Of a DNA stretch of 64,000 nucleotides, positions 1-64,000 are shown one piece after another; position 1 is the stretch's first letter, and each line of letters begins with the position of its first letter. Source of the stretch: an uncultured delta proteobacterium (GTDB lineage Bacteria; Myxococcota_A; Polyangia; Polyangiales; Polyangiaceae). The notes under the pieces are model-generated. The model worked only from the letters and a program-made list of their open reading frames with translations, was not told the origin of the DNA and made no database searches. Made by a program: the position numbers and the translations under genes. The stretch lies in NCBI GenBank assembly GCA_963782055.1, contig CAWAIF010000003.1:1600001-1664000 (forward strand), in the 5' to 3' direction.

Positions 1-76
1 ACACCGTCACGAGCGAGTGAGCGAGGCGCCCTTGGGGGCCGTGGTCAGCCGCGCGATGAAGTAGGATGGTCGTCCG

Positions 77-3000
77 ATGACGACAATCGCGGAAGAGGCG
101 CACGACATCGGTGCGTTGCTGCGACGCGCTGCGGTCGAGCGCGATCCGGTGCCGTCGCTCCTGCTCGCGCTGCGGTGGCGTCGTGCCGCCGGCCCCGAGG
201 ACAGGCAGGCCGTCGAGGCGCGCGTCGTCGACGCGGCGACGGCCTCGTACGAGGGACTCGCGGGCCTGGTCCGGGCCATTCACATCTACTGGCCGGAGGG
301 ACTGCTGGCGCCGCCGGTGCGTGCCTCCCTCCACGTCGCGCTGGAGGCGGGGCGGTTCGAGGCGCACGAGCTGTTCCACGTGCTCTCCCCGCTGCTCGCG
401 GCGGAGGACCGCTTCGAGGAGCTGCTCGCGCACTCGGAGAGGCTGGGGCTCGGCGCGCGGCTGCGCCTGGCGACGCTGTGCCAGCGGCTGGCGACCGCGG
501 TGCAGGTGTTCGGGCCGGAGGCCTTCGTCCCGGGCGAGCGCGAGCGCGCGTTCGACACCGTGCTCGAGCGGCTCTTCGAGGACCGCGACGCCGGCGTGGC
601 GCTGCGCGCCGCGTGGGCGGTCGGCGTCCGGGCCGCGGCGTCCAAGCCCTGGCGCGGCCGCCTCGCCGCCCTCTCGCGCGACGCTTCGCCGCGGCGCAAG
701 CGCCGGGCCCTGGCGGCGCGCACCGCGCTCTGGGTGCTCGGGGAGGACGCCTGGGACTACGAGCGGGAGCTCACGTCTGGGCTGGGCAAGACCGACCCGT
801 ACGCGCGCGCGACGGCCCTGCTCGCGATGCGGTTCGGCGTCCGCATCGCCCCGGGCACGGTGGCGGCGATGGCGGAGCAGCTCGTGTCGCGGTCCGCGCC
901 GGTGGAGGTGCTCGTCGCGGCGCTCGAGCTCGCGCGCGTGCACCCTGACGAGGCGCTCCGCACGCACGTCGCCGAGCGCGCGGAGGTCGAGCGGCCTCCG
1001 GCGGAGCTCGCGATCCTGCTCCGGCGGACCGCGCCCGGAGCGCCGGGCGGCGCGGCCGGCATCGTGGAGCTCGGCGACGCGCTCGTGGAAGCCTCCGCCG
1101 TGTCGCCTGGCGAGGCATCGCGCGCGGCGGCGGCGCTCGCGCGGCGACTCTCGCGCGGGATCAGCGGCGACGCCGAGGAGCAGGAGGCCTGCGAGCGGGT
1201 GCTCTTCGACGGGACGCTCTTTCGCGACGCGCTCGTCATCGGGGCCCGTACGCCCGCCGCCCGTCGCGAGGCGTACGAGGTGTGGGTGGGCGCGGTGGCC
1301 GCGTGCCGTGAGGCGCGCCTCGCCGCGCTGGGTGAGGGGGATGCGCGGGAGCGGACCGCGGCGTGGCGGCGCGCGGCCAGGGCGCTCGACGCGTCCCCGC
1401 GCGGCATCCGGCGGGACGGGGCGCCGGACGCGGAGGCCCGCAGCCCGGTGCGCCGGGACGCGGCGCGCGTCCGCCTCGCGAGCGCCGCGCGCCTGGCCGG
1501 CCGCGCCGACTCGATGGAGGAGCGTCCGGCGATCGGCGCCCTCCTCGTCGCCGCCGACATCGAGGCCGTGGTCGCGCCGAGCGTCTTCGGGGACGTGCTG
1601 GCGGCGCTGCTCTCGTCGCGCTCGCCGCGCGCGCTCCGCCACGCGCTCGATGGCTGCCCCGCGGGTGCGCCCCTGCACGACGCGCTCACGGCCCTGGAGG
1701 CGCTCCGCGCGCTCGCCGAGCCCCGGGGGAAGAAGGCGCCGGCCGTGGATCGCGACACGCTCGCGCAGGCGACGTGGCACCTCGCGCAGGCGTCGCTCGC
1801 GGTCACGGGGGATCGTGCCGCACCGGCCGCGGCTGCGCCGCTCGCGCTGGACGCCGCCGTGAGCCTCTCCCTGGCGCCACCGTCGTCGCCGGGCGCCGTG
1901 CTCGCCGCATGGAGCGCCGCCGCGCGTGCGTGCATCCGCCTGCGCGAGGGGGTGGCAGAGGACGCAGGCGCGCCGCCGCCGTCCTTCCCGAACGCCGCGC
2001 GCGTCGAGAAGGCAATCGTCTCGCTCTTCGAGCCTCAGTCCAGGCGCGAGCGCTCCCTCAAGGACGAGGCGGCGCTGGAGGTGCTCGCCTCCGTCGTCCC
2101 GCCCGCGCTGGCGTCGCTCCCGCACCTGCTCGGCCGGGTGCTGCGCGCGCGCAAGGCGCCGGCGGCTCGCCCGCGCCGTGACCCGTTCGCGCCGTCGAAG
2201 GTCATCGGCGACTTCGTCGTGGAGAAGAAGCTCGGCGCCGGCGGGATGGGCGCGTGCCTGCTGGTTCGCCGCCGGGCGGCGCCGCGGGGCGCCGGGTGCT
2301 TCGTGCTCAAGGTCCCCCTGAAGGGGGATGCCTTCGCCCAGTGCGCCTTCGTGGACGAGGCGCAGACCCTCATCACGCTGTCGCGCGCCCCCCACCCGGG
2401 CGTGGTGCGCTTCCTCGGCTACATGACGTGCGGCTACCGCCTGCCGTACCTGATCATGCAGCACATCGAGGGCAGGCCGCTCGACGGCGTGCTGAAGAAG
2501 GGACCGCTGCCCCTGGGTGCGGCGCTCCGCGATGGCGCGCGGCTCGCCGATGCGCTCGCGCACTGCCACGCGAGCGGTGTCACGCACCACGACGTCAAGC
2601 CCGCCAACGTCATCTCCGGTCCGGAGGGCGCGGTGCTCGTGGACTTCGGCATCGCCGGAGCCGGGAAGGACGGCGCGGGGACGCCCATGTACATGTCGCC
2701 GGAGCGCTTCGACCGCACCAATGCGCCGGAGCTCGCGCCCGCCGCCGACGTCTTCGCCCTGGGCTGCATGGTGCACGAGCTCTGGACCGGCACGCCGCTG
2801 ATGAACGTGCCCATCGGCGCGCACGAGGCGCCGGAGATCCCCTCCACCATCGTCGAGTTGAGCCGCGAGGTCGGGCGGGGCGAGGCGAGCATGATGGGCG
2901 TCCAGCTCGTCTTCGGCGTGCTCGCGCGGACGCACGCACTCCTCGTGCGGCGTCTCGCTCGCGGGCTGGATGGTGCGCCCGCCGCGCTGCGGGCGCCGCT

Positions 3001-3118
3001 CGGCACCCTCGTCGAGGCGATGGTGGCGACCGACCCGCGCACACGCCCGACCGCGGCGTTCGCGGCCGCCGAGCTCGGGCGCCTGGCGTCGGTCGTGGAG
3101 CGGGCGGTCACGGTATAG
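77..3118 (+). CDS. Large Ser/Thr protein kinase: long Ala/Arg/Leu-rich helical (HEAT/ARM-like) N-terminal region plus C-terminal Hanks kinase domain
   Basis: Kinase motifs LGAGGMG, VLKVP, HPGVVRF, HHDVKPAN (non-RD), DFGIA, GTPMYMSPE, DVFALG; TAGGAT at 62-67 lies 9 nt before the ATG. Confidence 0.85.
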   Translation: MTTIAEEAHDIGALLRRAAVERDPVPSLLLALRWRRAAGPEDRQAVEARVVDAATASYEGLAGLVRAIHIYWPEGLLAPPVRASLHVALEAGRFEAHELFHVLSPLLAAEDRFEELLAHSERLGLGARLRLATLCQRLATAVQVFGPEAFVPGERERAFDTVLERLFEDRDAGVALRAAWAVGVRAAASKPWRGRLAALSRDASPRRKRRALAARTALWVLGEDAWDYERELTSGLGKTDPYARATALLAMRFGVRIAPGTVAAMAEQLVSRSAPVEVLVAALELARVHPDEALRTHVAERAEVERPPAELAILLRRTAPGAPGGAAGIVELGDALVEASAVSPGEASRAAAALARRLSRGISGDAEEQEACERVLFDGTLFRDALVIGARTPAARREAYEVWVGAVAACREARLAALGEGDARERTAAWRRAARALDASPRGIRRDGAPDAEARSPVRRDAARVRLASAARLAGRADSMEERPAIGALLVAADIEAVVAPSVFGDVLAALLSSRSPRALRHALDGCPAGAPLHDALTALEALRALAEPRGKKAPAVDRDTLAQATWHLAQASLAVTGDRAAPAAAAPLALDAAVSLSLAPPSSPGAVLAAWSAAARACIRLREGVAEDAGAPPPSFPNAARVEKAIVSLFEPQSRRERSLKDEAALEVLASVVPPALASLPHLLGRVLRARKAPAARPRRDPFAPSKVIGDFVVEKKLGAGGMGACLLVRRRAAPRGAGCFVLKVPLKGDAFAQCAFVDEAQTLITLSRAPHPGVVRFLGYMTCGYRLPYLIMQHIEGRPLDGVLKKGPLPLGAALRDGARLADALAHCHASGVTHHDVKPANVISGPEGAVLVDFGIAGAGKDGAGTPMYMSPERFDRTNAPELAPAADVFALGCMVHELWTGTPLMNVPIGAHEAPEIPSTIVELSREVGRGEASMMGVQLVFGVLARTHALLVRRLARGLDGAPAALRAPLGTLVEAMVATDPRTRPTAAFAAAELGRLASVVERAVTV

Positions 3119-3126
3119 TGGCTCGA

Positions 3127-4362
3127 ATGGCCGTCGAGACGTCCACAGAAGAGCGGGTCGAGAGGGCGCCGGACGTGCCCGTGGCCCACGAGCGTGGCGG
3201 GCGGGCCGACCTCGCGGCGCTGCGCGACCGCCGCGCGCTCGCGATGATGCCCGTGGTGGTCTTCGGCGCGATGCTCCCGTTCGTCGCCCGCGCGACCGAG
3301 TCGCTCTGGATGGACGCTTCCCCGGTCGCGAAGGCGCGGCTCCTCGTCCGGCTCTGCGTGAGCTTCGTCCTGCTCGGCTGCTACCCGCTGGTTCTCGTCC
3401 TCGTGCGCCTCGGAGTCACCGACGTGACGGCGAGCCAGCACCGCTGGCTTCTCCGGGTGTACCCGGCTGTCACCACCCTGTGGCAGTCCCTGGTGGCGCT
3501 GGACGCGTTCGTACTGATCGCGTGGCCCCGGCTGGTCTCCATGCCGAGCTTCGCCGCCGATCTGACCATCTCCATCGCTGCGTGCGGGCTCATCCCGTTC
3601 GTGCAGCACCACATGACCTTCTTCTATGGCTTCGACGTCGGCACCCTCCTCCGCGCGCGCGCCCTGCTGGGCAAGGAGCCGAAGCTCGCGCGCGCTCCCC
3701 TGGACACGCTCGACTACAAGGTGTTGCAGCTCATCGCCAGGAGCGGCAGTGACGTGGCGAACGTGATGATCAACGACATGGGGATCGGCTTCCGCGATCT
3801 CATGCTTCGCCTGGCGAAGCTCGTGGCGCTCGGCTACCTGCACGTCGTCAAGGAGCTCCACGGCCCGCAGGTGGTCCTCTCCACGCTGGCCACCGACACG
3901 CTGGCGCTCCCGATATCGCTGTTCACGTGGGACACCGACGATCGCGAGCTGCTCGGCGAGCTCGCGAGCGCGCGGCTGTCGCTGGAGGCGCGCGAGCCGC
4001 AGAAGGTCGTGGTGGCGTGCGCGCGCTCGTGCGAGCGGCTCCTGCGCGGCGGACTGGCGACCGTCGAGCCCAGGATCACGCACGTGGGCAACAAGGAGCT
4101 CTCGAAGGCGACGCTGGGAGAGCTCGTGGGCGCCTGTCGGCAGCACAGGATCATCGGTCGCTTCGAGGACGGCATTTTCTCGGCGATCAACGAGCGCAGG
4201 AAGAAGATCCACGCGCTCGAAGGGGAGGCGCCCATCGACGACCAGGACGCCTTCGTGCTCTACACGCTGACCGAGATCGTCGCGCGTGATCTGCTCACGC
4301 GCCGGCGCGGGCGCGGGCGTCGCGCCGGCGACGACCCCGCAGCCGCGCCTCCCACTCAGTAG
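3127..4362 (+). CDS. Membrane protein: about 4 TM helices, winged-helix domain, C-terminal HEPN/DUF4145-like domain
   Basis: C-terminal part of ORF 2254..4362, restarted at ATG 3127, 8 nt after the upstream stop. Four hydrophobic segments; wHTH-like LDYKVLQLIAR...LAKLVALGYL; HEPN-like ACARSCERLLR...KATLGELV...INERRKKIH...DQDAF. Confidence 0.75.
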   Translation: MAVETSTEERVERAPDVPVAHERGGRADLAALRDRRALAMMPVVVFGAMLPFVARATESLWMDASPVAKARLLVRLCVSFVLLGCYPLVLVLVRLGVTDVTASQHRWLLRVYPAVTTLWQSLVALDAFVLIAWPRLVSMPSFAADLTISIAACGLIPFVQHHMTFFYGFDVGTLLRARALLGKEPKLARAPLDTLDYKVLQLIARSGSDVANVMINDMGIGFRDLMLRLAKLVALGYLHVVKELHGPQVVLSTLATDTLALPISLFTWDTDDRELLGELASARLSLEAREPQKVVVACARSCERLLRGGLATVEPRITHVGNKELSKATLGELVGACRQHRIIGRFEDGIFSAINERRKKIHALEGEAPIDDQDAFVLYTLTEIVARDLLTRRRGRGRRAGDDPAAAPPTQ

Positions 4363-7300
4363 CACGAGCAGAGCGGATCGCCCGGCGAGCAGCGACAGGT
4401 GGGCTTCGCCGAGACCTTCGGGAACTTCGGTCGCCGGACGGGGGGCGCGCCCGCGTCGGCGGCCGCAGCGTCGCAGGCCGTCGTGTCGCCCGCCTTGCAG
4501 AGCTGGACCAGCATCGCCTTCGCCTCGGCCGGGTCGGCGAAGGGCTGCGCGGGCTCCCCGGTGCCCGCTATGAGGCGCGCGCAGGACGTGGCATCGTGGG
4601 CCTGGCAGGCGCGCCCGAAGAAGTCCGCTGCGCGTCGCGCGTCCTTCGACACGCCGCGGCCCTCCGCGAACGTCTCGCCCGCGAGCGCGCAGCCGGTCGC
4701 GTCGTCCGCGTCGCAGGCGCGCTGGAAGAGGGAGACGGCGCGCACGGCGTCCTGCGCGACGCCGACCCCGCCGGCGTAGAGTCTGCCCAGGTTGCCGCAG
4801 GCGTGGGCGTCGCCGTCGGTGCACGCGTGATCGTACAGCTTGGCGGCGCGCGCCGGATCCTTCGGCGCTCCGCGGCCGTCCTCGACGAGCGCACCGAGCC
4901 CGCCGCAGGCGAAGGCGTGGCCGGCGTTGCACGCCGTCTCGAAGAGCTTCGCCGCGCGCGGCAGATCGTCTCCCTTCGTGGCCAGCGAGACCGCCAGCAT
5001 GCCGCACGCGGACGACGAGCCGGCGGTGCAGGCGCGGTCGTAGAGGGAGCGCGCGCGCGCGGCGTCTCGCGTCACGCCCTCGCCGGTGTCGTAGAGCACG
5101 CCGAGGTTGGCGCACCCGTTGGGGTACCCACCGTCGCACGACTGCTGGTAGAGCTTCGCCGCCCGCGCCAGGTCCTTGGGCCCACCGCGCCCCTCCTTGA
5201 GCATGATGCCGAGCGAGTCGCAGGCCTGCGCGCGGCCGGCGTCGCACGCCTGTCCGTAGCGGACGCGCGCGGCGTCGTAGTCGGTCGTCAGGCCGTGGCC
5301 CCTCTCCAGCGCCGCCCCGAGCTCGTAGCACGCCTGGGAATCTCCGCCGTCGCACGCCCGCCGGTAGAGCTCGGCGGCCCGCGCCGCGTCCTTGGGGACG
5401 CCGCTCGCCTGCGCATACATCACGCCCAGGCTGAAGCAGCTCGTCGCGTTGCCTCGGTCGCACTGCTTGGTGCAGTCGGGCGCGTCGCCGAGCGTGCACT
5501 CGTGAGGCTGGAGGGCGCGCCGGAAGCCGAAGGCCGTCGCGCCGGACCCCGCGAGCACCAGGGCGGCGCCGGCGCCGGCCAGGACCTTGTTGCGGCGCAC
5601 GGCCAGGCCCACGCGGTAGCCGAGCGTCGCGCCGCGCGCGGTGACGGGCCGTCCGGCCAGCAGCGCGTCGATGTCCTGGGCGAGCTCGCGCGCGGTGCCG
5701 TAGCGAAGCGCGCGATCCTTCTGCGTGGCCTTCTCCAGGATCTTCGCCAGGTCCACCGGCAGCGTGGGGTTCGCCTTGCGCGCGGGGAGCGGCGCGGCGT
5801 GGAGCACCTGCGTGACGAGCTGCGCCTCGGTCTCGCCGTCGAAGAAGGCGCGCCCCGTGAAGAGCTCGTAGAAGGTGGCCGCCAGCGCGTAGACGTCGGC
5901 GCGCGCGTCGAGGTCGAGCAGGCTCCGCTGGAGCTGCTCCGGGGGCATGTAGCGGAGCGTGCCGAGGAGGGAGCTCTTGTCGCGCGTGATGGATTGGGTC
6001 GCGTCGCCGATCGCCGCGAGCCCAAGGTCCATCACCACGACGCGATGGTCCGTGGCGGTCACCATCAGGTTCCCGGGCTTGAGGTCTCGGTGGAGAATCC
6101 CCGCGTCGTGCAGCGCCTGCACGGCGAGCGCGGCGTCGCGGAAGAGGCGCGTGAGCTTGCGGACGCGCTCCACGCCCGTCTCGGCGATGGGATCCGGGCG
6201 CGCGGGGGCTGCCTTCGCCGTGTCGGCGAGCGCCGCGGCCTTCACCTTCCGCACGCCGCTCGACGCGGTCGCGATCGCGGCGTCCAGGCTGTCGCTCGAC
6301 GCGAGCGCGCCGGCCACCTCCGACAGGTCGGCGCCCTCGATGAGCTCCATCGCGTAGTAGTGCGTGTCGCCGCGCTTGCCGGAGGTGAGGATCTTGACGA
6401 CGTTCGGGTGGTCGCAGCGTGACAGCGACTGGATCTCGCGCCGGAACCTCGCCACCGCGACCGGGTCGTCGGCGGTCCCGGGGGCGAGCATCTTGAGGGC
6501 GACGAGGCGGCCGAGGCTCTCCTGCCGCGCGAGGTGCACGACGCCCATCCCGCCCTCCCCGAGCTTGCCTAGCAGGGTGTAGTCGCCGAACTGGTCGTCG
6601 CGCGGCGCCTCCTCCGCGCGCGCGGTCAGCGGCGCGGCGTGCAGCAGCGCCACGACGTCCTGTTCCACGGAGGGGAACTCCTCGGCGAGGGCCTTGCCCC
6701 TCAGCGCCTCGCCGCCGACGTAGTCCAGGAAGGAGCAGCCGGAGCCTCCGCGCCCGTTGAAGTACAGCACCTGCTCGCGCAGCTCGGACTCGCGGAAGAG
6801 CAGCCATGGGTGCAGGGGGGTGAAGGTGTCCTCGCGCATCGCCCACAGCCGGCGTGGCAGGACGTCCTCGGGGAGCGGCGTGCCGCGCGGGTCGAGCACG
6901 AGGGGCGTCTCGTCGGACAGGTCGAGCAGCCTGCCCGTGCGCGTGCCGTCGGGCCCGACCTCCACGGAGTCGACGAACACGACCTTCGTGCCAGGCGCGA
7001 GGAAGAGGCCCTCGTGCCACGCGGCGTCCAGGCCCGCCACGAGCGTGGTCGCCGCGTCGTCGTAGAACGCGGCTCCGCGCGTGGAGCCGTGACCGAGGAC
7101 CTGGTTCCGGTACGCGGGCACGCCGTCAAGCAGTCGGCGCGGCGTGACCGAACGGCTGCCGTCCGGCTTGCCCTTGACGACCTCGGAGAAGAGCGAGCTC
7201 ACGGCCAGGACGGCCGGGTCGTCGAGCCGCGCGTCGCGGGTGTCGATCGCGCGCACGAAGTGGCCGATGGACGGCATGGCGAGGGTGCCCGCGTCCGCGG

Positions 7301-7451
7301 GAGGCCGGGCCGCCACCGTCAGGCGAATGGACGCCTCCCACGCGTAGTACGCGGTGTCATGGCGCTCCTTGGGCGACTTCGCGTTGTGCGCGCGACGCCG
7401 GAGCGCGGCCACGGGCAGCGGCAAGGCGGACCGGGATACGACGCGGGGCAT
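4356..7451 (-). CDS. Receptor-type Ser/Thr kinase: N-terminal HEPN-like domain, kinase, TM helix, Sel1-like repeats, Cys-rich tail
   Basis: YRNQVLGHG; LGEGGMGVV, VALKML, HRDLKPGN, DLGLA, GTLRYMPPE; TM VLAGAGAALVLAGSGATAFGF; repeats of the form C..LG..Y..G.GV..D..RA..LY.RAC; ends CRCSPGDPLCSCY. Confidence 0.9.
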   Translation of the reverse strand: MPRVVSRSALPLPVAALRRRAHNAKSPKERHDTAYYAWEASIRLTVAARPPADAGTLAMPSIGHFVRAIDTRDARLDDPAVLAVSSLFSEVVKGKPDGSRSVTPRRLLDGVPAYRNQVLGHGSTRGAAFYDDAATTLVAGLDAAWHEGLFLAPGTKVVFVDSVEVGPDGTRTGRLLDLSDETPLVLDPRGTPLPEDVLPRRLWAMREDTFTPLHPWLLFRESELREQVLYFNGRGGSGCSFLDYVGGEALRGKALAEEFPSVEQDVVALLHAAPLTARAEEAPRDDQFGDYTLLGKLGEGGMGVVHLARQESLGRLVALKMLAPGTADDPVAVARFRREIQSLSRCDHPNVVKILTSGKRGDTHYYAMELIEGADLSEVAGALASSDSLDAAIATASSGVRKVKAAALADTAKAAPARPDPIAETGVERVRKLTRLFRDAALAVQALHDAGILHRDLKPGNLMVTATDHRVVVMDLGLAAIGDATQSITRDKSSLLGTLRYMPPEQLQRSLLDLDARADVYALAATFYELFTGRAFFDGETEAQLVTQVLHAAPLPARKANPTLPVDLAKILEKATQKDRALRYGTARELAQDIDALLAGRPVTARGATLGYRVGLAVRRNKVLAGAGAALVLAGSGATAFGFRRALQPHECTLGDAPDCTKQCDRGNATSCFSLGVMYAQASGVPKDAARAAELYRRACDGGDSQACYELGAALERGHGLTTDYDAARVRYGQACDAGRAQACDSLGIMLKEGRGGPKDLARAAKLYQQSCDGGYPNGCANLGVLYDTGEGVTRDAARARSLYDRACTAGSSSACGMLAVSLATKGDDLPRAAKLFETACNAGHAFACGGLGALVEDGRGAPKDPARAAKLYDHACTDGDAHACGNLGRLYAGGVGVAQDAVRAVSLFQRACDADDATGCALAGETFAEGRGVSKDARRAADFFGRACQAHDATSCARLIAGTGEPAQPFADPAEAKAMLVQLCKAGDTTACDAAAADAGAPPVRRPKFPKVSAKPTCRCSPGDPLCSCY

Positions 7452-7515
7452 GGTGAGCCGGAGTGTACACCGAGGTCGTGGTCGGTGGCTCCACGGCCCG
7501 GCCCCCGCGCGCCCC

Positions 7516-10269
7516 TCAAGGACAGTCGCAGAGGGGATCGCGTCGCGGGTCGCAGTCGCAGTCGCCGCGCCTCGCGCGCCGGTCCTCGATCGGCTCGACG
7601 GGCGCCTCGCCGGGCGGCTCGAGGATGTCGGGCGCCCGAGACGGCGCGCGGGAGAGGCCGGTCTCGGTGAATCGCTCGGCGCAGAGGGCGAAGGGGAGAT
7701 CCATGGCGCCCACGCGGCATACGAGGCCGTCGGCGACGTCGCCGTGCAGCTCGACGTGCCCCGCGGCGTCGAAGGCTACGCTGCCGCCGGGGACCGGCGC
7801 GACGGCGAAGCGGCGGGCCGCCGACGTGACGTCGAGCACCTGCAGCGCGTCCCCTCCGGTCACCGCGACGCTGCCATCCGCGGACAGCGCGACCGACGTG
7901 GCGTGCAGATCGTCGAACGCCGCCACGGCCTTGCCCTTGCGCAGGTCGCGCACGTCCAGCCAGTTGTGCTGCGCGATCGCCACGACCTCGCCGTCGGCGG
8001 AGGTGGCCAGGGGCCCGCACCCGTCCATCTGGCGGATGGAGAAGGCGTCGGCGTCGCGCTTCTCCTCTGCGTCCGGGGGCTCCAGCCGGAAGCGCTGCGT
8101 CACTCCGTCGCCGTTCCGGCGCTGTTTCGGCCGCGCCAGGAGCGCGGGCACGACGCGCATCGGGGAGGCGCCGGTGCGGATCCCCTCCGCCTGGGAGACG
8201 ACCACCGTCCCGTCGGCGAGGAACGCGGCGTGCGCCGCGAACTCGTCGTAGGGGAGCTTACCCACCCGCGCGCCCGTGGAGGTGTCGAAGACGCCGAGCC
8301 ACGACGGGCTGTGGCTCACGGTGAGCATCACCCGCGCCCCGTCCCGCGAGAGCAGCGGCGCGTGCCGCTCGAAGCCGTCGCCGAACCTGGAGTGCTCCTT
8401 CGGGAGCACCACGTGGGCGAGCTCGCGGCCGGAGGCGAGGTCGAAGGTCCCCAGCTCCTCGCCGTCCATCCACGCCACCACCTTGTGGCCACCGGCGCTG
8501 ACGGCGATGGGGCCGCGCGCCGCCTTCACGTCGAATCGCGCGATCTCCTGCGCGTCGTCCGACGCGAAGGTGCGCATGGTGCCGTCCTCCAGCAGGGCGA
8601 CCACCCTCTTCCCGTCGGGGGTCATCACCGCATCGAGCGTCGCCGGCCCGGGCGCGATCCGCAGCGGCGCGCGGGATCCGTCGGTGGTGACGACCATCAC
8701 GTCCGAGGCGCCGGCGGTCGTAGACCAGCGCCAGGGTGGTGCGCCGACGAGGGCGATCGCCACCCGCCCGTCGCCGGACAGCCGCACGTCCGAGGCCGGC
8801 TTGCGCTCCGCGGTCGAGCGCTCCTCGCCCGTCGCGAGATCACCCACGCGCAGCTGGCCGTCGTCATCGACCCAGGCGACCCGGGCCGCCCGCGGGTCAA
8901 GCAGGAAGCGGTCGTGTCGCGCGAGGTGAAGTGTGACCTTCCCCGAGGGGAGGGCGACGAAGCGTCGCTCCTCCGCGTGCTTTCCCGCCCGCGCCAGCAT
9001 CGACAGATAGGCGTGTCCGATCAGCTCGACGTTCGAGAACCGCCCCTCGCCGAGGTCGAGGGTCACGTCGCCGGTCCTGGTGTCGATGACGAGCACGTGG
9101 TAAGCGCGCTCCTGCCCGACGACGACGACCGCGAGCGAGCCGTCATCGGAGACCACCGCGTCGACGCAGTAGCGGCCGGCCACCTTCCGCCGTCGCTCGT
9201 GGTCGTCGCGGAGGATGTGCAGCACGTGGTCGGGCGTCAGCCGCATGGAGACCTTGCCGTCCGCGGTGGTCGCCTGGCACAACGGCTCCGCCTCCCGTCG
9301 GCTGCGGTGATGGCGCGTTCCGACGCCCCCGCCGCTCTGCAGCAGGGCCAGCGCGCCCGAGGTTCCGGACTCCCGTCCGGCCGCTGGAGCGTTCTTCGGC
9401 GCGGTCGCGCTGGGTCGGAGCGACCACGTCTCCGGCCCGGCGCCCACATCGAACTGAAGCGCGTCGCCGCCCGGTGAGAACGTCACGCCAGATATCCGCG
9501 AGGCGACCACCAGACGCCGCAGCTCGCGGCCGTCGGTCAGGTCCCAGAGTCGGACGGTCCCGTCTGCGGAGCCGGAGGCGATGCGCCGCCCGTCCGGCGA
9601 GAAGGCGACGTCGGAGACGTAGGCCGTGTGACCGCGCAGGCGGAGCCTCTCCTGCATCGAGGTGGCGTCGACGACGGCGATCGCGTCATCCGCCTCCACC
9701 GCGAGCAGTGAGCCGTCGGGCGACCACGCGAGGATCTCACCGTACCGCTCGGCGCGGACGGTCACCTCCGCGCGCGCGTGCGCGGCCCGCTCGTAGGCGG
9801 TGAGCGTCCGGTCGAGCAAGCGCTGCGCCTCCGCCGCGTCGCCCGCCGCATGCGCCCTGGCGGCGAGCTCGAGCAGGACGGAGGGGGCCTCCGTCCCGCG
9901 CCCCGTGGCGACGAGGTCGCGCGCCCGCTTCGCGGCGGCCTGCGCGGCAGCCGCCGCCGTCCGCTCCGCGTCGATGGCGTCTGCGAGGCTCGTCGCCGCC
10001 TCGCGTCGCCCCACCTCGGCGAGGGTGGAGACCTGAAGGTCCTCCATCGCCCGCGCGTGTGACGGGCAGGCGCGCTCGTCGGCGGCGATCACGCGCAGCG
10101 CGCGGTCGAGGCGGCCCCGCGCGAGCAACGCCTGCACGCGAGGCCGGGGCGGAGCGACGCGGGCGCATGGGTCCGGCGCGCGCGCTGCCGTCTTTGGCGG
10201 GACCGCCCGAGGCGTCGACGCGCACGCCGCCACCACCCACAAGCCCGTCGCGAGCGCGAGACGTCGCAC
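7516..10269 (-). CDS. WD40/beta-propeller lipoprotein with N-terminal TPR-like helices
   Basis: Lipobox VAAC; WD40 repeat [31 protein letters not shown]; ends [14 protein letters not shown]. Start set to GTG 10269, which avoids overlap with the divergent gene and has TATCTT 8 nt upstream. Confidence 0.8.
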
Positions 10270-10315
10270 GATCCGCGAAGATACCACGTTCACCGCTCTC
10301 CGCTCCGCGGCTACC

Positions 10316-13132
10316 ATGCGTAGCGTGCGGCTTCTTCCCTGCGTGCTCGGCTTGGTGCTCGCTCTCGGCTGCGGGGGCACGCCGCGGGCGCGCACGCCGC
10401 ATGCGCCCGCGGCGCACGTGGGACGTCCGCCGGAGCAGTTCATCCAGAGCACCCACTGGGGCGACGTCACCACGCTGGCCTTCTCCCCCGACGGCGCCTA
10501 CCTCGCCTCCGCGGCCGAGGACCGGACGCTGCGTGTCTGGGACGTGCCCCGCCGCCGCGAGCTGCGCATCTTCCCCGTTGACGGCGAGGTCACCTCGCTC
10601 TCCTGGGACGGTCACGCGCGGCTCATGGTGGGACGAGAGCACGAACGCGCTGTGCTCCTGGACGTGCAGAAGGGCACCGAGATCGCCGAGCTGGGTGCGA
10701 TCGCGCGCACGGGCCCGTTCCGCGTCCCGGGCAACCCCGCCCGCTGGCTCGCCTGGGCGGACCGCGGTAGTCACTTCGACGAGGGGCTCGCGACGTTCGA
10801 CGACGACGGCAACCGCGTCGCCAACCTGGAATCGCTGCAGGCCGTGGGGGATGCCCCCATCGCCTTCACCCCCGACGCCTCGGCGGCCAGCGTCGCCCCC
10901 CCCTTCATCGACACGAAACCCGTCCTGCTTCACCGGGTGGGCGCCAGCTTCGTGCCGGTGGACGTGAAGCTTCCCGCAGCGCCGCCCGACTCGCGCTGGA
11001 CGGCCCTCGTCCCCGCTCCAGGCGCCGCCGCCGCCGCACTCCTGGGCGAGTCGGGCCCGTCGTACCTCGTCGGCGCGCGCGCGCCGCGGCCTCTGCCCAC
11101 ACCGGCGGATCACGTGGTCCGAACCGCCGTCTTCTCCCCATCGGCAGACGCGCTCGCCGTCGTCCTCGCCGACAAGACGTCGTGGTTCTATCCCGGCGCC
11201 GGGTCGCTGGCGGTGGTGGACGTCGCGACCGACGCGCTGCGCTTCGCCGAGGCGCCCGGCGGCACGACCGTCCTCGCCTTCTCCCCCGATGGTCGCACCA
11301 TCGCCGCCGGGGACGTCCTCGGCCGCATCACCCTCTTCGACGCGCGCACCGGGCGGCACCTCGGTGCGTTCGGCCAGCGCATCGTCGGCGGTGGGTGGCT
11401 CCACTTCGAGGGCAACGAGCTGGTGGTGGAGTCGTGTCGCGGGGTGACGCGGTGGTCGCTCGTCACCGGCGCGCTGCTCCGCCGGCGCGCCATCAAGTGT
11501 GACGAGAAGCGCATCCGGAGCCTGGACCGCGCGCACGCCGCCGGCCTGACGCGCGTCGTCACCGCCCCGGACGGCACGACCTACGCCGGCGACGAGGACG
11601 GCAACCTCCTGGTGACGCGCGGCGGGCGCACGATCGCGCGCGGGAAGAGCGACGGGCTCGCCATCGAGCAGCTCGTGCTCGACCCGAAGGCCGGACGCCT
11701 CGCCTCGGTGAGCAGCGACCAGATCGTGCGCATCTGGGACGCGAAGACGGCGGCGGTGCGCGCCCTCTTCATCGCCTTCGATGACGACGAGTGGATGGCC
11801 ACCACCCCGCGCGGGGCCTACTTCGGCACGCGGGAGGTGGACGATCGCGTGGGCTGGGTCTACGAGGACCCCCTCGACCTCTACTCCTTCGCGCAGTTCA
11901 AGGGGGAGTTCGAGTCCCCGGACCAGGTGCGGCGCAGGTTGGCCGGCGAGGACGTGGAGGCGCCGACGTACGTGCCGCGCCCGCCGAGCGTCAAGCTCGT
12001 CTCCGCGCCCACCACCCCGGTGCGCTCGGTCGCGGCGACGGTGCGCGTGGCGGTCGGGTCGGAGAGCCGGGTCGCCGCGGTGCGCGCCTTCGTCGAGGCA
12101 CGGCTGGTCGCCGAGGTCCATCCCTCGCCGGGCGCGCGCACCGTCGACCTCGCCGTCCCGCTGCGGAGCGGCACCAACCACGTCAGCGTCGTCGCCTTCG
12201 ACGATCAGGGCATCGCCTCCAACGAGCTGCCCCTGGAGATCCAGAGTCTGGCGCCGCCGGGCGCGCGCCCGGACGTGTGGGTCGTCGCCATCGGCGTCAG
12301 CGCGTACCCACACCTGCTCGACCTGGTGCGGCTCCCGCCGGCGAGGCGCGCCCGGGAGCTGGCCGACCTGCAGCTGCACGCGGCCCGTCGCGACGCCGAG
12401 GCGATCGCCGGCGCGATGGGGGCGATGGCCGGCCCGGGCAAGGCCTACGCGCGCGCACACGTGGTGCTCCTGCCCGACGCGCGGGCGGATGGCGACTCCA
12501 TCCGCCGCGCCCTCGGCGGGCTCGCCGCCATGCGCCCGTCCGACCTCGGCGTGATCTTCTTCGCCGGCCACGGCCTGGAGTCCAGGCACGGCGACATGGT
12601 GCTCGTCACCGGTGGCGCGCAGCTCGCCGCGGACGGCAAGGGCCTCACGCCGGAGTCGCTCGCCGGCGCGACCGTGGGCTGGCAGGAGCTGGCGGACGCG
12701 CTCTCCCGTGCGAAGGGGCGAGTGCTCGTGTTGCTGGACGCGTGCCACTCCGGCCACTTCAACCAGGATCTGGTGCCGCCCAACGGCGTGCTGGCGGACC
12801 GGCTGGTGCGCGACGGCCGTGCCGGTGCCATCGTCTTCGCCGCCGCGAAGGGCCGCCAGTCCTCCTACGAGGGCGACGTCCGCCGGGACGCGCGCGCCGG
12901 CGCGGCAGCTGGGCGCGCGCCACGCGCCATGCACGGCCTGTTCACGTCCGCGATCCTCGACGCGCTGGCCGACGCCTCCACCGACCGCAACCACGACGGG
13001 ACGCTGCAGGCCTCCGAGCTCATCGACGCGACGACCGACCGCGTCTCGCAGGCGTCCGGCGGGAAGCAGACGCCGTGGGTCGTGCGGCGAGAGGAGTTCG
13101 GCGACTTCGCGTTGAAGCGCGTCGCGCGGTGA
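10316..13132 (+). CDS. WD40-repeat caspase-family (peptidase C14) lipoprotein
   Basis: Lipobox LALGC; WD40 [30 protein letters not shown]; Ig-like segment; catalytic dyad motifs FFAGHG and [13 protein letters not shown]. Start could instead be GTG 10325. Confidence 0.9.
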
Positions 13133-13141
13133 GCGCGCGCG

Positions 13142-13435
13142 TCAGTTGGTGAGGCGGATCCCGCGCTTGCGCAGGCACTGATCGTTGACGTTCTCGTAGC
13201 CCTCCGGGCACTGGCCCTGCGCGTCGGGCTCGGGCGGCGGCCCGGCGTCCTCCTCGGGGGCCGGGGTCGCCACCGCGGTGTCGCTCGGCTCGGGCGTGGC
13301 GGAGGGCGTCGGGCTCACCGCGTGGGTACCGGCGTCGCCGGCGCACGCAACGACCGCGAGCGCGGGCAGGAGGAAGGAAACGGCGAGCCAGGATTCCACA
13401 GTCCGGAGTATCGGCGGCCTCCGCGTCTCCAGCAA
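13142..13435 (-). CDS. Small putative lipoprotein (Pro/Thr-rich linker, C-terminal CPEGY...C)
   Basis: Fills the gap directly after the STAND gene; hydrophobic stretch followed by VVAC; start codon uncertain. Confidence 0.5.
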   Translation of the reverse strand: MLETRRPPILRTVESWLAVSFLLPALAVVACAGDAGTHAVSPTPSATPEPSDTAVATPAPEEDAGPPPEPDAQGQCPEGYENVNDQCLRKRGIRLTN

Positions 13436-13438
13436 GAC

Positions 13439-16400
13439 TCACGCGGACGCCGTCGTGCCGTCACCGCCACGCGCGAGGTCCTGCAGCTCGGGCGTCTCGA
13501 CGCCGGGGCGCCTGCCGAGGAGCTCCAGCGCGCCGCGAGCGACTGCGCGGCCCTGGTCCATCTGGCCTGCCGCTCGCAGGCGGCGCGCCGCGAGCACCAG
13601 GGCCGCGATGGGCAGCTCCAGCAGCTCCGGTCTCGGCTGGATGCCCAGCACCTCGGCCTGAAGCTCGACCGCGATCGCCGCCGTGCCGGCGGTGTCGCCC
13701 GCCTCCGCCGCGTCCACGAGGGCCAGCGCGCGGAGCTGCGCCGCGCGGAGCGGGTCGGGCGTGGCGCCGGCGCGCTCGGCCAGGAGCCGCTCGGCCTCTT
13801 CGTCTCGCCGGCCGCGGGCCACCGCCCGCGCGGCCTTCAGCCACGCGCACGACGCGGCGACCTCGTCGTTGTGGCTGCGCGTGGCGAGCTCGTCCGCGCG
13901 CGCCAGGACCCTGTCCACGTCTTCGCGGCGGAGCAGCGCCCGCACGTGGGCCAGCGTGAGGAGGGTGTTCGCCTGCTCGCCGAAGAGCGTGAGCGAAGCG
14001 TCGACCTCGGCCGCCCGGACCAGCGCCGCCTCGGCTTCCTCCAGGTGTCCTGCCTCCAGCTCGTAGGAGCCGACGTTGCCGAGGGCGATCGCCACCAGCC
14101 GCGGGTCCTCGATGCGCTCGCCCAGGGCGAGCTGCCTCCTCGCGTGGGCCACCGCCGCGTCCAGACGCCCGCGCTCGCGCTCCGCCACGCCGAGGTTGCC
14201 GAGCGCAGCGGCCAACGTGCGCGTCAGGCCGGCGCGCGTCGCGATGTCCAGCGCCTCCTTCCACAGCGCCAGCGGCGTCTCCAGGTCTCCAAGCCGCCAC
14301 GCCGAGGTGCCGGCGGTGATGCGCGTGGTGGCCCGCGCGGCGTCGTCCCCGCTCTCGTCCGCCCACGCCACCGCGCGCTGCGCCAGCGCCATGGCGCCCG
14401 CCCCGTCCCGCGACTGCGACGCGATGGCCTGCTGGCGGCGCGCCTCCGCGGCGTCCGCCAGCGCCCCGGCCTCGTGGAGCTTCTCGCTGGCGTCGGCGAG
14501 CAGCGTGCCCGCCTCCTCCGCGCCGCCACGCAGCGCGAGGATCTCCGCGCGCCGCACCCCCGCGCGCAGCGCCAGCACCCGCTCCCCCGCCGCGGTCGCC
14601 CCCTCGCTCGCGGCGGAGAGCAGCGTGAGCGCGTCGTCGAGCAGGCCGCGCTGCTGCGCGAGCAGGGCCATCCGGAAGCTTGCCTCCGCCACGAGGAGGC
14701 TCGCGCCCAAATGCCCTGCGATGGTGCGCGCCGCGGCGACGACCGTCTGCGCGGCGGCGACCTCCCCCGTGGCGAAGAGGCCGTCGAACGCCGCGAGCAG
14801 CGCCCGGGTCCCGTTCGCCGCGGGCCGCCGCGTCAGCTCCTCCAGCACCGCGCCCGTCGAGGCGTCCTGGGTGCGCGTCATCTGCTCCAGGAGGGCGCGC
14901 GCGATCTCCACCACGATCGCCGCGGCCGGCCCGGAGCCGGCGCGGGCCAGCGACTCGGCGGTGAGCGACGCGCGCCCCGCCCGCGCCGCGCGCAAGAGGA
15001 GCGTGACCAGCGCGCCCTGGAGTGCCTCGAACCGCGTCGCCCTCCGCGCGAGGCCGAGCACACCCACCGGGTCGCGGCAGGACGCCTCGTGGTGATCGGC
15101 GAGGAGGTACTCGAGCAGGCGAGGGGACTGAAACCGCACCAGCGTCCGCTCGCCGTCCCAGATCTCCACCAGCGCGCCCAGGTCCAGCAGCTGCGCGTAC
15201 GCGCTGTCGCGCTCCACGTTGCGCAGCGCGCGGCGCAGCGCCGGCACGTCGTACAGGTCGTCTCTCGCCACCGCGTCGGTGCCCGCGGCGTCGAGCTCGC
15301 CCGCGACCGAGCGCAGCAGGGCCCCGCGCTCGTAGAAGGGACCGGTCGGGTCGCCCTCGGCGACGACCACGTGAGCAAAGTACATCCGCATCGCGTCGTC
15401 GCTGGAGAGGTCGCGCGGCACGGCGCGCCCGCGGTACGTCGCCGCGAGCAGCCGCAGCATCAGCGGGTTGCGCATGAGCGCCGCCGTGGAGCCGCCGCGC
15501 AGCTCGTCGAAGGGCGTGAGCGGGCGGAAGGCACGCGTCTCGCCATCCTCCGTCTCCGCGCGGTGCTCGCGGTAGCGCGCGTACAGCTCCGCCACCTCGT
15601 CCGACTCCAGCTCCCCGATGGGGACGTAAGGCACCCGTCGCATCTGCGCGCCGGCGCGCTGCTCGGTGGCGAAGTAGCGCGTCCCCTCCAGCCGCCCGAA
15701 CCGCGACTCCGCGGGCAGGCGCTCCCACGTGCCGGCCCCCATCGTGGCGATCACGCGCACCCAGGGGTAGTCGCTCACCTGCCGCACCAGGGCGTCGAGC
15801 GACCCGACGAGTGCGCCCAGGTCCCCGGTGTGCTCGTTCAGCCCGTCGACGAGGACCCAGAGGCGCCGCCCCGCCCGAGCGAAGGCGCGGCTCGCCCCGC
15901 CGAGGAAGTCCTCGAAGAAGGTGTCGCGGAGGCCGAGGTCGCGCAGCACGCGCGACTGCAGGTCCGCGCCGGGGAGCGCGGCGGCGCGATAGAGCAGCAC
16001 GACGTCGCCCTGCTGCGCGCGGCGCAGGGCGTGCTCGGCGAGGAGGGTCGTCTTGCCACTCCCGCTCGCCCCCGCGAAGACCAGCGCCCGGCAGTCAGAG
16101 GCGTCGAGCTCGCCCACCGGTCGTGTGACGGCGCGGGGCAGGACGACGACGCCGGGCAGGTAGCGACCGGACGCGACGAGCTCGCTCATCGCCGGCCCGG
16201 TCACGCGGCTCGCCGCCTCGCGCAATGCGTCCACGCTCAGGTCGCCGAGGCGCAGCAGCCTGGCGTCGGTGGCCTTCTGCGCGAGCAGCGCGCGCCAAGC
16301 CGCCGCGCGCCCCTGCCGCTCCACGTGCGCGCCCTGGGTGCCGGCGTAGATGAGCGTGGAGCGCGTGTTGCCCTCGAAGAGCAGCACGTCGTCGCCGCCC

Positions 16401-17236
16401 TCGCCCCTGTCGAAGAGCGGGTCGAGCGCGAGCGAGCGTCCGTCCTCCGCCACGAAGGCGAGCACCTCCGCCCCGCCGAGCGTGTAGCGCGCGAGGAAGC
16501 GCGCCTCCTCCAGGACCTCCTCGAGCACCGGCGTGTAGAGGGCGAGCAGCTCCCGCGCGCGCGCGACCGCCAGGTCCGAGCCGTGCGCCAGCCCGTTACG
16601 GAGCTTGATGAGCGCCTGGATCTTGCCCAGCTTGCTGGTGCGGGTGCGCGCCTGCCCGCGCTCGTCCTCGTAGGGTGTCTCGGCGAGGAACCAGCTCCGG
16701 CAGCGCAGCTCCAGGTGATCGTAGGCCGCGGGCAGCTCGCGGAAGAAGGGCTCCACGCCCGCGTCGCGGAACGCGGCGAGCGCTCGCACCGAGAAGAGGT
16801 GCCAGACGCTGATGAGGGGGCGCTGGAAGTCTCGCGAGAGCAGCTCGTTGAGCTGCGCGTCGCGCAGGGGCGAGCGCAGGTACTGGCTGGCGAGCGTGAG
16901 CGCCCAGACCTTGAGCACCCGCGTGAAGGTGTCGACCAGGAGGCGGCAGCGCTGGCGGGGATCCTGCTCCACCGCGAAGCGCCGGTAGGTATCGGCGATG
17001 GGCGCCGGCATGCCGCGCACCAGATCGGGTGTGGCCTCGACGCGCGGTGGCTCCGGCGTGGTCACGACCCCGGCCGCCACCGCGACGCCCTCGGCGAAGG
17101 TGACCGGGCCCCCGGGCCGCAGCACCCGCGGCTCTCCCCGCGCGGGGACCAGGACCACCTCGCCGGTCAGCTCGTCGAGCACCAGGAGCCCGTCTTCCGA
17201 CGGGAACGCGGTGTAGCGCTTCAGGGGCGAGGGCAT
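13439..17236 (-). CDS. STAND/NACHT-like NTPase with N-terminal HEPN-like domain and C-terminal TPR repeats
   Basis: LIKLRNGLAHG; Walker A GASGSGKTT; Walker B LWVLVDGLNE; RNPLMLRLL (GxP-like); TPRs AAALGNLGVAERERG and AIALGNVGSYELEAG; start MPSPLKRY. Confidence 0.85.
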   Translation of the reverse strand: MPSPLKRYTAFPSEDGLLVLDELTGEVVLVPARGEPRVLRPGGPVTFAEGVAVAAGVVTTPEPPRVEATPDLVRGMPAPIADTYRRFAVEQDPRQRCRLLVDTFTRVLKVWALTLASQYLRSPLRDAQLNELLSRDFQRPLISVWHLFSVRALAAFRDAGVEPFFRELPAAYDHLELRCRSWFLAETPYEDERGQARTRTSKLGKIQALIKLRNGLAHGSDLAVARARELLALYTPVLEEVLEEARFLARYTLGGAEVLAFVAEDGRSLALDPLFDRGEGGDDVLLFEGNTRSTLIYAGTQGAHVERQGRAAAWRALLAQKATDARLLRLGDLSVDALREAASRVTGPAMSELVASGRYLPGVVVLPRAVTRPVGELDASDCRALVFAGASGSGKTTLLAEHALRRAQQGDVVLLYRAAALPGADLQSRVLRDLGLRDTFFEDFLGGASRAFARAGRRLWVLVDGLNEHTGDLGALVGSLDALVRQVSDYPWVRVIATMGAGTWERLPAESRFGRLEGTRYFATEQRAGAQMRRVPYVPIGELESDEVAELYARYREHRAETEDGETRAFRPLTPFDELRGGSTAALMRNPLMLRLLAATYRGRAVPRDLSSDDAMRMYFAHVVVAEGDPTGPFYERGALLRSVAGELDAAGTDAVARDDLYDVPALRRALRNVERDSAYAQLLDLGALVEIWDGERTLVRFQSPRLLEYLLADHHEASCRDPVGVLGLARRATRFEALQGALVTLLLRAARAGRASLTAESLARAGSGPAAAIVVEIARALLEQMTRTQDASTGAVLEELTRRPAANGTRALLAAFDGLFATGEVAAAQTVVAAARTIAGHLGASLLVAEASFRMALLAQQRGLLDDALTLLSAASEGATAAGERVLALRAGVRRAEILALRGGAEEAGTLLADASEKLHEAGALADAAEARRQQAIASQSRDGAGAMALAQRAVAWADESGDDAARATTRITAGTSAWRLGDLETPLALWKEALDIATRAGLTRTLAAALGNLGVAERERGRLDAAVAHARRQLALGERIEDPRLVAIALGNVGSYELEAGHLEEAEAALVRAAEVDASLTLFGEQANTLLTLAHVRALLRREDVDRVLARADELATRSHNDEVAASCAWLKAARAVARGRRDEEAERLLAERAGATPDPLRAAQLRALALVDAAEAGDTAGTAAIAVELQAEVLGIQPRPELLELPIAALVLAARRLRAAGQMDQGRAVARGALELLGRRPGVETPELQDLARGGDGTTASA

Positions 17237-17261
17237 CACCCCGCAGCTTATCCCGCCTCCC

Positions 17262-18275
17262 TCACGGCGAACACGGATCGCGCAGGGCGATGTTCGCCCG
17301 GGCGAGCGTCCGCTTCGTCCCGCGGTCGACGAGGTCGTCCGGCATGGCGGCAACCGCAGCGCGCGCTTCGTCGCGGCCGCGCATCAACGCGACGACCGCC
17401 TCGTTGCGCCGGACCGCGCCCGGCAGCTCGGGGTCCGCGCCCGACCAGCGCGCCTCGGCGTCGTGGTGGCCGTCGCGCAGCGCCTCGCAGTAGGCGTCGT
17501 CCTGCCGGGCGCTCTGCGCGTCGGTGGGGTGCGTCGGGAAGCCGAAGGAGACGCTCTGGGTGAAGTGCGGGTAGGGCAGACCCTGCGGCACGCCCTCACG
17601 CATCCAGAGCACCGACGCCCGCGCCCACACGATCGCCTTCGGCCGGATCCCCGCGCGCGCCTGCGTGACCTCCCGCGCGAAGGTGAGATGGAGCCTGTGG
17701 TAGGCGTTGCCGCGGATGGCGGGCTCGACCGCGACGACGCCGCCGTCCCCCCAGCGCATCGTGAACGCGTCGAGCCCGCGCAGCGCCGCCTCGAGGGCGC
17801 GCAGCTCGTCCGCGGGTGCGGCGACGAAGGTGGGATGGAAGCAGGCGGCGAGCCGCGCGTGCCAGTCCGCGTCGTCGCCGTCGGGGCCATCGTCGAGGTG
17901 AGGCACCTCCCGCCGCAGCAGGCCCCAGCGTGCCCCGGGCGTCGCGGTGCAGGTGACGACCACGTGCTCCTCCCCGGGGACGTCGTCGCAGACGGCTGGC
18001 TGCAGGCACTGCTGGTCCGTAGCGAGCACCCGGTTGGCCTCCACCGTGCAGTACGCGTCGCGCACCTCGACAGCGGCGCGCGGCGCCGGGTACGGCGGCA
18101 GGTGGGGATCGTCCGGCGTGGTCGCCCAGAGGTCCAGGGTGCGGTGGAGCAGGCAGGACGTGTAGACCTTCGGCGGCTCCGGGACGCGCGCCGGGGGCGG
18201 CGCGACGGCGCGGGTGCCGCACGCCGTCACGATGGCGGCCAGCACCACGCCCGCGGATCCGGCGGCGCGCCTCAC
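17262..18275 (-). CDS. Hypothetical lipoprotein (probable paralog of the upstream gene)
   Basis: GTG start overlaps the upstream TGA (GTGA); lipobox VTAC; C-terminal part of ORF 17262..18836. Confidence 0.65.
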   Translation of the reverse strand: MRRAAGSAGVVLAAIVTACGTRAVAPPPARVPEPPKVYTSCLLHRTLDLWATTPDDPHLPPYPAPRAAVEVRDAYCTVEANRVLATDQQCLQPAVCDDVPGEEHVVVTCTATPGARWGLLRREVPHLDDGPDGDDADWHARLAACFHPTFVAAPADELRALEAALRGLDAFTMRWGDGGVVAVEPAIRGNAYHRLHLTFAREVTQARAGIRPKAIVWARASVLWMREGVPQGLPYPHFTQSVSFGFPTHPTDAQSARQDDAYCEALRDGHHDAEARWSGADPELPGAVRRNEAVVALMRGRDEARAAVAAMPDDLVDRGTKRTLARANIALRDPCSP

Positions 18276-19180
18276 GGCTTCCCCTTCGCGCACGGGTCCA
18301 CCGTGGTCTCGGCGCTCGCGTCGACGGCCTCGTCGATCGCGCGCGGCGCCATCGCCCGCGCCTCCTTCAACCGCCCGGCGAGGGCGAGCACGAGGGGGAA
18401 GTTGCGCGAGGTGGGCTCGTCCTTGCGGTAGTAGCTCACGATCGGCTCCCACGCGATCCCCGACGCGTCCCGGGGCTTCTCGTGCTCCATCCCGTCGCCG
18501 GTCCCGCGGAGCAGCCACGGCACCATGCCGTCCTCGAAGGAGAGGCGGAGCACCGCCTGCGTCGGATGGAAGGGCAGGGTCACCACCGGGCGTCCCGCGC
18601 GGGCGGCGTGCACGGCGACCGCCGTCTCGTCGGGGCCGGCGACTGCCGAGTAGAGGCACGTGCCGTCGGGCTCCTCGCGGCAGTGCCCGAGGAAGGGCGC
18701 CTCGTCGTGCTCTACGGTCACGATGACGTACGCCTCGCCGGGGGATGGAGGGAGGGCGCCCGGGTCGGCCGCGAGCGCCGCCTCGTAGCGCGCGACCGCG
18801 TCCTTGGGCCACACCGTCGGGTGCACCGCGTAGCACCGGGACAGCCGATCACGCAGGTCCTGGCTGGGGGACCGCTCGGAGTGCTGGGTGGCGGCAAACG
18901 TCGGGTCGAGCGCGCTCCCCGGCTCGCAGCGCACGCGCCGGCCGGCGGCGGTCTCGCGGACCACGCAGGTGAGCTGCACCACGCCGACGCTCGCGCCCGG
19001 CGTGGGCCACGGCGCCTCGCCCGCCGGGACGGCGCGCGTGTAGAACGTCGCGCGAAACGACGCGTGGCTGGTGAAGTGGTCGATCGGGTGCCAGTCGGCG
19101 CCGGCCCCGTCGGCGGATTCGTGCGCGCAGCCGGCGAGCGCCGCGGCGAGGGCTGAGAGGACGGCGAGCGCGCGGCGCAT
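18272..19180 (-). CDS. Hypothetical lipoprotein
   Basis: Signal peptide and lipobox MRRALAVLSALAAALAGC. Confidence 0.7.
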   Translation of the reverse strand: MRRALAVLSALAAALAGCAHESADGAGADWHPIDHFTSHASFRATFYTRAVPAGEAPWPTPGASVGVVQLTCVVRETAAGRRVRCEPGSALDPTFAATQHSERSPSQDLRDRLSRCYAVHPTVWPKDAVARYEAALAADPGALPPSPGEAYVIVTVEHDEAPFLGHCREEPDGTCLYSAVAGPDETAVAVHAARAGRPVVTLPFHPTQAVLRLSFEDGMVPWLLRGTGDGMEHEKPRDASGIAWEPIVSYYRKDEPTSRNFPLVLALAGRLKEARAMAPRAIDEAVDASAETTVDPCAKGKP

Positions 19181-19235
19181 CGAAGGCCGTCGGACGCGCT
19201 CGGCGGGCGGCGTATTCATCTGCTAAGCATGCGGC

Positions 19236-20276
19236 GTGGGCCGCTCCTTCTACCTCGCACCCCTGCTCCTGCTCCTTGCCGCGTGTGGCGGCCGCACCGA
19301 GCTCGGCGCGGCGCGGGCCGATGCGAGCGTGGTGGACGCAGGCGTACCACGCGACGCGGGCGTGGATCGCGGCGTGCCCGCGGCGCCGGGGAGCGTCGTG
19401 CTCTTCGGGGGGATCGGCGGTCCCGCCGCGGTGACGCCCTTTGGCGACACGTGGGGATGGGACGGCTTGGCCTGGACCGAGCTCCAGACCGGCGGCCCGG
19501 CGCCGCGCTGGGGTGCGGCGTCCGGACTGCGCGACGGCAAGCTCGTCGTCTTCGGCGGCTGTCCCGGCACGACGGCGTATCTGGACGACACCTGGACGTT
19601 CGACGGCTCGGCGTGGGCATCCGTCCCCTCGAGCGGGCCCGTCGCCCGGGTCTACGCGGCGACGGCACCCTCCGCCGGTTCCCTGCTGATGATGGGCGGA
19701 GATCCGAGCGCCGCCCCGTGGCTGACCGAGATGTGGTCCTTCGACGGCAAGGCGTGGAACAAGCTCGGCGCCAGCCTCGCCGGGCTTCCGGCCAACAGCG
19801 TCGGCGGGCCGGGCCTGCCCTTCCAGCCGGCGGTCTCCCTCGCCGGGCGGGTGGTGCTCTTCGGCGCCATCGGCCCGCAGAATCAGGTCCTGGGCGACAC
19901 TTGGTCCTTCGACGGCACCGCATGGCACCAGCTCCCCGTGAAGGGCCCGGCCGGCAGGTACGGCGCCGTCTTCGCCACGCTGGGCAACGAGGCGGTGCTG
20001 TTCGGCGGCTCGACGGACTGGGTGGGCGAGCACCCCGAGGGAGACACCTGGCTCTTCGACGGCAAGTCGTGGAAGGCGGTCCCCGGCCCCGGCCCCAGCC
20101 CGCGCGTGCTCGCAGCGGCCGCGGAGCACGACGGCAAGCTGGTGCTCTTCGGCGGGGAGGACGCCATAGACCACGTCCTGGACGACACCTGGGAGTTCGA
20201 CGGCACGTCCTGGGCGCAGCTCCCGGTGCACGGTCCGCCCGCGCGCGCGGCGGCGGCCATGACGACGCTCCCCTGA
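19236..20276 (+). CDS. Kelch/galactose-oxidase-type beta-propeller lipoprotein
   Basis: Lipobox LLAAC; six repeats of the form VLFGG...DTWxFDGxxW. Confidence 0.85.
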   Translation: MGRSFYLAPLLLLLAACGGRTELGAARADASVVDAGVPRDAGVDRGVPAAPGSVVLFGGIGGPAAVTPFGDTWGWDGLAWTELQTGGPAPRWGAASGLRDGKLVVFGGCPGTTAYLDDTWTFDGSAWASVPSSGPVARVYAATAPSAGSLLMMGGDPSAAPWLTEMWSFDGKAWNKLGASLAGLPANSVGGPGLPFQPAVSLAGRVVLFGAIGPQNQVLGDTWSFDGTAWHQLPVKGPAGRYGAVFATLGNEAVLFGGSTDWVGEHPEGDTWLFDGKSWKAVPGPGPSPRVLAAAAEHDGKLVLFGGEDAIDHVLDDTWEFDGTSWAQLPVHGPPARAAAAMTTLP

Positions 20277-20279
20277 GCG

Positions 20280-21827
20280 CTACTCCGCGGCCTGCTTCGC
20301 CAGCGCCTGCTGCACCTTGCTGTGGCGCCGCCCGTAGAAGAAGTAGATCGCCATGCCGATGGCGAGCCAGACGGCCAGGCGCAGCCACGTCTCCCAGGGG
20401 AGCGCGATCATCATCGCCGCCGCGACGACGATGCCCATGATGGGGGTGAACGGCACCCACGGCGTCTTGAAGGGGCGCTCCATCTCGGGGTGGCGGCGCC
20501 GCAGGATCCACACCCCCGCGCACACGATGACGAACGCGAGCAGCGTACCGATGCTCACCAGCTCGCCCAGGATCCCGATGGGAATGAGGGCGGCGAAGAT
20601 CGCGACGAAGATGCCGACGGCGATGGACGAGAGCCACGGCGTGCGGAAGCGCGGGTGGATGCTCGCCGCCCACTTCCAGAGCAGGCCGTCGTTGCTCATG
20701 CTGAAGAACACGCGCGACTGCGCGAGGAGCATCACCAGCATGACCGAGCCGAGGCCGGCGATCGCCCCGACCTTCACCAAAAATCGCCCCCAGTGCACGC
20801 CGGTGGCGTCGACGCCGACGGCGACAGGGTCGGGCACGTTGAGGCTGGTGTAGGGGACCAGCCCGGTGAGCGTGCCGGCGACCAGGATGTAGAGCACCGT
20901 GCAGACCAGGAGCGAGCCGAGGATGCCGATGGGCATGTCCTTCTGGGGCTGCTTCGCCTCCTGCGCGGCCGTCGAGACGGCGTCGAAGCCGATGTACGCG
21001 AAGAAGATGACGCCCGCCCCGCGCAGCACCCCGCTCCACCCGAAGTGACCGAACTCCCCGGTGTTCGGCGGGATGAAGGGCGTCCAGTTCTTGTGCAGCG
21101 GCGCCCAGTGCGCGTGCGCCAGCGTGGAGATGCCCAGCCCGATGAAGACGAGCACCACGCTGATTCTGATCATGACGACGGCGGTGTTCACGCTCGCCGA
21201 CTCGCGGATGCCCACCACCAGGATGGCGGTCACCACCAGGATGGCGAGGAACGCGACCAGGTTGAAGCTCGCCGTCACGTGGGGGAGCGTGGCCGGGTCG
21301 ACGTGCGCCTTCTCCAGCACGTGCTGGATGGTGTCGGCCGGCGCCCACCGGCCCTGGTACTGGACGAGGTCGGTCCCCGGCGAGGCGGTGAGCGACGGCG
21401 GGATGTGCACGCCGTAGTCCTGCAAGAAGCTGTTGAGGTAGCCGCTCCAGCCGACCGCGACCGTGGCCGCGCCGAAGGCGTACTCCAGGATGAGGTCCCA
21501 GCCGATGATCCACGCGAAGAGCTCGCCGAGCGTGGCGTAGCCGTAGGTGTAGGCGCTCCCGGCGATGGGGATGAGTGAGGCGAACTCGGCGTAACAGAGG
21601 CCCGCGAAGCCGCAGCCGATGCCCGCGATGATGAAGGAGATCATGATCGCCGGGCCCGCGTACTGCGCGGCGGCGCTGCCCGTCAGCACGAAGATGCCCG
21701 CGCCGATGATGGCCCCGACCCCGAGCGCGACGAGATCGCGCGCGGCCAGGGCGCGCTTGAGCCCGCCCTCCTCGCTGTCCGCCTCCGCACGCAGCGCGTG
21801 GAATTCCTTGCGTGCCAACAGTCCCAT
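20280..21827 (-). CDS. APC-family amino acid permease (cationic amino acid transporter/YfnA-like)
   Basis: GVGAIIGAGIF, AGSAYTY, FFAYIGFDAVSTAAQE, ELVSIGTL, RPFKTPWVP; GGAGGA RBS upstream of ATG 21827. Confidence 0.95.
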   Translation of the reverse strand: MGLLARKEFHALRAEADSEEGGLKRALAARDLVALGVGAIIGAGIFVLTGSAAAQYAGPAIMISFIIAGIGCGFAGLCYAEFASLIPIAGSAYTYGYATLGELFAWIIGWDLILEYAFGAATVAVGWSGYLNSFLQDYGVHIPPSLTASPGTDLVQYQGRWAPADTIQHVLEKAHVDPATLPHVTASFNLVAFLAILVVTAILVVGIRESASVNTAVVMIRISVVLVFIGLGISTLAHAHWAPLHKNWTPFIPPNTGEFGHFGWSGVLRGAGVIFFAYIGFDAVSTAAQEAKQPQKDMPIGILGSLLVCTVLYILVAGTLTGLVPYTSLNVPDPVAVGVDATGVHWGRFLVKVGAIAGLGSVMLVMLLAQSRVFFSMSNDGLLWKWAASIHPRFRTPWLSSIAVGIFVAIFAALIPIGILGELVSIGTLLAFVIVCAGVWILRRRHPEMERPFKTPWVPFTPIMGIVVAAAMMIALPWETWLRLAVWLAIGMAIYFFYGRRHSKVQQALAKQAAE

Positions 21828-21991
21828 GCGTCCTCCGCTCGCGCTTATACCCCGGGGCGGTACGTCGCGACCAGGCTTCGGCGCCGTCCGGCAGGTTCTC
21901 CCCCGGACCGCGCGGCGAAGGCGATGCGCGCCCCGCGTAGCGCTTGCAGTCGGCCCCCGCGCGATCGCGCCCGGCCCACCGCCTTTCCGCT

Positions 21992-22007
21992 TGGCACCGA
22001 CGATGCA
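21992..22007 (+). promoter_or_regulatory. Putative sigma54 (-24/-12) promoter
   Basis: TGGCACCGACGATGCA = GG-N10-GC, 26 nt upstream of ATG 22034. Confidence 0.6.
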
Positions 22008-22033
22008 ACGGACATGTCGCACGAGGTCATCCC

Positions 22034-22516
22034 ATGTCCACCACGACCACGCACCCCCCCACCAACAACACGCGCGCGATCGCCGCGATCAACGCCTGCA
22101 TCGAGGCCTGCACCGACGGCCAGAAGGCGTACGCCATCGCCGCGGCCAACGTCCGCGCGCCCGCCATCAAGACGCTCTACCAGTCCTACTCCGACCAGCG
22201 CGCGGCCTTCGCCCTGGCGCTGCAGGACGCCGTACGCAAGCTCGGCGGCTTCCCGGAGAACCAGGGCACGGTCAGGGGCGCCGCGCGCCGCCGCATCATG
22301 GAGATGCGTCGGGGCGTCGAGTTCACCCATGACGACCGCGTCGTCATCCAGGAGTGCATCCGCGACGAGCAGGCATCCCTCCGGGCCTACGAGACGGCCT
22401 TCCGCACGGCCCCTCGCGAGGGGCTGCCCGGCGACGTCGGGCAGATGCTCGACGCGCAGTACGAGGCCATCCTCACCTCCATCGGCGAGAGCAAGAACCG
22501 CCTGGACATGCACTGA
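22034..22516 (+). CDS. PA2169/DUF2383-type ferritin-like four-helix-bundle protein
   Basis: INACIEACTDGQKAY...QRAAFALALQDAVRKLGG...VIQECIRDEQASLRAYE; GAGG RBS. Confidence 0.85.
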   Translation: MSTTTTHPPTNNTRAIAAINACIEACTDGQKAYAIAAANVRAPAIKTLYQSYSDQRAAFALALQDAVRKLGGFPENQGTVRGAARRRIMEMRRGVEFTHDDRVVIQECIRDEQASLRAYETAFRTAPREGLPGDVGQMLDAQYEAILTSIGESKNRLDMH

Positions 22517-22568
22517 AGTCCGGCCGCGGCGTTGGCCACGCGCCGGGCCGGCGGCTATCCTGCCGCGC

Positions 22569-23975
22569 GTGGGAACGTCGGCCCCCAGCTTGCCGCAGGT
22601 CGGCGCCATCCTCGGCGGCAAGTACCGCGTGGAGCGCGTGCTCGGCGAGGGCGGGATGGGCATCGTCTTCCAGGCGGTCCACACCCGTCTGGACAAGCAC
22701 GTCGCCATCAAGATGCTCCTGCCGCAGATGCTCCAGGTCCCGGAGCTGGTCGGCCGCTTCGAGCGCGAGGCTCGCGCCGCCGGCCGCCTCCGCCACCGCC
22801 ACAGCGCGCGCGTCATCGACGTGGACGTCACCGCGGACGGCATCCCCTTCATGGTGATGGAGCTGCTGCACGGCCACGACCTGGAGACCGAGCTGCGCGC
22901 GCGCGGCCGCCTCCCGCCGGGCGAGGCGGTGGCCTACGTGACGCAGGCGTGCGCCGCGATGGCCGAGGCGCACGAGGCGGGCATCGTGCATCGCGATCTC
23001 AAGCCGTCCAACCTGTTCCTGAGCGAGGAGCAGGACGGCACCGTGTGCGTGAAGGTCCTGGACTTCGGCATCTCCAAGCTGCAGACGCCCGACGAGGCGC
23101 GCGTCACGTCGACGCAGACGCAGATGGGGACGCCGCTGTACATGTCGCCGGAGCAGGTGCGCTCGGCGAAGAACGTCGACCTGCGCACCGACGTGTGGTC
23201 GCTCGGCGTCATCCTCTACGAGCTGCTCGCTGGCCACGCGCCCTTCGACGGGACGCCCATGGCCGTGGCCGCCGCCATCGTCGGGGATACGCCGCCGCCA
23301 CTTCGGCAGCTCGTGCCCGAGGTGCCCGAGGCGCTCGCCGTCGTGGTCGCGCGGGCGATGGAGAAGGATCCGGCGCGTCGCTTCGCCTCGACCGTCTCGC
23401 TGAGCGAGGCGCTCGCCCCCTTCGCCACCGCGCCCGCGGCTGCCCGGCCGAGCCTGCCGCTCGACGCACGGCAGGTGCAGACGTCGTCGCCCTCGCTGGT
23501 CACCGCGCCCACGCTCGCCGCGACGCCCGCCGATGCCGGCGCCAGACCGCGCGAGCCGGAGGGAGCCACCGGCGGGAGCTGGGCCACGTCGGAGGCCGAG
23601 ACGCCGCGTCCGCGCCGCACGGGGTTGCTCGTGGCGGGGGTCGGCGCGGTGGTGGTGCTCGCCGGCGTCGCCTTTCTCGCCTCGAGGCTGGTGCACGCGC
23701 CCCCGAGCCCGGCGGCCGCCGACTCCCGGACCGCGCCGCCCGCGCCCAGCGCGAGCGTGGCCCGCGCGCCCATGGACTCCGCCGCGCCTGTCTCCTCCAC
23801 GCCGTCGCCCGCGCCGCCGTCGCCCACGACGACCCGCTCGACCGCGACGACCGCGACGACGGCGGCGACGGCGAGGAACTCGGCGACGCCGGCACACGGC
23901 ACGTACACCGCGCGGCCGCGGCACCCGCCGCCCCCGGTCACGACGGCGCCCGTCAGCAACCCGCAACGCCTCTGA
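22569..23975 (+). CDS. Membrane-anchored Ser/Thr protein kinase with Pro/Thr-rich tail
   Basis: GKYRVERVLGEGGMG, HRDLKPSN, DFGISK, GTPLYMSPE; TM LLVAGVGAVVVLAGVAFL; TATCCT 7 nt before the GTG. Confidence 0.9.
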   Translation: MGTSAPSLPQVGAILGGKYRVERVLGEGGMGIVFQAVHTRLDKHVAIKMLLPQMLQVPELVGRFEREARAAGRLRHRHSARVIDVDVTADGIPFMVMELLHGHDLETELRARGRLPPGEAVAYVTQACAAMAEAHEAGIVHRDLKPSNLFLSEEQDGTVCVKVLDFGISKLQTPDEARVTSTQTQMGTPLYMSPEQVRSAKNVDLRTDVWSLGVILYELLAGHAPFDGTPMAVAAAIVGDTPPPLRQLVPEVPEALAVVVARAMEKDPARRFASTVSLSEALAPFATAPAAARPSLPLDARQVQTSSPSLVTAPTLAATPADAGARPREPEGATGGSWATSEAETPRPRRTGLLVAGVGAVVVLAGVAFLASRLVHAPPSPAAADSRTAPPAPSASVARAPMDSAAPVSSTPSPAPPSPTTTRSTATTATTAATARNSATPAHGTYTARPRHPPPPVTTAPVSNPQRL

Positions 23976-23985
23976 CGCCCGCCCG

Positions 23986-25695
23986 TCAGAGCGAGTAGAC
24001 CCACACCGTGTCGTCGATCAGCACGACGAGCCGGTTGTTGGCGCCGAGCACCATCCTGTACGGCAGCGCGGTCAGCGTGATGCCCAGCGGCGCCGCGTGC
24101 AGCCCGAGCCCCACCAGCTCGTTCTTCTCGTTGCTGTCGTAGAAGGTGCCGTCCGAGGCGAAGGCGGGGAAGGCGGCGCTGCCGTTGTACGTCGTGGACT
24201 GCTTGCCGTCGGCGTCCACCGAGTACAGGTTGTAGTCGTCCGCGGTGAAGTAGGTGGTCCCGTCCGGCGTGATGGCGACAATCTGCGCGATGGAGTGCAT
24301 GCCCTCGTCCGTTCGCCACACGACCTTGCTAAGGTCCGACGCCACCCGGGCGATGGAGAAGGGGTAAGGCGGGCCGTTGACTCCGGCCTCGGAGTCGTAG
24401 TCCACCACCAGGAGCCTGTAGTCGCCATCCGGCCCGACCGAGACGGTGTCCAGCGCGCCGCCCGCGAGGACCTGCAGCTTGCCGAGCACCTTCAGGTCGG
24501 CGTCCATCGCCCAGAGCGTGCCGTTGCTGGTGTCGCCGACGAGCACCTTGCCGCCGGTCACCGTCGGGTCGACGAGGTCGAAGCCCCCGAGCGTGCTCGA
24601 CGTGGGCCCGGGCTCGAGCCCGTTCAGCGTGTCCACCGAGTCGACCTGGCTCACCGGTCCGCTGAAGTACAGCCGCCCGGCCGCGCCGGGCCCGGGCGTC
24701 AGCGTGGAGCGCACGGTGGTGTCGGGCGCGTCCACCGGCGTGCCCTTCACCGCGCCCGTCAGCGGGTCGATGGCGAAGATCTGCGTGTCGTCTCCGGCGT
24801 AGACCGTGCCCGTCGGCCCGATGAGCAAGGTCCCGTCGGTCGACGACAGCGGCGTCCCCTGCAGGGGCACCTCCCACGTCTTGGACACCGTCTGCAGGTC
24901 GAACCTGGCCAGCTCACCGTTCTCCGCAAGGACGTAGGCGGCGTTGGCGGCGTCGATGGCGATGGTCCGCGGGATGCCGCCGTCCATCGTGAAGGACTTG
25001 GAGCTGGTCAGCTTGGGCTGCAGCACCGCCCCGAAGCGACTCAGCCCGGTGTGGCCAGGGCAGCCGAGGTGCATCGGCCAGACGGCGCCGGCCTGCAGCC
25101 CGCTCATGTCCCCGCACCCGGACGGCCCGGCGCCGCCGTCCAGCCCGCCGTCCCCGGCGTCGCCCGGCCCGGCGTCGACCCCGCCGTCGGCGTGGAGGCT
25201 GCAATCGCTCCTGCACTGCTCGGGGTCCACCTGCGCCGAGACGCACACGCCGTCGACGCAGGTCTTGTCGCCGGAGCAAGGCACGCCCGCGCACACCTGC
25301 TGCAGCAAGATGGGCACCGTCAGCGCCGTGCTGTCCAGGAACGGCAAGGAGCGGCGGGCGTGGAGACACCCCGGCGCTCCCTCGGCGCAGGTCCCGTCGT
25401 TGTCGATCGTCGCGGGGGCCACCGCCGCGATGACCTCGATGGTGATGGGCCGCGCCTTGCCCGGCGTGACGACCACCTTCCCGACGTAGCCGCCCGCGCA
25501 CGCCGACGACGCGGCGGCGATCGGCCCCTGCGGGTCGTAGGTGGCGCCGACGCGCACGCCGACGGGGCCGGTGAGCAGGGCGCAGTCGAAGTCGGTGGTG
25601 ACCTCCACCACGATCTCGGTCGGATCGCGGCACCCCAGGTACGCCGCGCCGCAGAGGAGCGGCACCAGCGCCAGCCCCGCGACGCGCTTCACCAT
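23986..25695 (-). CDS. Lipoprotein with Cys-rich linker and PQQ-like beta-propeller
   Basis: MVKRVAGLALVPLLCGAAYLGC-RDPTEIVV; WPMHLGCPGHTG; propeller-like repeats; start overlaps the upstream PEGA gene stop. Confidence 0.75.
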   Translation of the reverse strand: MVKRVAGLALVPLLCGAAYLGCRDPTEIVVEVTTDFDCALLTGPVGVRVGATYDPQGPIAAASSACAGGYVGKVVVTPGKARPITIEVIAAVAPATIDNDGTCAEGAPGCLHARRSLPFLDSTALTVPILLQQVCAGVPCSGDKTCVDGVCVSAQVDPEQCRSDCSLHADGGVDAGPGDAGDGGLDGGAGPSGCGDMSGLQAGAVWPMHLGCPGHTGLSRFGAVLQPKLTSSKSFTMDGGIPRTIAIDAANAAYVLAENGELARFDLQTVSKTWEVPLQGTPLSSTDGTLLIGPTGTVYAGDDTQIFAIDPLTGAVKGTPVDAPDTTVRSTLTPGPGAAGRLYFSGPVSQVDSVDTLNGLEPGPTSSTLGGFDLVDPTVTGGKVLVGDTSNGTLWAMDADLKVLGKLQVLAGGALDTVSVGPDGDYRLLVVDYDSEAGVNGPPYPFSIARVASDLSKVVWRTDEGMHSIAQIVAITPDGTTYFTADDYNLYSVDADGKQSTTYNGSAAFPAFASDGTFYDSNEKNELVGLGLHAAPLGITLTALPYRMVLGANNRLVVLIDDTVWVYSL

Positions 25696-26621
25696 CGCAA
25701 GGGAGCCCCGACCTGCCCGGGGGTGAAGCCGTCCCCGGAGTCCGGGGAACGCGGCGTCAGGAGCGCCACCGTCAGGGCCGCGCCGCCTGCCACCACGACG
25801 GCGATGCCCGTCCAGAACCACCACCTGGTGGCGATGGAGGAGCGGGCCACCAGCGGCACGTCCAGCTCGTGCCGCGCCCCTGCGGCGACGACCGCCGCGC
25901 TCTCCGCGTCCTCGTAGCCGTCCCGCTGCACGACGACCTTGTGCGAGCCCGCGGTCACGGTCACCTCGATGGGCGCGGTGCCCTCGCGCGTGCCGTCGAC
26001 GAAGACCGTCCCGCCGCCCGGCTTCGTCTGGATCACCAGCACGCCGTGCGTGTTCTTCGCGTCCAGCTTGGCGTCGATGACCGTCGTCCCCCCGCCGGCG
26101 AGGTCGAGCTGTCTGCGGTAGGGGAGGTAGCCGTCGGCGTCGATCTCCACCGAGGCCTTCCCCGCCGCGAGCCGCAGTGGCTTGGCGAGCGGCGTGGTGC
26201 CCACGACGCGCTCGCGGACGAGCACGCGCGCGCCGCTCACGTTGGTGGTGATGGCCAGCGTGGCTACCTTGGCGCGCACCTCTGCGATGAGCTCGTCGAG
26301 CCGGGGGACGCGCGCCTTGAGCGCGGGTGGCGCCTCCCGCGCGAAGGCCTCGAGGGAGTCCAGCGCCTCCGGGTAGTCGCCCCGCGCCCTGCGGACCTGA
26401 CCCACGTTGTAGAGGATCGCCGGGTCGTGGGAGAGCGCGTAGGACGCCGCGTAGTCCTTGAGCGCCTCGTCGTAGTGGAGCGCGTCCATCGCCGCGTCGC
26501 CCTGCGTCTTGAGGTCGTGCGCGCGGGCGGCGTCGTCGGGCGAGGGGTCGCCGGCGAAGGCGCCGCTGGCGACGACGAAGAGCGCCAGGGCGAGGGCGAG
26601 CGGCCAGCGGTGTGGCGTCAT
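25689..26621 (-). CDS. TPR + PEGA domain protein
   Basis: Signal peptide; TPR YDEALKDYAASYALSHDPAILYNVGQ; two PEGA repeats (GARVLV..VGTTPL; GTVFVDG..GTAPI); TRWWFWTG TM. Confidence 0.85.
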   Translation of the reverse strand: MTPHRWPLALALALFVVASGAFAGDPSPDDAARAHDLKTQGDAAMDALHYDEALKDYAASYALSHDPAILYNVGQVRRARGDYPEALDSLEAFAREAPPALKARVPRLDELIAEVRAKVATLAITTNVSGARVLVRERVVGTTPLAKPLRLAAGKASVEIDADGYLPYRRQLDLAGGGTTVIDAKLDAKNTHGVLVIQTKPGGGTVFVDGTREGTAPIEVTVTAGSHKVVVQRDGYEDAESAAVVAAGARHELDVPLVARSSIATRWWFWTGIAVVVAGGAALTVALLTPRSPDSGDGFTPGQVGAPLRW

Positions 26622-26672
26622 GACAGACCGGAGATATATCGTCGCGGACCCGGCCCGCCAAGGAGCCATGGA

Positions 26673-26698
26673 TCGAGGGCTCGGGCGGCTGCCCTCGA
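26673..26698. terminator. GC-rich hairpin downstream of the GH1 gene
   Basis: TCGAGGGC-N10-GCCCTCGA inverted repeat; no U-tract. Confidence 0.3.
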
Positions 26699-26704
26699 GC
26701 GGGC

Positions 26705-28264
26705 TCAGGGAGGCGCGGCCGGGGCGGGGTACTTCGCGACGAGATCCGGCGTGACCGCGTCGGCGTCGGCGATCTCCCGGTAGACGGACACCGCCTGCCG
26801 GGCGACGCGCGTCTTCTGCGGGTCCTTCGGGTCCACGGCGTACAGGCCCAGCTTCCAGTCCATGCCGTGGTTCCACTCGTAGTTGTCCATCAGCGACCAG
26901 TAGAAGTAGCCGCGCACGTCGGCGCCGTCGTGGATGGCGCGGGCGAGCCAGGAGAGGTGCCGGACCATGTAGCTCGGCGCGGTGCCGTCATCGTTCGGGT
27001 CGGCCGCGCCGTTCTCGGTGATGATCGCCGGGAGCCCGAGGTCGTTCTTCACGATCATCGCCATCTCGTAGATGCCGTGCGGGTAGTCCTCGTACGTCTG
27101 GATCGTGAAGGGGTTGAAGGTGCTGAGCGGCGAGAGGTCGGGCAGCGCGGGCGCAGTCTCCCCCTGCACGGTGATGCGCGTGTAGTAGTTGATGCCGATG
27201 TAATCCATCCGGTTGGCGAGGTCGTCGCGGTGCACCGGGTTGCCGTCCAGGTTGGCGTCCAGGTCCCCCTTCGCCACCCCGTTCAGGTAGACCATGTTCC
27301 ACAGGTAAAAGACGTTCTTCGCCGCCTGCACGTCGACGGGGTCGGTCGGGTCCTTCGGCGCGACCGGCGACATGGCGTAGACCACGCCCACCTGCGAGGC
27401 CTTGCCGTCGCCGTCGGCGTCCACCGTGTCGTTCGCCTTGATGGCGTCGTACATGCGCGCGTGCGCCTCGATGAGCGCGACGAGCACCGTCTTGGCGTCG
27501 GCGCTCTGCAGCGTCACCGCGGGCGGGTTGGAGCGCTCGGCCGAGGGGAAGATGTACCCGGGCAGCACCACCGCGAAGGGCTCGTTGAGCGTCGCCCAGA
27601 GGTCCACCTCTCCGCCGAACTCCTTCGCGACGAAGCCGGCGTACTTGGCGATCTCGGCGACGGTCTTGTCCTTGTCCAGCCACCCGCGCGGCGAGCACGT
27701 CTCGATGTTCTGGTGGCAGCCCACGCCGTCGTGCACCCACGTGGGCAGGGTGTAGTGGTCGACGGTGACGAGCGGGGTGATCCCGCGCTGCTTCATCGCC
27801 GCGAGCATGGCGTGGTAGTGCGCGAGCGCCGCCGGGTCGGCGATCGCCTTCAGCGCGTCGTAGCCCTCGACGCCCCAGGTGGGCTTGGGGAAGATGCGGC
27901 TCCACTCGAAGCTGAAGCGGAAGCCGCCGAGGTGCACCTCGTTCTTGAGCAGGTCGAGATCCTTCTCGTAGAGCTCCCACTCGCCCGGGCCGTCGTCGGG
28001 AGACTCGCCGCTCACGTGCGTCCCGGTGTCGCCGACGATCGCGGGGGAGGTGACGAACTGATACCAGTCGCTGTTGGGATCGTCGCACTGGTCCTTGGCG
28101 AGCGTCGGGCAGCCCATGTCCACCTGGAAGCCCGCCACCGAGGCGCCGAAGAGGAACCCCTTCGGGAAGGGAGGGGGCGGTCCCTCGTCGGGCGCGGGCG
28201 ACGACGAGTCGCACGCGGCGAGCAAGACCGCCGCCAGCAGCACGCAGAAGCTGGAGAGGCGCAT
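26705..28264 (-). CDS. Glycoside hydrolase family 1 (beta-glucosidase/galactosidase) lipoprotein
   Basis: FPKGFLFGASVAGFQ, FRFSFEWSRIFP, catalytic TLNEP and ITENG, YFYWSLMDNYEW; lipobox LLAAC. Confidence 0.95.
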   Translation of the reverse strand: MRLSSFCVLLAAVLLAACDSSSPAPDEGPPPPFPKGFLFGASVAGFQVDMGCPTLAKDQCDDPNSDWYQFVTSPAIVGDTGTHVSGESPDDGPGEWELYEKDLDLLKNEVHLGGFRFSFEWSRIFPKPTWGVEGYDALKAIADPAALAHYHAMLAAMKQRGITPLVTVDHYTLPTWVHDGVGCHQNIETCSPRGWLDKDKTVAEIAKYAGFVAKEFGGEVDLWATLNEPFAVVLPGYIFPSAERSNPPAVTLQSADAKTVLVALIEAHARMYDAIKANDTVDADGDGKASQVGVVYAMSPVAPKDPTDPVDVQAAKNVFYLWNMVYLNGVAKGDLDANLDGNPVHRDDLANRMDYIGINYYTRITVQGETAPALPDLSPLSTFNPFTIQTYEDYPHGIYEMAMIVKNDLGLPAIITENGAADPNDDGTAPSYMVRHLSWLARAIHDGADVRGYFYWSLMDNYEWNHGMDWKLGLYAVDPKDPQKTRVARQAVSVYREIADADAVTPDLVAKYPAPAAPP

Positions 28265-28299
28265 CACTGTGCAATCTACCTCAACGCGCTGCCCTTCGT

Positions 28300-28350
28300 G
28301 CCCGACGCGTAGCGGAGGGCCCGCGCCAGGGGCGGCGCGTGCCGCCCCTC
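28300..28350. repeat. Composite REP-like intergenic element (27-bp unit B plus hairpin A)
   Basis: 28300-28326 is identical to 62324-62350; the hairpin at 28328-28350 matches 36016-36038 as reverse complement with 1 mismatch. Confidence 0.75.
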
Positions 28351-28355
28351 CCAGA

Positions 28356-29213
28356 TCAGCGGAAGTAGAACTCCACCGCGGCGCCGGCGCCCACGTAGTG
28401 AGCGCCGTCGTCGATGCGGGGGAAGTCGATCTGCGCCTTGAGGTCCAGGAAGCGCGCGAGCGACACCCCCACGCCGAAGCCCAGGTTGACGTCGAAGCGC
28501 CGCGGGGAGTCGGCGTAGGCGTCCTCCGAGTAGTAGCGAAAGCCGGTCATCGGCCCGAGCCACACGCGGTCGGTCACCTGGAACCAGAACGCCACCGGCA
28601 CCTCGAAGGTTGCGAGCACCCGCCGGTGGAAGGTGAAGTGGCTGTAGGCGCCGAGGTCGATGCGCACCTTGGTGCCGATGTGGAACGCCATCGGCACGCC
28701 CACCACCTGCGTGAAATCGGTGCCCCCCGCCGTCGGGAAGATGGCGCGCCCCTCCACGCCGAGCTCGAAGACGTTCTTCACGAAGAGGATGCGGCCGCGC
28801 ACCCTCAGCTCGGGGTTGGCGAACGCGTCGCCCCCGTAGACGCCGGGATAGAAGGCGAGCGGGTCGAAGGGGCGCGCGTACGCGTCGGCGTGGCTGACGG
28901 CGCCTTCGTTGATGCCGAGGCCGTCGTCGAAGCCGCGGAAGCCCACGCGGAAGCCGATGTCGACGCGGCCCGCGATCCCCAGCACGCCGTCGACGCTGAC
29001 GCCGGTGCCGTTGAAGGAGCAGTACCCGCAGCGGGGGCCGACACCCTCGTCGGCGTGGGCGAAGCCGCCGCCCAGGTCGATGGTCCCCGCGACGGGCCCC
29101 GGGAGCGTGAGGAGCCGATCCACCCAGCGCGGGGTGGTGCCGGCGGCGCGGGCGCTTCCCGCGGTCAGCAGCGTGGCGGCCGTGGCCGCAGCGAGCGCGA
29201 ATCCGAGACGCAT
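28356..29213 (-). CDS. Putative outer-membrane beta-barrel protein
   Basis: Signal peptide; alternating hydrophobic/aromatic strands; C-terminal VEFYFR; GGAGG RBS. Confidence 0.75.
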   Translation of the reverse strand: MRLGFALAAATAATLLTAGSARAAGTTPRWVDRLLTLPGPVAGTIDLGGGFAHADEGVGPRCGYCSFNGTGVSVDGVLGIAGRVDIGFRVGFRGFDDGLGINEGAVSHADAYARPFDPLAFYPGVYGGDAFANPELRVRGRILFVKNVFELGVEGRAIFPTAGGTDFTQVVGVPMAFHIGTKVRIDLGAYSHFTFHRRVLATFEVPVAFWFQVTDRVWLGPMTGFRYYSEDAYADSPRRFDVNLGFGVGVSLARFLDLKAQIDFPRIDDGAHYVGAGAAVEFYFR

Positions 29214-29329
29214 GGGAGCACCTCCTGACCCAAGCTCTACCGCGCCGGCGGCCCTGCCGTCTCCCCTCCCGTGACGAAGTCCCTGCGCCCCCTTGGTCGT
29301 GCGCCGGACAAGGTCTACCCTGACGGGCC

Positions 29330-30256
29330 ATGATTCGATCCTCCTCGCCCCGGCGCCGCGTCCTCGCCGCCGTCGCCTCGAGCCTCCTCGCCGCCCTCCT
29401 CGCCACCGCCTGCAAGGCGCACCCGGGCGACTCGTGCGACGGCCCGGCCACCAAGTGCTACTCGCCCACGCAGAACCTCTCCTGTCAGGGCGGGCACTAC
29501 ATGCTCGAGACGTGCAAGGGCCCGAAGAAGTGCTCGGTGGAGAACGGCAAGGCCGTCTGCGACAACACCCACGCCGACATCGGCGACCCGTGCGTTGCGA
29601 TCAACTCGCTGGTGTGCTCGTCGGACGGGAAGTCGGAGCTGCGCTGCGTGAACCACAAGTACGCGCTGGTCAACCACTGCGGGGGCGGCGGCTGCAGCAT
29701 GAGCGACACCGGCGACGCGTACTGCTCGTGGCCGTACGGCATCGCAGGCGAGCCGTGCAAGGACAAGGGCGCGTGCAGCCAGGACGCCAAGACCGAGCTG
29801 GCGTGTGTCGGCGGCAAGCTGGTGGCGAAGAACCCGTGTCGCGGCGACGAGAAGTGCGTGGGGCTCTCATCCGGCCCCAACTGCGACCGCTCGGTGGGTC
29901 TGCCCGGCGACTCGTGCGACCCCAACGACCCCGAGCTCGCCGCCGCGTGCACGCAGGCGGGTGACACGCTCCTCGTCTGCCAGAACCACAAGCTCGTCCC
30001 GGGGCCTCGCTGCGCGGGCGAGGGCAAGTGCGGCGTGGCCAAGTACGGCATCGACGGCCGGCGTCACTTCCGCGCCGTGTGCGACCAGTCGATGGCGGAC
30101 GAGGGCGACGACTGCATCAAGGACCAGGGCCTCGCCTGCGCCACCGACCTGAAGAGCCGTCTCATCTGCAAGAACGGCAAGTTCACCCTCGACAAGCTCT
30201 GCAAGAAGAAAGACTGCATCGTCCACAGCGTCCCTGACCCCTTCGAGTGCGATTGA
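29330..30256 (+). CDS. Cys-rich repeat lipoprotein
   Basis: Lipobox ATAC; repeated G(D/E).C......C..D....L.C..GK units. Confidence 0.8.
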   Translation: MIRSSSPRRRVLAAVASSLLAALLATACKAHPGDSCDGPATKCYSPTQNLSCQGGHYMLETCKGPKKCSVENGKAVCDNTHADIGDPCVAINSLVCSSDGKSELRCVNHKYALVNHCGGGGCSMSDTGDAYCSWPYGIAGEPCKDKGACSQDAKTELACVGGKLVAKNPCRGDEKCVGLSSGPNCDRSVGLPGDSCDPNDPELAAACTQAGDTLLVCQNHKLVPGPRCAGEGKCGVAKYGIDGRRHFRAVCDQSMADEGDDCIKDQGLACATDLKSRLICKNGKFTLDKLCKKKDCIVHSVPDPFECD

Positions 30257-30840
30257 GCGAGCGGCGCCTCTACCCCCCTGCCGTCCGGGCGCGCCGCACC
30301 GCGCACGTCATCTCCTTCTTCGCCGTCGCCTTCTCCCTCGGGTTCGGGGTCACCCTGAGGGTCTCCCTCGGGCGCATGCCGCCGGGGACCACCTTCGCCG
30401 ACTTCTTCTCGCCGGACTCCGGCCTGGCGGTGGCGGCCCTGTGGCTCTCGCTCGCCCTCTCCCTGCTGTGCATCGCCCTGGTGCTGCGCATGCTGGCGGC
30501 CATCTTCGAGCTGCTCTGGCTGGAGCGCGCGTGGTCCAACCTGCCCGAGGAGCTGCGTCGCGTCGGCCCGGTGGACAACGTGAGCTCGGTGATGGTCCTG
30601 GGCTTCTCCTTCGTCCCGGTCGTGAACTACGTGTGGAAGCTGGGGCTGGTGCGGGGCATCGCCAACGGGCTGGAGGCCGTGCGCGCGGAGACGCCGTTCC
30701 GTTCCCCGGTGCCGAGGCGGCTGGGGACGGCGGCGGTGATCGCCGGCTGGGTGCCCGGCCTCAACGTGTACCTCGCCCCCTTCCTCTGGGAGATGTTCGC
30801 CCGGCGGATCGACGCGGTGGTGGTCGAGCTCGGGGGGTGA
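30253..30840 (+). CDS. Multi-pass membrane protein (DUF4328-like)
   Basis: TTG overlaps the upstream TGA; hydrophobic segments; WLERAWSNL and FSFVPVVN motifs. Confidence 0.65.
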   Translation: MSERRLYPPAVRARRTAHVISFFAVAFSLGFGVTLRVSLGRMPPGTTFADFFSPDSGLAVAALWLSLALSLLCIALVLRMLAAIFELLWLERAWSNLPEELRRVGPVDNVSSVMVLGFSFVPVVNYVWKLGLVRGIANGLEAVRAETPFRSPVPRRLGTAAVIAGWVPGLNVYLAPFLWEMFARRIDAVVVELGG

Positions 30841-30859
30841 GCGCGGGCCGCGGCGGCCG

Positions 30860-31186
30860 TCACGGCGAGGCGTCGCAGGAGACGTGCGCGACGAAGACGC
30901 GGGCCGGCGAGGCGCGGAAGGTGAGCACGTCGACGGACGCCCTGCCCTGGACGCTCACCTGCTGGGGCTGCGGGTTGACGTCGGTGAAGACGGTGCAGAC
31001 GAACGACCGGTCGCACGCGTTGGTCAGGTGCACGACGTGGTTGTAGGCGCCGCCCACCGGGATCGCCTCGGGGCGCGCGGTGACGCAGGGGGGGCTGGCG
31101 TCCTCGGCCGCGGCGCGCGGGGCGGCGACGACGAGGGGCAGGGCGACCCCGAAGAGAACGGCGGCGATGGCGGCGACGCGCTTCAT
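30860..31186 (-). CDS. Small secreted protein with 4 Cys
   Basis: Signal peptide MKRVAAIAAVLFGVALPLVV; YNHVVHLTNACD..CTVFTDVNP. Confidence 0.65.
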   Translation of the reverse strand: MKRVAAIAAVLFGVALPLVVAAPRAAAEDASPPCVTARPEAIPVGGAYNHVVHLTNACDRSFVCTVFTDVNPQPQQVSVQGRASVDVLTFRASPARVFVAHVSCDASP

Positions 31187-31287
31187 GACCCGGTAGAAAG
31201 GTGTGTCCGGCGCGGCGGGGGTCAAGATCGCAAGCGCCGCGCGGCAGCGCGCCTCTTGCGTCGAGGCGCGGCTTGAAGCACGAAGGG

Positions 31288-31632
31288 GTGGTGGAGATCG
31301 TGGTCTTCGTCGTGGGGTCGGTCGTCGGCCTCTTGCTCCTGTGGCTCGCGTCCCGCTCGGCCATCACCCTCTGCGTGCTGGAGGTTCAGGCCGGCGAGCT
31401 GACCGTGGTTCAGGGCGCCCTCGCGCCGCGCGTCCGCTCCGACGTCGAGGACGTGGTGCAGCGCGCCAAGGTCGCGCACGCCACCATTCGCATCGTCCGG
31501 CAGGGGGATCACGCCGCGCTGCAGATCCGGGGGGACATGTCCGACGCGACGCGGCAGCGGCTGCGCAACGTCGTCGGTAACGTGCCGCTCGCCAAGCTGA
31601 AGGCGGGAGGCGCGCGCAAGCGCCGCCGCTGA
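31288..31632 (+). CDS. Small membrane-anchored protein (DUF3634-like)
   Basis: N-terminal TM, then LEVQAGELTVVQGALAP..SDVEDV...QRLRNVVG. Confidence 0.65.
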   Translation: MVEIVVFVVGSVVGLLLLWLASRSAITLCVLEVQAGELTVVQGALAPRVRSDVEDVVQRAKVAHATIRIVRQGDHAALQIRGDMSDATRQRLRNVVGNVPLAKLKAGGARKRRR

Positions 31633-31698
31633 TGCACCCTCGCGCCGTCCTCCCATCCGTGTAAACTGCAGGGCGTAGCTTTGCGGAAGGGGCTTTCC

Positions 31699-32637
31699 AT
31701 GAGCTTGCTGGGTCACCTGCGTCTGGTCGCCGCCGCGGCGGGCGCCTCGGTCGCGATTTGGGCGTGCGCCACCTCCACGAGCGACACACCGCCGCCTGCA
31801 TCTTGCGCGGCGGGGCTGTCGCTGTGCGGGGACGTGTGCGCCAACCTGAAGACGAGCGCGCTGCACTGCGGGACGTGCGACAAGGCGTGCGACCCGGACC
31901 AGCGCTGCAGCAACGGGACGTGCAAGCTGGGGTGCGCGGACGGGCTGACGTCGTGCAGCAGCGGGTGCGCGGACCTGAAGAACGACCCGAAGAACTGCGG
32001 CAACTGCGGCGTGGCGTGCACGGGCGGGAGTGTCTGCTTCGAGGGCGCGTGCGTCTCGAGCTGCGGCAAGGAAGGCACGCTGTGCACCGTGGGCGACGCG
32101 GACTCGTACTGCGCGAACACCGACAGCGACACCAAGAACTGCGGCCAGTGCGCCAACGAGTGCGGCCCGGGGCAGGCGTGCCTGGCCGGGCTGTGCACCG
32201 ACAACTGCGGCCCGGGCTCGACGCTGTGCAACGCCGCGGACGCGGGGGCGGACGGGGGCGAGCCGTACTGCGCGCAGACGCAGGCGGACAACGCCAACTG
32301 CGGCGGCTGCGGGGTCGCGTGCACGGGCGGTCAGGTCTGCGACAACGGCAGCTGCGGGACCAACTGCGGTGGCTCGGAGGTGCTCTGCGCGCCGGACGGC
32401 GGGCTGCCGTACTGCGCGGCGACACAGACGGACAACGCCAACTGCGGGAGCTGCGGGAAGGTGTGCCCGCAGGGGCAGGCGTGCCAGTCGGGCACGTGCA
32501 AGGTGGTGTGTCAGGGCGGGCTGTCGGCGTGCGGTAACGCGTGCGTGGACACCAAGACGAGTCGCGACAACTGCGGGGGTTGCGGGAAGGTCTGCGCCTC
32601 GACGTCCACCTCGTGCGTCAACGGGGTGTGCCAGTGA
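31699..32637 (+). CDS. Cys-rich repeat lipoprotein (STIG1/MXAN_6577-like repeats)
   Basis: About 6 repeats of D..NCG.CG..C..GQ.C..G.C; lipobox-like IWAC. Confidence 0.85.
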   Translation: MSLLGHLRLVAAAAGASVAIWACATSTSDTPPPASCAAGLSLCGDVCANLKTSALHCGTCDKACDPDQRCSNGTCKLGCADGLTSCSSGCADLKNDPKNCGNCGVACTGGSVCFEGACVSSCGKEGTLCTVGDADSYCANTDSDTKNCGQCANECGPGQACLAGLCTDNCGPGSTLCNAADAGADGGEPYCAQTQADNANCGGCGVACTGGQVCDNGSCGTNCGGSEVLCAPDGGLPYCAATQTDNANCGSCGKVCPQGQACQSGTCKVVCQGGLSACGNACVDTKTSRDNCGGCGKVCASTSTSCVNGVCQ

Positions 32638-34040
32638 AGCTCACGGTAGGGCTCGCGGCGCGGGTGGCGGCGGCGGTGGCGGCGGCGGCGACGCTGGCGG
32701 TCATCGGGTGCTCCAGCGACACGGTGACGCCGCCCAAGACGTGCGCGACGGGCGAGACGCTGTGCGGGGACAACTGCGCGGAGACGGCGGCGGACCCGGA
32801 CAACTGCGGGGCGTGCGGCAACGCGTGTCAGGCGGGGGAGGTGTGCTCGCAGGGCGCGTGCGCGAAGACGTGCGCGGGCGGCTCGACGCAGTGCGGGCAG
32901 TCGTGCTTCGACCTGAACGTGCACCCGAAGAACTGCGGGGCGTGCGGCAAGGCGTGCAACGCCGGGGAGGTGTGCTCGGCGGGCACGTGCGTGGCGCAGT
33001 GCCCGGCGTCGCAGACGCTGTGCGTGGGAGACGCGGGCGCGGTCTCGTGCGTCAACGAGCAGAACGACAGCGCCAACTGCGGCACGTGCGGCAACGCGTG
33101 CGAGGCGGGCAAGGTGTGCACCGGCGGGCAGTGCGAGGACTCGTGCGGCGCGGGCGAGACGCTCTGCGCGGGCGACGCCGGGACGCCGTCGTGCGCGGCG
33201 ACGCAGACCGACAGCGCCAACTGCGGCACGTGCGGCCACACGTGCACCAACGGGCTGGTGTGCTCCGGCGGGCAGTGCGTGGCCAACTGCGGCCCGAACG
33301 AGGTGCTCTGCGGGGGCGACGGCGGCGCGCCCTACTGCGCCAGGACCGACACCGACAACGCCAACTGCGGCGGCTGCGGCACCCCCTGCGGCCAGGGCCT
33401 GCTCTGCGCCGCCGGCCAGTGCGTCTCGCAGTGCTCGCAGGGCTACTCCAGGTGCGGAAACGAGTGCGTGGACCTCAACGGCGACCGCGACCACTGCGGC
33501 AACTGCTCCACCACCTGCAGCGGCTCCACCCCCTACTGCGTCAACGGCACCTGCGGCTCCGCCAGCGGGACGGTCACCGACGCCAACGGGATCGTCTCGC
33601 CGGTGCTCTACGTCAAGTGCGGCAACGGGACGAACACCAACTGCACGGAGGCCGTCGCCGAGGCGTCGTGCACCAACGTGGGCAAGAAGCTGGTGAGCCA
33701 CGCGTCGGACGGCACGAGCGGCGTCGTCTCCCTCGGCGCGACGACCTCCTGCCACTGGTCGGTGTCGTATTTCACCAACACCGACCCGCAGGTGGCCGGG
33801 CAGTGCCTCATCGCGATGTCCAACGTGAAGTGGACCAGCTGCTGCGGCCTCACCCAGTGGCACGGCAACGTGCTGTCCGTCCCGGGCTCGCTCGGCCAGC
33901 AGTTCGGCTACGTCTACTCCACCGACAGCGGCTACAACGCCAACCTCTCCAACGTCTCGGGCTCGACGTGGGGCTGCCAGGCGCTGACCACCACCCCGCC
34001 GTCGAGCGGCTGCACGACGTACTTCGTCGCCTGCAAGTGA
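32634..34040 (+). CDS. Cys-rich repeat lipoprotein (STIG1-like repeats) with a distinct C-terminal domain
   Basis: GTG overlaps the upstream TGA; lipobox VIGC; about 6 NCG.CG repeats. Confidence 0.85.
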   Translation: MKLTVGLAARVAAAVAAAATLAVIGCSSDTVTPPKTCATGETLCGDNCAETAADPDNCGACGNACQAGEVCSQGACAKTCAGGSTQCGQSCFDLNVHPKNCGACGKACNAGEVCSAGTCVAQCPASQTLCVGDAGAVSCVNEQNDSANCGTCGNACEAGKVCTGGQCEDSCGAGETLCAGDAGTPSCAATQTDSANCGTCGHTCTNGLVCSGGQCVANCGPNEVLCGGDGGAPYCARTDTDNANCGGCGTPCGQGLLCAAGQCVSQCSQGYSRCGNECVDLNGDRDHCGNCSTTCSGSTPYCVNGTCGSASGTVTDANGIVSPVLYVKCGNGTNTNCTEAVAEASCTNVGKKLVSHASDGTSGVVSLGATTSCHWSVSYFTNTDPQVAGQCLIAMSNVKWTSCCGLTQWHGNVLSVPGSLGQQFGYVYSTDSGYNANLSNVSGSTWGCQALTTTPPSSGCTTYFVACK

Positions 34041-34049
34041 GGGCGCCCT

Positions 34050-34754
34050 CTACCTGGGCAGCAGCGAGAGGAGCGTCGCCGCCGTCGTGACGCCCACGTG
34101 CTGCGCCACCGGCTTGCCGCCGGCGAAGGCGATGACCGTGGGCACGCCGCGGATGGCGTACTCCCTGGCGATCTCCGGCGCGTCGTCGATGTCCACCTTG
34201 ACCACGGCGTACTTGCCGGCAGCCTTGCCGGCGAGCTCGTCCAGCACGGGGGTCAGCAGCTTGCACGGGCTGCACCATGACGCCGTAAACTCGGCGAGCA
34301 CGGGGCAGGACGACTCGAGCACCCGCTTCTGGAACTCGTGCGCGTCGACGTAGGGCACCGCCTGCTCGCCGAACGCCATGCGCGCCACCTCCGCCACGGT
34401 GAAGCCGGCGAGCCCGGCGTGGAGGTCGCCGTCGCCCGCCTTCGCCATGACCGCCTCTAGCGTGGCGCGCATGGTGGCCTTCCCGCCGGTCGCGGCACTC
34501 GGCCCCTCCGGCTCCAGGGCGTCGTGGACCTGTTGCAGGCTGATTTCCTGCGCCGGACGCGCCAGATGGTAGCCGCCCCCGTGGGTGTCCCTGGCCTCGA
34601 CGAGGCCGGCGCGCACCAGCGTACGCATCAGGGAGCGGAGGAAGCTCGGGGCGGTGTTCAGCCCCTCGGCCAGGGCATCGATGGGGGCGCCCCCACCGTC
34701 GTGAGCAAGCACCGCGAGGGCGTGGACGGCGATGGCGAACTGGCTGGTGCTCAT
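34050..34754 (-). CDS. Rrf2-family transcriptional regulator fused to thioredoxin
   Basis: SQFAIAVHAL...LAEGLNTAPSFLR...AGLV..GGGYHLARPAQEISL (Rrf2); VLAEFTASWCSPCKLL...VKVDIDD...IRGVPTV (Trx). Confidence 0.85.
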   Translation of the reverse strand: MSTSQFAIAVHALAVLAHDGGGAPIDALAEGLNTAPSFLRSLMRTLVRAGLVEARDTHGGGYHLARPAQEISLQQVHDALEPEGPSAATGGKATMRATLEAVMAKAGDGDLHAGLAGFTVAEVARMAFGEQAVPYVDAHEFQKRVLESSCPVLAEFTASWCSPCKLLTPVLDELAGKAAGKYAVVKVDIDDAPEIAREYAIRGVPTVIAFAGGKPVAQHVGVTTAATLLSLLPR

Positions 34755-34760
34755 GGCTCA

Positions 34761-34788
34761 TCTCTACGCCCGCGCCGCACCGTGTCAA
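34761..34788 (-). promoter_or_regulatory. Putative sigma70 promoter of the Rrf2-Trx gene (leaderless type)
   Basis: TTGACA-N16-TAGAGA on the minus strand, 6 nt before the ATG. Confidence 0.55.
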
Positions 34789-34814
34789 CGGGCCGCCCCC
34801 TTGCGGATGGGCCT

Positions 34815-34866
34815 CCACAGATCTGCGGAGGACCTCCATCGATCTGCCAGGGCACCATAGATATGC
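34815..34866. promoter_or_regulatory. Three direct repeats CCANNGATNTGC (candidate operator array)
   Basis: ccacagatctgc at 34815, ccatcgatctgc at 34836, ccatagatatgc at 34855. Confidence 0.5.
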
Positions 34867-34979
34867 GAGACGCCAGCCGGCTTCCGGGCTAGAACGGCAA
34901 TCGCTGCGCGCCCCGAGCCTCGCAGAAACCCAAGGCATGGCTCGGTGCTGCTGCGATCACGGACTCAAGAGGCACGCGC

Positions 34980-36014
34980 ATGGACATTCTCAAGGCCCTC
35001 AATCACCAGGCCGATTACTCCAAGACCCAGCTCCAGCTCATCCTGGGAGCGTGGGTGCTGACCACCCTCGTGGAGAAGAAGAACAAGATCTCGCTCGCCG
35101 ACGGCAACGTCTCCGAGGACGACTACCACAAGCAGTCGATCTACTCGCTGCTCTACGCCCTGTACCGATCCATGGGCGAGGTGCGCAGCGACACCGGCCA
35201 GCGGTACGAGTTCACCTTCAACACGTGGGGCTATGCCTGGCCGAAGTCGTGGGGAGAGTGCCCGAACAGCGCGACGGATCCGCAGCGCTACGGCAAGAAC
35301 GCCTACAGCGGCCTGTACCACTTCGAAGACGTGAAGAAGTACGTCGAGGAGCGCGACGGCAAGGTGCACGTCGTGGAGATGGGGTGCGGCACCGGCGCCG
35401 GCGCGCACCACGTCGCCTCCAAGGTCCTGCCGAAGTGCACGTACGAGGCGGTGGACATGCAGAACGCCGCCATCCAGACGTGTCGCCGCAAGTTCGTGCC
35501 GGAGCTGGGCGGCCGCCTGAAGGCCACGTGCTCCGACGCCACGCGCCTGACCAACAGGGACGGCGAGGCGGACTTCGTCGCCGTCAACGAGACGCACGTC
35601 ACCGAGCAGCCCGGCGTCATCACCGAGGAGGACGAGCGCTTCTTCGAGACGGCGCGGCGCCTGCTCAAGCCGGGTGGCTACCTGGTGTGGGGCAACGCCA
35701 TCCCCGACAGCACCTGGAAGCCGTGCTTCGACTACCTGGAGTCCATCGGCATGAAGGTCCGGCAGGTGGACGACGTCACGTCGGAGGCCGTTCAGGCGCG
35801 CGACGAGGACAAGGCCCGCCTCGACACCTACGTCGACCAGTGCATCGACGCCTTCTTCGGCTTCCGGATCCCGGTGCTGGGCAACAAGAAGCGCGTGGAG
35901 GCGGAGGTCGCCCTCAAGAACTTCGGCCGCAACCCCGGCACGCGGCTCTACGAGAACATGGTCGACCGCACCGACACCTACCGCGTCGCGCTCGTCCAGA
36001 AGATCGCCGATTGA
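34980..36014 (+). CDS. Class I SAM-dependent methyltransferase
   Basis: Motif I VVEMGCGTGAG; YEAVDM; CSDATRL; RLLKPGGYLV; AAGAGG RBS. Confidence 0.9.
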   Translation: MDILKALNHQADYSKTQLQLILGAWVLTTLVEKKNKISLADGNVSEDDYHKQSIYSLLYALYRSMGEVRSDTGQRYEFTFNTWGYAWPKSWGECPNSATDPQRYGKNAYSGLYHFEDVKKYVEERDGKVHVVEMGCGTGAGAHHVASKVLPKCTYEAVDMQNAAIQTCRRKFVPELGGRLKATCSDATRLTNRDGEADFVAVNETHVTEQPGVITEEDERFFETARRLLKPGGYLVWGNAIPDSTWKPCFDYLESIGMKVRQVDDVTSEAVQARDEDKARLDTYVDQCIDAFFGFRIPVLGNKKRVEAEVALKNFGRNPGTRLYENMVDRTDTYRVALVQKIAD

Positions 36015-36015
36015 C

Positions 36016-36039
36016 GAGGGGCGGTACGCGCCGCCCCTC
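36016..36039. terminator. Hairpin between convergent genes (copy of REP-like hairpin A)
   Basis: GAGGGGCGG-TACGCG-CCGCCCCTC, a perfect 9-bp stem starting 2 nt after the stop. Confidence 0.55.
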
Positions 36040-36071
36040 CCCGCCGAGGGTCGCCTGGTCGTTGCAAGCGC

Positions 36072-37376
36072 TCACGGATTCGAGATGAGCAGCGGCAGGT
36101 AGTGCTTCGTCGCGCCGAGGGTGCTGATGACCGTCAGCATCTCCGCCTTGATGGGGCCTTCCTGCTTCACCGTCACGCTCAAGAACGTCTTCTCGCCGTT
36201 CTGCCCGCTCGTCTTGTTCGGGTCGATCGACAGGGTGAGGCGGCCGGTGACCGGCTGCACCAGCGGGTTGGACTCGGCGACCGTCACCGTCCACGGGCCG
36301 GCCGCCGCGTCGCTGTAGAAGCCGAGCGGGATCTGGATCGTCTCGCCCAGCTTGGCGGCGTACCCCTTCGTCTTGAAGGTGGACGACGCGCCGAGCTGTG
36401 AGAGGTCCACGATGATGTCCTGCATCTCCAGCGGCGCCATGTTGAAGTACGCCCCGGCGTAGGGCTGGCACGGCGAGTGTCCGAGCGGGCCCTGCTTGTT
36501 GGACCACAGCCGCTGCACCGCGTACGGGAACGGCTGCGGCTCGGTGTAGTACGAGTCCTTGAAGAACTCGCAGGCGTCGCCGTTCTCGTCGTTGCTCCGC
36601 TGCCAGAGGTCGAAGACCAGGTACGGGTCGTCGAAGCCGACGAGCCCCGCGCCCGCCCCGGGGTGAGGATCGGTCGACGCCTCGCCCAGCTCGTGGCTGG
36701 CGGCGGCGGTCACGCCCGAGTCGCTCCCGCAGCGGGGCAGCACGGCGTACGCCACCTGCGAGCCGTTGTTGGAGAAGCTGTCGTGGTAGCCGCCGATGCC
36801 GGCCTGGCAGGCGTTCTGCTTGTTGAAGAGCAGCGTCGTCGACTTGGACAGGTACACGACGTAGATGGTCTGCGACGTGGCCGCGGGCAGCAGGGTGCCC
36901 ACGTTCGTCTTGATGAAGTTCTGGATGTCGCTGTCGCTCATCTGCGCCGGCGGCGCCGTCGAGACGTGCACGTGGTTGCTCGGTCCGCTCGTCGCGGCGC
37001 CGACGCCGTACTCGCCCACAGCGGCCGACCAGTAGGAGGACGTGCCGATCCCGTCGCCGAAGCCCTCGAACAGGCTCCGGGAGCCGTCGCCGTCCCAGGT
37101 GATCGTCACGATGACCGGCGCGGTGAGCATCGCGCCGCCGTTCTTGGTGAGCTGACCCATGTACGGCGTGAAGGCCGGGTAGGTGTCGCTCGGCGCGCCG
37201 TACGGTCCGGCCTCCACCGGCGCCGCCTCGTCGGCGCCGGCGTCGCCGGGCAACGTCGTCGCCCCGTCGCCCGTGCCGCCGCCGCCGTCGACGTCCAGGT
37301 TGAGGTTGGGGTCCGAGCCCCCGCACGCGAGGGAGAGTCCCGCGATGCCCGCCACGAAGAACCAGTGCAGCCTCAT
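36072..37376 (-). CDS. Lipoprotein with EXORDIUM/Phi-1-like domain (HExxExxTDP)
   Basis: Lipobox LSLAC; IGGYH, ASHELGEASTDP, ENGDACE, VQRLWSN; GAAGGAG RBS. Confidence 0.75.
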   Translation of the reverse strand: MRLHWFFVAGIAGLSLACGGSDPNLNLDVDGGGGTGDGATTLPGDAGADEAAPVEAGPYGAPSDTYPAFTPYMGQLTKNGGAMLTAPVIVTITWDGDGSRSLFEGFGDGIGTSSYWSAAVGEYGVGAATSGPSNHVHVSTAPPAQMSDSDIQNFIKTNVGTLLPAATSQTIYVVYLSKSTTLLFNKQNACQAGIGGYHDSFSNNGSQVAYAVLPRCGSDSGVTAAASHELGEASTDPHPGAGAGLVGFDDPYLVFDLWQRSNDENGDACEFFKDSYYTEPQPFPYAVQRLWSNKQGPLGHSPCQPYAGAYFNMAPLEMQDIIVDLSQLGASSTFKTKGYAAKLGETIQIPLGFYSDAAAGPWTVTVAESNPLVQPVTGRLTLSIDPNKTSGQNGEKTFLSVTVKQEGPIKAEMLTVISTLGATKHYLPLLISNP

Positions 37377-37627
37377 CCTCGCTCCTTCCGGCGCACACAC
37401 TGGCAAAGTCGTCGCGCGCCGCCCACTCTCGCGCGCGTCTCCGCCGTAGTTAGGTGGGAGCTGCCCCTACGAACGTGGCGGCGGAGCGGAAAATTGCGCT
37501 AGGCACGCAGCCCTTCACGCATGTCCTTCTCGCAGCGGACCGACGACGCCAACCGCGGCGGTGCGGGACGGTGCGCGGTCGCGTGCCCCGCCGGCATGAG
37601 GCCGCGGAGGGAGTAGACTCACGGACC

Positions 37628-38725
37628 ATGTCCGACATCGTCCTCGGCGCGCGGCCCCTCGGCTTCCCGTGGGAGACCGCCAATCCGTTCCTCTTCTGCG
37701 TGCACCACGACGACGCCTACCCGGCGGGCAACGAGAAGCTCGGGCCGGCGGCGTCGCTCGCGGGCCGGCGCATCGGCCAGGACTTCGAGGGCAAGGACGG
37801 CTGGCGGATGTACCACGGAGAGGTGGTGCCCGGCTTCCCGCAGCACCCGCACCGCGGCTTCGAGACGGTGACCATCGCGCGGCGCGGCTTCATCGATCAC
37901 TCCGACTCGCTCGGGGCGACCGCGCGCTTCGGCCGCGGCGACGTGCAGTGGCTCACCGCCGGCAGCGGCATCGTCCACGCCGAGATGTTCCCTCTGCTGG
38001 AGCGCGACGCCCCCAACCCGGTGGAGCTCTTCCAGATCTGGCTCAACCTCCCGGCCGAGGACAAGCTGGTGGAGCCGCACTTCGCCATGCTCTGGAGCGG
38101 CGACATCCCGCGCTGCGTCTTCACCGACGACGCCGGCCGCACCACCGAGGTCACCGTCGTGGCGGGCACCCTGGACGGACGCCGCGCGCCGCCTCCGCCC
38201 CCGCGCTCGTGGGCGTCGCGGCCCGACTCGGAGGTCGCCATCTGGTGCATCCGGATGCAGCCCGGCGCGCGCTGGACGATGCCGCCGGCGGCGACCAATC
38301 GCACCCGCCGCACTCTCTTCTTCTTCGCCGGGCCCTCCCTCCGCGTGGGCGACGTGACCCAGCGATCCCACGCGGCCCTCTCGGTGCGCGCGGGCCGCGA
38401 GCTCTCGCTCGAAGCGGGCGAGGGCGAGTGCGAGATGCTCCTTCTGCAGGGCCGTCCCATCGGCGAGCCCGTCGTGCAGTACGGGCCCTTCGTCATGAAC
38501 ACGCGCGCGGAGATCGAGCGCGCGGTCCTCGACTACCGCCGCACCCGCTTCGGTGGCTGGCCCTGGCCGAAGGACGATCCGGTGCACGGCCGCGACGCGC
38601 GCTTCGCGCGGCACGCCGATGGCAAGGTGGAGCGCCCCGGCGGCGAGTCACTGCAGGCGCAGGAGCCCGTAGGGGAGGGGATAGCCGGTGACGCCGGCCA
38701 CGGTGGGCAGCGCGCGTCGGGGTGA
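37628..38725 (+). CDS. Pirin family protein
   Basis: GFPQHPHRGFETVT, DHSDSLG, GDVQWLTAGSGIVHAEM, FQIWLNLP, GEPVVQYGPFVMNT. Confidence 0.95.
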   Translation: MSDIVLGARPLGFPWETANPFLFCVHHDDAYPAGNEKLGPAASLAGRRIGQDFEGKDGWRMYHGEVVPGFPQHPHRGFETVTIARRGFIDHSDSLGATARFGRGDVQWLTAGSGIVHAEMFPLLERDAPNPVELFQIWLNLPAEDKLVEPHFAMLWSGDIPRCVFTDDAGRTTEVTVVAGTLDGRRAPPPPPRSWASRPDSEVAIWCIRMQPGARWTMPPAATNRTRRTLFFFAGPSLRVGDVTQRSHAALSVRAGRELSLEAGEGECEMLLLQGRPIGEPVVQYGPFVMNTRAEIERAVLDYRRTRFGGWPWPKDDPVHGRDARFARHADGKVERPGGESLQAQEPVGEGIAGDAGHGGQRASG

Positions 38726-39578
38726 GACCTGCACCATGTGAGCCTCGGGCGCGCGGGCGCCCAGCGCCGTGGCGCTCGCGGGCGTCGCGTACTGCCGGGC
38801 GACGCCGAGCGCCGCGTTGTCCAGGGCGTGGCGGATGTAGCGAGGCGCGATGTTCAGGCTCGCGGGCGGCGGTCCCCCCACCAGGAACTGACCAAGCGGC
38901 CCGGGGGGCGGTGGTGAGGTGTCGTTCAAAAACGGTGCGGTGTGCAGGGCGATGAACCGACCGGCGTCGCCCGACACCACCCACGGGGAGAGGTCGGCGC
39001 GAAACAGAATCGCCAGCCGCGCAGAAGACGAAGGGCGCCACGGGCGAGGGGTTCGTCGCCACGGCGAGGTCGCCCTCCCAGATCCAGCCCGGCGGGCGCG
39101 GCGCCCAGCCGACATAGCCCTGGCCCGTGCGCCAGACCACCCAGGAGTCGGCGTACGTCCGCCCGGCGACCCACACCCACCCGCGCCCTTGCGACCACAC
39201 CCACCGCCCGTAGTGGAAGGGGACGTGGCCCCAGGAGAAGTCGCTGATCCACACGTAGCCCGTCTGGTACGCCCAGTGACCCGACGTCAGGTACGGGACG
39301 AAGCCGCGGCCGACGACGTGGACGTCGGGTACCCACACGGTGCCCAGGGTGGCGTCGTCCACCCACGATCCGAAGTGCGCCAGCGTGGTGTTGAAGTCGG
39401 TGAGCGCGCCGGGGTCGGTGTCGGCGTACCGGTCGGGGCTCGCGTGGACCCACACATCGTGCAGCGGCTGAGCCAGCGGCGCGCTCAGGGTCTGCAGCGG
39501 CATGCCCTCGTCCAGGCAGCTGGTGACCATCACCAGGCCGGCGATCCGGATCGCGGTACGCAACAGGGCCAGGGCCAT
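38648..39578 (-). pseudogene. DUF6600-like Trp-rich (lipo)protein with apparent +1 frameshift at about 39008-39009
   Basis: First frame: FGSWVDD..GTVWVP..GHW..WGHVPFHYGRW..YVGWAP..PFVFCAAGD. The protein-like sequence continues as LFRADL...GPPPASLNI...ARQYATPASATALGA in ORF 38648..39115; the junction reads GAT-T-CTG-TTT. Confidence 0.65.
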
Positions 39579-39840
39579 GACTCACGAGGAAGCGAAGTGC
39601 ATGCCTCACCGGGGGACCGAGAAAGCCGCCTCCTCCGCGCGCCGGCCGTGCACCGCGTGCGCCTGGCGCGACGGGCGTGCGTGCCGGCGCCGCGGCTCGC
39701 GCGCTCACGCGTCGATCACCCCGCGCGCGCCTGGCGCCGCTTGAAGTCGATGTCCCCGCACCGTGAGGGTGTCGCGCCGCGAAGTCCGCGGGCGAGCTCG
39801 GTGGTCGCCAGCCGCTGCGCGCCGGTGCACAATGCGCGTC

Positions 39841-40824
39841 ATGCGACTGCTCGCTCGCGTCGTGACCGTGGCGCTCGTCTTGACGCTGGCCCGGGCGGCG
39901 AGCGCCGGGCCGGTGGTGCTCAAGGTGGGGACCCTGGCGCCGCCCGACTCGCCGTGGGGGCAGGTCTTCAAGGTGTGGAAGCGCGCGGTGCACCAGCGCT
40001 CCGCCGGCTCGGTGGAGCTGCAGTTCTTCTGGAACGGCTCGCAGGGCGACGACCGCGCGATGGTCGGGAAGATCCGCACCGGTCAGCTCGACGGCGCGAC
40101 CCTCGCGGCCGCCGGCCTCGGCGAGATCGACAAGCAGGTGCTCGTCCTGCAGCTCCCCGGCCTCTTTCGCGACTGGAGCAAGCTGGACGCCGCGCGCGCC
40201 GACATGCAGCCTGGGTTCGACGCTGCCTTCGCGAGTCAGGGCTTCAAGGTGCTCGGCTGGGGCGACGTCGGCCGCGCGCACTCCATGAGCCGCGGCTTCG
40301 AGGTGCGCGTCCCCTCCGACGTGAAGCACCACCACGTCTTTTACCTCCCCGGCGATCCCATCGCCCCCGTCGTGTTCTCCCTCATCGGCGACGTGACGCC
40401 GCGGCAGGTGGCCGTGCCGGAGATCCTCCCCGGCCTGAGCAACGGCAGCATCGACATGCTCACCGCCCCGCCGCTGGTGGCCGAGCAGCTCCAGTGGGCG
40501 AGCCGGCTGGACACCCTCGGCGACGAGGTCGCCGGCATCGGCATCGGCGCGCTCGTCTTCTCCTCGGCGCGCTACGCCAGCGTCCCCGCCGACGCCAAGA
40601 CGTTCCTCCTGCAGACCGGGCGCGTCGCCAGCCTCGCGCTCACCCGGCGCATCCGCGCGGAGGACGACGCCGCGCTCCGCCGGCTGCAGGCGCGCATGCA
40701 CCACTACTCGCTGACGCCGGCGGAGAAGGCGCAGTGGGAGCGCCTCTTCGTCCAGACGGCGAAGCACCTGCGCGGGGCGGTCTTCGACGCGCGCATCTTC
40801 GACGAGGCCGTCCGGCACAGGTGA
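39841..40824 (+). CDS. dctP: TRAP transporter substrate-binding protein (DctP family)
   Basis: Signal peptide; LKVGTLAPPDSPW; QGDDRAMVGKIRTGQLDG; GFKVLGWGDVG; VPEILPGLSNGSID. Confidence 0.85.
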   Translation: MRLLARVVTVALVLTLARAASAGPVVLKVGTLAPPDSPWGQVFKVWKRAVHQRSAGSVELQFFWNGSQGDDRAMVGKIRTGQLDGATLAAAGLGEIDKQVLVLQLPGLFRDWSKLDAARADMQPGFDAAFASQGFKVLGWGDVGRAHSMSRGFEVRVPSDVKHHHVFYLPGDPIAPVVFSLIGDVTPRQVAVPEILPGLSNGSIDMLTAPPLVAEQLQWASRLDTLGDEVAGIGIGALVFSSARYASVPADAKTFLLQTGRVASLALTRRIRAEDDAALRRLQARMHHYSLTPAEKAQWERLFVQTAKHLRGAVFDARIFDEAVRHR

Positions 40825-40886
40825 CCGCGTCGAAGGACCGCGTCGACAAAGTGGATACGCCGCCGTGCCCTCGGTATGCTTCCCCC

Positions 40887-41114
40887 ATGGCGACGATCGA
40901 GTGTCCCTCGTGCGGCGGCTCCGGCGGCGGTCCCTTCGGCCCCGCGGGCAGCGCGTGGGACGACGAGGCGTACGTCTGCCCGCGCTGTCAGGGCGCCGGC
41001 AGGATCGCGGCGACGCCCGGCCTGCGGTCGATGCCCAGCCGTCCGCCGGTGGCCAAGGCCTCGCCCGCGCCCGCCGCCGCGAAGCCCGCCAAGAAGGCCG
41101 CGAGCGAGGACTGA
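40887..41114 (+). CDS. Small DnaJ-type zinc-finger protein (75 aa)
   Basis: CPSCGGSG and CPRCQGAG (two CxxCxGxG); TATGCT 6 nt before the ATG; last part of ORF 38919..41114. Confidence 0.7.
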   Translation: MATIECPSCGGSGGGPFGPAGSAWDDEAYVCPRCQGAGRIAATPGLRSMPSRPPVAKASPAPAAAKPAKKAASED

Positions 41115-41118
41115 CGGT

Positions 41119-42669
41119 TCACGCCTCGGCCGCGCGCCGGTCGTGGGCCTCCAGGGCGAAGCGGAAGCTCACGCGCGCCACGCGGAAGCAGAGCGGCCGC
41201 GCGTCGCCGGCGATGGCGTGCGCCGCGCGGGAGATCACCTCCCCCTCCATCGGCTCGCACGCCTCCAGCGGGATGCCCAAGGCAATCTCCTGCCGCGAGA
41301 CGCGCCGGCGCAGCGGCTGGCTGCTCATCGCGCGGTCCTGCGGCACGCAGTAGGCGAGGAAGGCGCGGAAGTCCGGCCAGCACTCGGCCCACGCGCCGGT
41401 CATCGCCGGCGTCTCGCACGGACGGAGGAGCAGCTCGGCGTCGGGCGCGGAGCCCCCACCCGGGTCCAGCGTCACGCGCAGCGCCGCGCCTTCGTGGCGC
41501 ACCTCCCCGCGCCGGAGCACGTGCATCGGCATCCCCTCGGTGAGCATGCGCGCCGCGAGCGCCTGCGGCGTGTTGGTGATGGCGTTGGTGAGGAAGGTGA
41601 TCCCCTCCTGGCCGGTCTCCGGGTCCCGCACGTGGATGCGCCAGTTGGTCTGCACCGGCGACGGGAAGAGCCTGCGCAGCGGGCCGAGGAAGGCGAAGCC
41701 GAAGTGCCCGTGCTGGTAGGTGAGGAAGGTGAAGAGCGCGTGCTCCCCGCGCGGCCCGAGGCGCTGCAGCTCCAGTCCGGGCGGCACCAGCGCCGCCGCC
41801 TTCTCCGCCGGGACGAGGTAGTTGACGTAAACCACGTCGGTGATGTCGCTCCGCATCGGCACCTCCGGCAGCGGCTCGAGCAGCGCGCCGAAGAGCCGGC
41901 TGTTGGCGAAGGCGTCGCAGAGCCGCGCGAGGGCTCCGGAGCCCGGGTGACGCCACCTCGCGAGGCGGCCGAAGGGCTCGTCGGGCCGCGCGCGCCGGAG
42001 CACCGCCTCCGTGACCAGCCCGAGCCACACCTGGAGCTGGAGGAACCCCAGGCCGTTGGCCGCCGAGACGAACGTGGCAGTCGGCCGGTGCTCCACCGGC
42101 AGGAGCGGCGCGAGCACCGCGACGAGCATCGTCGTCCAGAGCGGCACGCTGAGCAGCCCCAGCGCGCGCGACCACACCCCGCCCCCTGCGAAGCACCATG
42201 TCCAGCCGAGCGCGGCGAGGGTGTACAGGAGCGCGCCCCACCCGGCGGTGAGCGGGAAGATCGCCCGCTCCAGCGCCAGGTACGCGGCGTGGTCGGTCTG
42301 CGCCAGCGCCACCCCGCGCGTGACCCACACGGCCTGCGCGTACTGATCGGGCACGACCGCGGCGACAGTGAAGATCACCACCAGGACTCGCGCGGCGCGC
42401 GGCATCCACCGCACCCGCGCCATGGCGAGCGCGAGCAGGAGGTCGGCGAGCGCGCACGCCTGCCACGGCAGCCAGCCCAGTCGGAAGCGCCACGGGTGCG
42501 CGGCGATGCTCGCCACGCGCGCGGCGTCGTCCGGAGCGGTCCCGCCGGGCAGCGCCGGCAGCAGCAGCAGCGCCATGGAGAGCAGGGCGACGCCGTGCAC
42601 CACGAAGTTGAAGAGCAGCGCCCGCTCCAGCGCGCGGTCAGCCGGCGTGTAGGCGTGCGGCCCGCGCAT
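41119..42669 (-). CDS. Multi-TM protein fused to DUF2071/acetoacetate-decarboxylase-like domain
   Basis: About 6-7 hydrophobic helices, then DVVYVNYLVP..ALVPPGLEL..QTNWRIHV..GITFL. Confidence 0.7.
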   Translation of the reverse strand: MRGPHAYTPADRALERALLFNFVVHGVALLSMALLLLPALPGGTAPDDAARVASIAAHPWRFRLGWLPWQACALADLLLALAMARVRWMPRAARVLVVIFTVAAVVPDQYAQAVWVTRGVALAQTDHAAYLALERAIFPLTAGWGALLYTLAALGWTWCFAGGGVWSRALGLLSVPLWTTMLVAVLAPLLPVEHRPTATFVSAANGLGFLQLQVWLGLVTEAVLRRARPDEPFGRLARWRHPGSGALARLCDAFANSRLFGALLEPLPEVPMRSDITDVVYVNYLVPAEKAAALVPPGLELQRLGPRGEHALFTFLTYQHGHFGFAFLGPLRRLFPSPVQTNWRIHVRDPETGQEGITFLTNAITNTPQALAARMLTEGMPMHVLRRGEVRHEGAALRVTLDPGGGSAPDAELLLRPCETPAMTGAWAECWPDFRAFLAYCVPQDRAMSSQPLRRRVSRQEIALGIPLEACEPMEGEVISRAAHAIAGDARPLCFRVARVSFRFALEAHDRRAAEA

Positions 42670-42768
42670 GCGCGCGATTGTGGCCCGCCGGCCGCCCCGA
42701 TGAAAGGCCATCGGCCAGCGCCGGAGCGTCCTCCGGTGCGCGCGCCCGCGAGCCCTGACCTCCGCGGG

Positions 42769-43716
42769 TCAGGTCGTGCGCGGCACCAGCGGAGGCGCGG
42801 GACGCTCCGACTCCAGCTGTCCGCGCAGGAAGATGGCCAGCGCGACGATGGCGACGCCCAGCATGAGGTAAAGCGCCTGGGAGGCGAGAAAGGCGTGCAT
42901 CATCACCGCCCACACCAGCGTCCAGATCACCAGGCCGGTGCCCGCCACGGCGGAGACTGTCGCGCCGGACGAGCGTCGCCGCAGCGCCTGGACACCGCCG
43001 AGCAGGTGGCCGCACCCGAGGAGGAAGAAGAGGAGCAGGCCGGGCACGAGGAAGTCGGCGAAGGGGGAGCGCGAGAGCACGTCCAGCGGGGCCTGGATGA
43101 GTGAGCCGTCCGGGCGCAGCACCAGCGCGCCGCCGCCGAAGAGGGCGCCGGCGGCCACGAAGAGGTCCAGCACGCCGAGCAGCACCCAGCCGAAGAGGGC
43201 CTCCTGCAGTCGCTGGGCGCCGAGGGGGCGCGCCTCCGGCAGCGTCCGCCTGATCTCCGCCGCGAAGGCGCGCACGTGCTCCGGCCGTCGCCAGTCGCCG
43301 GCGTGCGTCTTGGCCATCGCCGACGCGATGAAGCCGTGGGCGTCGGGCGTCAGGCGGCCGCCGAAGGTGGCGTGGCCCTGCGCCCCGACCTTGCGCATCA
43401 GCGCCTGGACCTGCTTGGTCGGCGGGATGTCGCCCTGCTCGGCCGAGTCGTCGAGCGGGCCGCTCGAGAAGAACCACACCGGCACATGGCGCAGCACATG
43501 CTCGCGCCGGGTGACGAAGCGACGAGCGTCGCGGTGCCAGCGGTTGGCGTAGAGCGCGCCTCCCACCACCGCCGCGTCGAAGCCGGTCGCGCCGAGCGCC
43601 TCATCCGCGGGGAGGAGATCGACCTCCATCCCAGCTTGTTCCAGATCGTCCGCCAGCCAGCGGGCAATCCCCTCGGTCCCGCCGCGCTTGGAGCCCCACG
43701 TGATGAGAACGCGCAT
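42769..43716 (-). CDS. HemG-like flavodoxin domain plus C-terminal TM domain
   Basis: MRVLITWGSKRGGTEGIA, FDAAVVGGALY, VWFFSSGPL, TFGGRL, GDWR; about 4 TM helices at the C-terminus; GGAGG RBS. Confidence 0.85.
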   Translation of the reverse strand: MRVLITWGSKRGGTEGIARWLADDLEQAGMEVDLLPADEALGATGFDAAVVGGALYANRWHRDARRFVTRREHVLRHVPVWFFSSGPLDDSAEQGDIPPTKQVQALMRKVGAQGHATFGGRLTPDAHGFIASAMAKTHAGDWRRPEHVRAFAAEIRRTLPEARPLGAQRLQEALFGWVLLGVLDLFVAAGALFGGGALVLRPDGSLIQAPLDVLSRSPFADFLVPGLLLFFLLGCGHLLGGVQALRRRSSGATVSAVAGTGLVIWTLVWAVMMHAFLASQALYLMLGVAIVALAIFLRGQLESERPAPPLVPRTT

Positions 43717-43743
43717 GGTCGAGCCTCCACTAACCCTGCGTTT

Positions 43744-43759
43744 TGCAAGACCGGGGCCG
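43744..43759 (-). promoter_or_regulatory. Putative sigma54 promoter
   Basis: CGGCCCCGGTCTTGCA (GG-N10-GC with TTGCA), 27 nt upstream of the flavodoxin ATG. Confidence 0.45.
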
Positions 43760-43953
43760 CCGCGTTGCCCAGGAAACTCGCGCGCGAAGGCCGCCCTTTC
43801 GGGCAGGGAATGCGCGGGTGCGACCCCTTTGCATCGGTGTGGCAAGCTTGCCTCCGGAGTGCGAAAAGGCGCGCGCTGGTGCGGGTGTGTGCGCCTCGCT
43901 CCCCACGCTTCGGGCGCGAATCAAGGCGCCGGAGGTGGTAGCCTGGTTGTCCA

Positions 43954-46671
43954 GTGCCAGGTCCTGCCCGCAAAGAAGACACGGCTGCCACCCAGCGCGT
44001 CGGGACGACGCTCAAGGGCAAGTGGCACCTCGACGCGCTGCTCGGCGTCGGAGGCATGGCGACGGTCTACGCGGCGACCCACCGCAACGGTCAGCGCGCC
44101 GCGCTGAAGATCCTGCACGGCGATTTTGCACGCGACCGCGCCATCATCGATCGCTTCCTGAAGGAGTCGTACGTCTCCAACAAGATCGGCCACGAGGCGT
44201 GCGTCCGCGTCCTGGACGACGACGTGACCGACGAGGGCGAGCCCTTCCTCATCATGGAGCTGCTGGAGGGCAAGACGGTCGGCCAGCTCTGGAAGAGCCA
44301 CGGCCGGCGGATGCCCCTGTTGAAGGCGCTGGAGATCGCCGAGGCGGTCTGCGACTGCCTCCAGGCCTGTCACGCGGTGGGCGTCATCCACCGCGACCTC
44401 AAGCCGGCCAACGTCTTCATGACCAACGAGGGGCAGGTCAAGGTGCTGGACTTCGGCGTGGCCCAGTTCCACGACGCCGGCAGCGAGCGCACCGTCGCAG
44501 GGACCGCGCTGGGCACGCCCTCGTACATGTCGCCGGAGCAGGCGATGGGCCTCTCCAAGGACCTGGACGGCCGCACCGACCTCTTCTCGGTGGGCGCCAT
44601 GCTCCACGCCATGATCACCGGCCAGCGCATCAACCAGGGCCGGACCGAGGCGGAGGCGCTCGTCGTCGCCTCGACCACGCCGGTGCCGTCGGTCGCGCGC
44701 ATCGCGCCGGACCTCCCCATCGAGCTCATCCAGCTCATCGACAGGTCGCTCGCCTTCGACCGCCGCAACCGCTACGGCGACGCCCGCGAGATGCAGCAGG
44801 CGATCGCCGAGGTGCTCGGCTCCCTCTCGCGCGGCGTGCGCCTCCCGGACTCCGTCAGCCCGCAGGCGGCCCCGTCGGTCCGGCCTTCGGTGCCGGCCGC
44901 GGGCCCCGGCGCGTCGCGCCCGCCGTCGCAGGTGCCGTCGGTCTCCGGCTCGGTGGAGGTGCAGGTCCCGGAGGACGACCCGCGCGTCGGCCACGCGCGC
45001 GACGTGACCAAGCACATCGAGCGCGTGCTGCCCAACGTGCGGCAGTTCGGCTGGGACCACCCGGCGACCGAGCGCGTGCTGCGCACCGCCTTCGAGGGCG
45101 TCGCCGAGACGCTCTCCAGGGCGCGCGAGCCGGTCGAGCTCTCGGTGCGGCCCTACTCGATGCTCTCCTTCGGCCACACCGCCTGGGAGCCGACCGCGCC
45201 GTGGGACTCCATCCCCTACAACCTCTTCACCTGCGGCATGCGCGCGCTGCGCGTGGTGCCCGGCATCACCATCGAGGAGCTGCGCTCGCTGCTGGAGACG
45301 ATGATGCTGGACCCCGGCCGCGACCTGCCGCCGGAGGACGACATCGTCACCGCCTTCTGGGAGAAGGCGCTGCCGCACGTGGAGTACGACGTGGCCGACG
45401 CCTTCGCCGAGGGCGACGCCGCCGCGCGCGAGGCCTTCTACGACGAGTCGGATCGCCTGGAGCACGCCGCCGCGCAGGCCCAGCAGGCGAAGGTGAGCGC
45501 GCTGGAGGCGCGGGCGATGGCGGTGGCCACCGACCGCGACCGCCTCTCCGCCGTGGGGGGCGCCACCGCGATGAGCCTGGAGGACGCGATGAAGGCGGCC
45601 TACGCGACGCAGCTCGACGTCGCGTCGGAGGAGTGGAGCGATCGCTACGTGGACGCCATCGTGGAGGGTCTGGTCGACGCGGTGAAGCGGCGCGAGCCGG
45701 ATCTGGTGCTCGGCTCTCTCCGCCGCTCCAGCGCCAACCTGCTTGTCGCCGGCCGCGTGGAGATCGTGGCCGGGCTGCTGACCTCGCTCTGCGCGCGCGT
45801 CGAGCGGCGGGCCGCGCCGAAGGAGCGGGCAGCGCTGCAGGCCGCGCTCACATCCACCCTCTTCGGCGGCGAGCCGCTGGAGATCGCGCTGCGCAAGCTC
45901 GCCGAGGACCCGGCGAAGGTGGACGCCTTCGCCGGCGTGCTGCGCACGCTCCCGGCGTCGGAGCTCCCCCGCCTGCTCTCCGCGCTCGGCCAGCCCTGTC
46001 CGGACCCGCTCGCCGCGTGCATCCTGGAGTTCGTCGCGCGCCACCTCGCCGGTCACGAGGAGGACGTGGCCAAGGTGGCCGCCGGCGCGCCCCCGGAGGT
46101 GCGCACGCGGATGCTGGAGATGCTGGTCGGCGCGCAGACGCAGGGCGCGCGCGCCGCGCTGGGCCGCCTGGCCGAGGTGGAGGACCCCGCGCTGCGCGTG
46201 GAGGTGCGCATCCTCACGGCCGGCGGCGCCGACCAAATCCGGCAGGAGCTGAGCACCCTCTTCGAGCAGGGCTCCGCCGTCGTGCGCGTCGGCGCGCTGC
46301 GCACGGTGGTCAAGCACGGGGTGCGCGCGGCGTGGCCCGCGGTCAAGCGCGCCTACGACAAGCCCGGCTTCCACGACCTCGGCGCCGACGAGCGGCGCGA
46401 GCTGCTCCGCGCGCTGGTGGCGCTCTCGCCGGACCACGGCGAGCCCGTGGCGCTGGAGCTGCTGAAGAAGGGCGGCCTCTTCCGCTCGGAGGCGAAGGAG
46501 ACGTCGCGCACCATCGCCGCGGAGGTGCTGGGCGAGCTCTCCAGCTCCCCGGAGGTCCTGGCCGCGCTCGAGGATGTCTCGCAGTCCCGCTGGAGCGCCT
46601 CGGAGGGGACGCGCAACGCCGCGCACGCCGCGGCCGAGCGCATCCGCGCCTCGCAGGGGGCGCCCTCGTGA
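43954..46671 (+). CDS. Ser/Thr kinase fused to HEAT-repeat region
   Basis: LGVGGMATVY, ALKIL, HRDLKPAN, DFGVA, GTPSYMSPE; C-terminal HEAT-like helices (DPALRVE, AVVRVGAL). Confidence 0.9.
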   Translation: MPGPARKEDTAATQRVGTTLKGKWHLDALLGVGGMATVYAATHRNGQRAALKILHGDFARDRAIIDRFLKESYVSNKIGHEACVRVLDDDVTDEGEPFLIMELLEGKTVGQLWKSHGRRMPLLKALEIAEAVCDCLQACHAVGVIHRDLKPANVFMTNEGQVKVLDFGVAQFHDAGSERTVAGTALGTPSYMSPEQAMGLSKDLDGRTDLFSVGAMLHAMITGQRINQGRTEAEALVVASTTPVPSVARIAPDLPIELIQLIDRSLAFDRRNRYGDAREMQQAIAEVLGSLSRGVRLPDSVSPQAAPSVRPSVPAAGPGASRPPSQVPSVSGSVEVQVPEDDPRVGHARDVTKHIERVLPNVRQFGWDHPATERVLRTAFEGVAETLSRAREPVELSVRPYSMLSFGHTAWEPTAPWDSIPYNLFTCGMRALRVVPGITIEELRSLLETMMLDPGRDLPPEDDIVTAFWEKALPHVEYDVADAFAEGDAAAREAFYDESDRLEHAAAQAQQAKVSALEARAMAVATDRDRLSAVGGATAMSLEDAMKAAYATQLDVASEEWSDRYVDAIVEGLVDAVKRREPDLVLGSLRRSSANLLVAGRVEIVAGLLTSLCARVERRAAPKERAALQAALTSTLFGGEPLEIALRKLAEDPAKVDAFAGVLRTLPASELPRLLSALGQPCPDPLAACILEFVARHLAGHEEDVAKVAAGAPPEVRTRMLEMLVGAQTQGARAALGRLAEVEDPALRVEVRILTAGGADQIRQELSTLFEQGSAVVRVGALRTVVKHGVRAAWPAVKRAYDKPGFHDLGADERRELLRALVALSPDHGEPVALELLKKGGLFRSEAKETSRTIAAEVLGELSSSPEVLAALEDVSQSRWSASEGTRNAAHAAAERIRASQGAPS

Positions 46672-49600
46672 CGCAGGCCGCGCGCGTCAACATCGTCTCC
46701 AACAACGCCGGCGATCTCGTCCGCCGCGAGCACGCCCGCGATCTCGGGGCGAGCGTGGTCGTGGCGATCTACCGTCTCGCCAAGCTCGCCAAGCTCCACG
46801 ACCTCGGCAACGAGGCCCTCCGGCGGCAGCTCGAGCAGACGCGCGACGCGATCCACGACTACTGCCTGCGCGCCGGCACCGACGTGGACGTCCTCTTCGC
46901 GCACCGCGCCGTCTTCGTGGCGGGGCAGCTCCTCAAGGGCTCGCGCGGGATCTACGACTCGGCGGCGGAGCTGGGCGAGATCCTCGCCTGGTGCGGCGGC
47001 TCGGAGCTGGCCATCACCCGCGACGTCACGCTGGAGGATCTCCACGCCTTCGCCGAGGCGGTCTCGGCGGCCATGCGGGCAGAGCGCGGCAGCTTCCGCT
47101 CCCCGGCGAAGAGCATCCGCCTGCGCCCGGTGGCCGAGGCGGCGCGCGTGCGCGGCCTGGAAGTCGAGCGCCTCCCCTTCGAGCAGCGCGTCGTGCGCAC
47201 CTACGCCTCCGCGGTGGTGATCATGCGTCGCTTCTTGGAGGACCTGGAGGCGGGCCGCTACGTGCTGCCCAAGCGGGTGAAGCGCGTCGCGCAGAACCTG
47301 GTGGACCTCTCGGAGGGCGGCACCGCCGCCTTCCTCGGCGTGACCGAGATGCGCAACGCCAACACCGACGACGCCGGTCGTGCGGTCAACGCGGCCATCC
47401 TCTCGGTGCTGGTGGCGCGCCAGCTCACCGGCGACCGCGCCGCGCTCGCCCACGTGGCGATGGCGGCGATGATGCACGACGTGGGGCGCCCGCGCGCCAC
47501 CGCGCACGCGGCGAAGTCGCTCGGCATCGCGCGCGTGCGCCTGAGTGAGGACGAGGAGGACGCCCTGCCCGCCGGCACCGCGGCGGTGCTCACGGCCCTC
47601 GGACGCCTCAACGACGCCTCCATCCGCCGCACCGTCATCACCTTCGAGGCGCTCTCCCTGCGCCGCGCCGCGAGCATCGGGCCGCCCTACCGCGGCGCGC
47701 GGCAGGCCACGCTCCACGCCCGCATCCTGCGGGTGGTGCGCCGCTACAACGAGCTCATGGTGCCGGACCCGGGGCTCCCCTCGCCGGCGCCGGACCACGC
47801 CATCGCCAGGCTCTCCGTCGAGCTGACGGAGCCGGCGGACCAGACCGTCCTGCGCATGCTGGTCGCGGCGCTCGGCACCTATCCCATCGGCACCGCGTTG
47901 CAGCTCTCCGGCGGGGAGGTGGTGGAGGTGGTCAAGGGCGGTCCCCGCCCGCGCGTGCGCGTGGTGATGGACGCGCGGGGCGCGGTCGCGAGACAGGCGG
48001 TCGAGATCGACCTGTCCGCGCGGCCGGAAGTGACTGTGCTTCGCGTCCTCGGCACCGAGGGCTGGCGGAAGGGGGAGGGCGCGGTGCTGGAGGGCGAGAC
48101 GCCGTCGTCGGTCCAGCCGCCCAGCCAGCGCAGCGCCTCCATCTCACGCGAGCGCCGCGTCGATCCTTCGGCGCCGCCCTCCGCCCCGTCGCGGCCCTCC
48201 TTCACCAACGAGCCCTCCTTCAACACCGGACCTTCGTCCCCCTCGCTAGGCACCACGCCCTCCGGGGTGGTGGACGCGATGGGGAGCCGCGACGAGAGCG
48301 AGGACTCACCCAACATCATCGAGACCGACGACGAGGGCCGCACGGTGCTCGCGCCGTCGCCCTTCGCCAGCGACAATCGCTCCGTCGCCGCCGTGCGGCA
48401 CGGCGCGACCGCCGTCGGGCACATCGCGACGACGCCTGTCGTGCACATCTTCGTCTACGTGCTCGAGCGCGGGCTCACCGGCAGCGTGGAGCTCACCGAG
48501 CCGACGGGTGAGCGTCACCAGCTACGCTTCCTCGAGGGTGGGCTCGTCAAGGTGAAGACGGGCCGCACGGTGGCGCCGCTCGCGAAGGAGCTGGTCGCCG
48601 CCGGCCTCCTCACCGACGCCGCCGCCGCCATGTCGGTCGCGCAGTCGAAGGCATCGAGCACGCTGCTCGGCGAGTTCTTGGTGCAGCGCAAGCTGGTCAG
48701 CCGCGAGGACGTCGCCCTCGCGCTCGCCCGGCAGGCGCGCCGCAAGCTCGCTGCCATCGTCAACCTGCCCGCGCACACCATGTACGCCTTCTACGGCGAC
48801 CAGGACCTGCTCGGCGACTGGGCGGGCCAGGGGACGGAGGTGGAGCCCATCGGCACCGTCCTCGCCGCCGCGCGCGCGTGGAACAATCGCGCCCGCATCC
48901 GCGCCACGCTCCAGCGCATCGCCGCCCACCCCATGCGCGTGCACCCCAGCTCCACCATCGACATGGTGGACATGACCGACGCGGAGCGCGCGGTGCTCGC
49001 CGTCATCCGCGAGCGCGAGCCGGTGCTCTCCGAGCTGTTCGCCGTGCCCGGGCTGGCGGAGGAGGCGGTCGCCTCGCTCGCCTACACCCTCGCCGTCACG
49101 CGACACGTCGTGCTCCCCGGGCAGCGCGGGGGGCCGATGGCCCTGGAGGGCAGCGCGCGGCTGTCGCGCGCGCCGGCGCCGGCGGCCGGCGAGCGGACGG
49201 TGGGCGGCGCGGATCGCACGGTCGCCATCTCCTCGCAGCGGACGCTGGCGGTGCGCCTGCGCGACGACGACGCGACGCTCGCCCGCGCCAGCGCCGCCTC
49301 CGCGCCGCCCCCTTCGGGTCGAGATCTCTCCGGCCCGCCGGCCTCGGCGCGAGGTACGTCGCCGTCGCCCGCGCCCGTCTCGGTGCGCTCGCCCGGTCCG
49401 CCGCCGTCCATTCGCGAGCGCGCCTCCGCGTCGCCGCCCCTGCCCGCCATGCCGCCGCCGCCCCCGTCCTCGCGCGCCGTGGCCCCGACGCCCCCGGCTT
49501 CCTCTCGCGCGGTCGCACCTCCGCCGCCGCCCTCCGCCCGCGACATGGTGCCGCCGGCCCCGCCGTCGATGCGCGACGTGCCGCCGGCGCCGACATCCTC

Positions 49601-50036
49601 GCGCGATCTCGGCCAGTCGCCGCCGCCGGTCTCCTCGGTGCGCGAGCTGCCGCCCATGTCGCACCGGTCGCGGGAGGCTCTCGGGGAGCTGCGCCAGGCG
49701 GAGAGCTTCCTGCAGAAGAAGGACTTCGTCGCGGCGGAGGAGCACGCGCGCCGCGGCATGAAGCTGGACCCCGACCACGCCGAGCCCGCGGCGTTCGTGG
49801 AGTGGGTGCTGGTGATGGCGGGGAAGCAGACGCCGGCCCAGGCCATCGTCGGCATCAGCGACGTCCTCCAGCGCGACCCGAACTCGGTGCGCGCGCGCGT
49901 CCTGCGCGCCAAGCTCCTCAAGCGCGAGAACAAGATTCACGACGCCATCGCCGACCTCGAGCTCGCCCTGCGCGCCGAGCCGGATCACAAGGACGCCAAG
50001 AACGAGCTGCAGCTCCTCAAGCTATTCGCCAGGTAG
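46668..50036 (+). CDS. Degenerate HD-GYP-like domain + DUF4388-like domain + Pro-rich linker + TPR
   Basis: GTG overlaps the upstream TGA; MMHDVGR, HARILRV, LGTYPIGT; TPVVHIFVYVLERGLTGSVEL..LLGEFLV; terminal TPRs; C-terminal part of ORF 43743..50036. Confidence 0.8.
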   Translation: MTQAARVNIVSNNAGDLVRREHARDLGASVVVAIYRLAKLAKLHDLGNEALRRQLEQTRDAIHDYCLRAGTDVDVLFAHRAVFVAGQLLKGSRGIYDSAAELGEILAWCGGSELAITRDVTLEDLHAFAEAVSAAMRAERGSFRSPAKSIRLRPVAEAARVRGLEVERLPFEQRVVRTYASAVVIMRRFLEDLEAGRYVLPKRVKRVAQNLVDLSEGGTAAFLGVTEMRNANTDDAGRAVNAAILSVLVARQLTGDRAALAHVAMAAMMHDVGRPRATAHAAKSLGIARVRLSEDEEDALPAGTAAVLTALGRLNDASIRRTVITFEALSLRRAASIGPPYRGARQATLHARILRVVRRYNELMVPDPGLPSPAPDHAIARLSVELTEPADQTVLRMLVAALGTYPIGTALQLSGGEVVEVVKGGPRPRVRVVMDARGAVARQAVEIDLSARPEVTVLRVLGTEGWRKGEGAVLEGETPSSVQPPSQRSASISRERRVDPSAPPSAPSRPSFTNEPSFNTGPSSPSLGTTPSGVVDAMGSRDESEDSPNIIETDDEGRTVLAPSPFASDNRSVAAVRHGATAVGHIATTPVVHIFVYVLERGLTGSVELTEPTGERHQLRFLEGGLVKVKTGRTVAPLAKELVAAGLLTDAAAAMSVAQSKASSTLLGEFLVQRKLVSREDVALALARQARRKLAAIVNLPAHTMYAFYGDQDLLGDWAGQGTEVEPIGTVLAAARAWNNRARIRATLQRIAAHPMRVHPSSTIDMVDMTDAERAVLAVIREREPVLSELFAVPGLAEEAVASLAYTLAVTRHVVLPGQRGGPMALEGSARLSRAPAPAAGERTVGGADRTVAISSQRTLAVRLRDDDATLARASAASAPPPSGRDLSGPPASARGTSPSPAPVSVRSPGPPPSIRERASASPPLPAMPPPPPSSRAVAPTPPASSRAVAPPPPPSARDMVPPAPPSMRDVPPAPTSSRDLGQSPPPVSSVRELPPMSHRSREALGELRQAESFLQKKDFVAAEEHARRGMKLDPDHAEPAAFVEWVLVMAGKQTPAQAIVGISDVLQRDPNSVRARVLRAKLLKRENKIHDAIADLELALRAEPDHKDAKNELQLLKLFAR

Positions 50037-50043
50037 CCTGTCG

Positions 50044-50277
50044 ATGCGTCGATTCGTCGGCTTGCTGCTGGTCGCGCCCCTCGCCACCGTCGTGCCCTTC
50101 ATGGTGCGGAGCTGTCACCGCGCCGGCCCCGCGCGCGACGCCGGCTCCGACCTCACCGACAACCTGCTGACCGCGCTCTTCATCCTCGGCCTGCCGCTGG
50201 CAATCGTCGGGTGCAAGATGCTCTTCGGCCGGCTGCCCGCGTCGGCCGGACCGAAGGCCCCCGGACCGAGGGGCTGA
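50044..50277 (+). CDS. Small 2-TM membrane protein
   Basis: Starts 7 nt after the upstream stop; two hydrophobic segments. Confidence 0.5.
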   Translation: MRRFVGLLLVAPLATVVPFMVRSCHRAGPARDAGSDLTDNLLTALFILGLPLAIVGCKMLFGRLPASAGPKAPGPRG

Positions 50278-50298
50278 GCTCTCGAACGGGAGGCTCGG

Positions 50299-50850
50299 TC
50301 AGGAGCTGGACTTGAGCGCGATGTCAACGCGGCGGTCGGTCCGGTAGCTGGACTCATCGGTGCCGGTGGCGTCCAGCGAGCCGCGCGACGTCTCGCCGAT
50401 GCGGGGCGCGGCGACGCCCTTGCCCACGAGGAAGCTCCGCACGGTGTGGGCGCGGTGCTCGCCCAGCGCCATGTTGTACTCGTCGGTGCCCCGCGGGTCC
50501 GCGCGGCCGGTGAGCGAGATGCCGCGCCCCTTGAGCGGGCCGGTGGTGAGGCAGGTGGCGATCTTGGCGAGCACCGCGTGGTCCGCCGGTGTCAGGCGGC
50601 TGGCGTCGTAGGCGAACTTGGGCGCGGCCTCGGTGTCGCTCGTGGCGTCCAGGTGGCACAGCTCGTAGATGGCCTGGTCCACGCGGACGTTGGGGCTGAC
50701 GGCGTGGGGCTTGGGCGCCGGCTGATCCGCCCTGGGTACGACCTGCGCGGTCTGCGGCGCCTCCGGCGTCTTGACCGCCTCGTGGCCGCACGCGGTGGCG
50801 AGCGAAGCAACGAAGATCCCGAGGGTGGGGAGAAGGGTACGTGCGTTCAT
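50299..50850 (-). CDS. OmpA/Pal-like peptidoglycan-binding lipoprotein
   Basis: Lipobox ATAC; FAYDAS.L; GRADPRGTDEYNMALGEHRA; DRRVDI. Confidence 0.9.
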   Translation of the reverse strand: MNARTLLPTLGIFVASLATACGHEAVKTPEAPQTAQVVPRADQPAPKPHAVSPNVRVDQAIYELCHLDATSDTEAAPKFAYDASRLTPADHAVLAKIATCLTTGPLKGRGISLTGRADPRGTDEYNMALGEHRAHTVRSFLVGKGVAAPRIGETSRGSLDATGTDESSYRTDRRVDIALKSSS

Positions 50851-50993
50851 GGATGACCTCTCGGCGCCGAGAACAATCGCGCGCGGCGGATTGTTTCGGG
50901 CAGCATCGCGCCGATTTTGCGCGAAGCACGCGGATCGACGCCGTATTCGAGCTTGGATGACGCGAGGGCGAGGGGCGTTGCGCCTCGGCGCGC

Positions 50994-51641
50994 TCAGGGC
51001 ACGTCGTGGTACGGACTCTTGCCCTTGCACGCGCCGAGCGGCCCTCTCGAGAGCGCCGGCGCGCTGATCGCCGCGTCGATGGCGTCCTCCAGGCGGACGA
51101 GCTCCTTCTCCACCGGGCTCTGATCGAAGCCGTAGCGGTGCACGCGCTTGGTCTTGCCGTCCAGGGTGACGCGCGTGTTCGTCGAGGGCATGTCGGTGAT
51201 CGGGACCGTGTACTCCTTCTTCATTCCGAAGAAGCCGACGCGCCTCGCCGTGTCGGCGAGAGAGGAGACGACCGCGGGGGCGACCTTCCCCTCGGCGCAA
51301 CCCTTGTGCGGGTACCAGCCGGCGAAGCGCCAGCTCCCGTCCCCCCGGATGCTCACCGTGTAGACGGGGCAGGTGCCGAGGCACGGGGTGCGCTCCAGCT
51401 CGAACATGGCATCGGCCGGCGCCGCGGCGTCGGCGGAGGTCATCGTCGCCGAGGCGACCGCGCCGGGCGGGGCGGCATCGGGGAGCGTCGTGGTGGATGA
51501 CGTCGCGCCGGGGAGGTCCGGCGCGCCCGTTGCCGGCGAGGCGGAGGGCGCGGGCGGCGTGACCGGCGCCGCTGGCCGCGTCGCCTCGGGCGTGTTGCAG
51601 GCGACGAACGCGCCGATCAGGAGGAAGGGGGAGACTCGCAT
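50994..51641 (-). CDS. Lipoprotein with DUF6438-like domain
   Basis: Lipobox FVAC; LERTPCLGTCPVYTVSIRGDG; ITDMPST. Confidence 0.8.
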   Translation of the reverse strand: MRVSPFLLIGAFVACNTPEATRPAAPVTPPAPSASPATGAPDLPGATSSTTTLPDAAPPGAVASATMTSADAAAPADAMFELERTPCLGTCPVYTVSIRGDGSWRFAGWYPHKGCAEGKVAPAVVSSLADTARRVGFFGMKKEYTVPITDMPSTNTRVTLDGKTKRVHRYGFDQSPVEKELVRLEDAIDAAISAPALSRGPLGACKGKSPYHDVP

Positions 51642-51653
51642 GGTCGCGGGACC

Positions 51654-52331
51654 TCAGCCCGCGTCGCCGGCGTCCGGCGCGTCGGGGGAGAAGGAGATGG
51701 GATAGGTCACGGTGACCTTGCCGTCGTCCGGCGGTGGCTCGAAGGTCACGCTGTAGAGCGACTGCTTGAGGCACTCGAGTACGTCGGGATCGCCGAGCGT
51801 GGTGCCGCCATCCCGGTCGAAGGCCACCTCGTCGATGATGCCGCCGACGTTCTTGTTCCCGACGATGGAGAAGTCGGCGACGATCTTCCCGGCGAGCTTG
51901 GGGTTCTTCTTCAGGCCCTGCTCGTAACAGTCCTTGGCCAGGGGGATGTAGTCCTCGCGGATGCGGCTGCGGATGTAGTCCTTGTCCAGGACCTTGGCGC
52001 TGGGGGCGGCCGCCGCCGCCGTCCCCTCCGGCGGAGGCGTCTGGCTCCAGGCGCGGTAGATGAGCTCGCGCATCGCGTCGCGCCTCTGGCGGTCGAGCCG
52101 CGGTCCGGCGTCGTCGCCCGAGGGAGGCGCCCCCGGCGCGTCGTACGCGTGCAACCGGTCCGACGGCGCGCCTGGCTCCGGCTCTACCCACGCCGGCGTG
52201 CCCTCCACCGGCGCCGCGGCACCGTCCGCCCCGCCGGCGCTCCGGGGCGGCGTGCGCACGGACCGCCACACCAGCCACGTGGCAAGCGCGACGGCGACGA
52301 CGGCGAGCACCACCCACTGAGGGCGCTTCAC
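51654..52331 (-). CDS. Membrane-anchored protein with AgmX/PglI (TonB-C-like) C-terminal domain
   Basis: N-terminal TM; CYEQGLKKNPKLAGKI...ECL...FEPP..G.VTVTYPISF; GAGGAG RBS. Confidence 0.75.
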   Translation of the reverse strand: MKRPQWVVLAVVAVALATWLVWRSVRTPPRSAGGADGAAAPVEGTPAWVEPEPGAPSDRLHAYDAPGAPPSGDDAGPRLDRQRRDAMRELIYRAWSQTPPPEGTAAAAAPSAKVLDKDYIRSRIREDYIPLAKDCYEQGLKKNPKLAGKIVADFSIVGNKNVGGIIDEVAFDRDGGTTLGDPDVLECLKQSLYSVTFEPPPDDGKVTVTYPISFSPDAPDAGDAG

Positions 52332-52433
52332 GACGCGATCCTCCTCATGCCCCACACTCCTGCCGCCGGAGTATACCCAAAAGCCGACCGGCGCCCTGGG
52401 ATCCCGCGCGCGCCGGAGGGGGCAGCTGCGCGC

Positions 52434-53894
52434 TCACGCCGAGGGTAGCTCCAGGGTGACGCGGGTGCCCTTGCCCTCCGTCGAGTCCAGCAGGATGCGG
52501 CCCTCGTGCGCCTCCATCACCCGCTTCACGAAGGCGAGGCCGAGGCCGGAGCCCTTCGCCTTGGTGGTGAAGAACTCGTCGAAGGCGCGCTCGCGCGTGC
52601 GCGCGTCCATGCCCCGTCCGTCGTCGCTCACGACGATGCGCACCACGCCGCCGGAGGAGGAGGTGGTGACCTCCACCGAGCCCTCCGGGCCGAGCGCCTC
52701 GCGCGCGTTGCGCAGCACGTTCTCGACCACGATGGCGACGAGGTCGGGGTCGGCCTTGCAGGCGGGGAGGGTGGCGTCCAGGTGCTTGCGCACCGGGCAG
52801 TCTACGGAGGCGAGCGCGCCCTCGACGATGGCGTTCAGGTCGGTGGCGCGGGGGGACGGGTCGACGCGGCCGAGTCGCTGGTACTGCTCGATGACGCGCG
52901 ACATGTGGTCGACCTGATCGACCAGGAGCTGGAGGTACTCCGGGTGGGCCTCCAGCGGGCGGCCTGCCTCGCGCTCGACCTGGAGGAACTGCGCCGCCCC
53001 GCGGATGGCGGCCAGCGGGTTGCGGAGGTCGTGCGCCATCTGCTGCGACATGCGCCCGAGCGCCGCCTGCGACCGCAGGCGCGCCCGGGACTCGGAGACC
53101 GCGGAGAGAAGGAACCGGCCCATCAGCAGGGCCGCCAGGCCGATGAGCACCGAGCCGACGGCGAGCAGGGCCGAGCGATCGCCCACCCACCGGAAGAGCG
53201 CGAGCTCGCCCAGGACGACGCCGCCGGCCGCGGCGACCGCGTTGAGGCCGACCAGCACCGAGACCTGCTCGAGCACCGGGGTGCGTAGCGCCGTGACGCC
53301 CAGCAGCGCCGCGCTGCCGACCAGCGCCCACGGGCCGAGCCGCGGGGAGAGCGCGCCGGCGATGGCGGCCAGATCGGTCGCGGTGCCGCACGCGGCGACG
53401 ACCACCGCCGCCAGGACGAGCGCGGTGCGCGCGCGCTCCTCCGCCCCCGAGCGACGCGCGTGGCGCACCAGCGCGACGACGCCCACGGCGACGCACGGCG
53501 CCATGCCCGCCAGCATGAGCACCGCCCAGCGCGGCCCGTTGGGGAAGCCCGCCATCGCCGGGGTGATCGCCGGCGAGAAGCAGGCGAGCGCGAGCGCCGT
53601 GAAGTAGACGTAGTAGGCGATGATCTCCCTGCGGCGCGCGCGACGCTGGCCGACGAAGGTCATGACGAAGTGGAAGAACGCCGGCGGGACCAGCGCCGCC
53701 GACGCCGCGTTGGAGTCGTTCCACGCGGCGTTCGGCGAGAGGAGGGAGATGATCTCGAAGGAGTTGTAGGCGAAGAGCCAGACGCAGAGGTTGGCGAAGC
53801 GGGAGGCGAGCGGCTCTCGCCGGCCACGCAAGGCGGCGAGCACCGCCATCGCGAGGAAGGCGGCGCACGCAAAGGCGGTGGCGGGCACCTCCAT
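52434..53894 (-). CDS. Membrane sensor histidine kinase (multi-TM input domain)
   Basis: H-box MAHDLRNPL; N-box ENVLRNAREA; DDGRGM; FFTTKAKGSGLGL. Start could instead be ATG 53930. Confidence 0.92.
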   Translation of the reverse strand: MEVPATAFACAAFLAMAVLAALRGRREPLASRFANLCVWLFAYNSFEIISLLSPNAAWNDSNAASAALVPPAFFHFVMTFVGQRRARRREIIAYYVYFTALALACFSPAITPAMAGFPNGPRWAVLMLAGMAPCVAVGVVALVRHARRSGAEERARTALVLAAVVVAACGTATDLAAIAGALSPRLGPWALVGSAALLGVTALRTPVLEQVSVLVGLNAVAAAGGVVLGELALFRWVGDRSALLAVGSVLIGLAALLMGRFLLSAVSESRARLRSQAALGRMSQQMAHDLRNPLAAIRGAAQFLQVEREAGRPLEAHPEYLQLLVDQVDHMSRVIEQYQRLGRVDPSPRATDLNAIVEGALASVDCPVRKHLDATLPACKADPDLVAIVVENVLRNAREALGPEGSVEVTTSSSGGVVRIVVSDDGRGMDARTRERAFDEFFTTKAKGSGLGLAFVKRVMEAHEGRILLDSTEGKGTRVTLELPSA

Positions 53895-53997
53895 CGCGTC
53901 ATGATGCCAGCCCACCCCATGCCTCCGCATCAATGCTCTCTCTTCCTTCCTCCCGTCGCCCCTGCGCCGACGGCCTTCTCCTCGCGCCCCCTGCCCG

Positions 53998-54013
53998 AGC
54001 AATGATGATGCCA
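53998..54013 (-). promoter_or_regulatory. Putative sigma54 promoter of the histidine kinase gene
   Basis: TGGCATCATCATTGCT, close to the consensus TGGCACG-N4-TTGCW. Confidence 0.65.
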
Positions 54014-54142
54014 GCCCCGCGCTCCGCGCGCGCGGGGCCCCGCGGTGTGCAGCGGGCTGCACGGGCGCGCCCGCCGGTGCGCACGGTCCCGCCCTCCACC
54101 CCGTCGGTACCCGTCGGCAGGAACCGTGTATCTTCGAGTCTC

Positions 54143-55489
<1,347 letters not shown>

Positions 55490-55583
55490 GCGGCGTCGCG
55501 CGTCCGTTGGGCCGGGGGCGGACCGTGCCGCGCCGGCGACTCTCGCGCGCGCCCCGTCCGCTCGCGGTAGCATCGACGCCATC

Positions 55584-58094
55584 ATGACCAGCCCTCTCCA
55601 GGCTCACGACGTGCACGAGACGGACATCGCGCTGGGCGGCGACTCGCGCGCCATCCGCAACGACTTCGTGCGCAAGCTCTTCTTCCAGCTCGCCAAGTTC
55701 CCGGGTGTGGCCACCACCAACAATCACTACCTCGCCCTGGCCTTCGCCGTCCGCGACCGGATACTGCACCGCTGGGTGCGCAGCGCGCGCACCTACCTGG
55801 AGGGCGAGCACCGCACGGTGATCTACCTCTCGGCGGAGTACCTGCTGGGGCCGCAGCTCGCGCACAACCTGCTGACGCTGGGCATCGGCGCGCAGGTGCG
55901 GGAGGCGATGTCTTCGCTCGGGCTGGACCTGGAGGAGCTCGTCGAGCACGAGGAGGAGCCGGGGCTCGGCAACGGCGGCCTCGGGCGGCTGGCCGCGTGC
56001 TTCATGGACTCGCTCGCCACCCTGGACATCCCGACCATCGGCCACGGGATCCGCTACGAGTTTGGCATCTTCGACCAGGCCATCCGCGACGGCTGGCAGG
56101 TGGAGGTGGCCGACCGATGGCTGCGTCACGGCAACCCGTGGGAGGTGCGCCGCTGGGACATCGAGCTCCCGGTGGGGCTCGGCGGCCACACCGAGCACCG
56201 GGTGGACGAGGACGGGCGGCACCGCGTGCGGTGGGTGCCGGAGCGCGTGGTGAAGGGCGTGCCGTACGACACGCCGGTGCTCGGCTACGGCACCGCCAAC
56301 GCCAACTTCCTGCGCCTCTGGGGCGCGGTGGCCGACGAGGAGCTGGACCTGGAGGCGTTCCAGGTCGGCGACTACGTGCGCGCCGTCGAGGAGAAGGTGC
56401 GCAGCGAGAACGTCACCAAGGTCCTGTACCCCAACGACTCCAGCATGGCGGGCAAGCAGCTGCGCCTGGAGCAGGAGTACTTCTTCGTCTCGTGCGCGCT
56501 GCAGGACTGCATCCGCCTGCTGCTGCAGAAGACGACGATCGACGAGTTCGGTGACAAGTTCGCGGTGCAGCTCAACGATACGCACCCCGCGCTCGCCGTG
56601 CCAGAGCTGATGCGCCTGCTGATGGACGTGCACGGCATGACCTGGGACAAGGCGTGGGGCATCACCACCCGGACCTTCTCGTACACCAACCACACGCTCC
56701 TCCCGGAAGCGCTGGAGGCGTGGCCGCTCCCTCTCTTCGCGCGGCTGCTGCCCAGACACCTGGAGATCGTCTACGAGATCAACCGCCGCTTCCTCGACGA
56801 GGTGCGCGCCAGCCACCCCGGGGACGACGCGCGCCTGGCGCGGATGTCGCTCATCGACGAGCACGGGCGCAAGGCGGTGCGCATGGCCCACCTGGCGACC
56901 GTCGGCAGCCACGCGGTCAACGGCGTCGCGGAGCTGCACTCGCGCCTGCTGCGGGAGACCGTGCTGCGCGACTTCGCCGAGGAGTACCCGTCGCGCTTCG
57001 TCAACGTCACCAACGGGGTGACCCCGCGCCGGTTCGTCGCGCTGGCCAACCCGGGCCTCTCCCGGCTGCTCACCGAGACCATCGGCGACGGCTGGCAGAC
57101 CGACCTGGATCGCCTGGAGCGGCTGCGCCCCCTCGCCGGCGACGCCGGCTTCCGCGAGAAGCTGCGCGCGGTGAAGCGCAAGAACAAGGAACGCCTCGCC
57201 GACTGGCTGCGCCGGACGCACGACGTCACGGTGGACCCGACCTCCATGTTCGACGCGCAGTGCAAGCGTATCCACGAGTACAAGCGGCAGCACCTGGCCG
57301 CGCTGCACGCGGTGTGGCTCTACCAGCGCATCAAGGAGGGGCGGCGCGACCACGTCGTGCCGCGCACGCTCCTCTTCGCCGGCAAGGCCGCGCCCGCCTA
57401 CCGCATGGCGAAGCTCATGGTGCGCCTCCTCCACGGGATCCGGGAGGTGCTCGAGGCCGACCCGGCCGTGCGCGAGGTGCTGCGCCTCGTCTTCGTGCCC
57501 GACTTCAACGTGAAGAACGCGCAGCGCATCTACCCCGCGGCCGACCTCTCCGAGCAGATCTCCACCGCGGGGATGGAGGCCTCCGGCACCGGCAACATGA
57601 AGTTCGCGCTCAACGGCGCGCTGACCATCGGCACACTGGACGGCGCCAACGTGGAGATCCGCGAGGCCGTCGGCGCGGAGAACTTCTTCCTCTTCGGCAT
57701 GACGGCCGAGGAGGTCGTCGCCCGGCGCGCCGGGTACCGGCCCCTGGAGCTGCTCGCGGCCGACCCGGAGCTCGCGAGCGCGGTCTCCCTGGTCGCGAGC
57801 GGCCGCTTCAGCGGCGGGGACGCCACCCTCGTCGAGCCGCTGGTGCGCTCGCTCGTGGACGAAGATCGCTTCTTCGTCCTGGCCGACTTCCGCGCCTACG
57901 TCGCGTGCCAGCAGCGCGTGGCGGACGCGTGGACGGACCACGACGCCTGGTCACGCACCGCCGCGCTCAACATCGCCGCCATGGGTCGCTTCAGCTCCGA
58001 CCAATCCATCCGCGACTACCTGCGCGACGTGTGGAACGTGCCGGAGGTGGACGTGCTCCCGCCGGACGTGATGAGCCGCCCGCCCCCGCCGTGA
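55584..58094 (+). CDS. glgP: Glycogen/maltodextrin phosphorylase
   Basis: GLGNGGLGRLAAC, LYPND, QLNDTHP, YTNHT, NGVTPRR, KRIHEYKRQ, PLP-site EASGTGNMK. Confidence 0.97.
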   Translation: MTSPLQAHDVHETDIALGGDSRAIRNDFVRKLFFQLAKFPGVATTNNHYLALAFAVRDRILHRWVRSARTYLEGEHRTVIYLSAEYLLGPQLAHNLLTLGIGAQVREAMSSLGLDLEELVEHEEEPGLGNGGLGRLAACFMDSLATLDIPTIGHGIRYEFGIFDQAIRDGWQVEVADRWLRHGNPWEVRRWDIELPVGLGGHTEHRVDEDGRHRVRWVPERVVKGVPYDTPVLGYGTANANFLRLWGAVADEELDLEAFQVGDYVRAVEEKVRSENVTKVLYPNDSSMAGKQLRLEQEYFFVSCALQDCIRLLLQKTTIDEFGDKFAVQLNDTHPALAVPELMRLLMDVHGMTWDKAWGITTRTFSYTNHTLLPEALEAWPLPLFARLLPRHLEIVYEINRRFLDEVRASHPGDDARLARMSLIDEHGRKAVRMAHLATVGSHAVNGVAELHSRLLRETVLRDFAEEYPSRFVNVTNGVTPRRFVALANPGLSRLLTETIGDGWQTDLDRLERLRPLAGDAGFREKLRAVKRKNKERLADWLRRTHDVTVDPTSMFDAQCKRIHEYKRQHLAALHAVWLYQRIKEGRRDHVVPRTLLFAGKAAPAYRMAKLMVRLLHGIREVLEADPAVREVLRLVFVPDFNVKNAQRIYPAADLSEQISTAGMEASGTGNMKFALNGALTIGTLDGANVEIREAVGAENFFLFGMTAEEVVARRAGYRPLELLAADPELASAVSLVASGRFSGGDATLVEPLVRSLVDEDRFFVLADFRAYVACQQRVADAWTDHDAWSRTAALNIAAMGRFSSDQSIRDYLRDVWNVPEVDVLPPDVMSRPPPP

Positions 58095-58231
58095 GGCGTC
58101 GGGCGGACGCCTCGCCGCCGCGCGCTCGCTGGATGCCCCCGGGACGAAGCAGATCGTCCGTGGTCCGTGGGTGACTGGCCTCGAGCACGCGCGCAAAGCG
58201 TTCCGGTGAACGAGTGCGCTATTCTGGGGCC

Positions 58232-58777
58232 ATGGAGCGCCTCTACGTCGCCGGCGCCGTCCTCCTCGCGCTGTTCTCCGGGATCGCGATGGTGGATGGC
58301 AGCTATTTTCACATCATCAAGTACAAGCTGCACACCCGTCCGGAGTCGCGCACCGAGCACCTGACCCACACGCTCAACGCGTTCCTCTTCCCGCCGATGG
58401 TCTACCTGCTGCTGTACCGGCCGCACGCGGGAGCGGCGCTCTGGGCCGCGGTCTTCGTCGTCGCCGCCGACGTGGCGGTGGAGAGCTGGGACGTGTTCAT
58501 CGAGAAGGCGAGTCGGGAGAGCCTCGGCGGGCTCACGCCGACCGAGTACTGGGTCCACGTCATGGCGATCACCCTGCGCGTCGCGGGCATCGCGGTGCTC
58601 TTCGCCGCGCGGCCCGTCGCGGCGTGGAGTCTGTCCGCGCCGCTCGTGCTCGGGGCGGACCCTCCGGGCCTCGTCCGCATCGTCGCGCTGGTGCTGATGG
58701 GCGGCGGCGCGTTCACCGCGCTCCAGCACGCGTGGTTGCTGCAGCCGCGCTACGTGCGCCGCCCCGCCTCCGCGTAG
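58232..58777 (+). CDS. Multi-pass membrane protein with conserved-looking His residues
   Basis: About 5 TM segments; DG.YFH..KYKLH, EHLTH, GGLTPTEYWVH; TATTCT 6 nt upstream. Confidence 0.75.
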   Translation: MERLYVAGAVLLALFSGIAMVDGSYFHIIKYKLHTRPESRTEHLTHTLNAFLFPPMVYLLLYRPHAGAALWAAVFVVAADVAVESWDVFIEKASRESLGGLTPTEYWVHVMAITLRVAGIAVLFAARPVAAWSLSAPLVLGADPPGLVRIVALVLMGGGAFTALQHAWLLQPRYVRRPASA

Positions 58778-58778
58778 A

Positions 58779-60401
58779 TCAGCCGCGCACGCCGGGGGCC
58801 TCGGCGCCGGTCTCGCTGACGTACTCGCCGTAGCCGCCGCCGTACTTGTGGATCCCGTCCGGTGTGAGCTCCAGCACGCGGTTGCTCAGCGCGCGCAGGA
58901 AGTGGCGGTCGTGGGAGACGAAGAGCATCGTCCCCTGGTAGCCGGCGAGCGCCTCGATGAGCATCTCCTTGGTGTCCATGTCCAGGTGGTTGGTGGGCTC
59001 GTCGAGCACCAGGAAGTTGGGCGGGTCGTAGAGCATCTGCGCGAGCACCAGCCGCGCCTTCTCCCCGCCCGAGAGCACGCGGCAGCGCTTCTCCACGTCG
59101 TCGCCGGAGAAGCCGAAGACCCCGGCGAGCGTGCGAAGCGAGCCGATGGAGGCGTGCGGGAACCGGCCGACCAGCGCGTCCCACACCGTCTCGGTCGGCT
59201 CGAGCAGCTCCATCGCGTGCTGCGCGAAGTAGCCCATCTTCACGCTCGCCCCGACCGCGACGCGTCCGGAGTCCGGCGCCGTCGCGCCGGCGACCAGCTT
59301 GAGCAGCGTGGACTTGCCGGCGCCGTTGACGCCCATCACGCACCATCGTTCGCCGCGGCGCACCAGCCAGTCGAAGCCCTCGTAGATGACGCGGCTGCCG
59401 TACGCCTTGCTCACGCCGTCGACCTTGGCGACGTCGTCGCCGGATCGCGGGGCGTCGGGGAAGTCGAAGCGCAGCTTCTTGCGCCGTCGCGGGGGCTCCA
59501 CCCGCTCGATCTTCTCCAGCTTCTTCACGCGCGACTGCACCTGCGCGGCGTGGCTCGCCCGGGCCTTGAAGCGCGCGATGAACGCCTCCTCCTTGGCGAG
59601 CATGGCCTGCTGCCGCTCGAACCCGCTCTGGGCCTGCGCGTCGAGCACGGCGCGCTGCTTGACGTAAAACTCGTAGCCGCCGGAGAAGACCGTCAGCTCC
59701 CCGCCGTCGATCTCGACAATCTTGGAGACGATGCGGTCCATGAACTCGCGGTCGTGCGAGGTCATGACGAGCGCGCCCTCGTAGCTCTTGAGGAACTGCT
59801 CCAGCCAGAGGATGGACTCGATGTCCAGGTGGTTGGTGGGCTCGTCCAGGAGCATCGCGTCCGGCTTCATCAAGAGGATGCGGGCGAGGGCGACGCGCAT
59901 CTTCCACCCGCCGGAGAGGGTGCCGACGTCGGAGTCCATCACCTCCTGCGAGAAGCCCAGGCCGGCGAGGATCTCCCGGGCGCGCGCCTCCAGCGCGTAG
60001 CCGCCCAGCTCCTCGAAGCGGGCCTGCGCCTCGCCGAACTCCTCGATCATCCGATCCATCTGGTCGGCCAGCTCCGGGTCGGCGAGCTGGTGCTCCAGCG
60101 CGTGCAGGCGGGCGCCCGCCTCCGAGACCGCGCCGGCGCCGTCCAGCGTGGCGGCCACGACGCTCATGCCCTCCATCTCCCCGACGTCCTGGCTGAAGTA
60201 GCCGATGGTGGTGCCGCGGTCGATCGCCACGCCGCCGGCGTCGGGCGCCTCTTCCTTGACGATCATCCGGAAGATCGTCGATTTGCCCGAGCCGTTGGGC
60301 CCGACCAGGCCCACCTTCTCCCCGCGCTGCACGGCGCAGGAGGCGTCCATGAAGAGGATCTGACGGCCGTGCTGCTTGGATACGGAGTCGAGGCGGATCA
60401 T
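58779..60401 (-). CDS. ABC-F family ATPase (two ABC domains, no TM)
   Basis: GPNGSGKST / LSGGW / [10 protein letters not shown] and GVNGAGKST / LSGGEK / [10 protein letters not shown]. Confidence 0.95.
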
Positions 60402-60471
60402 CGAAGGTGCCGAGGCGCCTCTATCACACGAGATCCCGCGCGGCACGAACCTTTCTGCTACATCCGAGCTC

Positions 60472-61428
60472 ATGCGCGCGCTCAGGGTGGAAAGTGGAGA
60501 CGTCTCGGTCGCCCACGTGCCGGTGCCCGAGGCGAAGGGCGAGGCGGTGGTGCGGGTGACGCTCTCCGGCCTCTGCAATACCGACCTGGAGATCGCCCGC
60601 GGCTACGCCGGGTTCGCCGGCACCATCGGTCACGAGTTCGTGGGCGTGGTGGAGGACCCCGGCGGCGGCGCGATCGGCCGCGGGCAGCGCGTCGTCGGCG
60701 AGATCAACGCCGGGTGTGGCGCGTGCGCGCGCTGCGAGGAGGGCGACCCGCGCCACTGCGCCACGCGCACGGTGCTCGGCATCGTGGGGCGCGACGGGGC
60801 GCACGCCGACGTGCTGCGCCTGCCCGCGCGCAACCTCCTGCGCGTGCCCGACGCCGTGACCGACGTTCAGGCCGTCTTCGTCGAGCCGCTCGCGGCGGCG
60901 TGCGGCGTGCTGGAGCGGAGCCCGCTCGAGCCGGGGGCGCGCGTGGCGGTCATCGGGGACGGCAAGCTCGGCCTGCTCTGCGCGATGGTGCTCGCCGACG
61001 CGGGCGCGTCGCCGCTGCTCGTCGGCAAGCACGAGCGGAAGCTGGGCCTCGCGCGGGCGCGGGACCTCGAGACGGCGTTGGTGGAGGAGGCACGCAAGCG
61101 CGCCGGCGCCTTCGACGTCGTCGTGGAGGCCTCGGGCGCGGCCGGCGGCTTCGACCTCGCGCTGGACCTGCTCCGGCCGCAGGGCACGCTGGTGCTCAAG
61201 TCCACCTTCCACGGGGCGACGCCCATCGACGCGGCGCGCGTCGTGGTGGACGAGATCCGCGTCGTCGGCTCGCGCTGCGGGCGCTTCGCCCCCGCGCTCG
61301 ACCTGCTCGCCCGCGGCGCGGTCGACGTGGAGTGCCTGGTGAGCGAGGTGCTCTCCCTCGACCAGGGAACCGACGCGATGGGCCGCGCCGCCGCCCCCGG
61401 CGTGCTGAAGGTGCTGCTCTCGCGCTAG
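60472..61428 (+). CDS. Zn-dependent (MDR) alcohol dehydrogenase family protein
   Basis: GLCNTD, GHEFVG, CGACARC..RHC, GDGKLG. Confidence 0.92.
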   Translation: MRALRVESGDVSVAHVPVPEAKGEAVVRVTLSGLCNTDLEIARGYAGFAGTIGHEFVGVVEDPGGGAIGRGQRVVGEINAGCGACARCEEGDPRHCATRTVLGIVGRDGAHADVLRLPARNLLRVPDAVTDVQAVFVEPLAAACGVLERSPLEPGARVAVIGDGKLGLLCAMVLADAGASPLLVGKHERKLGLARARDLETALVEEARKRAGAFDVVVEASGAAGGFDLALDLLRPQGTLVLKSTFHGATPIDAARVVVDEIRVVGSRCGRFAPALDLLARGAVDVECLVSEVLSLDQGTDAMGRAAAPGVLKVLLSR

Positions 61429-62060
61429 CGACTGACGAGGTAGGTGATCTTGGCCTTGCCGCCAGGGTGTGCGGGCAGGCCGAAGGCCGCGCGCACCTGG
61501 ATGTTCCCCGGGCCGGAGCTGCACGTCAGGGGGAAGGAGGCCTGCACCGCGCCGGGGATGCTGCCGTCCGGCTTGATGCGCACCACCGCCTTCGTCTTCT
61601 TGTAGGTGACGGAGACGAGCTTGCCGCCCCACACCATGGGCTGCGGCGTCGCGGGCTGGCCGGCGGCGGGCTGCGGCGAGCCCGGGGCCGCCGGGGCGCC
61701 GGTGAAGGTGGGCAAGATCGGGCCGGTCGTGGGGAGTGACAGGGTGATCTCCACGACCACCTCGCCGGCGACGCGCTTGACCGTCGCCGCCGCCTTGCTC
61801 TTCGGCCCCAGGCTGGGACACATCGACGGTGGCGGCACCGGGTCGGAGCCCATCATCGGGTGGTGCGTCAGCATGGCATCGGGTGGCTTCACGTCGCGCG
61901 CCGAGGCGGCGCTGCTCGCGCTCGGTCGCGGGGGCGCCGCCGCGTGGCTCGCGCTGGCCGATGGCGTGGTCGGGATCGTGACCGTGGTCGCCGCGGGGGC
62001 GGTCTCCCCGCCGCACCCGGCGGCGGCGAGCGTCGTGGCGGCCGCGAGCAGCCGCCGCAT
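61425..62060 (-). CDS. Hypothetical lipoprotein
   Basis: Lipobox in MRRLLAAATTLAAAGC; Pro/Ala/Ser-rich linker. Confidence 0.65.
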   Translation of the reverse strand: MRRLLAAATTLAAAGCGGETAPAATTVTIPTTPSASASHAAAPPRPSASSAASARDVKPPDAMLTHHPMMGSDPVPPPSMCPSLGPKSKAAATVKRVAGEVVVEITLSLPTTGPILPTFTGAPAAPGSPQPAAGQPATPQPMVWGGKLVSVTYKKTKAVVRIKPDGSIPGAVQASFPLTCSSGPGNIQVRAAFGLPAHPGGKAKITYLVSR

Positions 62061-62323
62061 GTGCGCCAGCGTCCGGTCACGCGACCCGCCTGCCCCTCTC
62101 TCTCCGCCCACCCCCGCACGGTACCGCGGTGTGGACGCCGGGTACATCGTGGACGGTGAATCCTTCAGCCGGCGAGCCGCCGGCCCGCCGCGAGATGGCC
62201 GCGCCGGACGCGCGTGTGCGAGGCCACGTCCCGGGCGGCCTCGCTGGCGTCAGTCGACGACGAAGCTACGCCCGGGCGCGGTAGCGCGGATAGGAATACC
62301 AGCTCGTGCCCTGCCGACGAGAA

Positions 62324-62350
62324 GCCCGACGCGTAGCGGAGGGCCCGCGC
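62324..62350. repeat. Second copy of the 27-bp REP-like unit B
   Basis: GCCCGACGCGTAGCGGAGGGCCCGCGC, identical to 28300-28326. Confidence 0.75.
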
Positions 62351-62365
62351 GGGGAGCGGCGCCCC

Positions 62366-63091
62366 TCAGTAAGGATGAGGCGCGTACCCTGCGGCCGCGG
62401 CGTACTGCTTGTAGGCGGGCAGCACCAGGTCGTCGTCGTATTGCGTGTTGTACTGGGTGCAGCTCTTGGTGCTGCCGTAGCTGTTGTAGTCGCCGATCGC
62501 CATCAGCGTGTACTGCTCGGTGGTGCAGCCCGAAAACTTCTTCTCCTCCTGCTTGCGGTTGCCCGCGATCCCGGCGATGCCGACCTCGATGTTCACGTCG
62601 GGGTTGAACACCGAGCTCCCCCAGTCGCTCGAGGAGGGGTCGGTCGTCATGTCGGGGTGGCCGCTGGGGAGCAGGCCCGCGTCCCCCGGCGAGCCACCGC
62701 ACGCGGGGACGATCTGCATCAGGCCGTAGCACCCCGTCTCCGAGGCGCTCCACCCGCTGGGCGTGCCGCACGGCATGTTGGGGCAGGCTGCGGCGTTCTT
62801 GTCGAAGCGCGACTCGACGTAGATGATCGCCTTGAAGATCATCGGGTCGGGCTCGGAGTACTGGGCCGACCACTTCAGGATGGAGCAGTCGAAGGCGTCG
62901 ACGCTGACGCCGGTCTGCTGCGCCGTCAGGCCGGTCTTCAGCGGGTCTGTGTCGCAGGAGCCGGAGATCGCGCCGTCTCCCCCGCCGCCCGCGTCGCCGC
63001 TCGCCGCGTCGTCGCCCGAGCCGCAGGCGACTGCCCCTGCCACGAGAGCGGTCGCGCCGATCCACCACGCCATACGGAGTGCGGTGCCCAT
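62366..63091 (-). CDS. Lytic transglycosylase (SLT/lysozyme-like) lipoprotein
   Basis: Lipobox AVAC; catalytic AIIYVES; GLMQI; FNPDVNI; YN motif. Confidence 0.85.
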   Translation of the reverse strand: MGTALRMAWWIGATALVAGAVACGSGDDAASGDAGGGGDGAISGSCDTDPLKTGLTAQQTGVSVDAFDCSILKWSAQYSEPDPMIFKAIIYVESRFDKNAAACPNMPCGTPSGWSASETGCYGLMQIVPACGGSPGDAGLLPSGHPDMTTDPSSSDWGSSVFNPDVNIEVGIAGIAGNRKQEEKKFSGCTTEQYTLMAIGDYNSYGSTKSCTQYNTQYDDDLVLPAYKQYAAAAGYAPHPY

Positions 63092-63123
63092 GCCCGGAGG
63101 GTATCACCGCGGCTCCGTGCGAA

Positions 63124-64000
63124 TCACGCCGCGCCGAAGCCGATGCGCCTTCCTCCGGTCCGCTTCCCCCGCAGGTCAATCTCGCGGCGCAACAGGTCCA
63201 CGATCCGCTCGGCGTCCCCCGCCGGCGCGAGGCGCACCTGTCGCGCCACCGCCGCGAAGTCGCCGGGCGTGAGGCCGTCCAGGCGGTCCAGGCGCGCGGG
63301 CGCGTCCGCCGCGAGGTCGCCGAAGACGCGCGCGAACATGGCGCGTCGCTGCTCGGCGCGCAGCGGCTTCATCTCCACCTTCAGCGCGAAGCGCCGGAGC
63401 GACGCCACGTCCAGCTGGTCCACCAGGTTCGTCGCGCAGAAGAAGACGCCGTCGAACGCCTCCACCTGCACCAGCAGCTCGTTCACCTGCGTCACCTCCC
63501 AGGAGTGGCGCGCCGTCGCGCGCTCGCGCAGGAGGCCGTCGCACTCGTCCAGGAAGAGGAGCGCTCTCTCCGCGGCCGCGTCGCGGAACATCGCGGCGAT
63601 CTTGCTCTCCGTCTCGCCCAGCCACATGCTCAGGAGGTCGGAGGTCCGCCGCGCCCGGAAGGGCATCCCCAGCCGCCGCGCCACCTCCGCTGCGAGCGCC
63701 GTCTTCCCCGTCCCCGGCGGCCCGTACAGGCACACGCTCGCGTGGGGGTGCGTGCCGAGCGCGGCGATCAGGCCCTCGACGTCCACCGACGCGTTGACGA
63801 AGGCGGCCTCGTACTTCCCGCACGGCGAGGCACCCGCGGCGGGGCGCGGGGCGCCGCCGGCGGCGAGGTTGCGGTCCAGCATGATGGTGAGCGTCTCCTC
63901 CACGCGCCGCGGCGAGCGCGCGCCGACGAGGCGCACGCCCCGCGCCGCCTGCTCCACGTGCGCGGGGGAGAGTCGTTCGTCGGCGGACGTGCGGTCGAGC
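63124..64000 (-). CDS. AAA+ ATPase (5' end probably outside the window)
   Basis: YGPPGTGKT, DLLSMWLGETE, LFLDECD, ATNL..LD.A.LRRF; C-terminal RRIGF. Confidence 0.85.
   Translation of the reverse strand, partial: LDRTSADERLSPAHVEQAARGVRLVGARSPRRVEETLTIMLDRNLAAGGAPRPAAGASPCGKYEAAFVNASVDVEGLIAALGTHPHASVCLYGPPGTGKTALAAEVARRLGMPFRARRTSDLLSMWLGETESKIAAMFRDAAAERALLFLDECDGLLRERATARHSWEVTQVNELLVQVEAFDGVFFCATNLVDQLDVASLRRFALKVEMKPLRAEQRRAMFARVFGDLAADAPARLDRLDGLTPGDFAAVARQVRLAPAGDAERIVDLLRREIDLRGKRTGGRRIGFGAA

Follow-up and report, generated by a model that had tools for sequence, protein, structure and literature searches.

Three rare genes within a 17-kb stretch of a Polyangiaceae genome each join a predicted HEPN-type domain to a sensor of its own

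HEPN RNases that are coupled to a kinase and placed under transmembrane (TM) control are described as eukaryotic in the accessible sections of PMC3710099, which treat the KEN domain of IRE1 and RNase L as a HEPN RNase of eukaryotes. From bacteria, the same sections describe three membrane-associated HEPN groups (section 15), built with one TM segment or with two TM segments and a Zn ribbon, as well as the Npun_F6454 group, in which a Swt1-like HEPN domain occurs with STAND, TPR and S1. Avs proteins are STAND antiviral receptors (PMC13581612). In the accessible part of PMC3501461, WD40 is the commonest partner of prokaryotic caspase homologues, and N-terminal signal-like helices are common among them.

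We analysed a window of 64,000 nucleotides (the whole stretch of DNA studied) from an uncultured member of the Polyangiaceae. Seven ORFs (G1 to G7) lie within positions 77-17236 in the strand order + + - - + - -, separated by gaps of -7 to 64 bp. Three of them (G2, G3 and G7) are rare, and each couples a HEPN-type domain with a separate sensor. The ORF coordinates confirmed the layout given in an earlier sequence-only reading, and Pfam bore out the kinases it had named in G1 and G3, the Sel1 repeats of G3, the WD40 repeats of G4 and G5 and the caspase (Peptidase_C14) of G5. Its STAND/TPR assignment for G7 also held, with a weak P-loop match and clear TPR matches. The HEPN-like regions of G2, G3 and G7 received no call at a useful score from Pfam, NCBIfam or PADLOC models. 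PADLOC, which that reading had proposed as a check, recognised no catalogued system in the block and returned only generic kinase, NTPase and caspase matches; the PD-T4-6, Mad6 and MkoA matches on G1 and G3 were of the generic kinase type and were rejected as system calls.

G3 (4356..7451, - strand) encodes a HEPN-like domain (residues 8-156), an OB-like barrel (~152-251), a Ser/Thr kinase (289-600; HRD at 454, DLG at 475), one predicted TM segment (623-641) and a Cys-rich Sel1 ectodomain with a CxCxPxDPLCxC tail. The hydropathy of the TM segment is 1.69, under the 1.9 cut-off applied to relatives; 26 Cys residues lie beyond residue 650, compared with 2 ahead of residue 600. The head, comprising the HEPN-like domain and barrel (6699..7430, - strand), gave an AF2 model with a pLDDT of 95.5; HEPN-titled entries or HEPN RNases make up 8 of its 13 highest VIA rows, with no KEN chain among the 50 rows listed. 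Its characteristic residues (H31, E39xxxR43, Y114-R115-N116-x4-H121 and R125) include motif sites on model helices H27-48 (the second helix) and H104-120 (where the third core helix ends), yielding Rx4-6H with a polar residue after R and an acidic residue in helix 2. Across 129 aligned rows, R115 is kept in 128, N116 in 123, H121 in 125 and E39 in 119. Foldseek searches with the G2 and G3 models found nothing at E<=0.001, and ESM Atlas leads were all under 0.9. With moderate confidence, the model, VIA matches and conservation point to a HEPN fold for the G3 head.

Homologues of this head were searched for in the representative library. Among 54 long relatives of G3, identity was 52% in the HEPN part, 43% in the barrel and 55% in the kinase (49/54), and the ectodomain was matched in 1/54. 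A kinase comes next in 100 of 110 long module-bearing proteins, and a predicted TM segment follows the kinase in 89; sensors in module-bearing relatives include TPR, FGE-sulfatase and WD40, and fusions of the module to TIR (P0194, P0133) and to a DUF4145 HEPN domain (P0214) occur as well. Neither the G3 nor the G7 head had a plasmid match, and the G3 head was absent from viral contigs in a search of close relatives. The openly accessible literature searched yielded no description of a HEPN-barrel-kinase-TM family. Like IRE1 and RNase L, as the accessible sections of PMC3710099 present them, G3 combines an outer sensor, one TM segment, a Ser/Thr kinase and a HEPN-type domain in a single chain, but its order is HEPN-barrel-kinase-TM-sensor against sensor-TM-kinase-KEN, and G3 has an inserted OB-like barrel and a variable sensor. 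On present evidence, we regard G3 as a putative analogue of IRE1 and RNase L and not as a relative. The narrower possibility that G3 by itself works as a bacterial counterpart of IRE1, ligand-gated and with an active RNase, is in our judgement evenly balanced; if true, a family in bacteria with these parts reversed would amount to convergent receptor-RNase signalling.

G7 (13439..17236, - strand) has an N-terminal HEPN-like/barrel module (16247..17029, - strand; residues ~70-330), a STAND NTPase with Walker A at 389 (GASGSGKT) and Walker B near 461 (VLVDGLNE), and a TPR sensor, and thus shows the effector, P-loop NTPase, helical region and repeat sensor layout of STAND proteins. G7 itself has weak NACHT/AAA_22 and clear TPR matches. 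All 40 G7-family proteins keep GK[ST], and their identity is 53% in the HEPN domain versus 25% in the TPRs. The head carries D102 (37/39 in the family) upstream of R213-N-x3-H218, within an RNxLAHG motif kept in 40/40, and its Pfam HEPN matches are weak (E 0.02-0.2). HHalign joined the G3 and G7 modules with a probability of 90% when G7 was the reference and 96.4% (E 1.3e-9, 241 columns) when a full-length relative was used, against a maximum of 0.5% in 30 shuffled-column runs; the G7 barrel is short of ~45 residues that are present in its relatives. This link came from profile-profile comparison alone, as the G3-head HMM did not recover G7, and pairwise BLAST and single-sequence phmmer found no link among the three HEPN-like domains. 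Because of the HHalign value of 96%, the G7 head can be assigned a probable HEPN fold, at moderate confidence, by homology to the G3 head alone.

By description, the effector-STAND-TPR layout of G7 resembles that of the HEPN-STAND-TPR proteins in the accessible sections of PMC3710099 and of the Avs receptors (PMC13581612), but its head is common to a receptor kinase family. PF18731 (Swt1-like HEPN) matched none of the G2, G3 and G7 domains at E<=1 and nothing in the whole genome, where the control was likewise silent; among relatives of G7, a single protein gave a match (E 0.066, at 13.9 bits vs a 27.5 cut-off). The Avs2 model NF041813 scored 29.7 bits on G7 against a cut-off of 1000, over the NTPase stretch only, which falls short of an Avs2 assignment, and 26/31 aligned G7-family rows match Avs2 weakly. 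What is new, judging from sequence comparison, is that one head appears to be the effector of both a STAND-TPR family and kinase-less receptors, and is also TIR-fused, which would mark it as a mobile conflict effector.

G2 (3127..4362, + strand) consists of four TM helices (residues 28-168), a winged HTH (188-253) and a HEPN domain (269-397; 3931..4317, + strand). A structure match supports the four-helix HEPN fold, with R357-x4-H362 where helix 3 ends and the acidic Ex3[KR] motif (E303xxxR307) in helix 2; the former is kept in 51/52 family members and E303 is invariant, and none of the 52 has a convincing Pfam match. G2 represents a four-TM HEPN family without prior annotation, and no description of a 4TM-wHTH-HEPN protein was found in the openly accessible literature searched. 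It shares TM segments and a C-terminal, predicted cytoplasmic HEPN domain with the section 15 proteins in the accessible text of PMC3710099, and differs from them in its four TM helices and wHTH. HHalign probability between G2 and the G3/G7 heads was at most 1.2%. The proposal of three HEPN-like proteins is upheld by structure for G2, moderately for G3 and through G3 for G7, all with the catalytic motif kept. The wiring of the three domains to membrane, extracytoplasmic and cytoplasmic sensors is likewise supported, with one correction to the idea of a single effector: G3 and G7 have a module in common, and G2 belongs to another HEPN family.

Of the remaining genes, G1 (77..3118, + strand) joins a helical N-terminal region of ~700 aa to a C-terminal Ser/Thr kinase (GAGGMG at 720, K745, HHD at 837, DFG at 856) and has no clear TM segment. 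Its family is very rare: of 7,993 candidates, 3 proteins reached E<=1e-40, and two of these are full length. Among 25 genomes the N-terminal region is present only in this one (G000). G4 (7516..10317, - strand; start placed between 10287 and 10317) is a predicted lipoprotein (lipobox VVAAC) with helical repeats and WD40 propellers; an argument from G4-to-receptor fusion was rejected, as the G4 matches to WD40 ectodomains were short generic repeat matches. G6 (13142..13435, - strand) is a small predicted lipoprotein of ~97 aa without family. G5 (10316..13132, + strand) combines WD40 repeats with a C14 caspase-fold protease (PF00656, 38.2 bits vs a 21.4 cut-off; dyad His752/Cys810) and accounts for one of the two PF00656 matches in the genome. 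Set beside the homologues in the accessible part of PMC3501461, it is an ordinary WD40 member with a lipobox (LALGC, Cys19). This lipoprotein signal predicts export of the caspase, which weakens the earlier cell-death reading.

Family-level presence, including G000, was 5/251 for G2, 22/383 for the G3 module and 3/383 for G7, and none of the three occurs in 6 congeners; G5-type caspases are present in 24/383 family genomes. Outside G000, 29 wide, 8 metagenome and 7 short loci, many of them on short contigs, were compared, and none held more than one of the three HEPN families. G2 and the G3 module lie on separate contigs in three genomes (G248, G367 and G368), and the G3 module and G5-type caspase are >1.6 Mb apart in near-complete G107 and G232. 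At these loci the components do not co-localise as expected of a conserved multi-gene defence system, which is largely the outcome that the earlier reading had named as refuting its proposal, and the proposed island is not supported as one system. Defence-type neighbours do occur at 3/13 G3-family loci, with RHS toxins at 2 more (raw counts). Chance had been raised as an explanation for the clustering: two kinases in 17 kb (P ~0.06) are unremarkable because the genome has 175 kinase-like ORFs, and the post hoc P for three of N HEPN genes in 14.1 kb ranges from ~1e-4 (N=5, uniform placement) to 0.15 (N=20, with placement restricted to one quarter of the genome). Defence islands are the general concept for such pile-ups. 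The block is similar as a local pile-up of rare, patchy conflict-type genes missing from congeners, but PADLOC recognises no catalogued system, no tRNA gene adjoins it and its GC is higher than that of the genome.

On balance, we see the block less as a single system than as a probable accretion of sensor-RNase genes, each self-contained and expected to act singly, most plausibly in a defence or conflict role. A pile-up of separate genes is favoured because relatives sit apart in other genomes, and the constant head and variable sensor evident from the G3- and G7-family identities support the same reading. We infer a defence role for the genes, together with topology, dimerisation, RNase activity and ligands for G2, G3 and G7. 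Each sensor would pair two HEPN domains to form a composite RxH active site, and the paired domains would cut cellular RNA and halt growth. The G3 receptor may dimerise when its extracytoplasmic Sel1 repeats bind a ligand, and its kinase would license the adjoining HEPN-barrel head, the reverse of IRE1. The STAND core of G7 may oligomerise in an Avs-like manner when its TPRs bind a cytoplasmic ligand, and the compact HEPN domain of G2 may be gated by membrane or nucleic-acid signals that arrive via the 4TM-wHTH region.

A regulatory role for active HEPN domains is rather unlikely; in this reading they would serve IRE1-like, stimulus-dependent RNA processing (for development, predation or envelope-stress signals of a multicellular bacterium) and no abortive defence. 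G3-family proteins do resemble ordinary receptor kinases plus a head, housekeeping genes surround G2 and G7 relatives with no defence genes seen beside either, and conservation of G2 at 60-78% in most relatives and its presence in 8/13 genus-g102 genomes tested (one a fragment) fit this role, which Anantharaman 2013 proposes for TM-HEPN proteins in the accessible text of section 15 (PMC3710099). The rare, patchy distribution, fast sensor turnover, the occurrence of the head joined to TIR or a STAND-TPR core, and defence neighbours at some G3-family loci speak against it.

We consider it improbable that the seven genes were acquired together and work as one coordinated system, in which G4 and G5 feed the G3 ectodomain, G1 regulates G2 and the G3 and G7 heads cross-activate. 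Tight packing with possible G1-G2, G4-G3 and G7-G6 co-transcription, a Cys-rich tail common to G3 and G4 that is limited to 4 ORFs genome-wide, the low joint probability of all three HEPN families, and one partial recurrence (G2 near a G5/WD40 pair at the G157 locus) would agree with it; the mixed orientations and the separation of the same families elsewhere do not. Equally doubtful is a single compartment-spanning immune unit, in which the WD40 lipoprotein G4 and the caspase G5 would process a surface signal or present it to G3, the G3 head, as a plug-in effector that G7 also has, would pair with G7, and G2 would act as backup. A non-catalytic role for the G3/G7 head, as a helical-plus-barrel module for binding, with co-location by chance in a signalling-rich genome, is very improbable given the retention of R115, H121 and E39 at HEPN-defining helix positions, the HEPN entries among the top VIA rows and the low clustering P.

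Around the block, no empty site was identified because identity to congeners is only ~70-85% and the genes that flank it are scattered; a promoter/terminator consensus search found none, an uninformative result at 75% GC. The GC of the block lies above that of the genome, not below it.

The seven neighbouring genes at window positions 77-17236 (G1-G7) lie in the orientations + + - - + - - that the sequence-only reading had described, with intergenic gaps of -7 to 64 bp. Pfam bore out its domain assignments: kinase in G1 and G3, Sel1 in G3, WD40 in G4 and G5, C14 in G5, and TPR with a weak P-loop match in G7. Pfam assigned nothing to the HEPN-like regions of G2, G3 and G7, and the PADLOC and NCBIfam matches to the seven genes were all generic or far under cut-off. 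The genome containing the window measures 7.58 Mb (71.6% GC, 97% complete), and named relatives of the window proteins belong to Polyangium, Labilithrix, Archangium and Sandaracinaceae, which makes a Polyangiaceae-like myxobacterium the probable host. Block GC (74.7%) falls in the top 1% of genome windows, the closest tRNA found is 57 kb away, and long DNA matches to the genes are absent from five congeners. Past G7, window 17262-20276 contains two exported-looking ORFs, both unannotated, and a Kelch lipoprotein, likewise without long congener matches. Just upstream of the window (locus L021, 11303-20000), the minus strand carries an ABC transporter, an unknown protein, a subtilase and a TPR protein, and the plus strand two exported-looking proteins running into G1; among the matches listed, these genes have no long match in the five congeners. 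The accessory block may reach far to the left of window position 1.

The N-terminal head of G3 was modelled (pLDDT 95.5) with a beta-barrel after a helical domain. In structural comparison, 8 of the 13 top rows were HEPN-titled or HEPN RNases (LsoA, RnlA, Csm6; residues about 8-156) and OB-fold chains matched residues 152-213, with no Z above 7.2, a range that the tool flags as possibly generic. Roquin is a further carrier of a HEPN domain. LsoA, RnlA and Csm6 are HEPN proteins according to PDB titles and, jointly, the available parts of PMC3710099, PMC13581612, PMC8195603, PMC12839542, PMC11090510, PMC3501461 and bioRxiv 10.64898/2026.02.22.705581 and 10.64898/2026.10.19.760177. Among the matches listed, an alignment of 129 rows (G3 and the 128 matches long enough for trimming) retains R115 in 128/129, N116 in 123/129, H121 in 125/129 and E39 in 119/129, a residue pattern that agrees with HEPN expectation. 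G7 has 39 strong relatives, and both RNxLAHG and the Walker A GK[ST] are kept in 40/40 family members. HHalign matched G7 to the G3 head over about 240 columns, barrel included, at 90% with G7 as reference and at 96.4% (E 1.3e-9) with a full-length relative as reference; shuffled controls (n=30) were all at or below 0.5%. As judged from sequence, the G7 head is homologous to the G3 head, including the barrel; most relatives have ~45 more barrel residues than G7. G3 and G7 share one module, and G2, which could be aligned to neither head, belongs to a different HEPN family. Truncated G2 relatives in two other genomes, G069 (L016 15628-16461, without the HEPN domain) and G366 (L090, a C-terminal fragment alone), are consistent with gene decay. 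In genome G022, a G7 relative flanked by seryl-tRNA synthetase and CobW genes (L019 11432-15570) is divided between two frames close to its 5′ end.

At E<=0.001, G3 residues 1-280 matched 612 representatives; the family is described here from the best 150. Among the matches listed of at least 650 aa, a kinase lies downstream of the module in 100/110, a strict HRD-type motif is kept in 78/110, and a TM is predicted after the kinase in 89/110. Outer domains vary (TPR in 11/47, FGE-sulfatase in 7/47 and WD40 in 5/47 relatives scanned); the Sel1 part of G3 was matched in 1/54 long relatives, head and kinase being 43-55% identical across these long relatives. The TM of G3 itself is weak (hydropathy 1.69, under the 1.9 cut-off, and so uncalled); with the positive-inside rule for membrane topology in mind, we note a basic stretch before it and a region with 26 cysteines after it. 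In some members TIR, FHA or an additional HEPN is present, and others are kinase-less (L058 9420-11912, L061 9030-11642, L069 9182-11203); in L058 and L069 the head runs straight into a predicted TM and outer domain, motif intact. At L064 (5914-11818), a separate Sel1 gene, which could be a split piece or partner, overlaps the start of a HEPN-barrel-kinase-TM-WD40 gene, mirroring the window, where a WD40 gene precedes the Sel1-tailed receptor. Both G3 (window 4356-4400) and G4 (7516-7560) end in a CxCxPxDPLCxC tail; tails of this type occur in four ORFs genome-wide, two of them these co-oriented neighbours. The available parts of a 2013 survey (PMC3710099) list HEPN-STAND-TPR fusions and TM-HEPN proteins, and kinase-KEN for eukaryotes only; neither the HEPN-barrel-kinase-TM family nor the 4TM-wHTH-HEPN protein G2 was found described in the literature searched.

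Among family genomes, the host included, G2 occurs in 5/251, the G3 head in 22/383 and G7 in 3/383; the G3 head occurs in 2/301 phylum genomes. Wide flanks were read in 5 genomes for G2 relatives and in 2 for G7 relatives; for the G3 head they covered 18 loci, from 17 of the 21 positive genomes other than the host. G2 relatives adjoin sugar transport, OmpA, redoxin and cyclophilin genes, and G7 relatives serS, CobW, ABC and cyclase genes. Selected neighbours were scanned at 13 G3-family loci, with 5 same-genus copies of one locus left out; as raw counts without a background rate, 3/13 had defence-type neighbours (CARF-RelE with Csx20; an AbiEii-type ATPase; Schlafen with NACHT-HEAT), 2/13 RHS toxins, 1/13 an ambiguous neighbour and 7/13 none. 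At L068 (9612-13723), the CARF-RelE and Csx20-like genes abut the G3-family kinase.

Our best reading is that G2, G3 and G7 are three self-contained sensor-RNase genes piled up in an accessory region. RxH HEPN domains work as RNases in dimeric form (PMC3710099, in part), and HEPN dimerisation is also treated in bioRxiv 10.64898/2026.02.22.705581 (in part). The G3 head would be gated by an external ligand together with its own kinase, that of G7 by STAND oligomerisation triggered via TPR, and the G2 HEPN by membrane or nucleic-acid input; the OB-like barrel might aid RNA binding. A regulatory, non-lethal role for these HEPN domains seems rather unlikely. That the whole block is one coordinated unit is a distinctly less probable account. 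Two HEPN families met at none of the wide-flank loci, and the same was true of 8 metagenome loci and of 7 short ones (most <5 kb). The co-localisation in other genomes that the immunity-island reading calls for was largely not seen at these loci; the genes and architectures that it described are confirmed, its interpretation is supported in part, and a single conserved system is unsupported. In G248, G367 and G368, G2 and the G3 head are found on separate contigs. G157 is the exception: there, 6.3 kb separate a G2 relative from a close relative of G5 and a divergent WD40 lipoprotein, the intervening genes being unrelated, and such proximity is expected by chance at about 0.5% for that genome. 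A non-catalytic head combined with chance clustering is very improbable given the retained residues, the post hoc P for three HEPN genes within 14.1 kb being about 1e-4 for an assumed five genes placed uniformly and 0.15 for an assumed twenty restricted to a quarter of the genome. Each of the three HEPN families has one copy in the genome, which also has two DUF4145 genes at other places and gave no match to DUF86.

Beyond these three sensor-RNase candidates, G1 belongs to a rare type of helical-region kinase and has two relatives of full length. By the lipobox rule, G4, G5 and G6 have lipoprotein-type signals. Because its His752/Cys810 dyad is intact and such a signal is present, G5 is probably a protease that is active yet exported; the genome has one other caspase match, and the family of G5 occurs in 24/383 genomes. 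WD40-caspases with signal-like helices have already been described (PMC3501461, in part). Farther along, window 34050-34754 encodes a thioredoxin fused to an Rrf2 HTH (Pfam). G4 and G5 are divergent, their starts overlapping or almost touching (window 10287-10318) with no promoter space, and L015 (7557-12895) has a similar divergent WD40/WD40-caspase lipoprotein pair, separated by a short gap.

Follow-up and report, generated by a model that had tools for sequence, protein, structure and literature searches.

A predicted bacterial membrane receptor that joins a kinase to a HEPN-like, putative RNase domain

Can a single bacterial protein couple sensing across the membrane to RNA cleavage in the manner of IRE1? 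The question is raised by an ORF on the minus strand of the window, the 64,000-nucleotide stretch analysed here, for which the original prediction had proposed an IRE1/RNase L-like logic: a HEPN-like RNase domain, a kinase, a transmembrane (TM) segment and an extracytoplasmic Sel1 sensor whose ligand would dimerize the receptor. The ORF has an ATG start and no internal stops, and the RNase motif, kinase, TM and Cys-containing Sel1 repeats of that prediction were all located within it. We predict that it encodes a membrane protein with a sensor outside and a kinase and putative RNase domain inside, arranged as follows.

4356..7451, minus strand: coding sequence, 1031 aa, comprising HEPN-like domain, OB-like barrel, Ser/Thr kinase, TM and Sel1-like repeats
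6993..7430, minus strand: HEPN-like helical domain, aa 8-153 (helices 14-23, 27-48, 104-120 and 127-146; insert helices 54-93)
7359..7361, minus strand: H31, a second near-invariant His (H in 103/104 motif-blind relatives)
7323..7337, minus strand: E39-x3-R43, the HEPN Ex3[KR] motif, in helix 2 (E in 101/104 and R/K in 103/104 motif-blind relatives)
7089..7109, minus strand: predicted RNase motif R115-N116-x4-H121 (R-x5-H), where helix 104-120 ends (DSSP)
6639..6992, minus strand: OB-like beta-barrel (aa 154-250) and the helices that close it, to aa 271
5658..6587, minus strand: Hanks-type Ser/Thr kinase, PknB/StkP-like, ~aa 289-598 (Pfam Pkinase, E 1.7e-36)
5529..5585, minus strand: single TM helix predicted by hydropathy only, aa 623-641, with RRNK just before it
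4557..5489, minus strand: ~8 Cys-rich Sel1-like repeats, predicted extracytoplasmic (Pfam Sel1, E 1.4e-35, 7 stretches)
4359..4397, minus strand: CxCxPxDPLCxC, C-terminal motif
16259..17023, minus strand: distant second module copy (RNGLAH), without part of the barrel, N-terminal in a STAND NTPase-TPR ORF (13439-17353)

The N-terminal ~275 aa, originally read as one HEPN-like domain, does contain such a helical domain but consists of two, the second being the OB-like barrel. The structure model of this module has a pLDDT of 95.6 and a pTM of 0.93 (single-sequence folding, at pLDDT 35, was unusable). In a VIA structure search (48,161 chains; 50 matches listed), 25 matches covered the helical part and 15 of these were HEPN. 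Three more, Roquin (twice) and SO_3166, we take to be HEPN as well. The 15 were classed by entry title or Table 1 of PMC3710099. Judged solely by aligned ranges, the match ends 35 residues after H121 and 34 after H107 of 7ae2. Language-model leads, obtained independently of VIA, pointed to RNase LS and Csm6 HEPN clusters (scores 0.76-0.79). The Foldseek comparison proposed with the original prediction returned no match, HEPN or KEN, against PDB and viral models at E<=0.001; searching PDB sequences with the module or with profiles built from it yielded none at E<=10, and aa 1-275 had none in Pfam, NCBIfam or PADLOC. The Pfam profile HEPN_Swt1 (PF18731) matched neither the genome nor aa 1-275, and hhalign revealed no link to it (probability 0.9%, the alignment being confined to the RN helix). 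HEPN families are poorly conserved outside their motifs (PMC3710099).

Those motifs are R-x4-6-H, with a polar residue after the Arg, and an upstream Ex3[KR] (PMC3710099, section 6). Here RNQVLGH spans R115 to H121 (window 7109-7089), exactly where it had been claimed, N116 supplies the polar residue and E39-x3-R43 lies upstream; the model shows the HEPN topology of two alpha-hairpins, in which an insert separates helices 2 and 3 and the motif follows helix 3. Conservation, without which the original prediction would have fallen, is high: among 104 motif-blind relatives R115 is kept in 103, N116 in 97 and H121 in 99, and R-x4-6-H occurs in 100 of them and in 143/147 non-redundant modules. Indeed R115, H31, E39, H121, N116 and R125 are six among the 12 most conserved of 255 alignment columns. 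It should be emphasized that R-x5-H by itself is not beyond chance, as 275-aa background windows of neighbouring proteins contained R-x4-6-H in 156/221 cases (RN-x3-5-H in 7/221); it is meaningful because it is conserved and placed as expected within the fold. The helical domain very probably has a HEPN-type fold, and it is likely to be an active RNase. The barrel is a possible RNA-binding partner. Homodimer prediction for aa 1-275 scored 0.17 (tool mark 0.42), which counts neither for nor against a dimer.

The kinase is intact as claimed (~6590-5660) and looks active, with G-loop G298, K320, E339, H454-R455-D456, N461, D475 and E505 present and DLG replacing DFG. Among solved structures it is closest to PknB and StkP (E 5e-40 to 1e-37), and the best 60 of 610 matches include no IRE1 kinase. 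It carries a family-specific insert (~aa 378-432) and the DLG and GTLRY motifs, found in 69/104 and 76/104 module-fused kinases, respectively, versus 1/136 and 0/136 other kinases of this genome. The K, D, N and D residues are all intact in 102/104 complete fused kinases. Together with the R-x4-6-H counts, this suggests that the two predicted activities have been preserved jointly. Compared with the same 136 kinases by FastTree, 99 of the 104 fall in one clade of their own (support 0.94), which marks the fusion as old. With respect to the PknB back-to-back interface, L33 corresponds to L313 and is kept in 89/104 relatives, whereas D76 corresponds to T356 and is Asp in just 14/104; one of the two residues tied to that dimer is mostly lost in the family.

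The single TM predicted at ~5590-5520 was borne out at aa 623-641 (5585-5529) by hydropathy only; this is the top 19-residue window of the protein, yet a weak one (Kyte-Doolittle mean 1.69). A hydropathy segment of at least 1.6 stands at the equivalent position in 96/98 evaluable relatives, and net positive charge is larger on its N side in 82/96. Beyond it the Sel1-like repeats were confirmed: eight repeat starts are Cys-led, and the C-terminal 386 aa hold 26 Cys versus 2 in the N-terminal 610. From the TM position and Cys content we infer that the repeats are extracytoplasmic, the kinase and HEPN-like domain being predicted on the cytoplasmic side of the one TM, an assignment made by hydropathy only.

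The full architecture, Sel1 included, recurs in four relatives (P0005, P0232, P0233 and P0241; module identity 55-61%). Across the family the module measures 260-310 aa, the linker varies and Sel1, WD40, TPR or FGE sensors are swapped, so that the Sel1 sensor of the original prediction, present here, is one among several interchangeable types. The kinase, likewise, is dispensable in some relatives: 10/22 evaluable kinase-less proteins run from module directly to TM, and these direct module-TM-sensor proteins retain R-x4-6-H. In keeping with the behaviour of an effector, other partners are STAND NTPases, TIR, ParA-like and FHA domains; P0105 has four tandem module copies, and one module is N-terminal to a DUF499 ATPase, a slot that the available text of PMC12839542 describes for a HEPN RNase. 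Within the 7.58-Mb genome the sole other match is the copy at 16259..17023 (E 0.024; hhalign against the module, probability 96%, E 3.1e-9, 242 columns), which only a wider profile detected, BLAST and narrow profiles having missed it; a whole-protein profile (A3) matched every kinase and was useless for distribution. No conserved operon or defence island was found in 83 loci and the window's initial 30 kb, nor antitoxin-like or defence neighbours around module loci (genes from a purpose-written caller; of 293 near neighbours, 202 after dereplication, 146 were run through PADLOC). Two queries found no module on plasmids, and none of six pattern matches on viral contigs was confirmed. The convergent gene 3142-4362 was tested as HEPN and gained no support.

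How far, then, does the likeness to IRE1 extend? The KEN domain of IRE1/RNase L belongs to the HEPN superfamily (PMC3710099), and IRE1 runs sensor-TM-kinase-KEN in the available text of PMC4536996. Shared with that description are a cross-membrane sensor, a single TM, a kinase beside the membrane and a HEPN-type RNase (here predicted) farthest out. In contrast, the chain direction is reversed, with the HEPN-like domain N-terminal and attached to the kinase N-lobe rather than the C-lobe, the kinase followed by TM and Sel1, and no KEN C-terminal to it; the kinase is PknB-type, and an OB-like barrel, variable linker and Sel1/WD40/TPR/FGE sensors are added. No KEN profile appears among Pfam matches at E<=1, and no KEN entry among the 50 VIA matches listed. 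The reading as a receptor kinase-ribonuclease is partly supported: the layout, predicted topology, near-invariant motif and intact-looking kinase agree with it, but the HEPN-like domain is probably no KEN domain and the kinase is not of IRE1 type.

Closer in context are the kinase-TM-WD40/TPR/FGE receptors of Planctomycetota and myxobacteria, which in the accessible portion of PMC11032199 share the cytoplasmic kinase, one TM, periplasmic repeats and the three commonest sensor types; the module family differs by its added HEPN-OB module, and the words 'RNase' and 'nuclease' do not occur in the main text available. STAND/NACHT and DUF499 HEPN effectors (Swt1-like, Anantharaman 2013) share the N-terminal effector slot, as in module relatives on STAND-TPR and DUF499 proteins. 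STAND+TPR+S1 and TM fusions are recorded for the Swt1-like group, in which the OB domains follow the STAND module toward the C-terminus (PMC3710099), whereas the barrel here directly follows the HEPN-like domain; published description and the Pfam profile set the module apart, with overlap possible. Table 1 of PMC3710099 holds no bacterial HEPN-kinase fusion and gives a HEPN-kinase receptor for eukaryotes only. HEPN toxins and defence RNases (HepT/SO_3166, RnlA/LsoA, Csm6 and DARNA) are the nearest solved folds with the same motif set and, unlike a receptor, are controlled by antitoxin, cyclic oligonucleotides or ssDNA in the descriptions available. To our knowledge HepT, RnlA/LsoA, Csm6 and DARNA are soluble, none being a membrane receptor or kinase-fused.

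The domain order, intact kinase, R-x5-H/ExxxR/H31 set and HEPN-like fold adjoining a barrel make it, on balance, probable that the protein is a receptor that spans the membrane once and has two outputs in the cytoplasm, its predicted RNase being switched by receptor clustering. On binding a ligand in the envelope or from outside, the Sel1 repeats would cluster the receptor, and this step, aided or gated by kinase autophosphorylation, would pair two HEPN-like domains into a composite metal-independent RNase site. HEPN active sites typically arise at dimer interfaces, according to the text available of 10.64898/2026.02.22.705581. The barrel may present single-stranded RNA (tRNA or mRNA) to that site, and cleavage, as part of a response to stress or conflict, could slow translation or lead to dormancy or death. 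A mobile HEPN-OB effector would have been grafted onto the kinase-TM-repeat receptor common in myxobacteria and planctomycetes, becoming IRE1-like by convergence. More tentatively, hundreds of proteins in these groups may form a family of transmembrane receptor ribonucleases, with swappable sensors of extracytoplasmic signals feeding a HEPN-OB RNase and a dedicated kinase clade, kinase-free and STAND-linked versions, and IRE1 logic invented independently.

It could be argued instead that HEPN-OB is a constitutive, auto-inhibited RNase dimer, opened by phosphorylation or a cytoplasmic cue rather than by ligand-driven dimerization, with the sensor acting through the kinase only. DARNA, in the portion available of 10.64898/2026.02.22.705581, is an oligomer assembled in advance whose active site is blocked, and the nearly always intact kinases with their family-specific DLG, GTLRY and insert, the FHA domains of some members and the remodelled D76 equivalent fit such control; the motif is, however, retained in kinase-less module-TM-sensor proteins, so at least these are switched without a kinase in cis, and we consider this reading unlikely. 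Regulation of a kinase by an RNA-binding input is the logic of PKR. Were the module such an RNA-binding or dimerizing input, phosphorylation would be the output and RNA cleavage absent or minor, which would suit the adjoining barrel, the lack of antitoxin-like or defence neighbours at the examined loci, the few members that lost the His while retaining the kinase loop, and the existence of non-catalytic HEPN domains (PMC3710099). Such non-catalytic families, however, lack the charged residues (PMC3710099), whereas conservation of R, N, H and E is 93-99% here, and kinase-free versions of the module occupy effector slots; this makes the proposal quite improbable. That the bundle is merely of a common shape, with other chemistry and a coincidental R-x5-H, is very improbable, given that HEPN accounts for 15-18 of the 25 helical VIA matches (50 listed; 48,161 chains), that both motifs sit on the expected helices, that the language-model leads agree, and that on a DUF499 ATPase the module takes a place known for HEPN.

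The HEPN RNases of the bacterial systems compared are, in the descriptions available, switched from inside the cell. If active, the clustering-switched receptors favoured here would link envelope sensing directly to bacterial RNA cleavage, the IRE1 design would have arisen twice, and there would be a concrete output for part of the large, unexplained expansions of receptor kinases in myxobacteria and planctomycetes. The unannotated 270-aa module is a new annotation profile in itself.

At the other end of the protein, the CxCxPxDPLCxC motif is found also at the end of the upstream gene, and terminates three ORFs across the genome.

The open reading frame running from 7451 to 4356 on the minus strand is uninterrupted and encodes 1,031 aa, and its start at 7451 agrees with the relatives, in which family conservation sets in at L10-P11-L12-P13. 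The host genome (7.58 Mb, ~72% GC) contains 156 kinase ORFs. The original prediction located the domains and motif of this protein correctly. RNQVLGH (R115-N116 to H121) lies at 7109-7089, as claimed; the protein kinase domain (Pfam match, E 1.7e-36), described as intact, has all its catalytic residues; and the Sel1 repeats (Pfam E 1.4e-35, seven stretches) are Cys-containing, with 26 Cys in the C-terminal 386 aa versus 2 in the first 610. The single TM proposed corresponds to a predicted segment at aa 623-641, the top hydrophobicity window of the protein, yet weak (1.69). Residues 1-275, which include a HEPN-like domain (aa 8-153) and an OB-like barrel (aa 154-250), together termed the HEPN-OB module, gave no Pfam match at E<=1 and likewise none to NCBIfam and PADLOC profiles.

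The motif by itself is weak evidence: of 221 background windows, 156 contain an R-x4-6-H. A homologue search over 1.84 billion representatives yielded 615 matches at E<=0.001, of which the best 150 were used; after locus-derived members had been added, 70% dereplication and exclusion of fragments left 147 near-complete modules from 198. Because the metagenome loci had been chosen by the motif itself, conservation was counted separately in the 104 rows of the motif-blind search. These retain R115 (103/104), N116 (97/104), H121 (99/104), E39 (101/104), R/K43 (103/104), H31 (103/104) and R125 (96/104). The original prediction was to fall if the motif proved unconserved; R-x4-6-H is present in 100 of the 104 motif-blind relatives, and in 77/77 additional relatives from a search seeded with motif-bearing sequences. 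At the sequence level the conserved residues agree with both HEPN signatures as defined in section 6 of PMC3710099. H31 is a residue beyond these two signatures; some HEPN families have alternative N-terminal histidines, according to the same section.

A kinase follows the module in 118 of the 147 cases. K, D, N and D are retained in 102/104 complete fused kinases, and a hydrophobic segment lies <=90 aa past the kinase in 96 of 98 evaluable complete-kinase relatives. C-terminal parts, typed by Pfam in 43 of the best matches among the best five families per protein, comprised WD40 (11), TPR (11), FGE-sulfatase (6), Sel1 (1), a phosphonate-binding domain (1) and DUF4384 (1), with 12 unrecognised; more Sel1-bearing relatives occur beyond the 43 scanned. 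Seven of the 29 modules without a kinase stop within 60 aa, while 10 of the other 22 have a TM-like segment and then a tail, with the motif in 10/10. Other fusion partners are TIR, FHA, DUF4145, an AAA/STAND domain, a ParA-like domain and DUF499. The DUF499 ATPase P0246 carries the module N-terminally (hhalign 98.7%), the position described for a HEPN RNase in PMC12839542. Proteins with module, TPR and zinc ribbon form a large group labelled Chloroflexota; in the loci encoding a double zinc ribbon version (L077-L083) a related TPR gene lies immediately upstream in 6/7, L080 being cut, and that of L083 has a STAND-like N-terminal part, as judged by eye. Matches with a source name are labelled Myxococcales, Planctomycetota and Chloroflexota, the nearest of them being Myxococcales, which points to a myxobacterial host. 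In another relative, P0149, the module is joined to a further HEPN domain of DUF4145 type. P0105 contains four modules in tandem, two of them without the His. In the ESM Atlas, Actinomycetota and Bacteroidota clusters 256-300 aa long score 0.94-0.95 against the module and may be stand-alone versions of it.

In a tree that included 136 other complete kinases, from this genome only, 99/104 fused kinases fell in one clade (support 0.94). The fused kinases are distinguished from the others of this genome by DLG (69/104 versus 1/136), GTLRY (76/104 versus 0/136) and a longer domain (median 311 versus 275 aa). Module and kinase sequence distances are correlated (Mantel r 0.69, 0/500 permutations), which shows shared descent, not co-evolution.

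In IRE1, as described in PMC4536996, a lumenal sensor is connected through one TM to a cytoplasmic kinase-RNase, and activation proceeds via back-to-back dimers. The studied protein has the same domain order counted outward from the membrane. Unlike IRE1, however, its chain runs in the opposite direction, and the HEPN-like domain is therefore attached to the kinase N-lobe. In the PknB dimer, whose ligand-induced activation is debated, the N-lobe backs are in contact (PMC13434768), and a dimer of this type would juxtapose N-terminal appendages. By analogy, this geometry would fit the dimerisation originally proposed. Two observations speak against a simple copy of the PknB model, however: the D76-equivalent is mostly lost (D in 14/104 family kinases versus 93/136 other kinases), and linker length differs widely across the family (40 to 161 aa). 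The L33-equivalent is retained in 89/104. The interpretation as an IRE1/RNase L-like receptor kinase-ribonuclease with reversed domain order stands in part: the protein's layout resembles that of IRE1, and its logic probably does too, but it does not belong to the IRE1/RNase L family.

Clustering alone could be the switch, as the kinase-free TM versions suggest, and we lean towards the module being a predicted RNase activated by clustering. Such an enzyme would cleave tRNA or mRNA, followed by arrest, if it acts like other HEPN effectors (10.64898/2026.02.22.705581). It could be argued that the module is instead a pre-formed dimer gated by phosphorylation; we consider this unlikely. A non-catalytic input domain is a distinctly doubtful reading of a module in which the motif is so widely kept. 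It is very improbable that the fold of the helical domain is not HEPN. No description of a bacterial HEPN-kinase-TM receptor was found in the literature searched, which lay largely outside subscription journals, and neither the combination of HEPN, kinase and TM nor the HEPN-OB module was found in the available portions of PMC3710099, PMC12839542, PMC11032199, PMC4536996, PMC13434768, PMC8195603, PMC11090510, PMC7159879, 10.64898/2026.10.19.760177, 10.1101/2022.07.19.500537 and 10.64898/2026.02.22.705581. From these same portions, the kinase-TM-repeat chassis (PMC11032199) and HEPN effectors at the N-terminus of STAND or DUF499 proteins (PMC12839542, 10.1101/2022.07.19.500537, PMC3710099) are already known, and the kinase-HEPN fusions listed in PMC3710099 are eukaryotic KEN only. 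The module may overlap with the Swt1-like group of that paper.

The module was found in 1/40 relatives and 0/6 congeners (84-98% complete) by single-protein search, and in 3/400 other genomes of the phylum by profile search (four candidates scored per genome). Against five congeners, window positions 1-20,000 gave only short kinase- or repeat-type matches (best E 1.8e-15) and no long DNA match among the matches listed, whereas 20,001-40,000 and 44,001-64,000 gave kilobase matches (72-82%) in both congeners tested; the gene therefore lies in a variable region. Positions 1-20,000 encode many kinases, STAND proteins and repeat proteins. Across 83 loci no conserved partner gene was found except kinases and TPR proteins, and PADLOC matches at E<=1e-15 covered 15/146 neighbours, 14 of them generic and one DrmC; the context thus lends a defence role no support. 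Such a role is compatible with the patchy occurrence of the module, the variability of its sensors and its conflict-type fusions. Nine members lie on contigs sharing one assembly prefix (L017, L022, L027, L039, L051, L056, L061, L065, L070) and L013 holds two in tandem, so local expansions are possible. L036, L037 and L044 have an upstream block in common (ABC transporter, cNMP-binding, GAF and S8 peptidase genes).

Other genes of the window are as follows.

77-3118 (+): second kinase, C-terminal to a long Ala-rich region without a Pfam match
3142-4362 (+): convergent gene with membrane segments, and with RRKKIH in a helical domain at the C-terminus
10316-13132 (+): WD40 and caspase-like (Peptidase_C14) protein, N-terminus lipoprotein-like
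13439-17353 (-): STAND NTPase-TPR protein that carries a distant module copy (RNGLAH)

The module copy of the STAND-TPR protein, ~9.5 kb from the studied gene, is the only other one found in the 7.58-Mb genome; its barrel is partly missing and its alignment has no H31 or E39 equivalent. The C-terminal domain of the convergent gene appears DUF4145-like by eye only, and the gene had no match to Pfam or P0149 and no homologue in 150 phylum genomes. A relative of the WD40-Peptidase_C14 protein occurs close to the module gene in L070. Both the studied gene (4359-4397) and its upstream WD40 neighbour (about 7519-7560), each on the minus strand, end in CxCxPxDPLCxC, a motif that closes only 3 ORFs of the whole genome.
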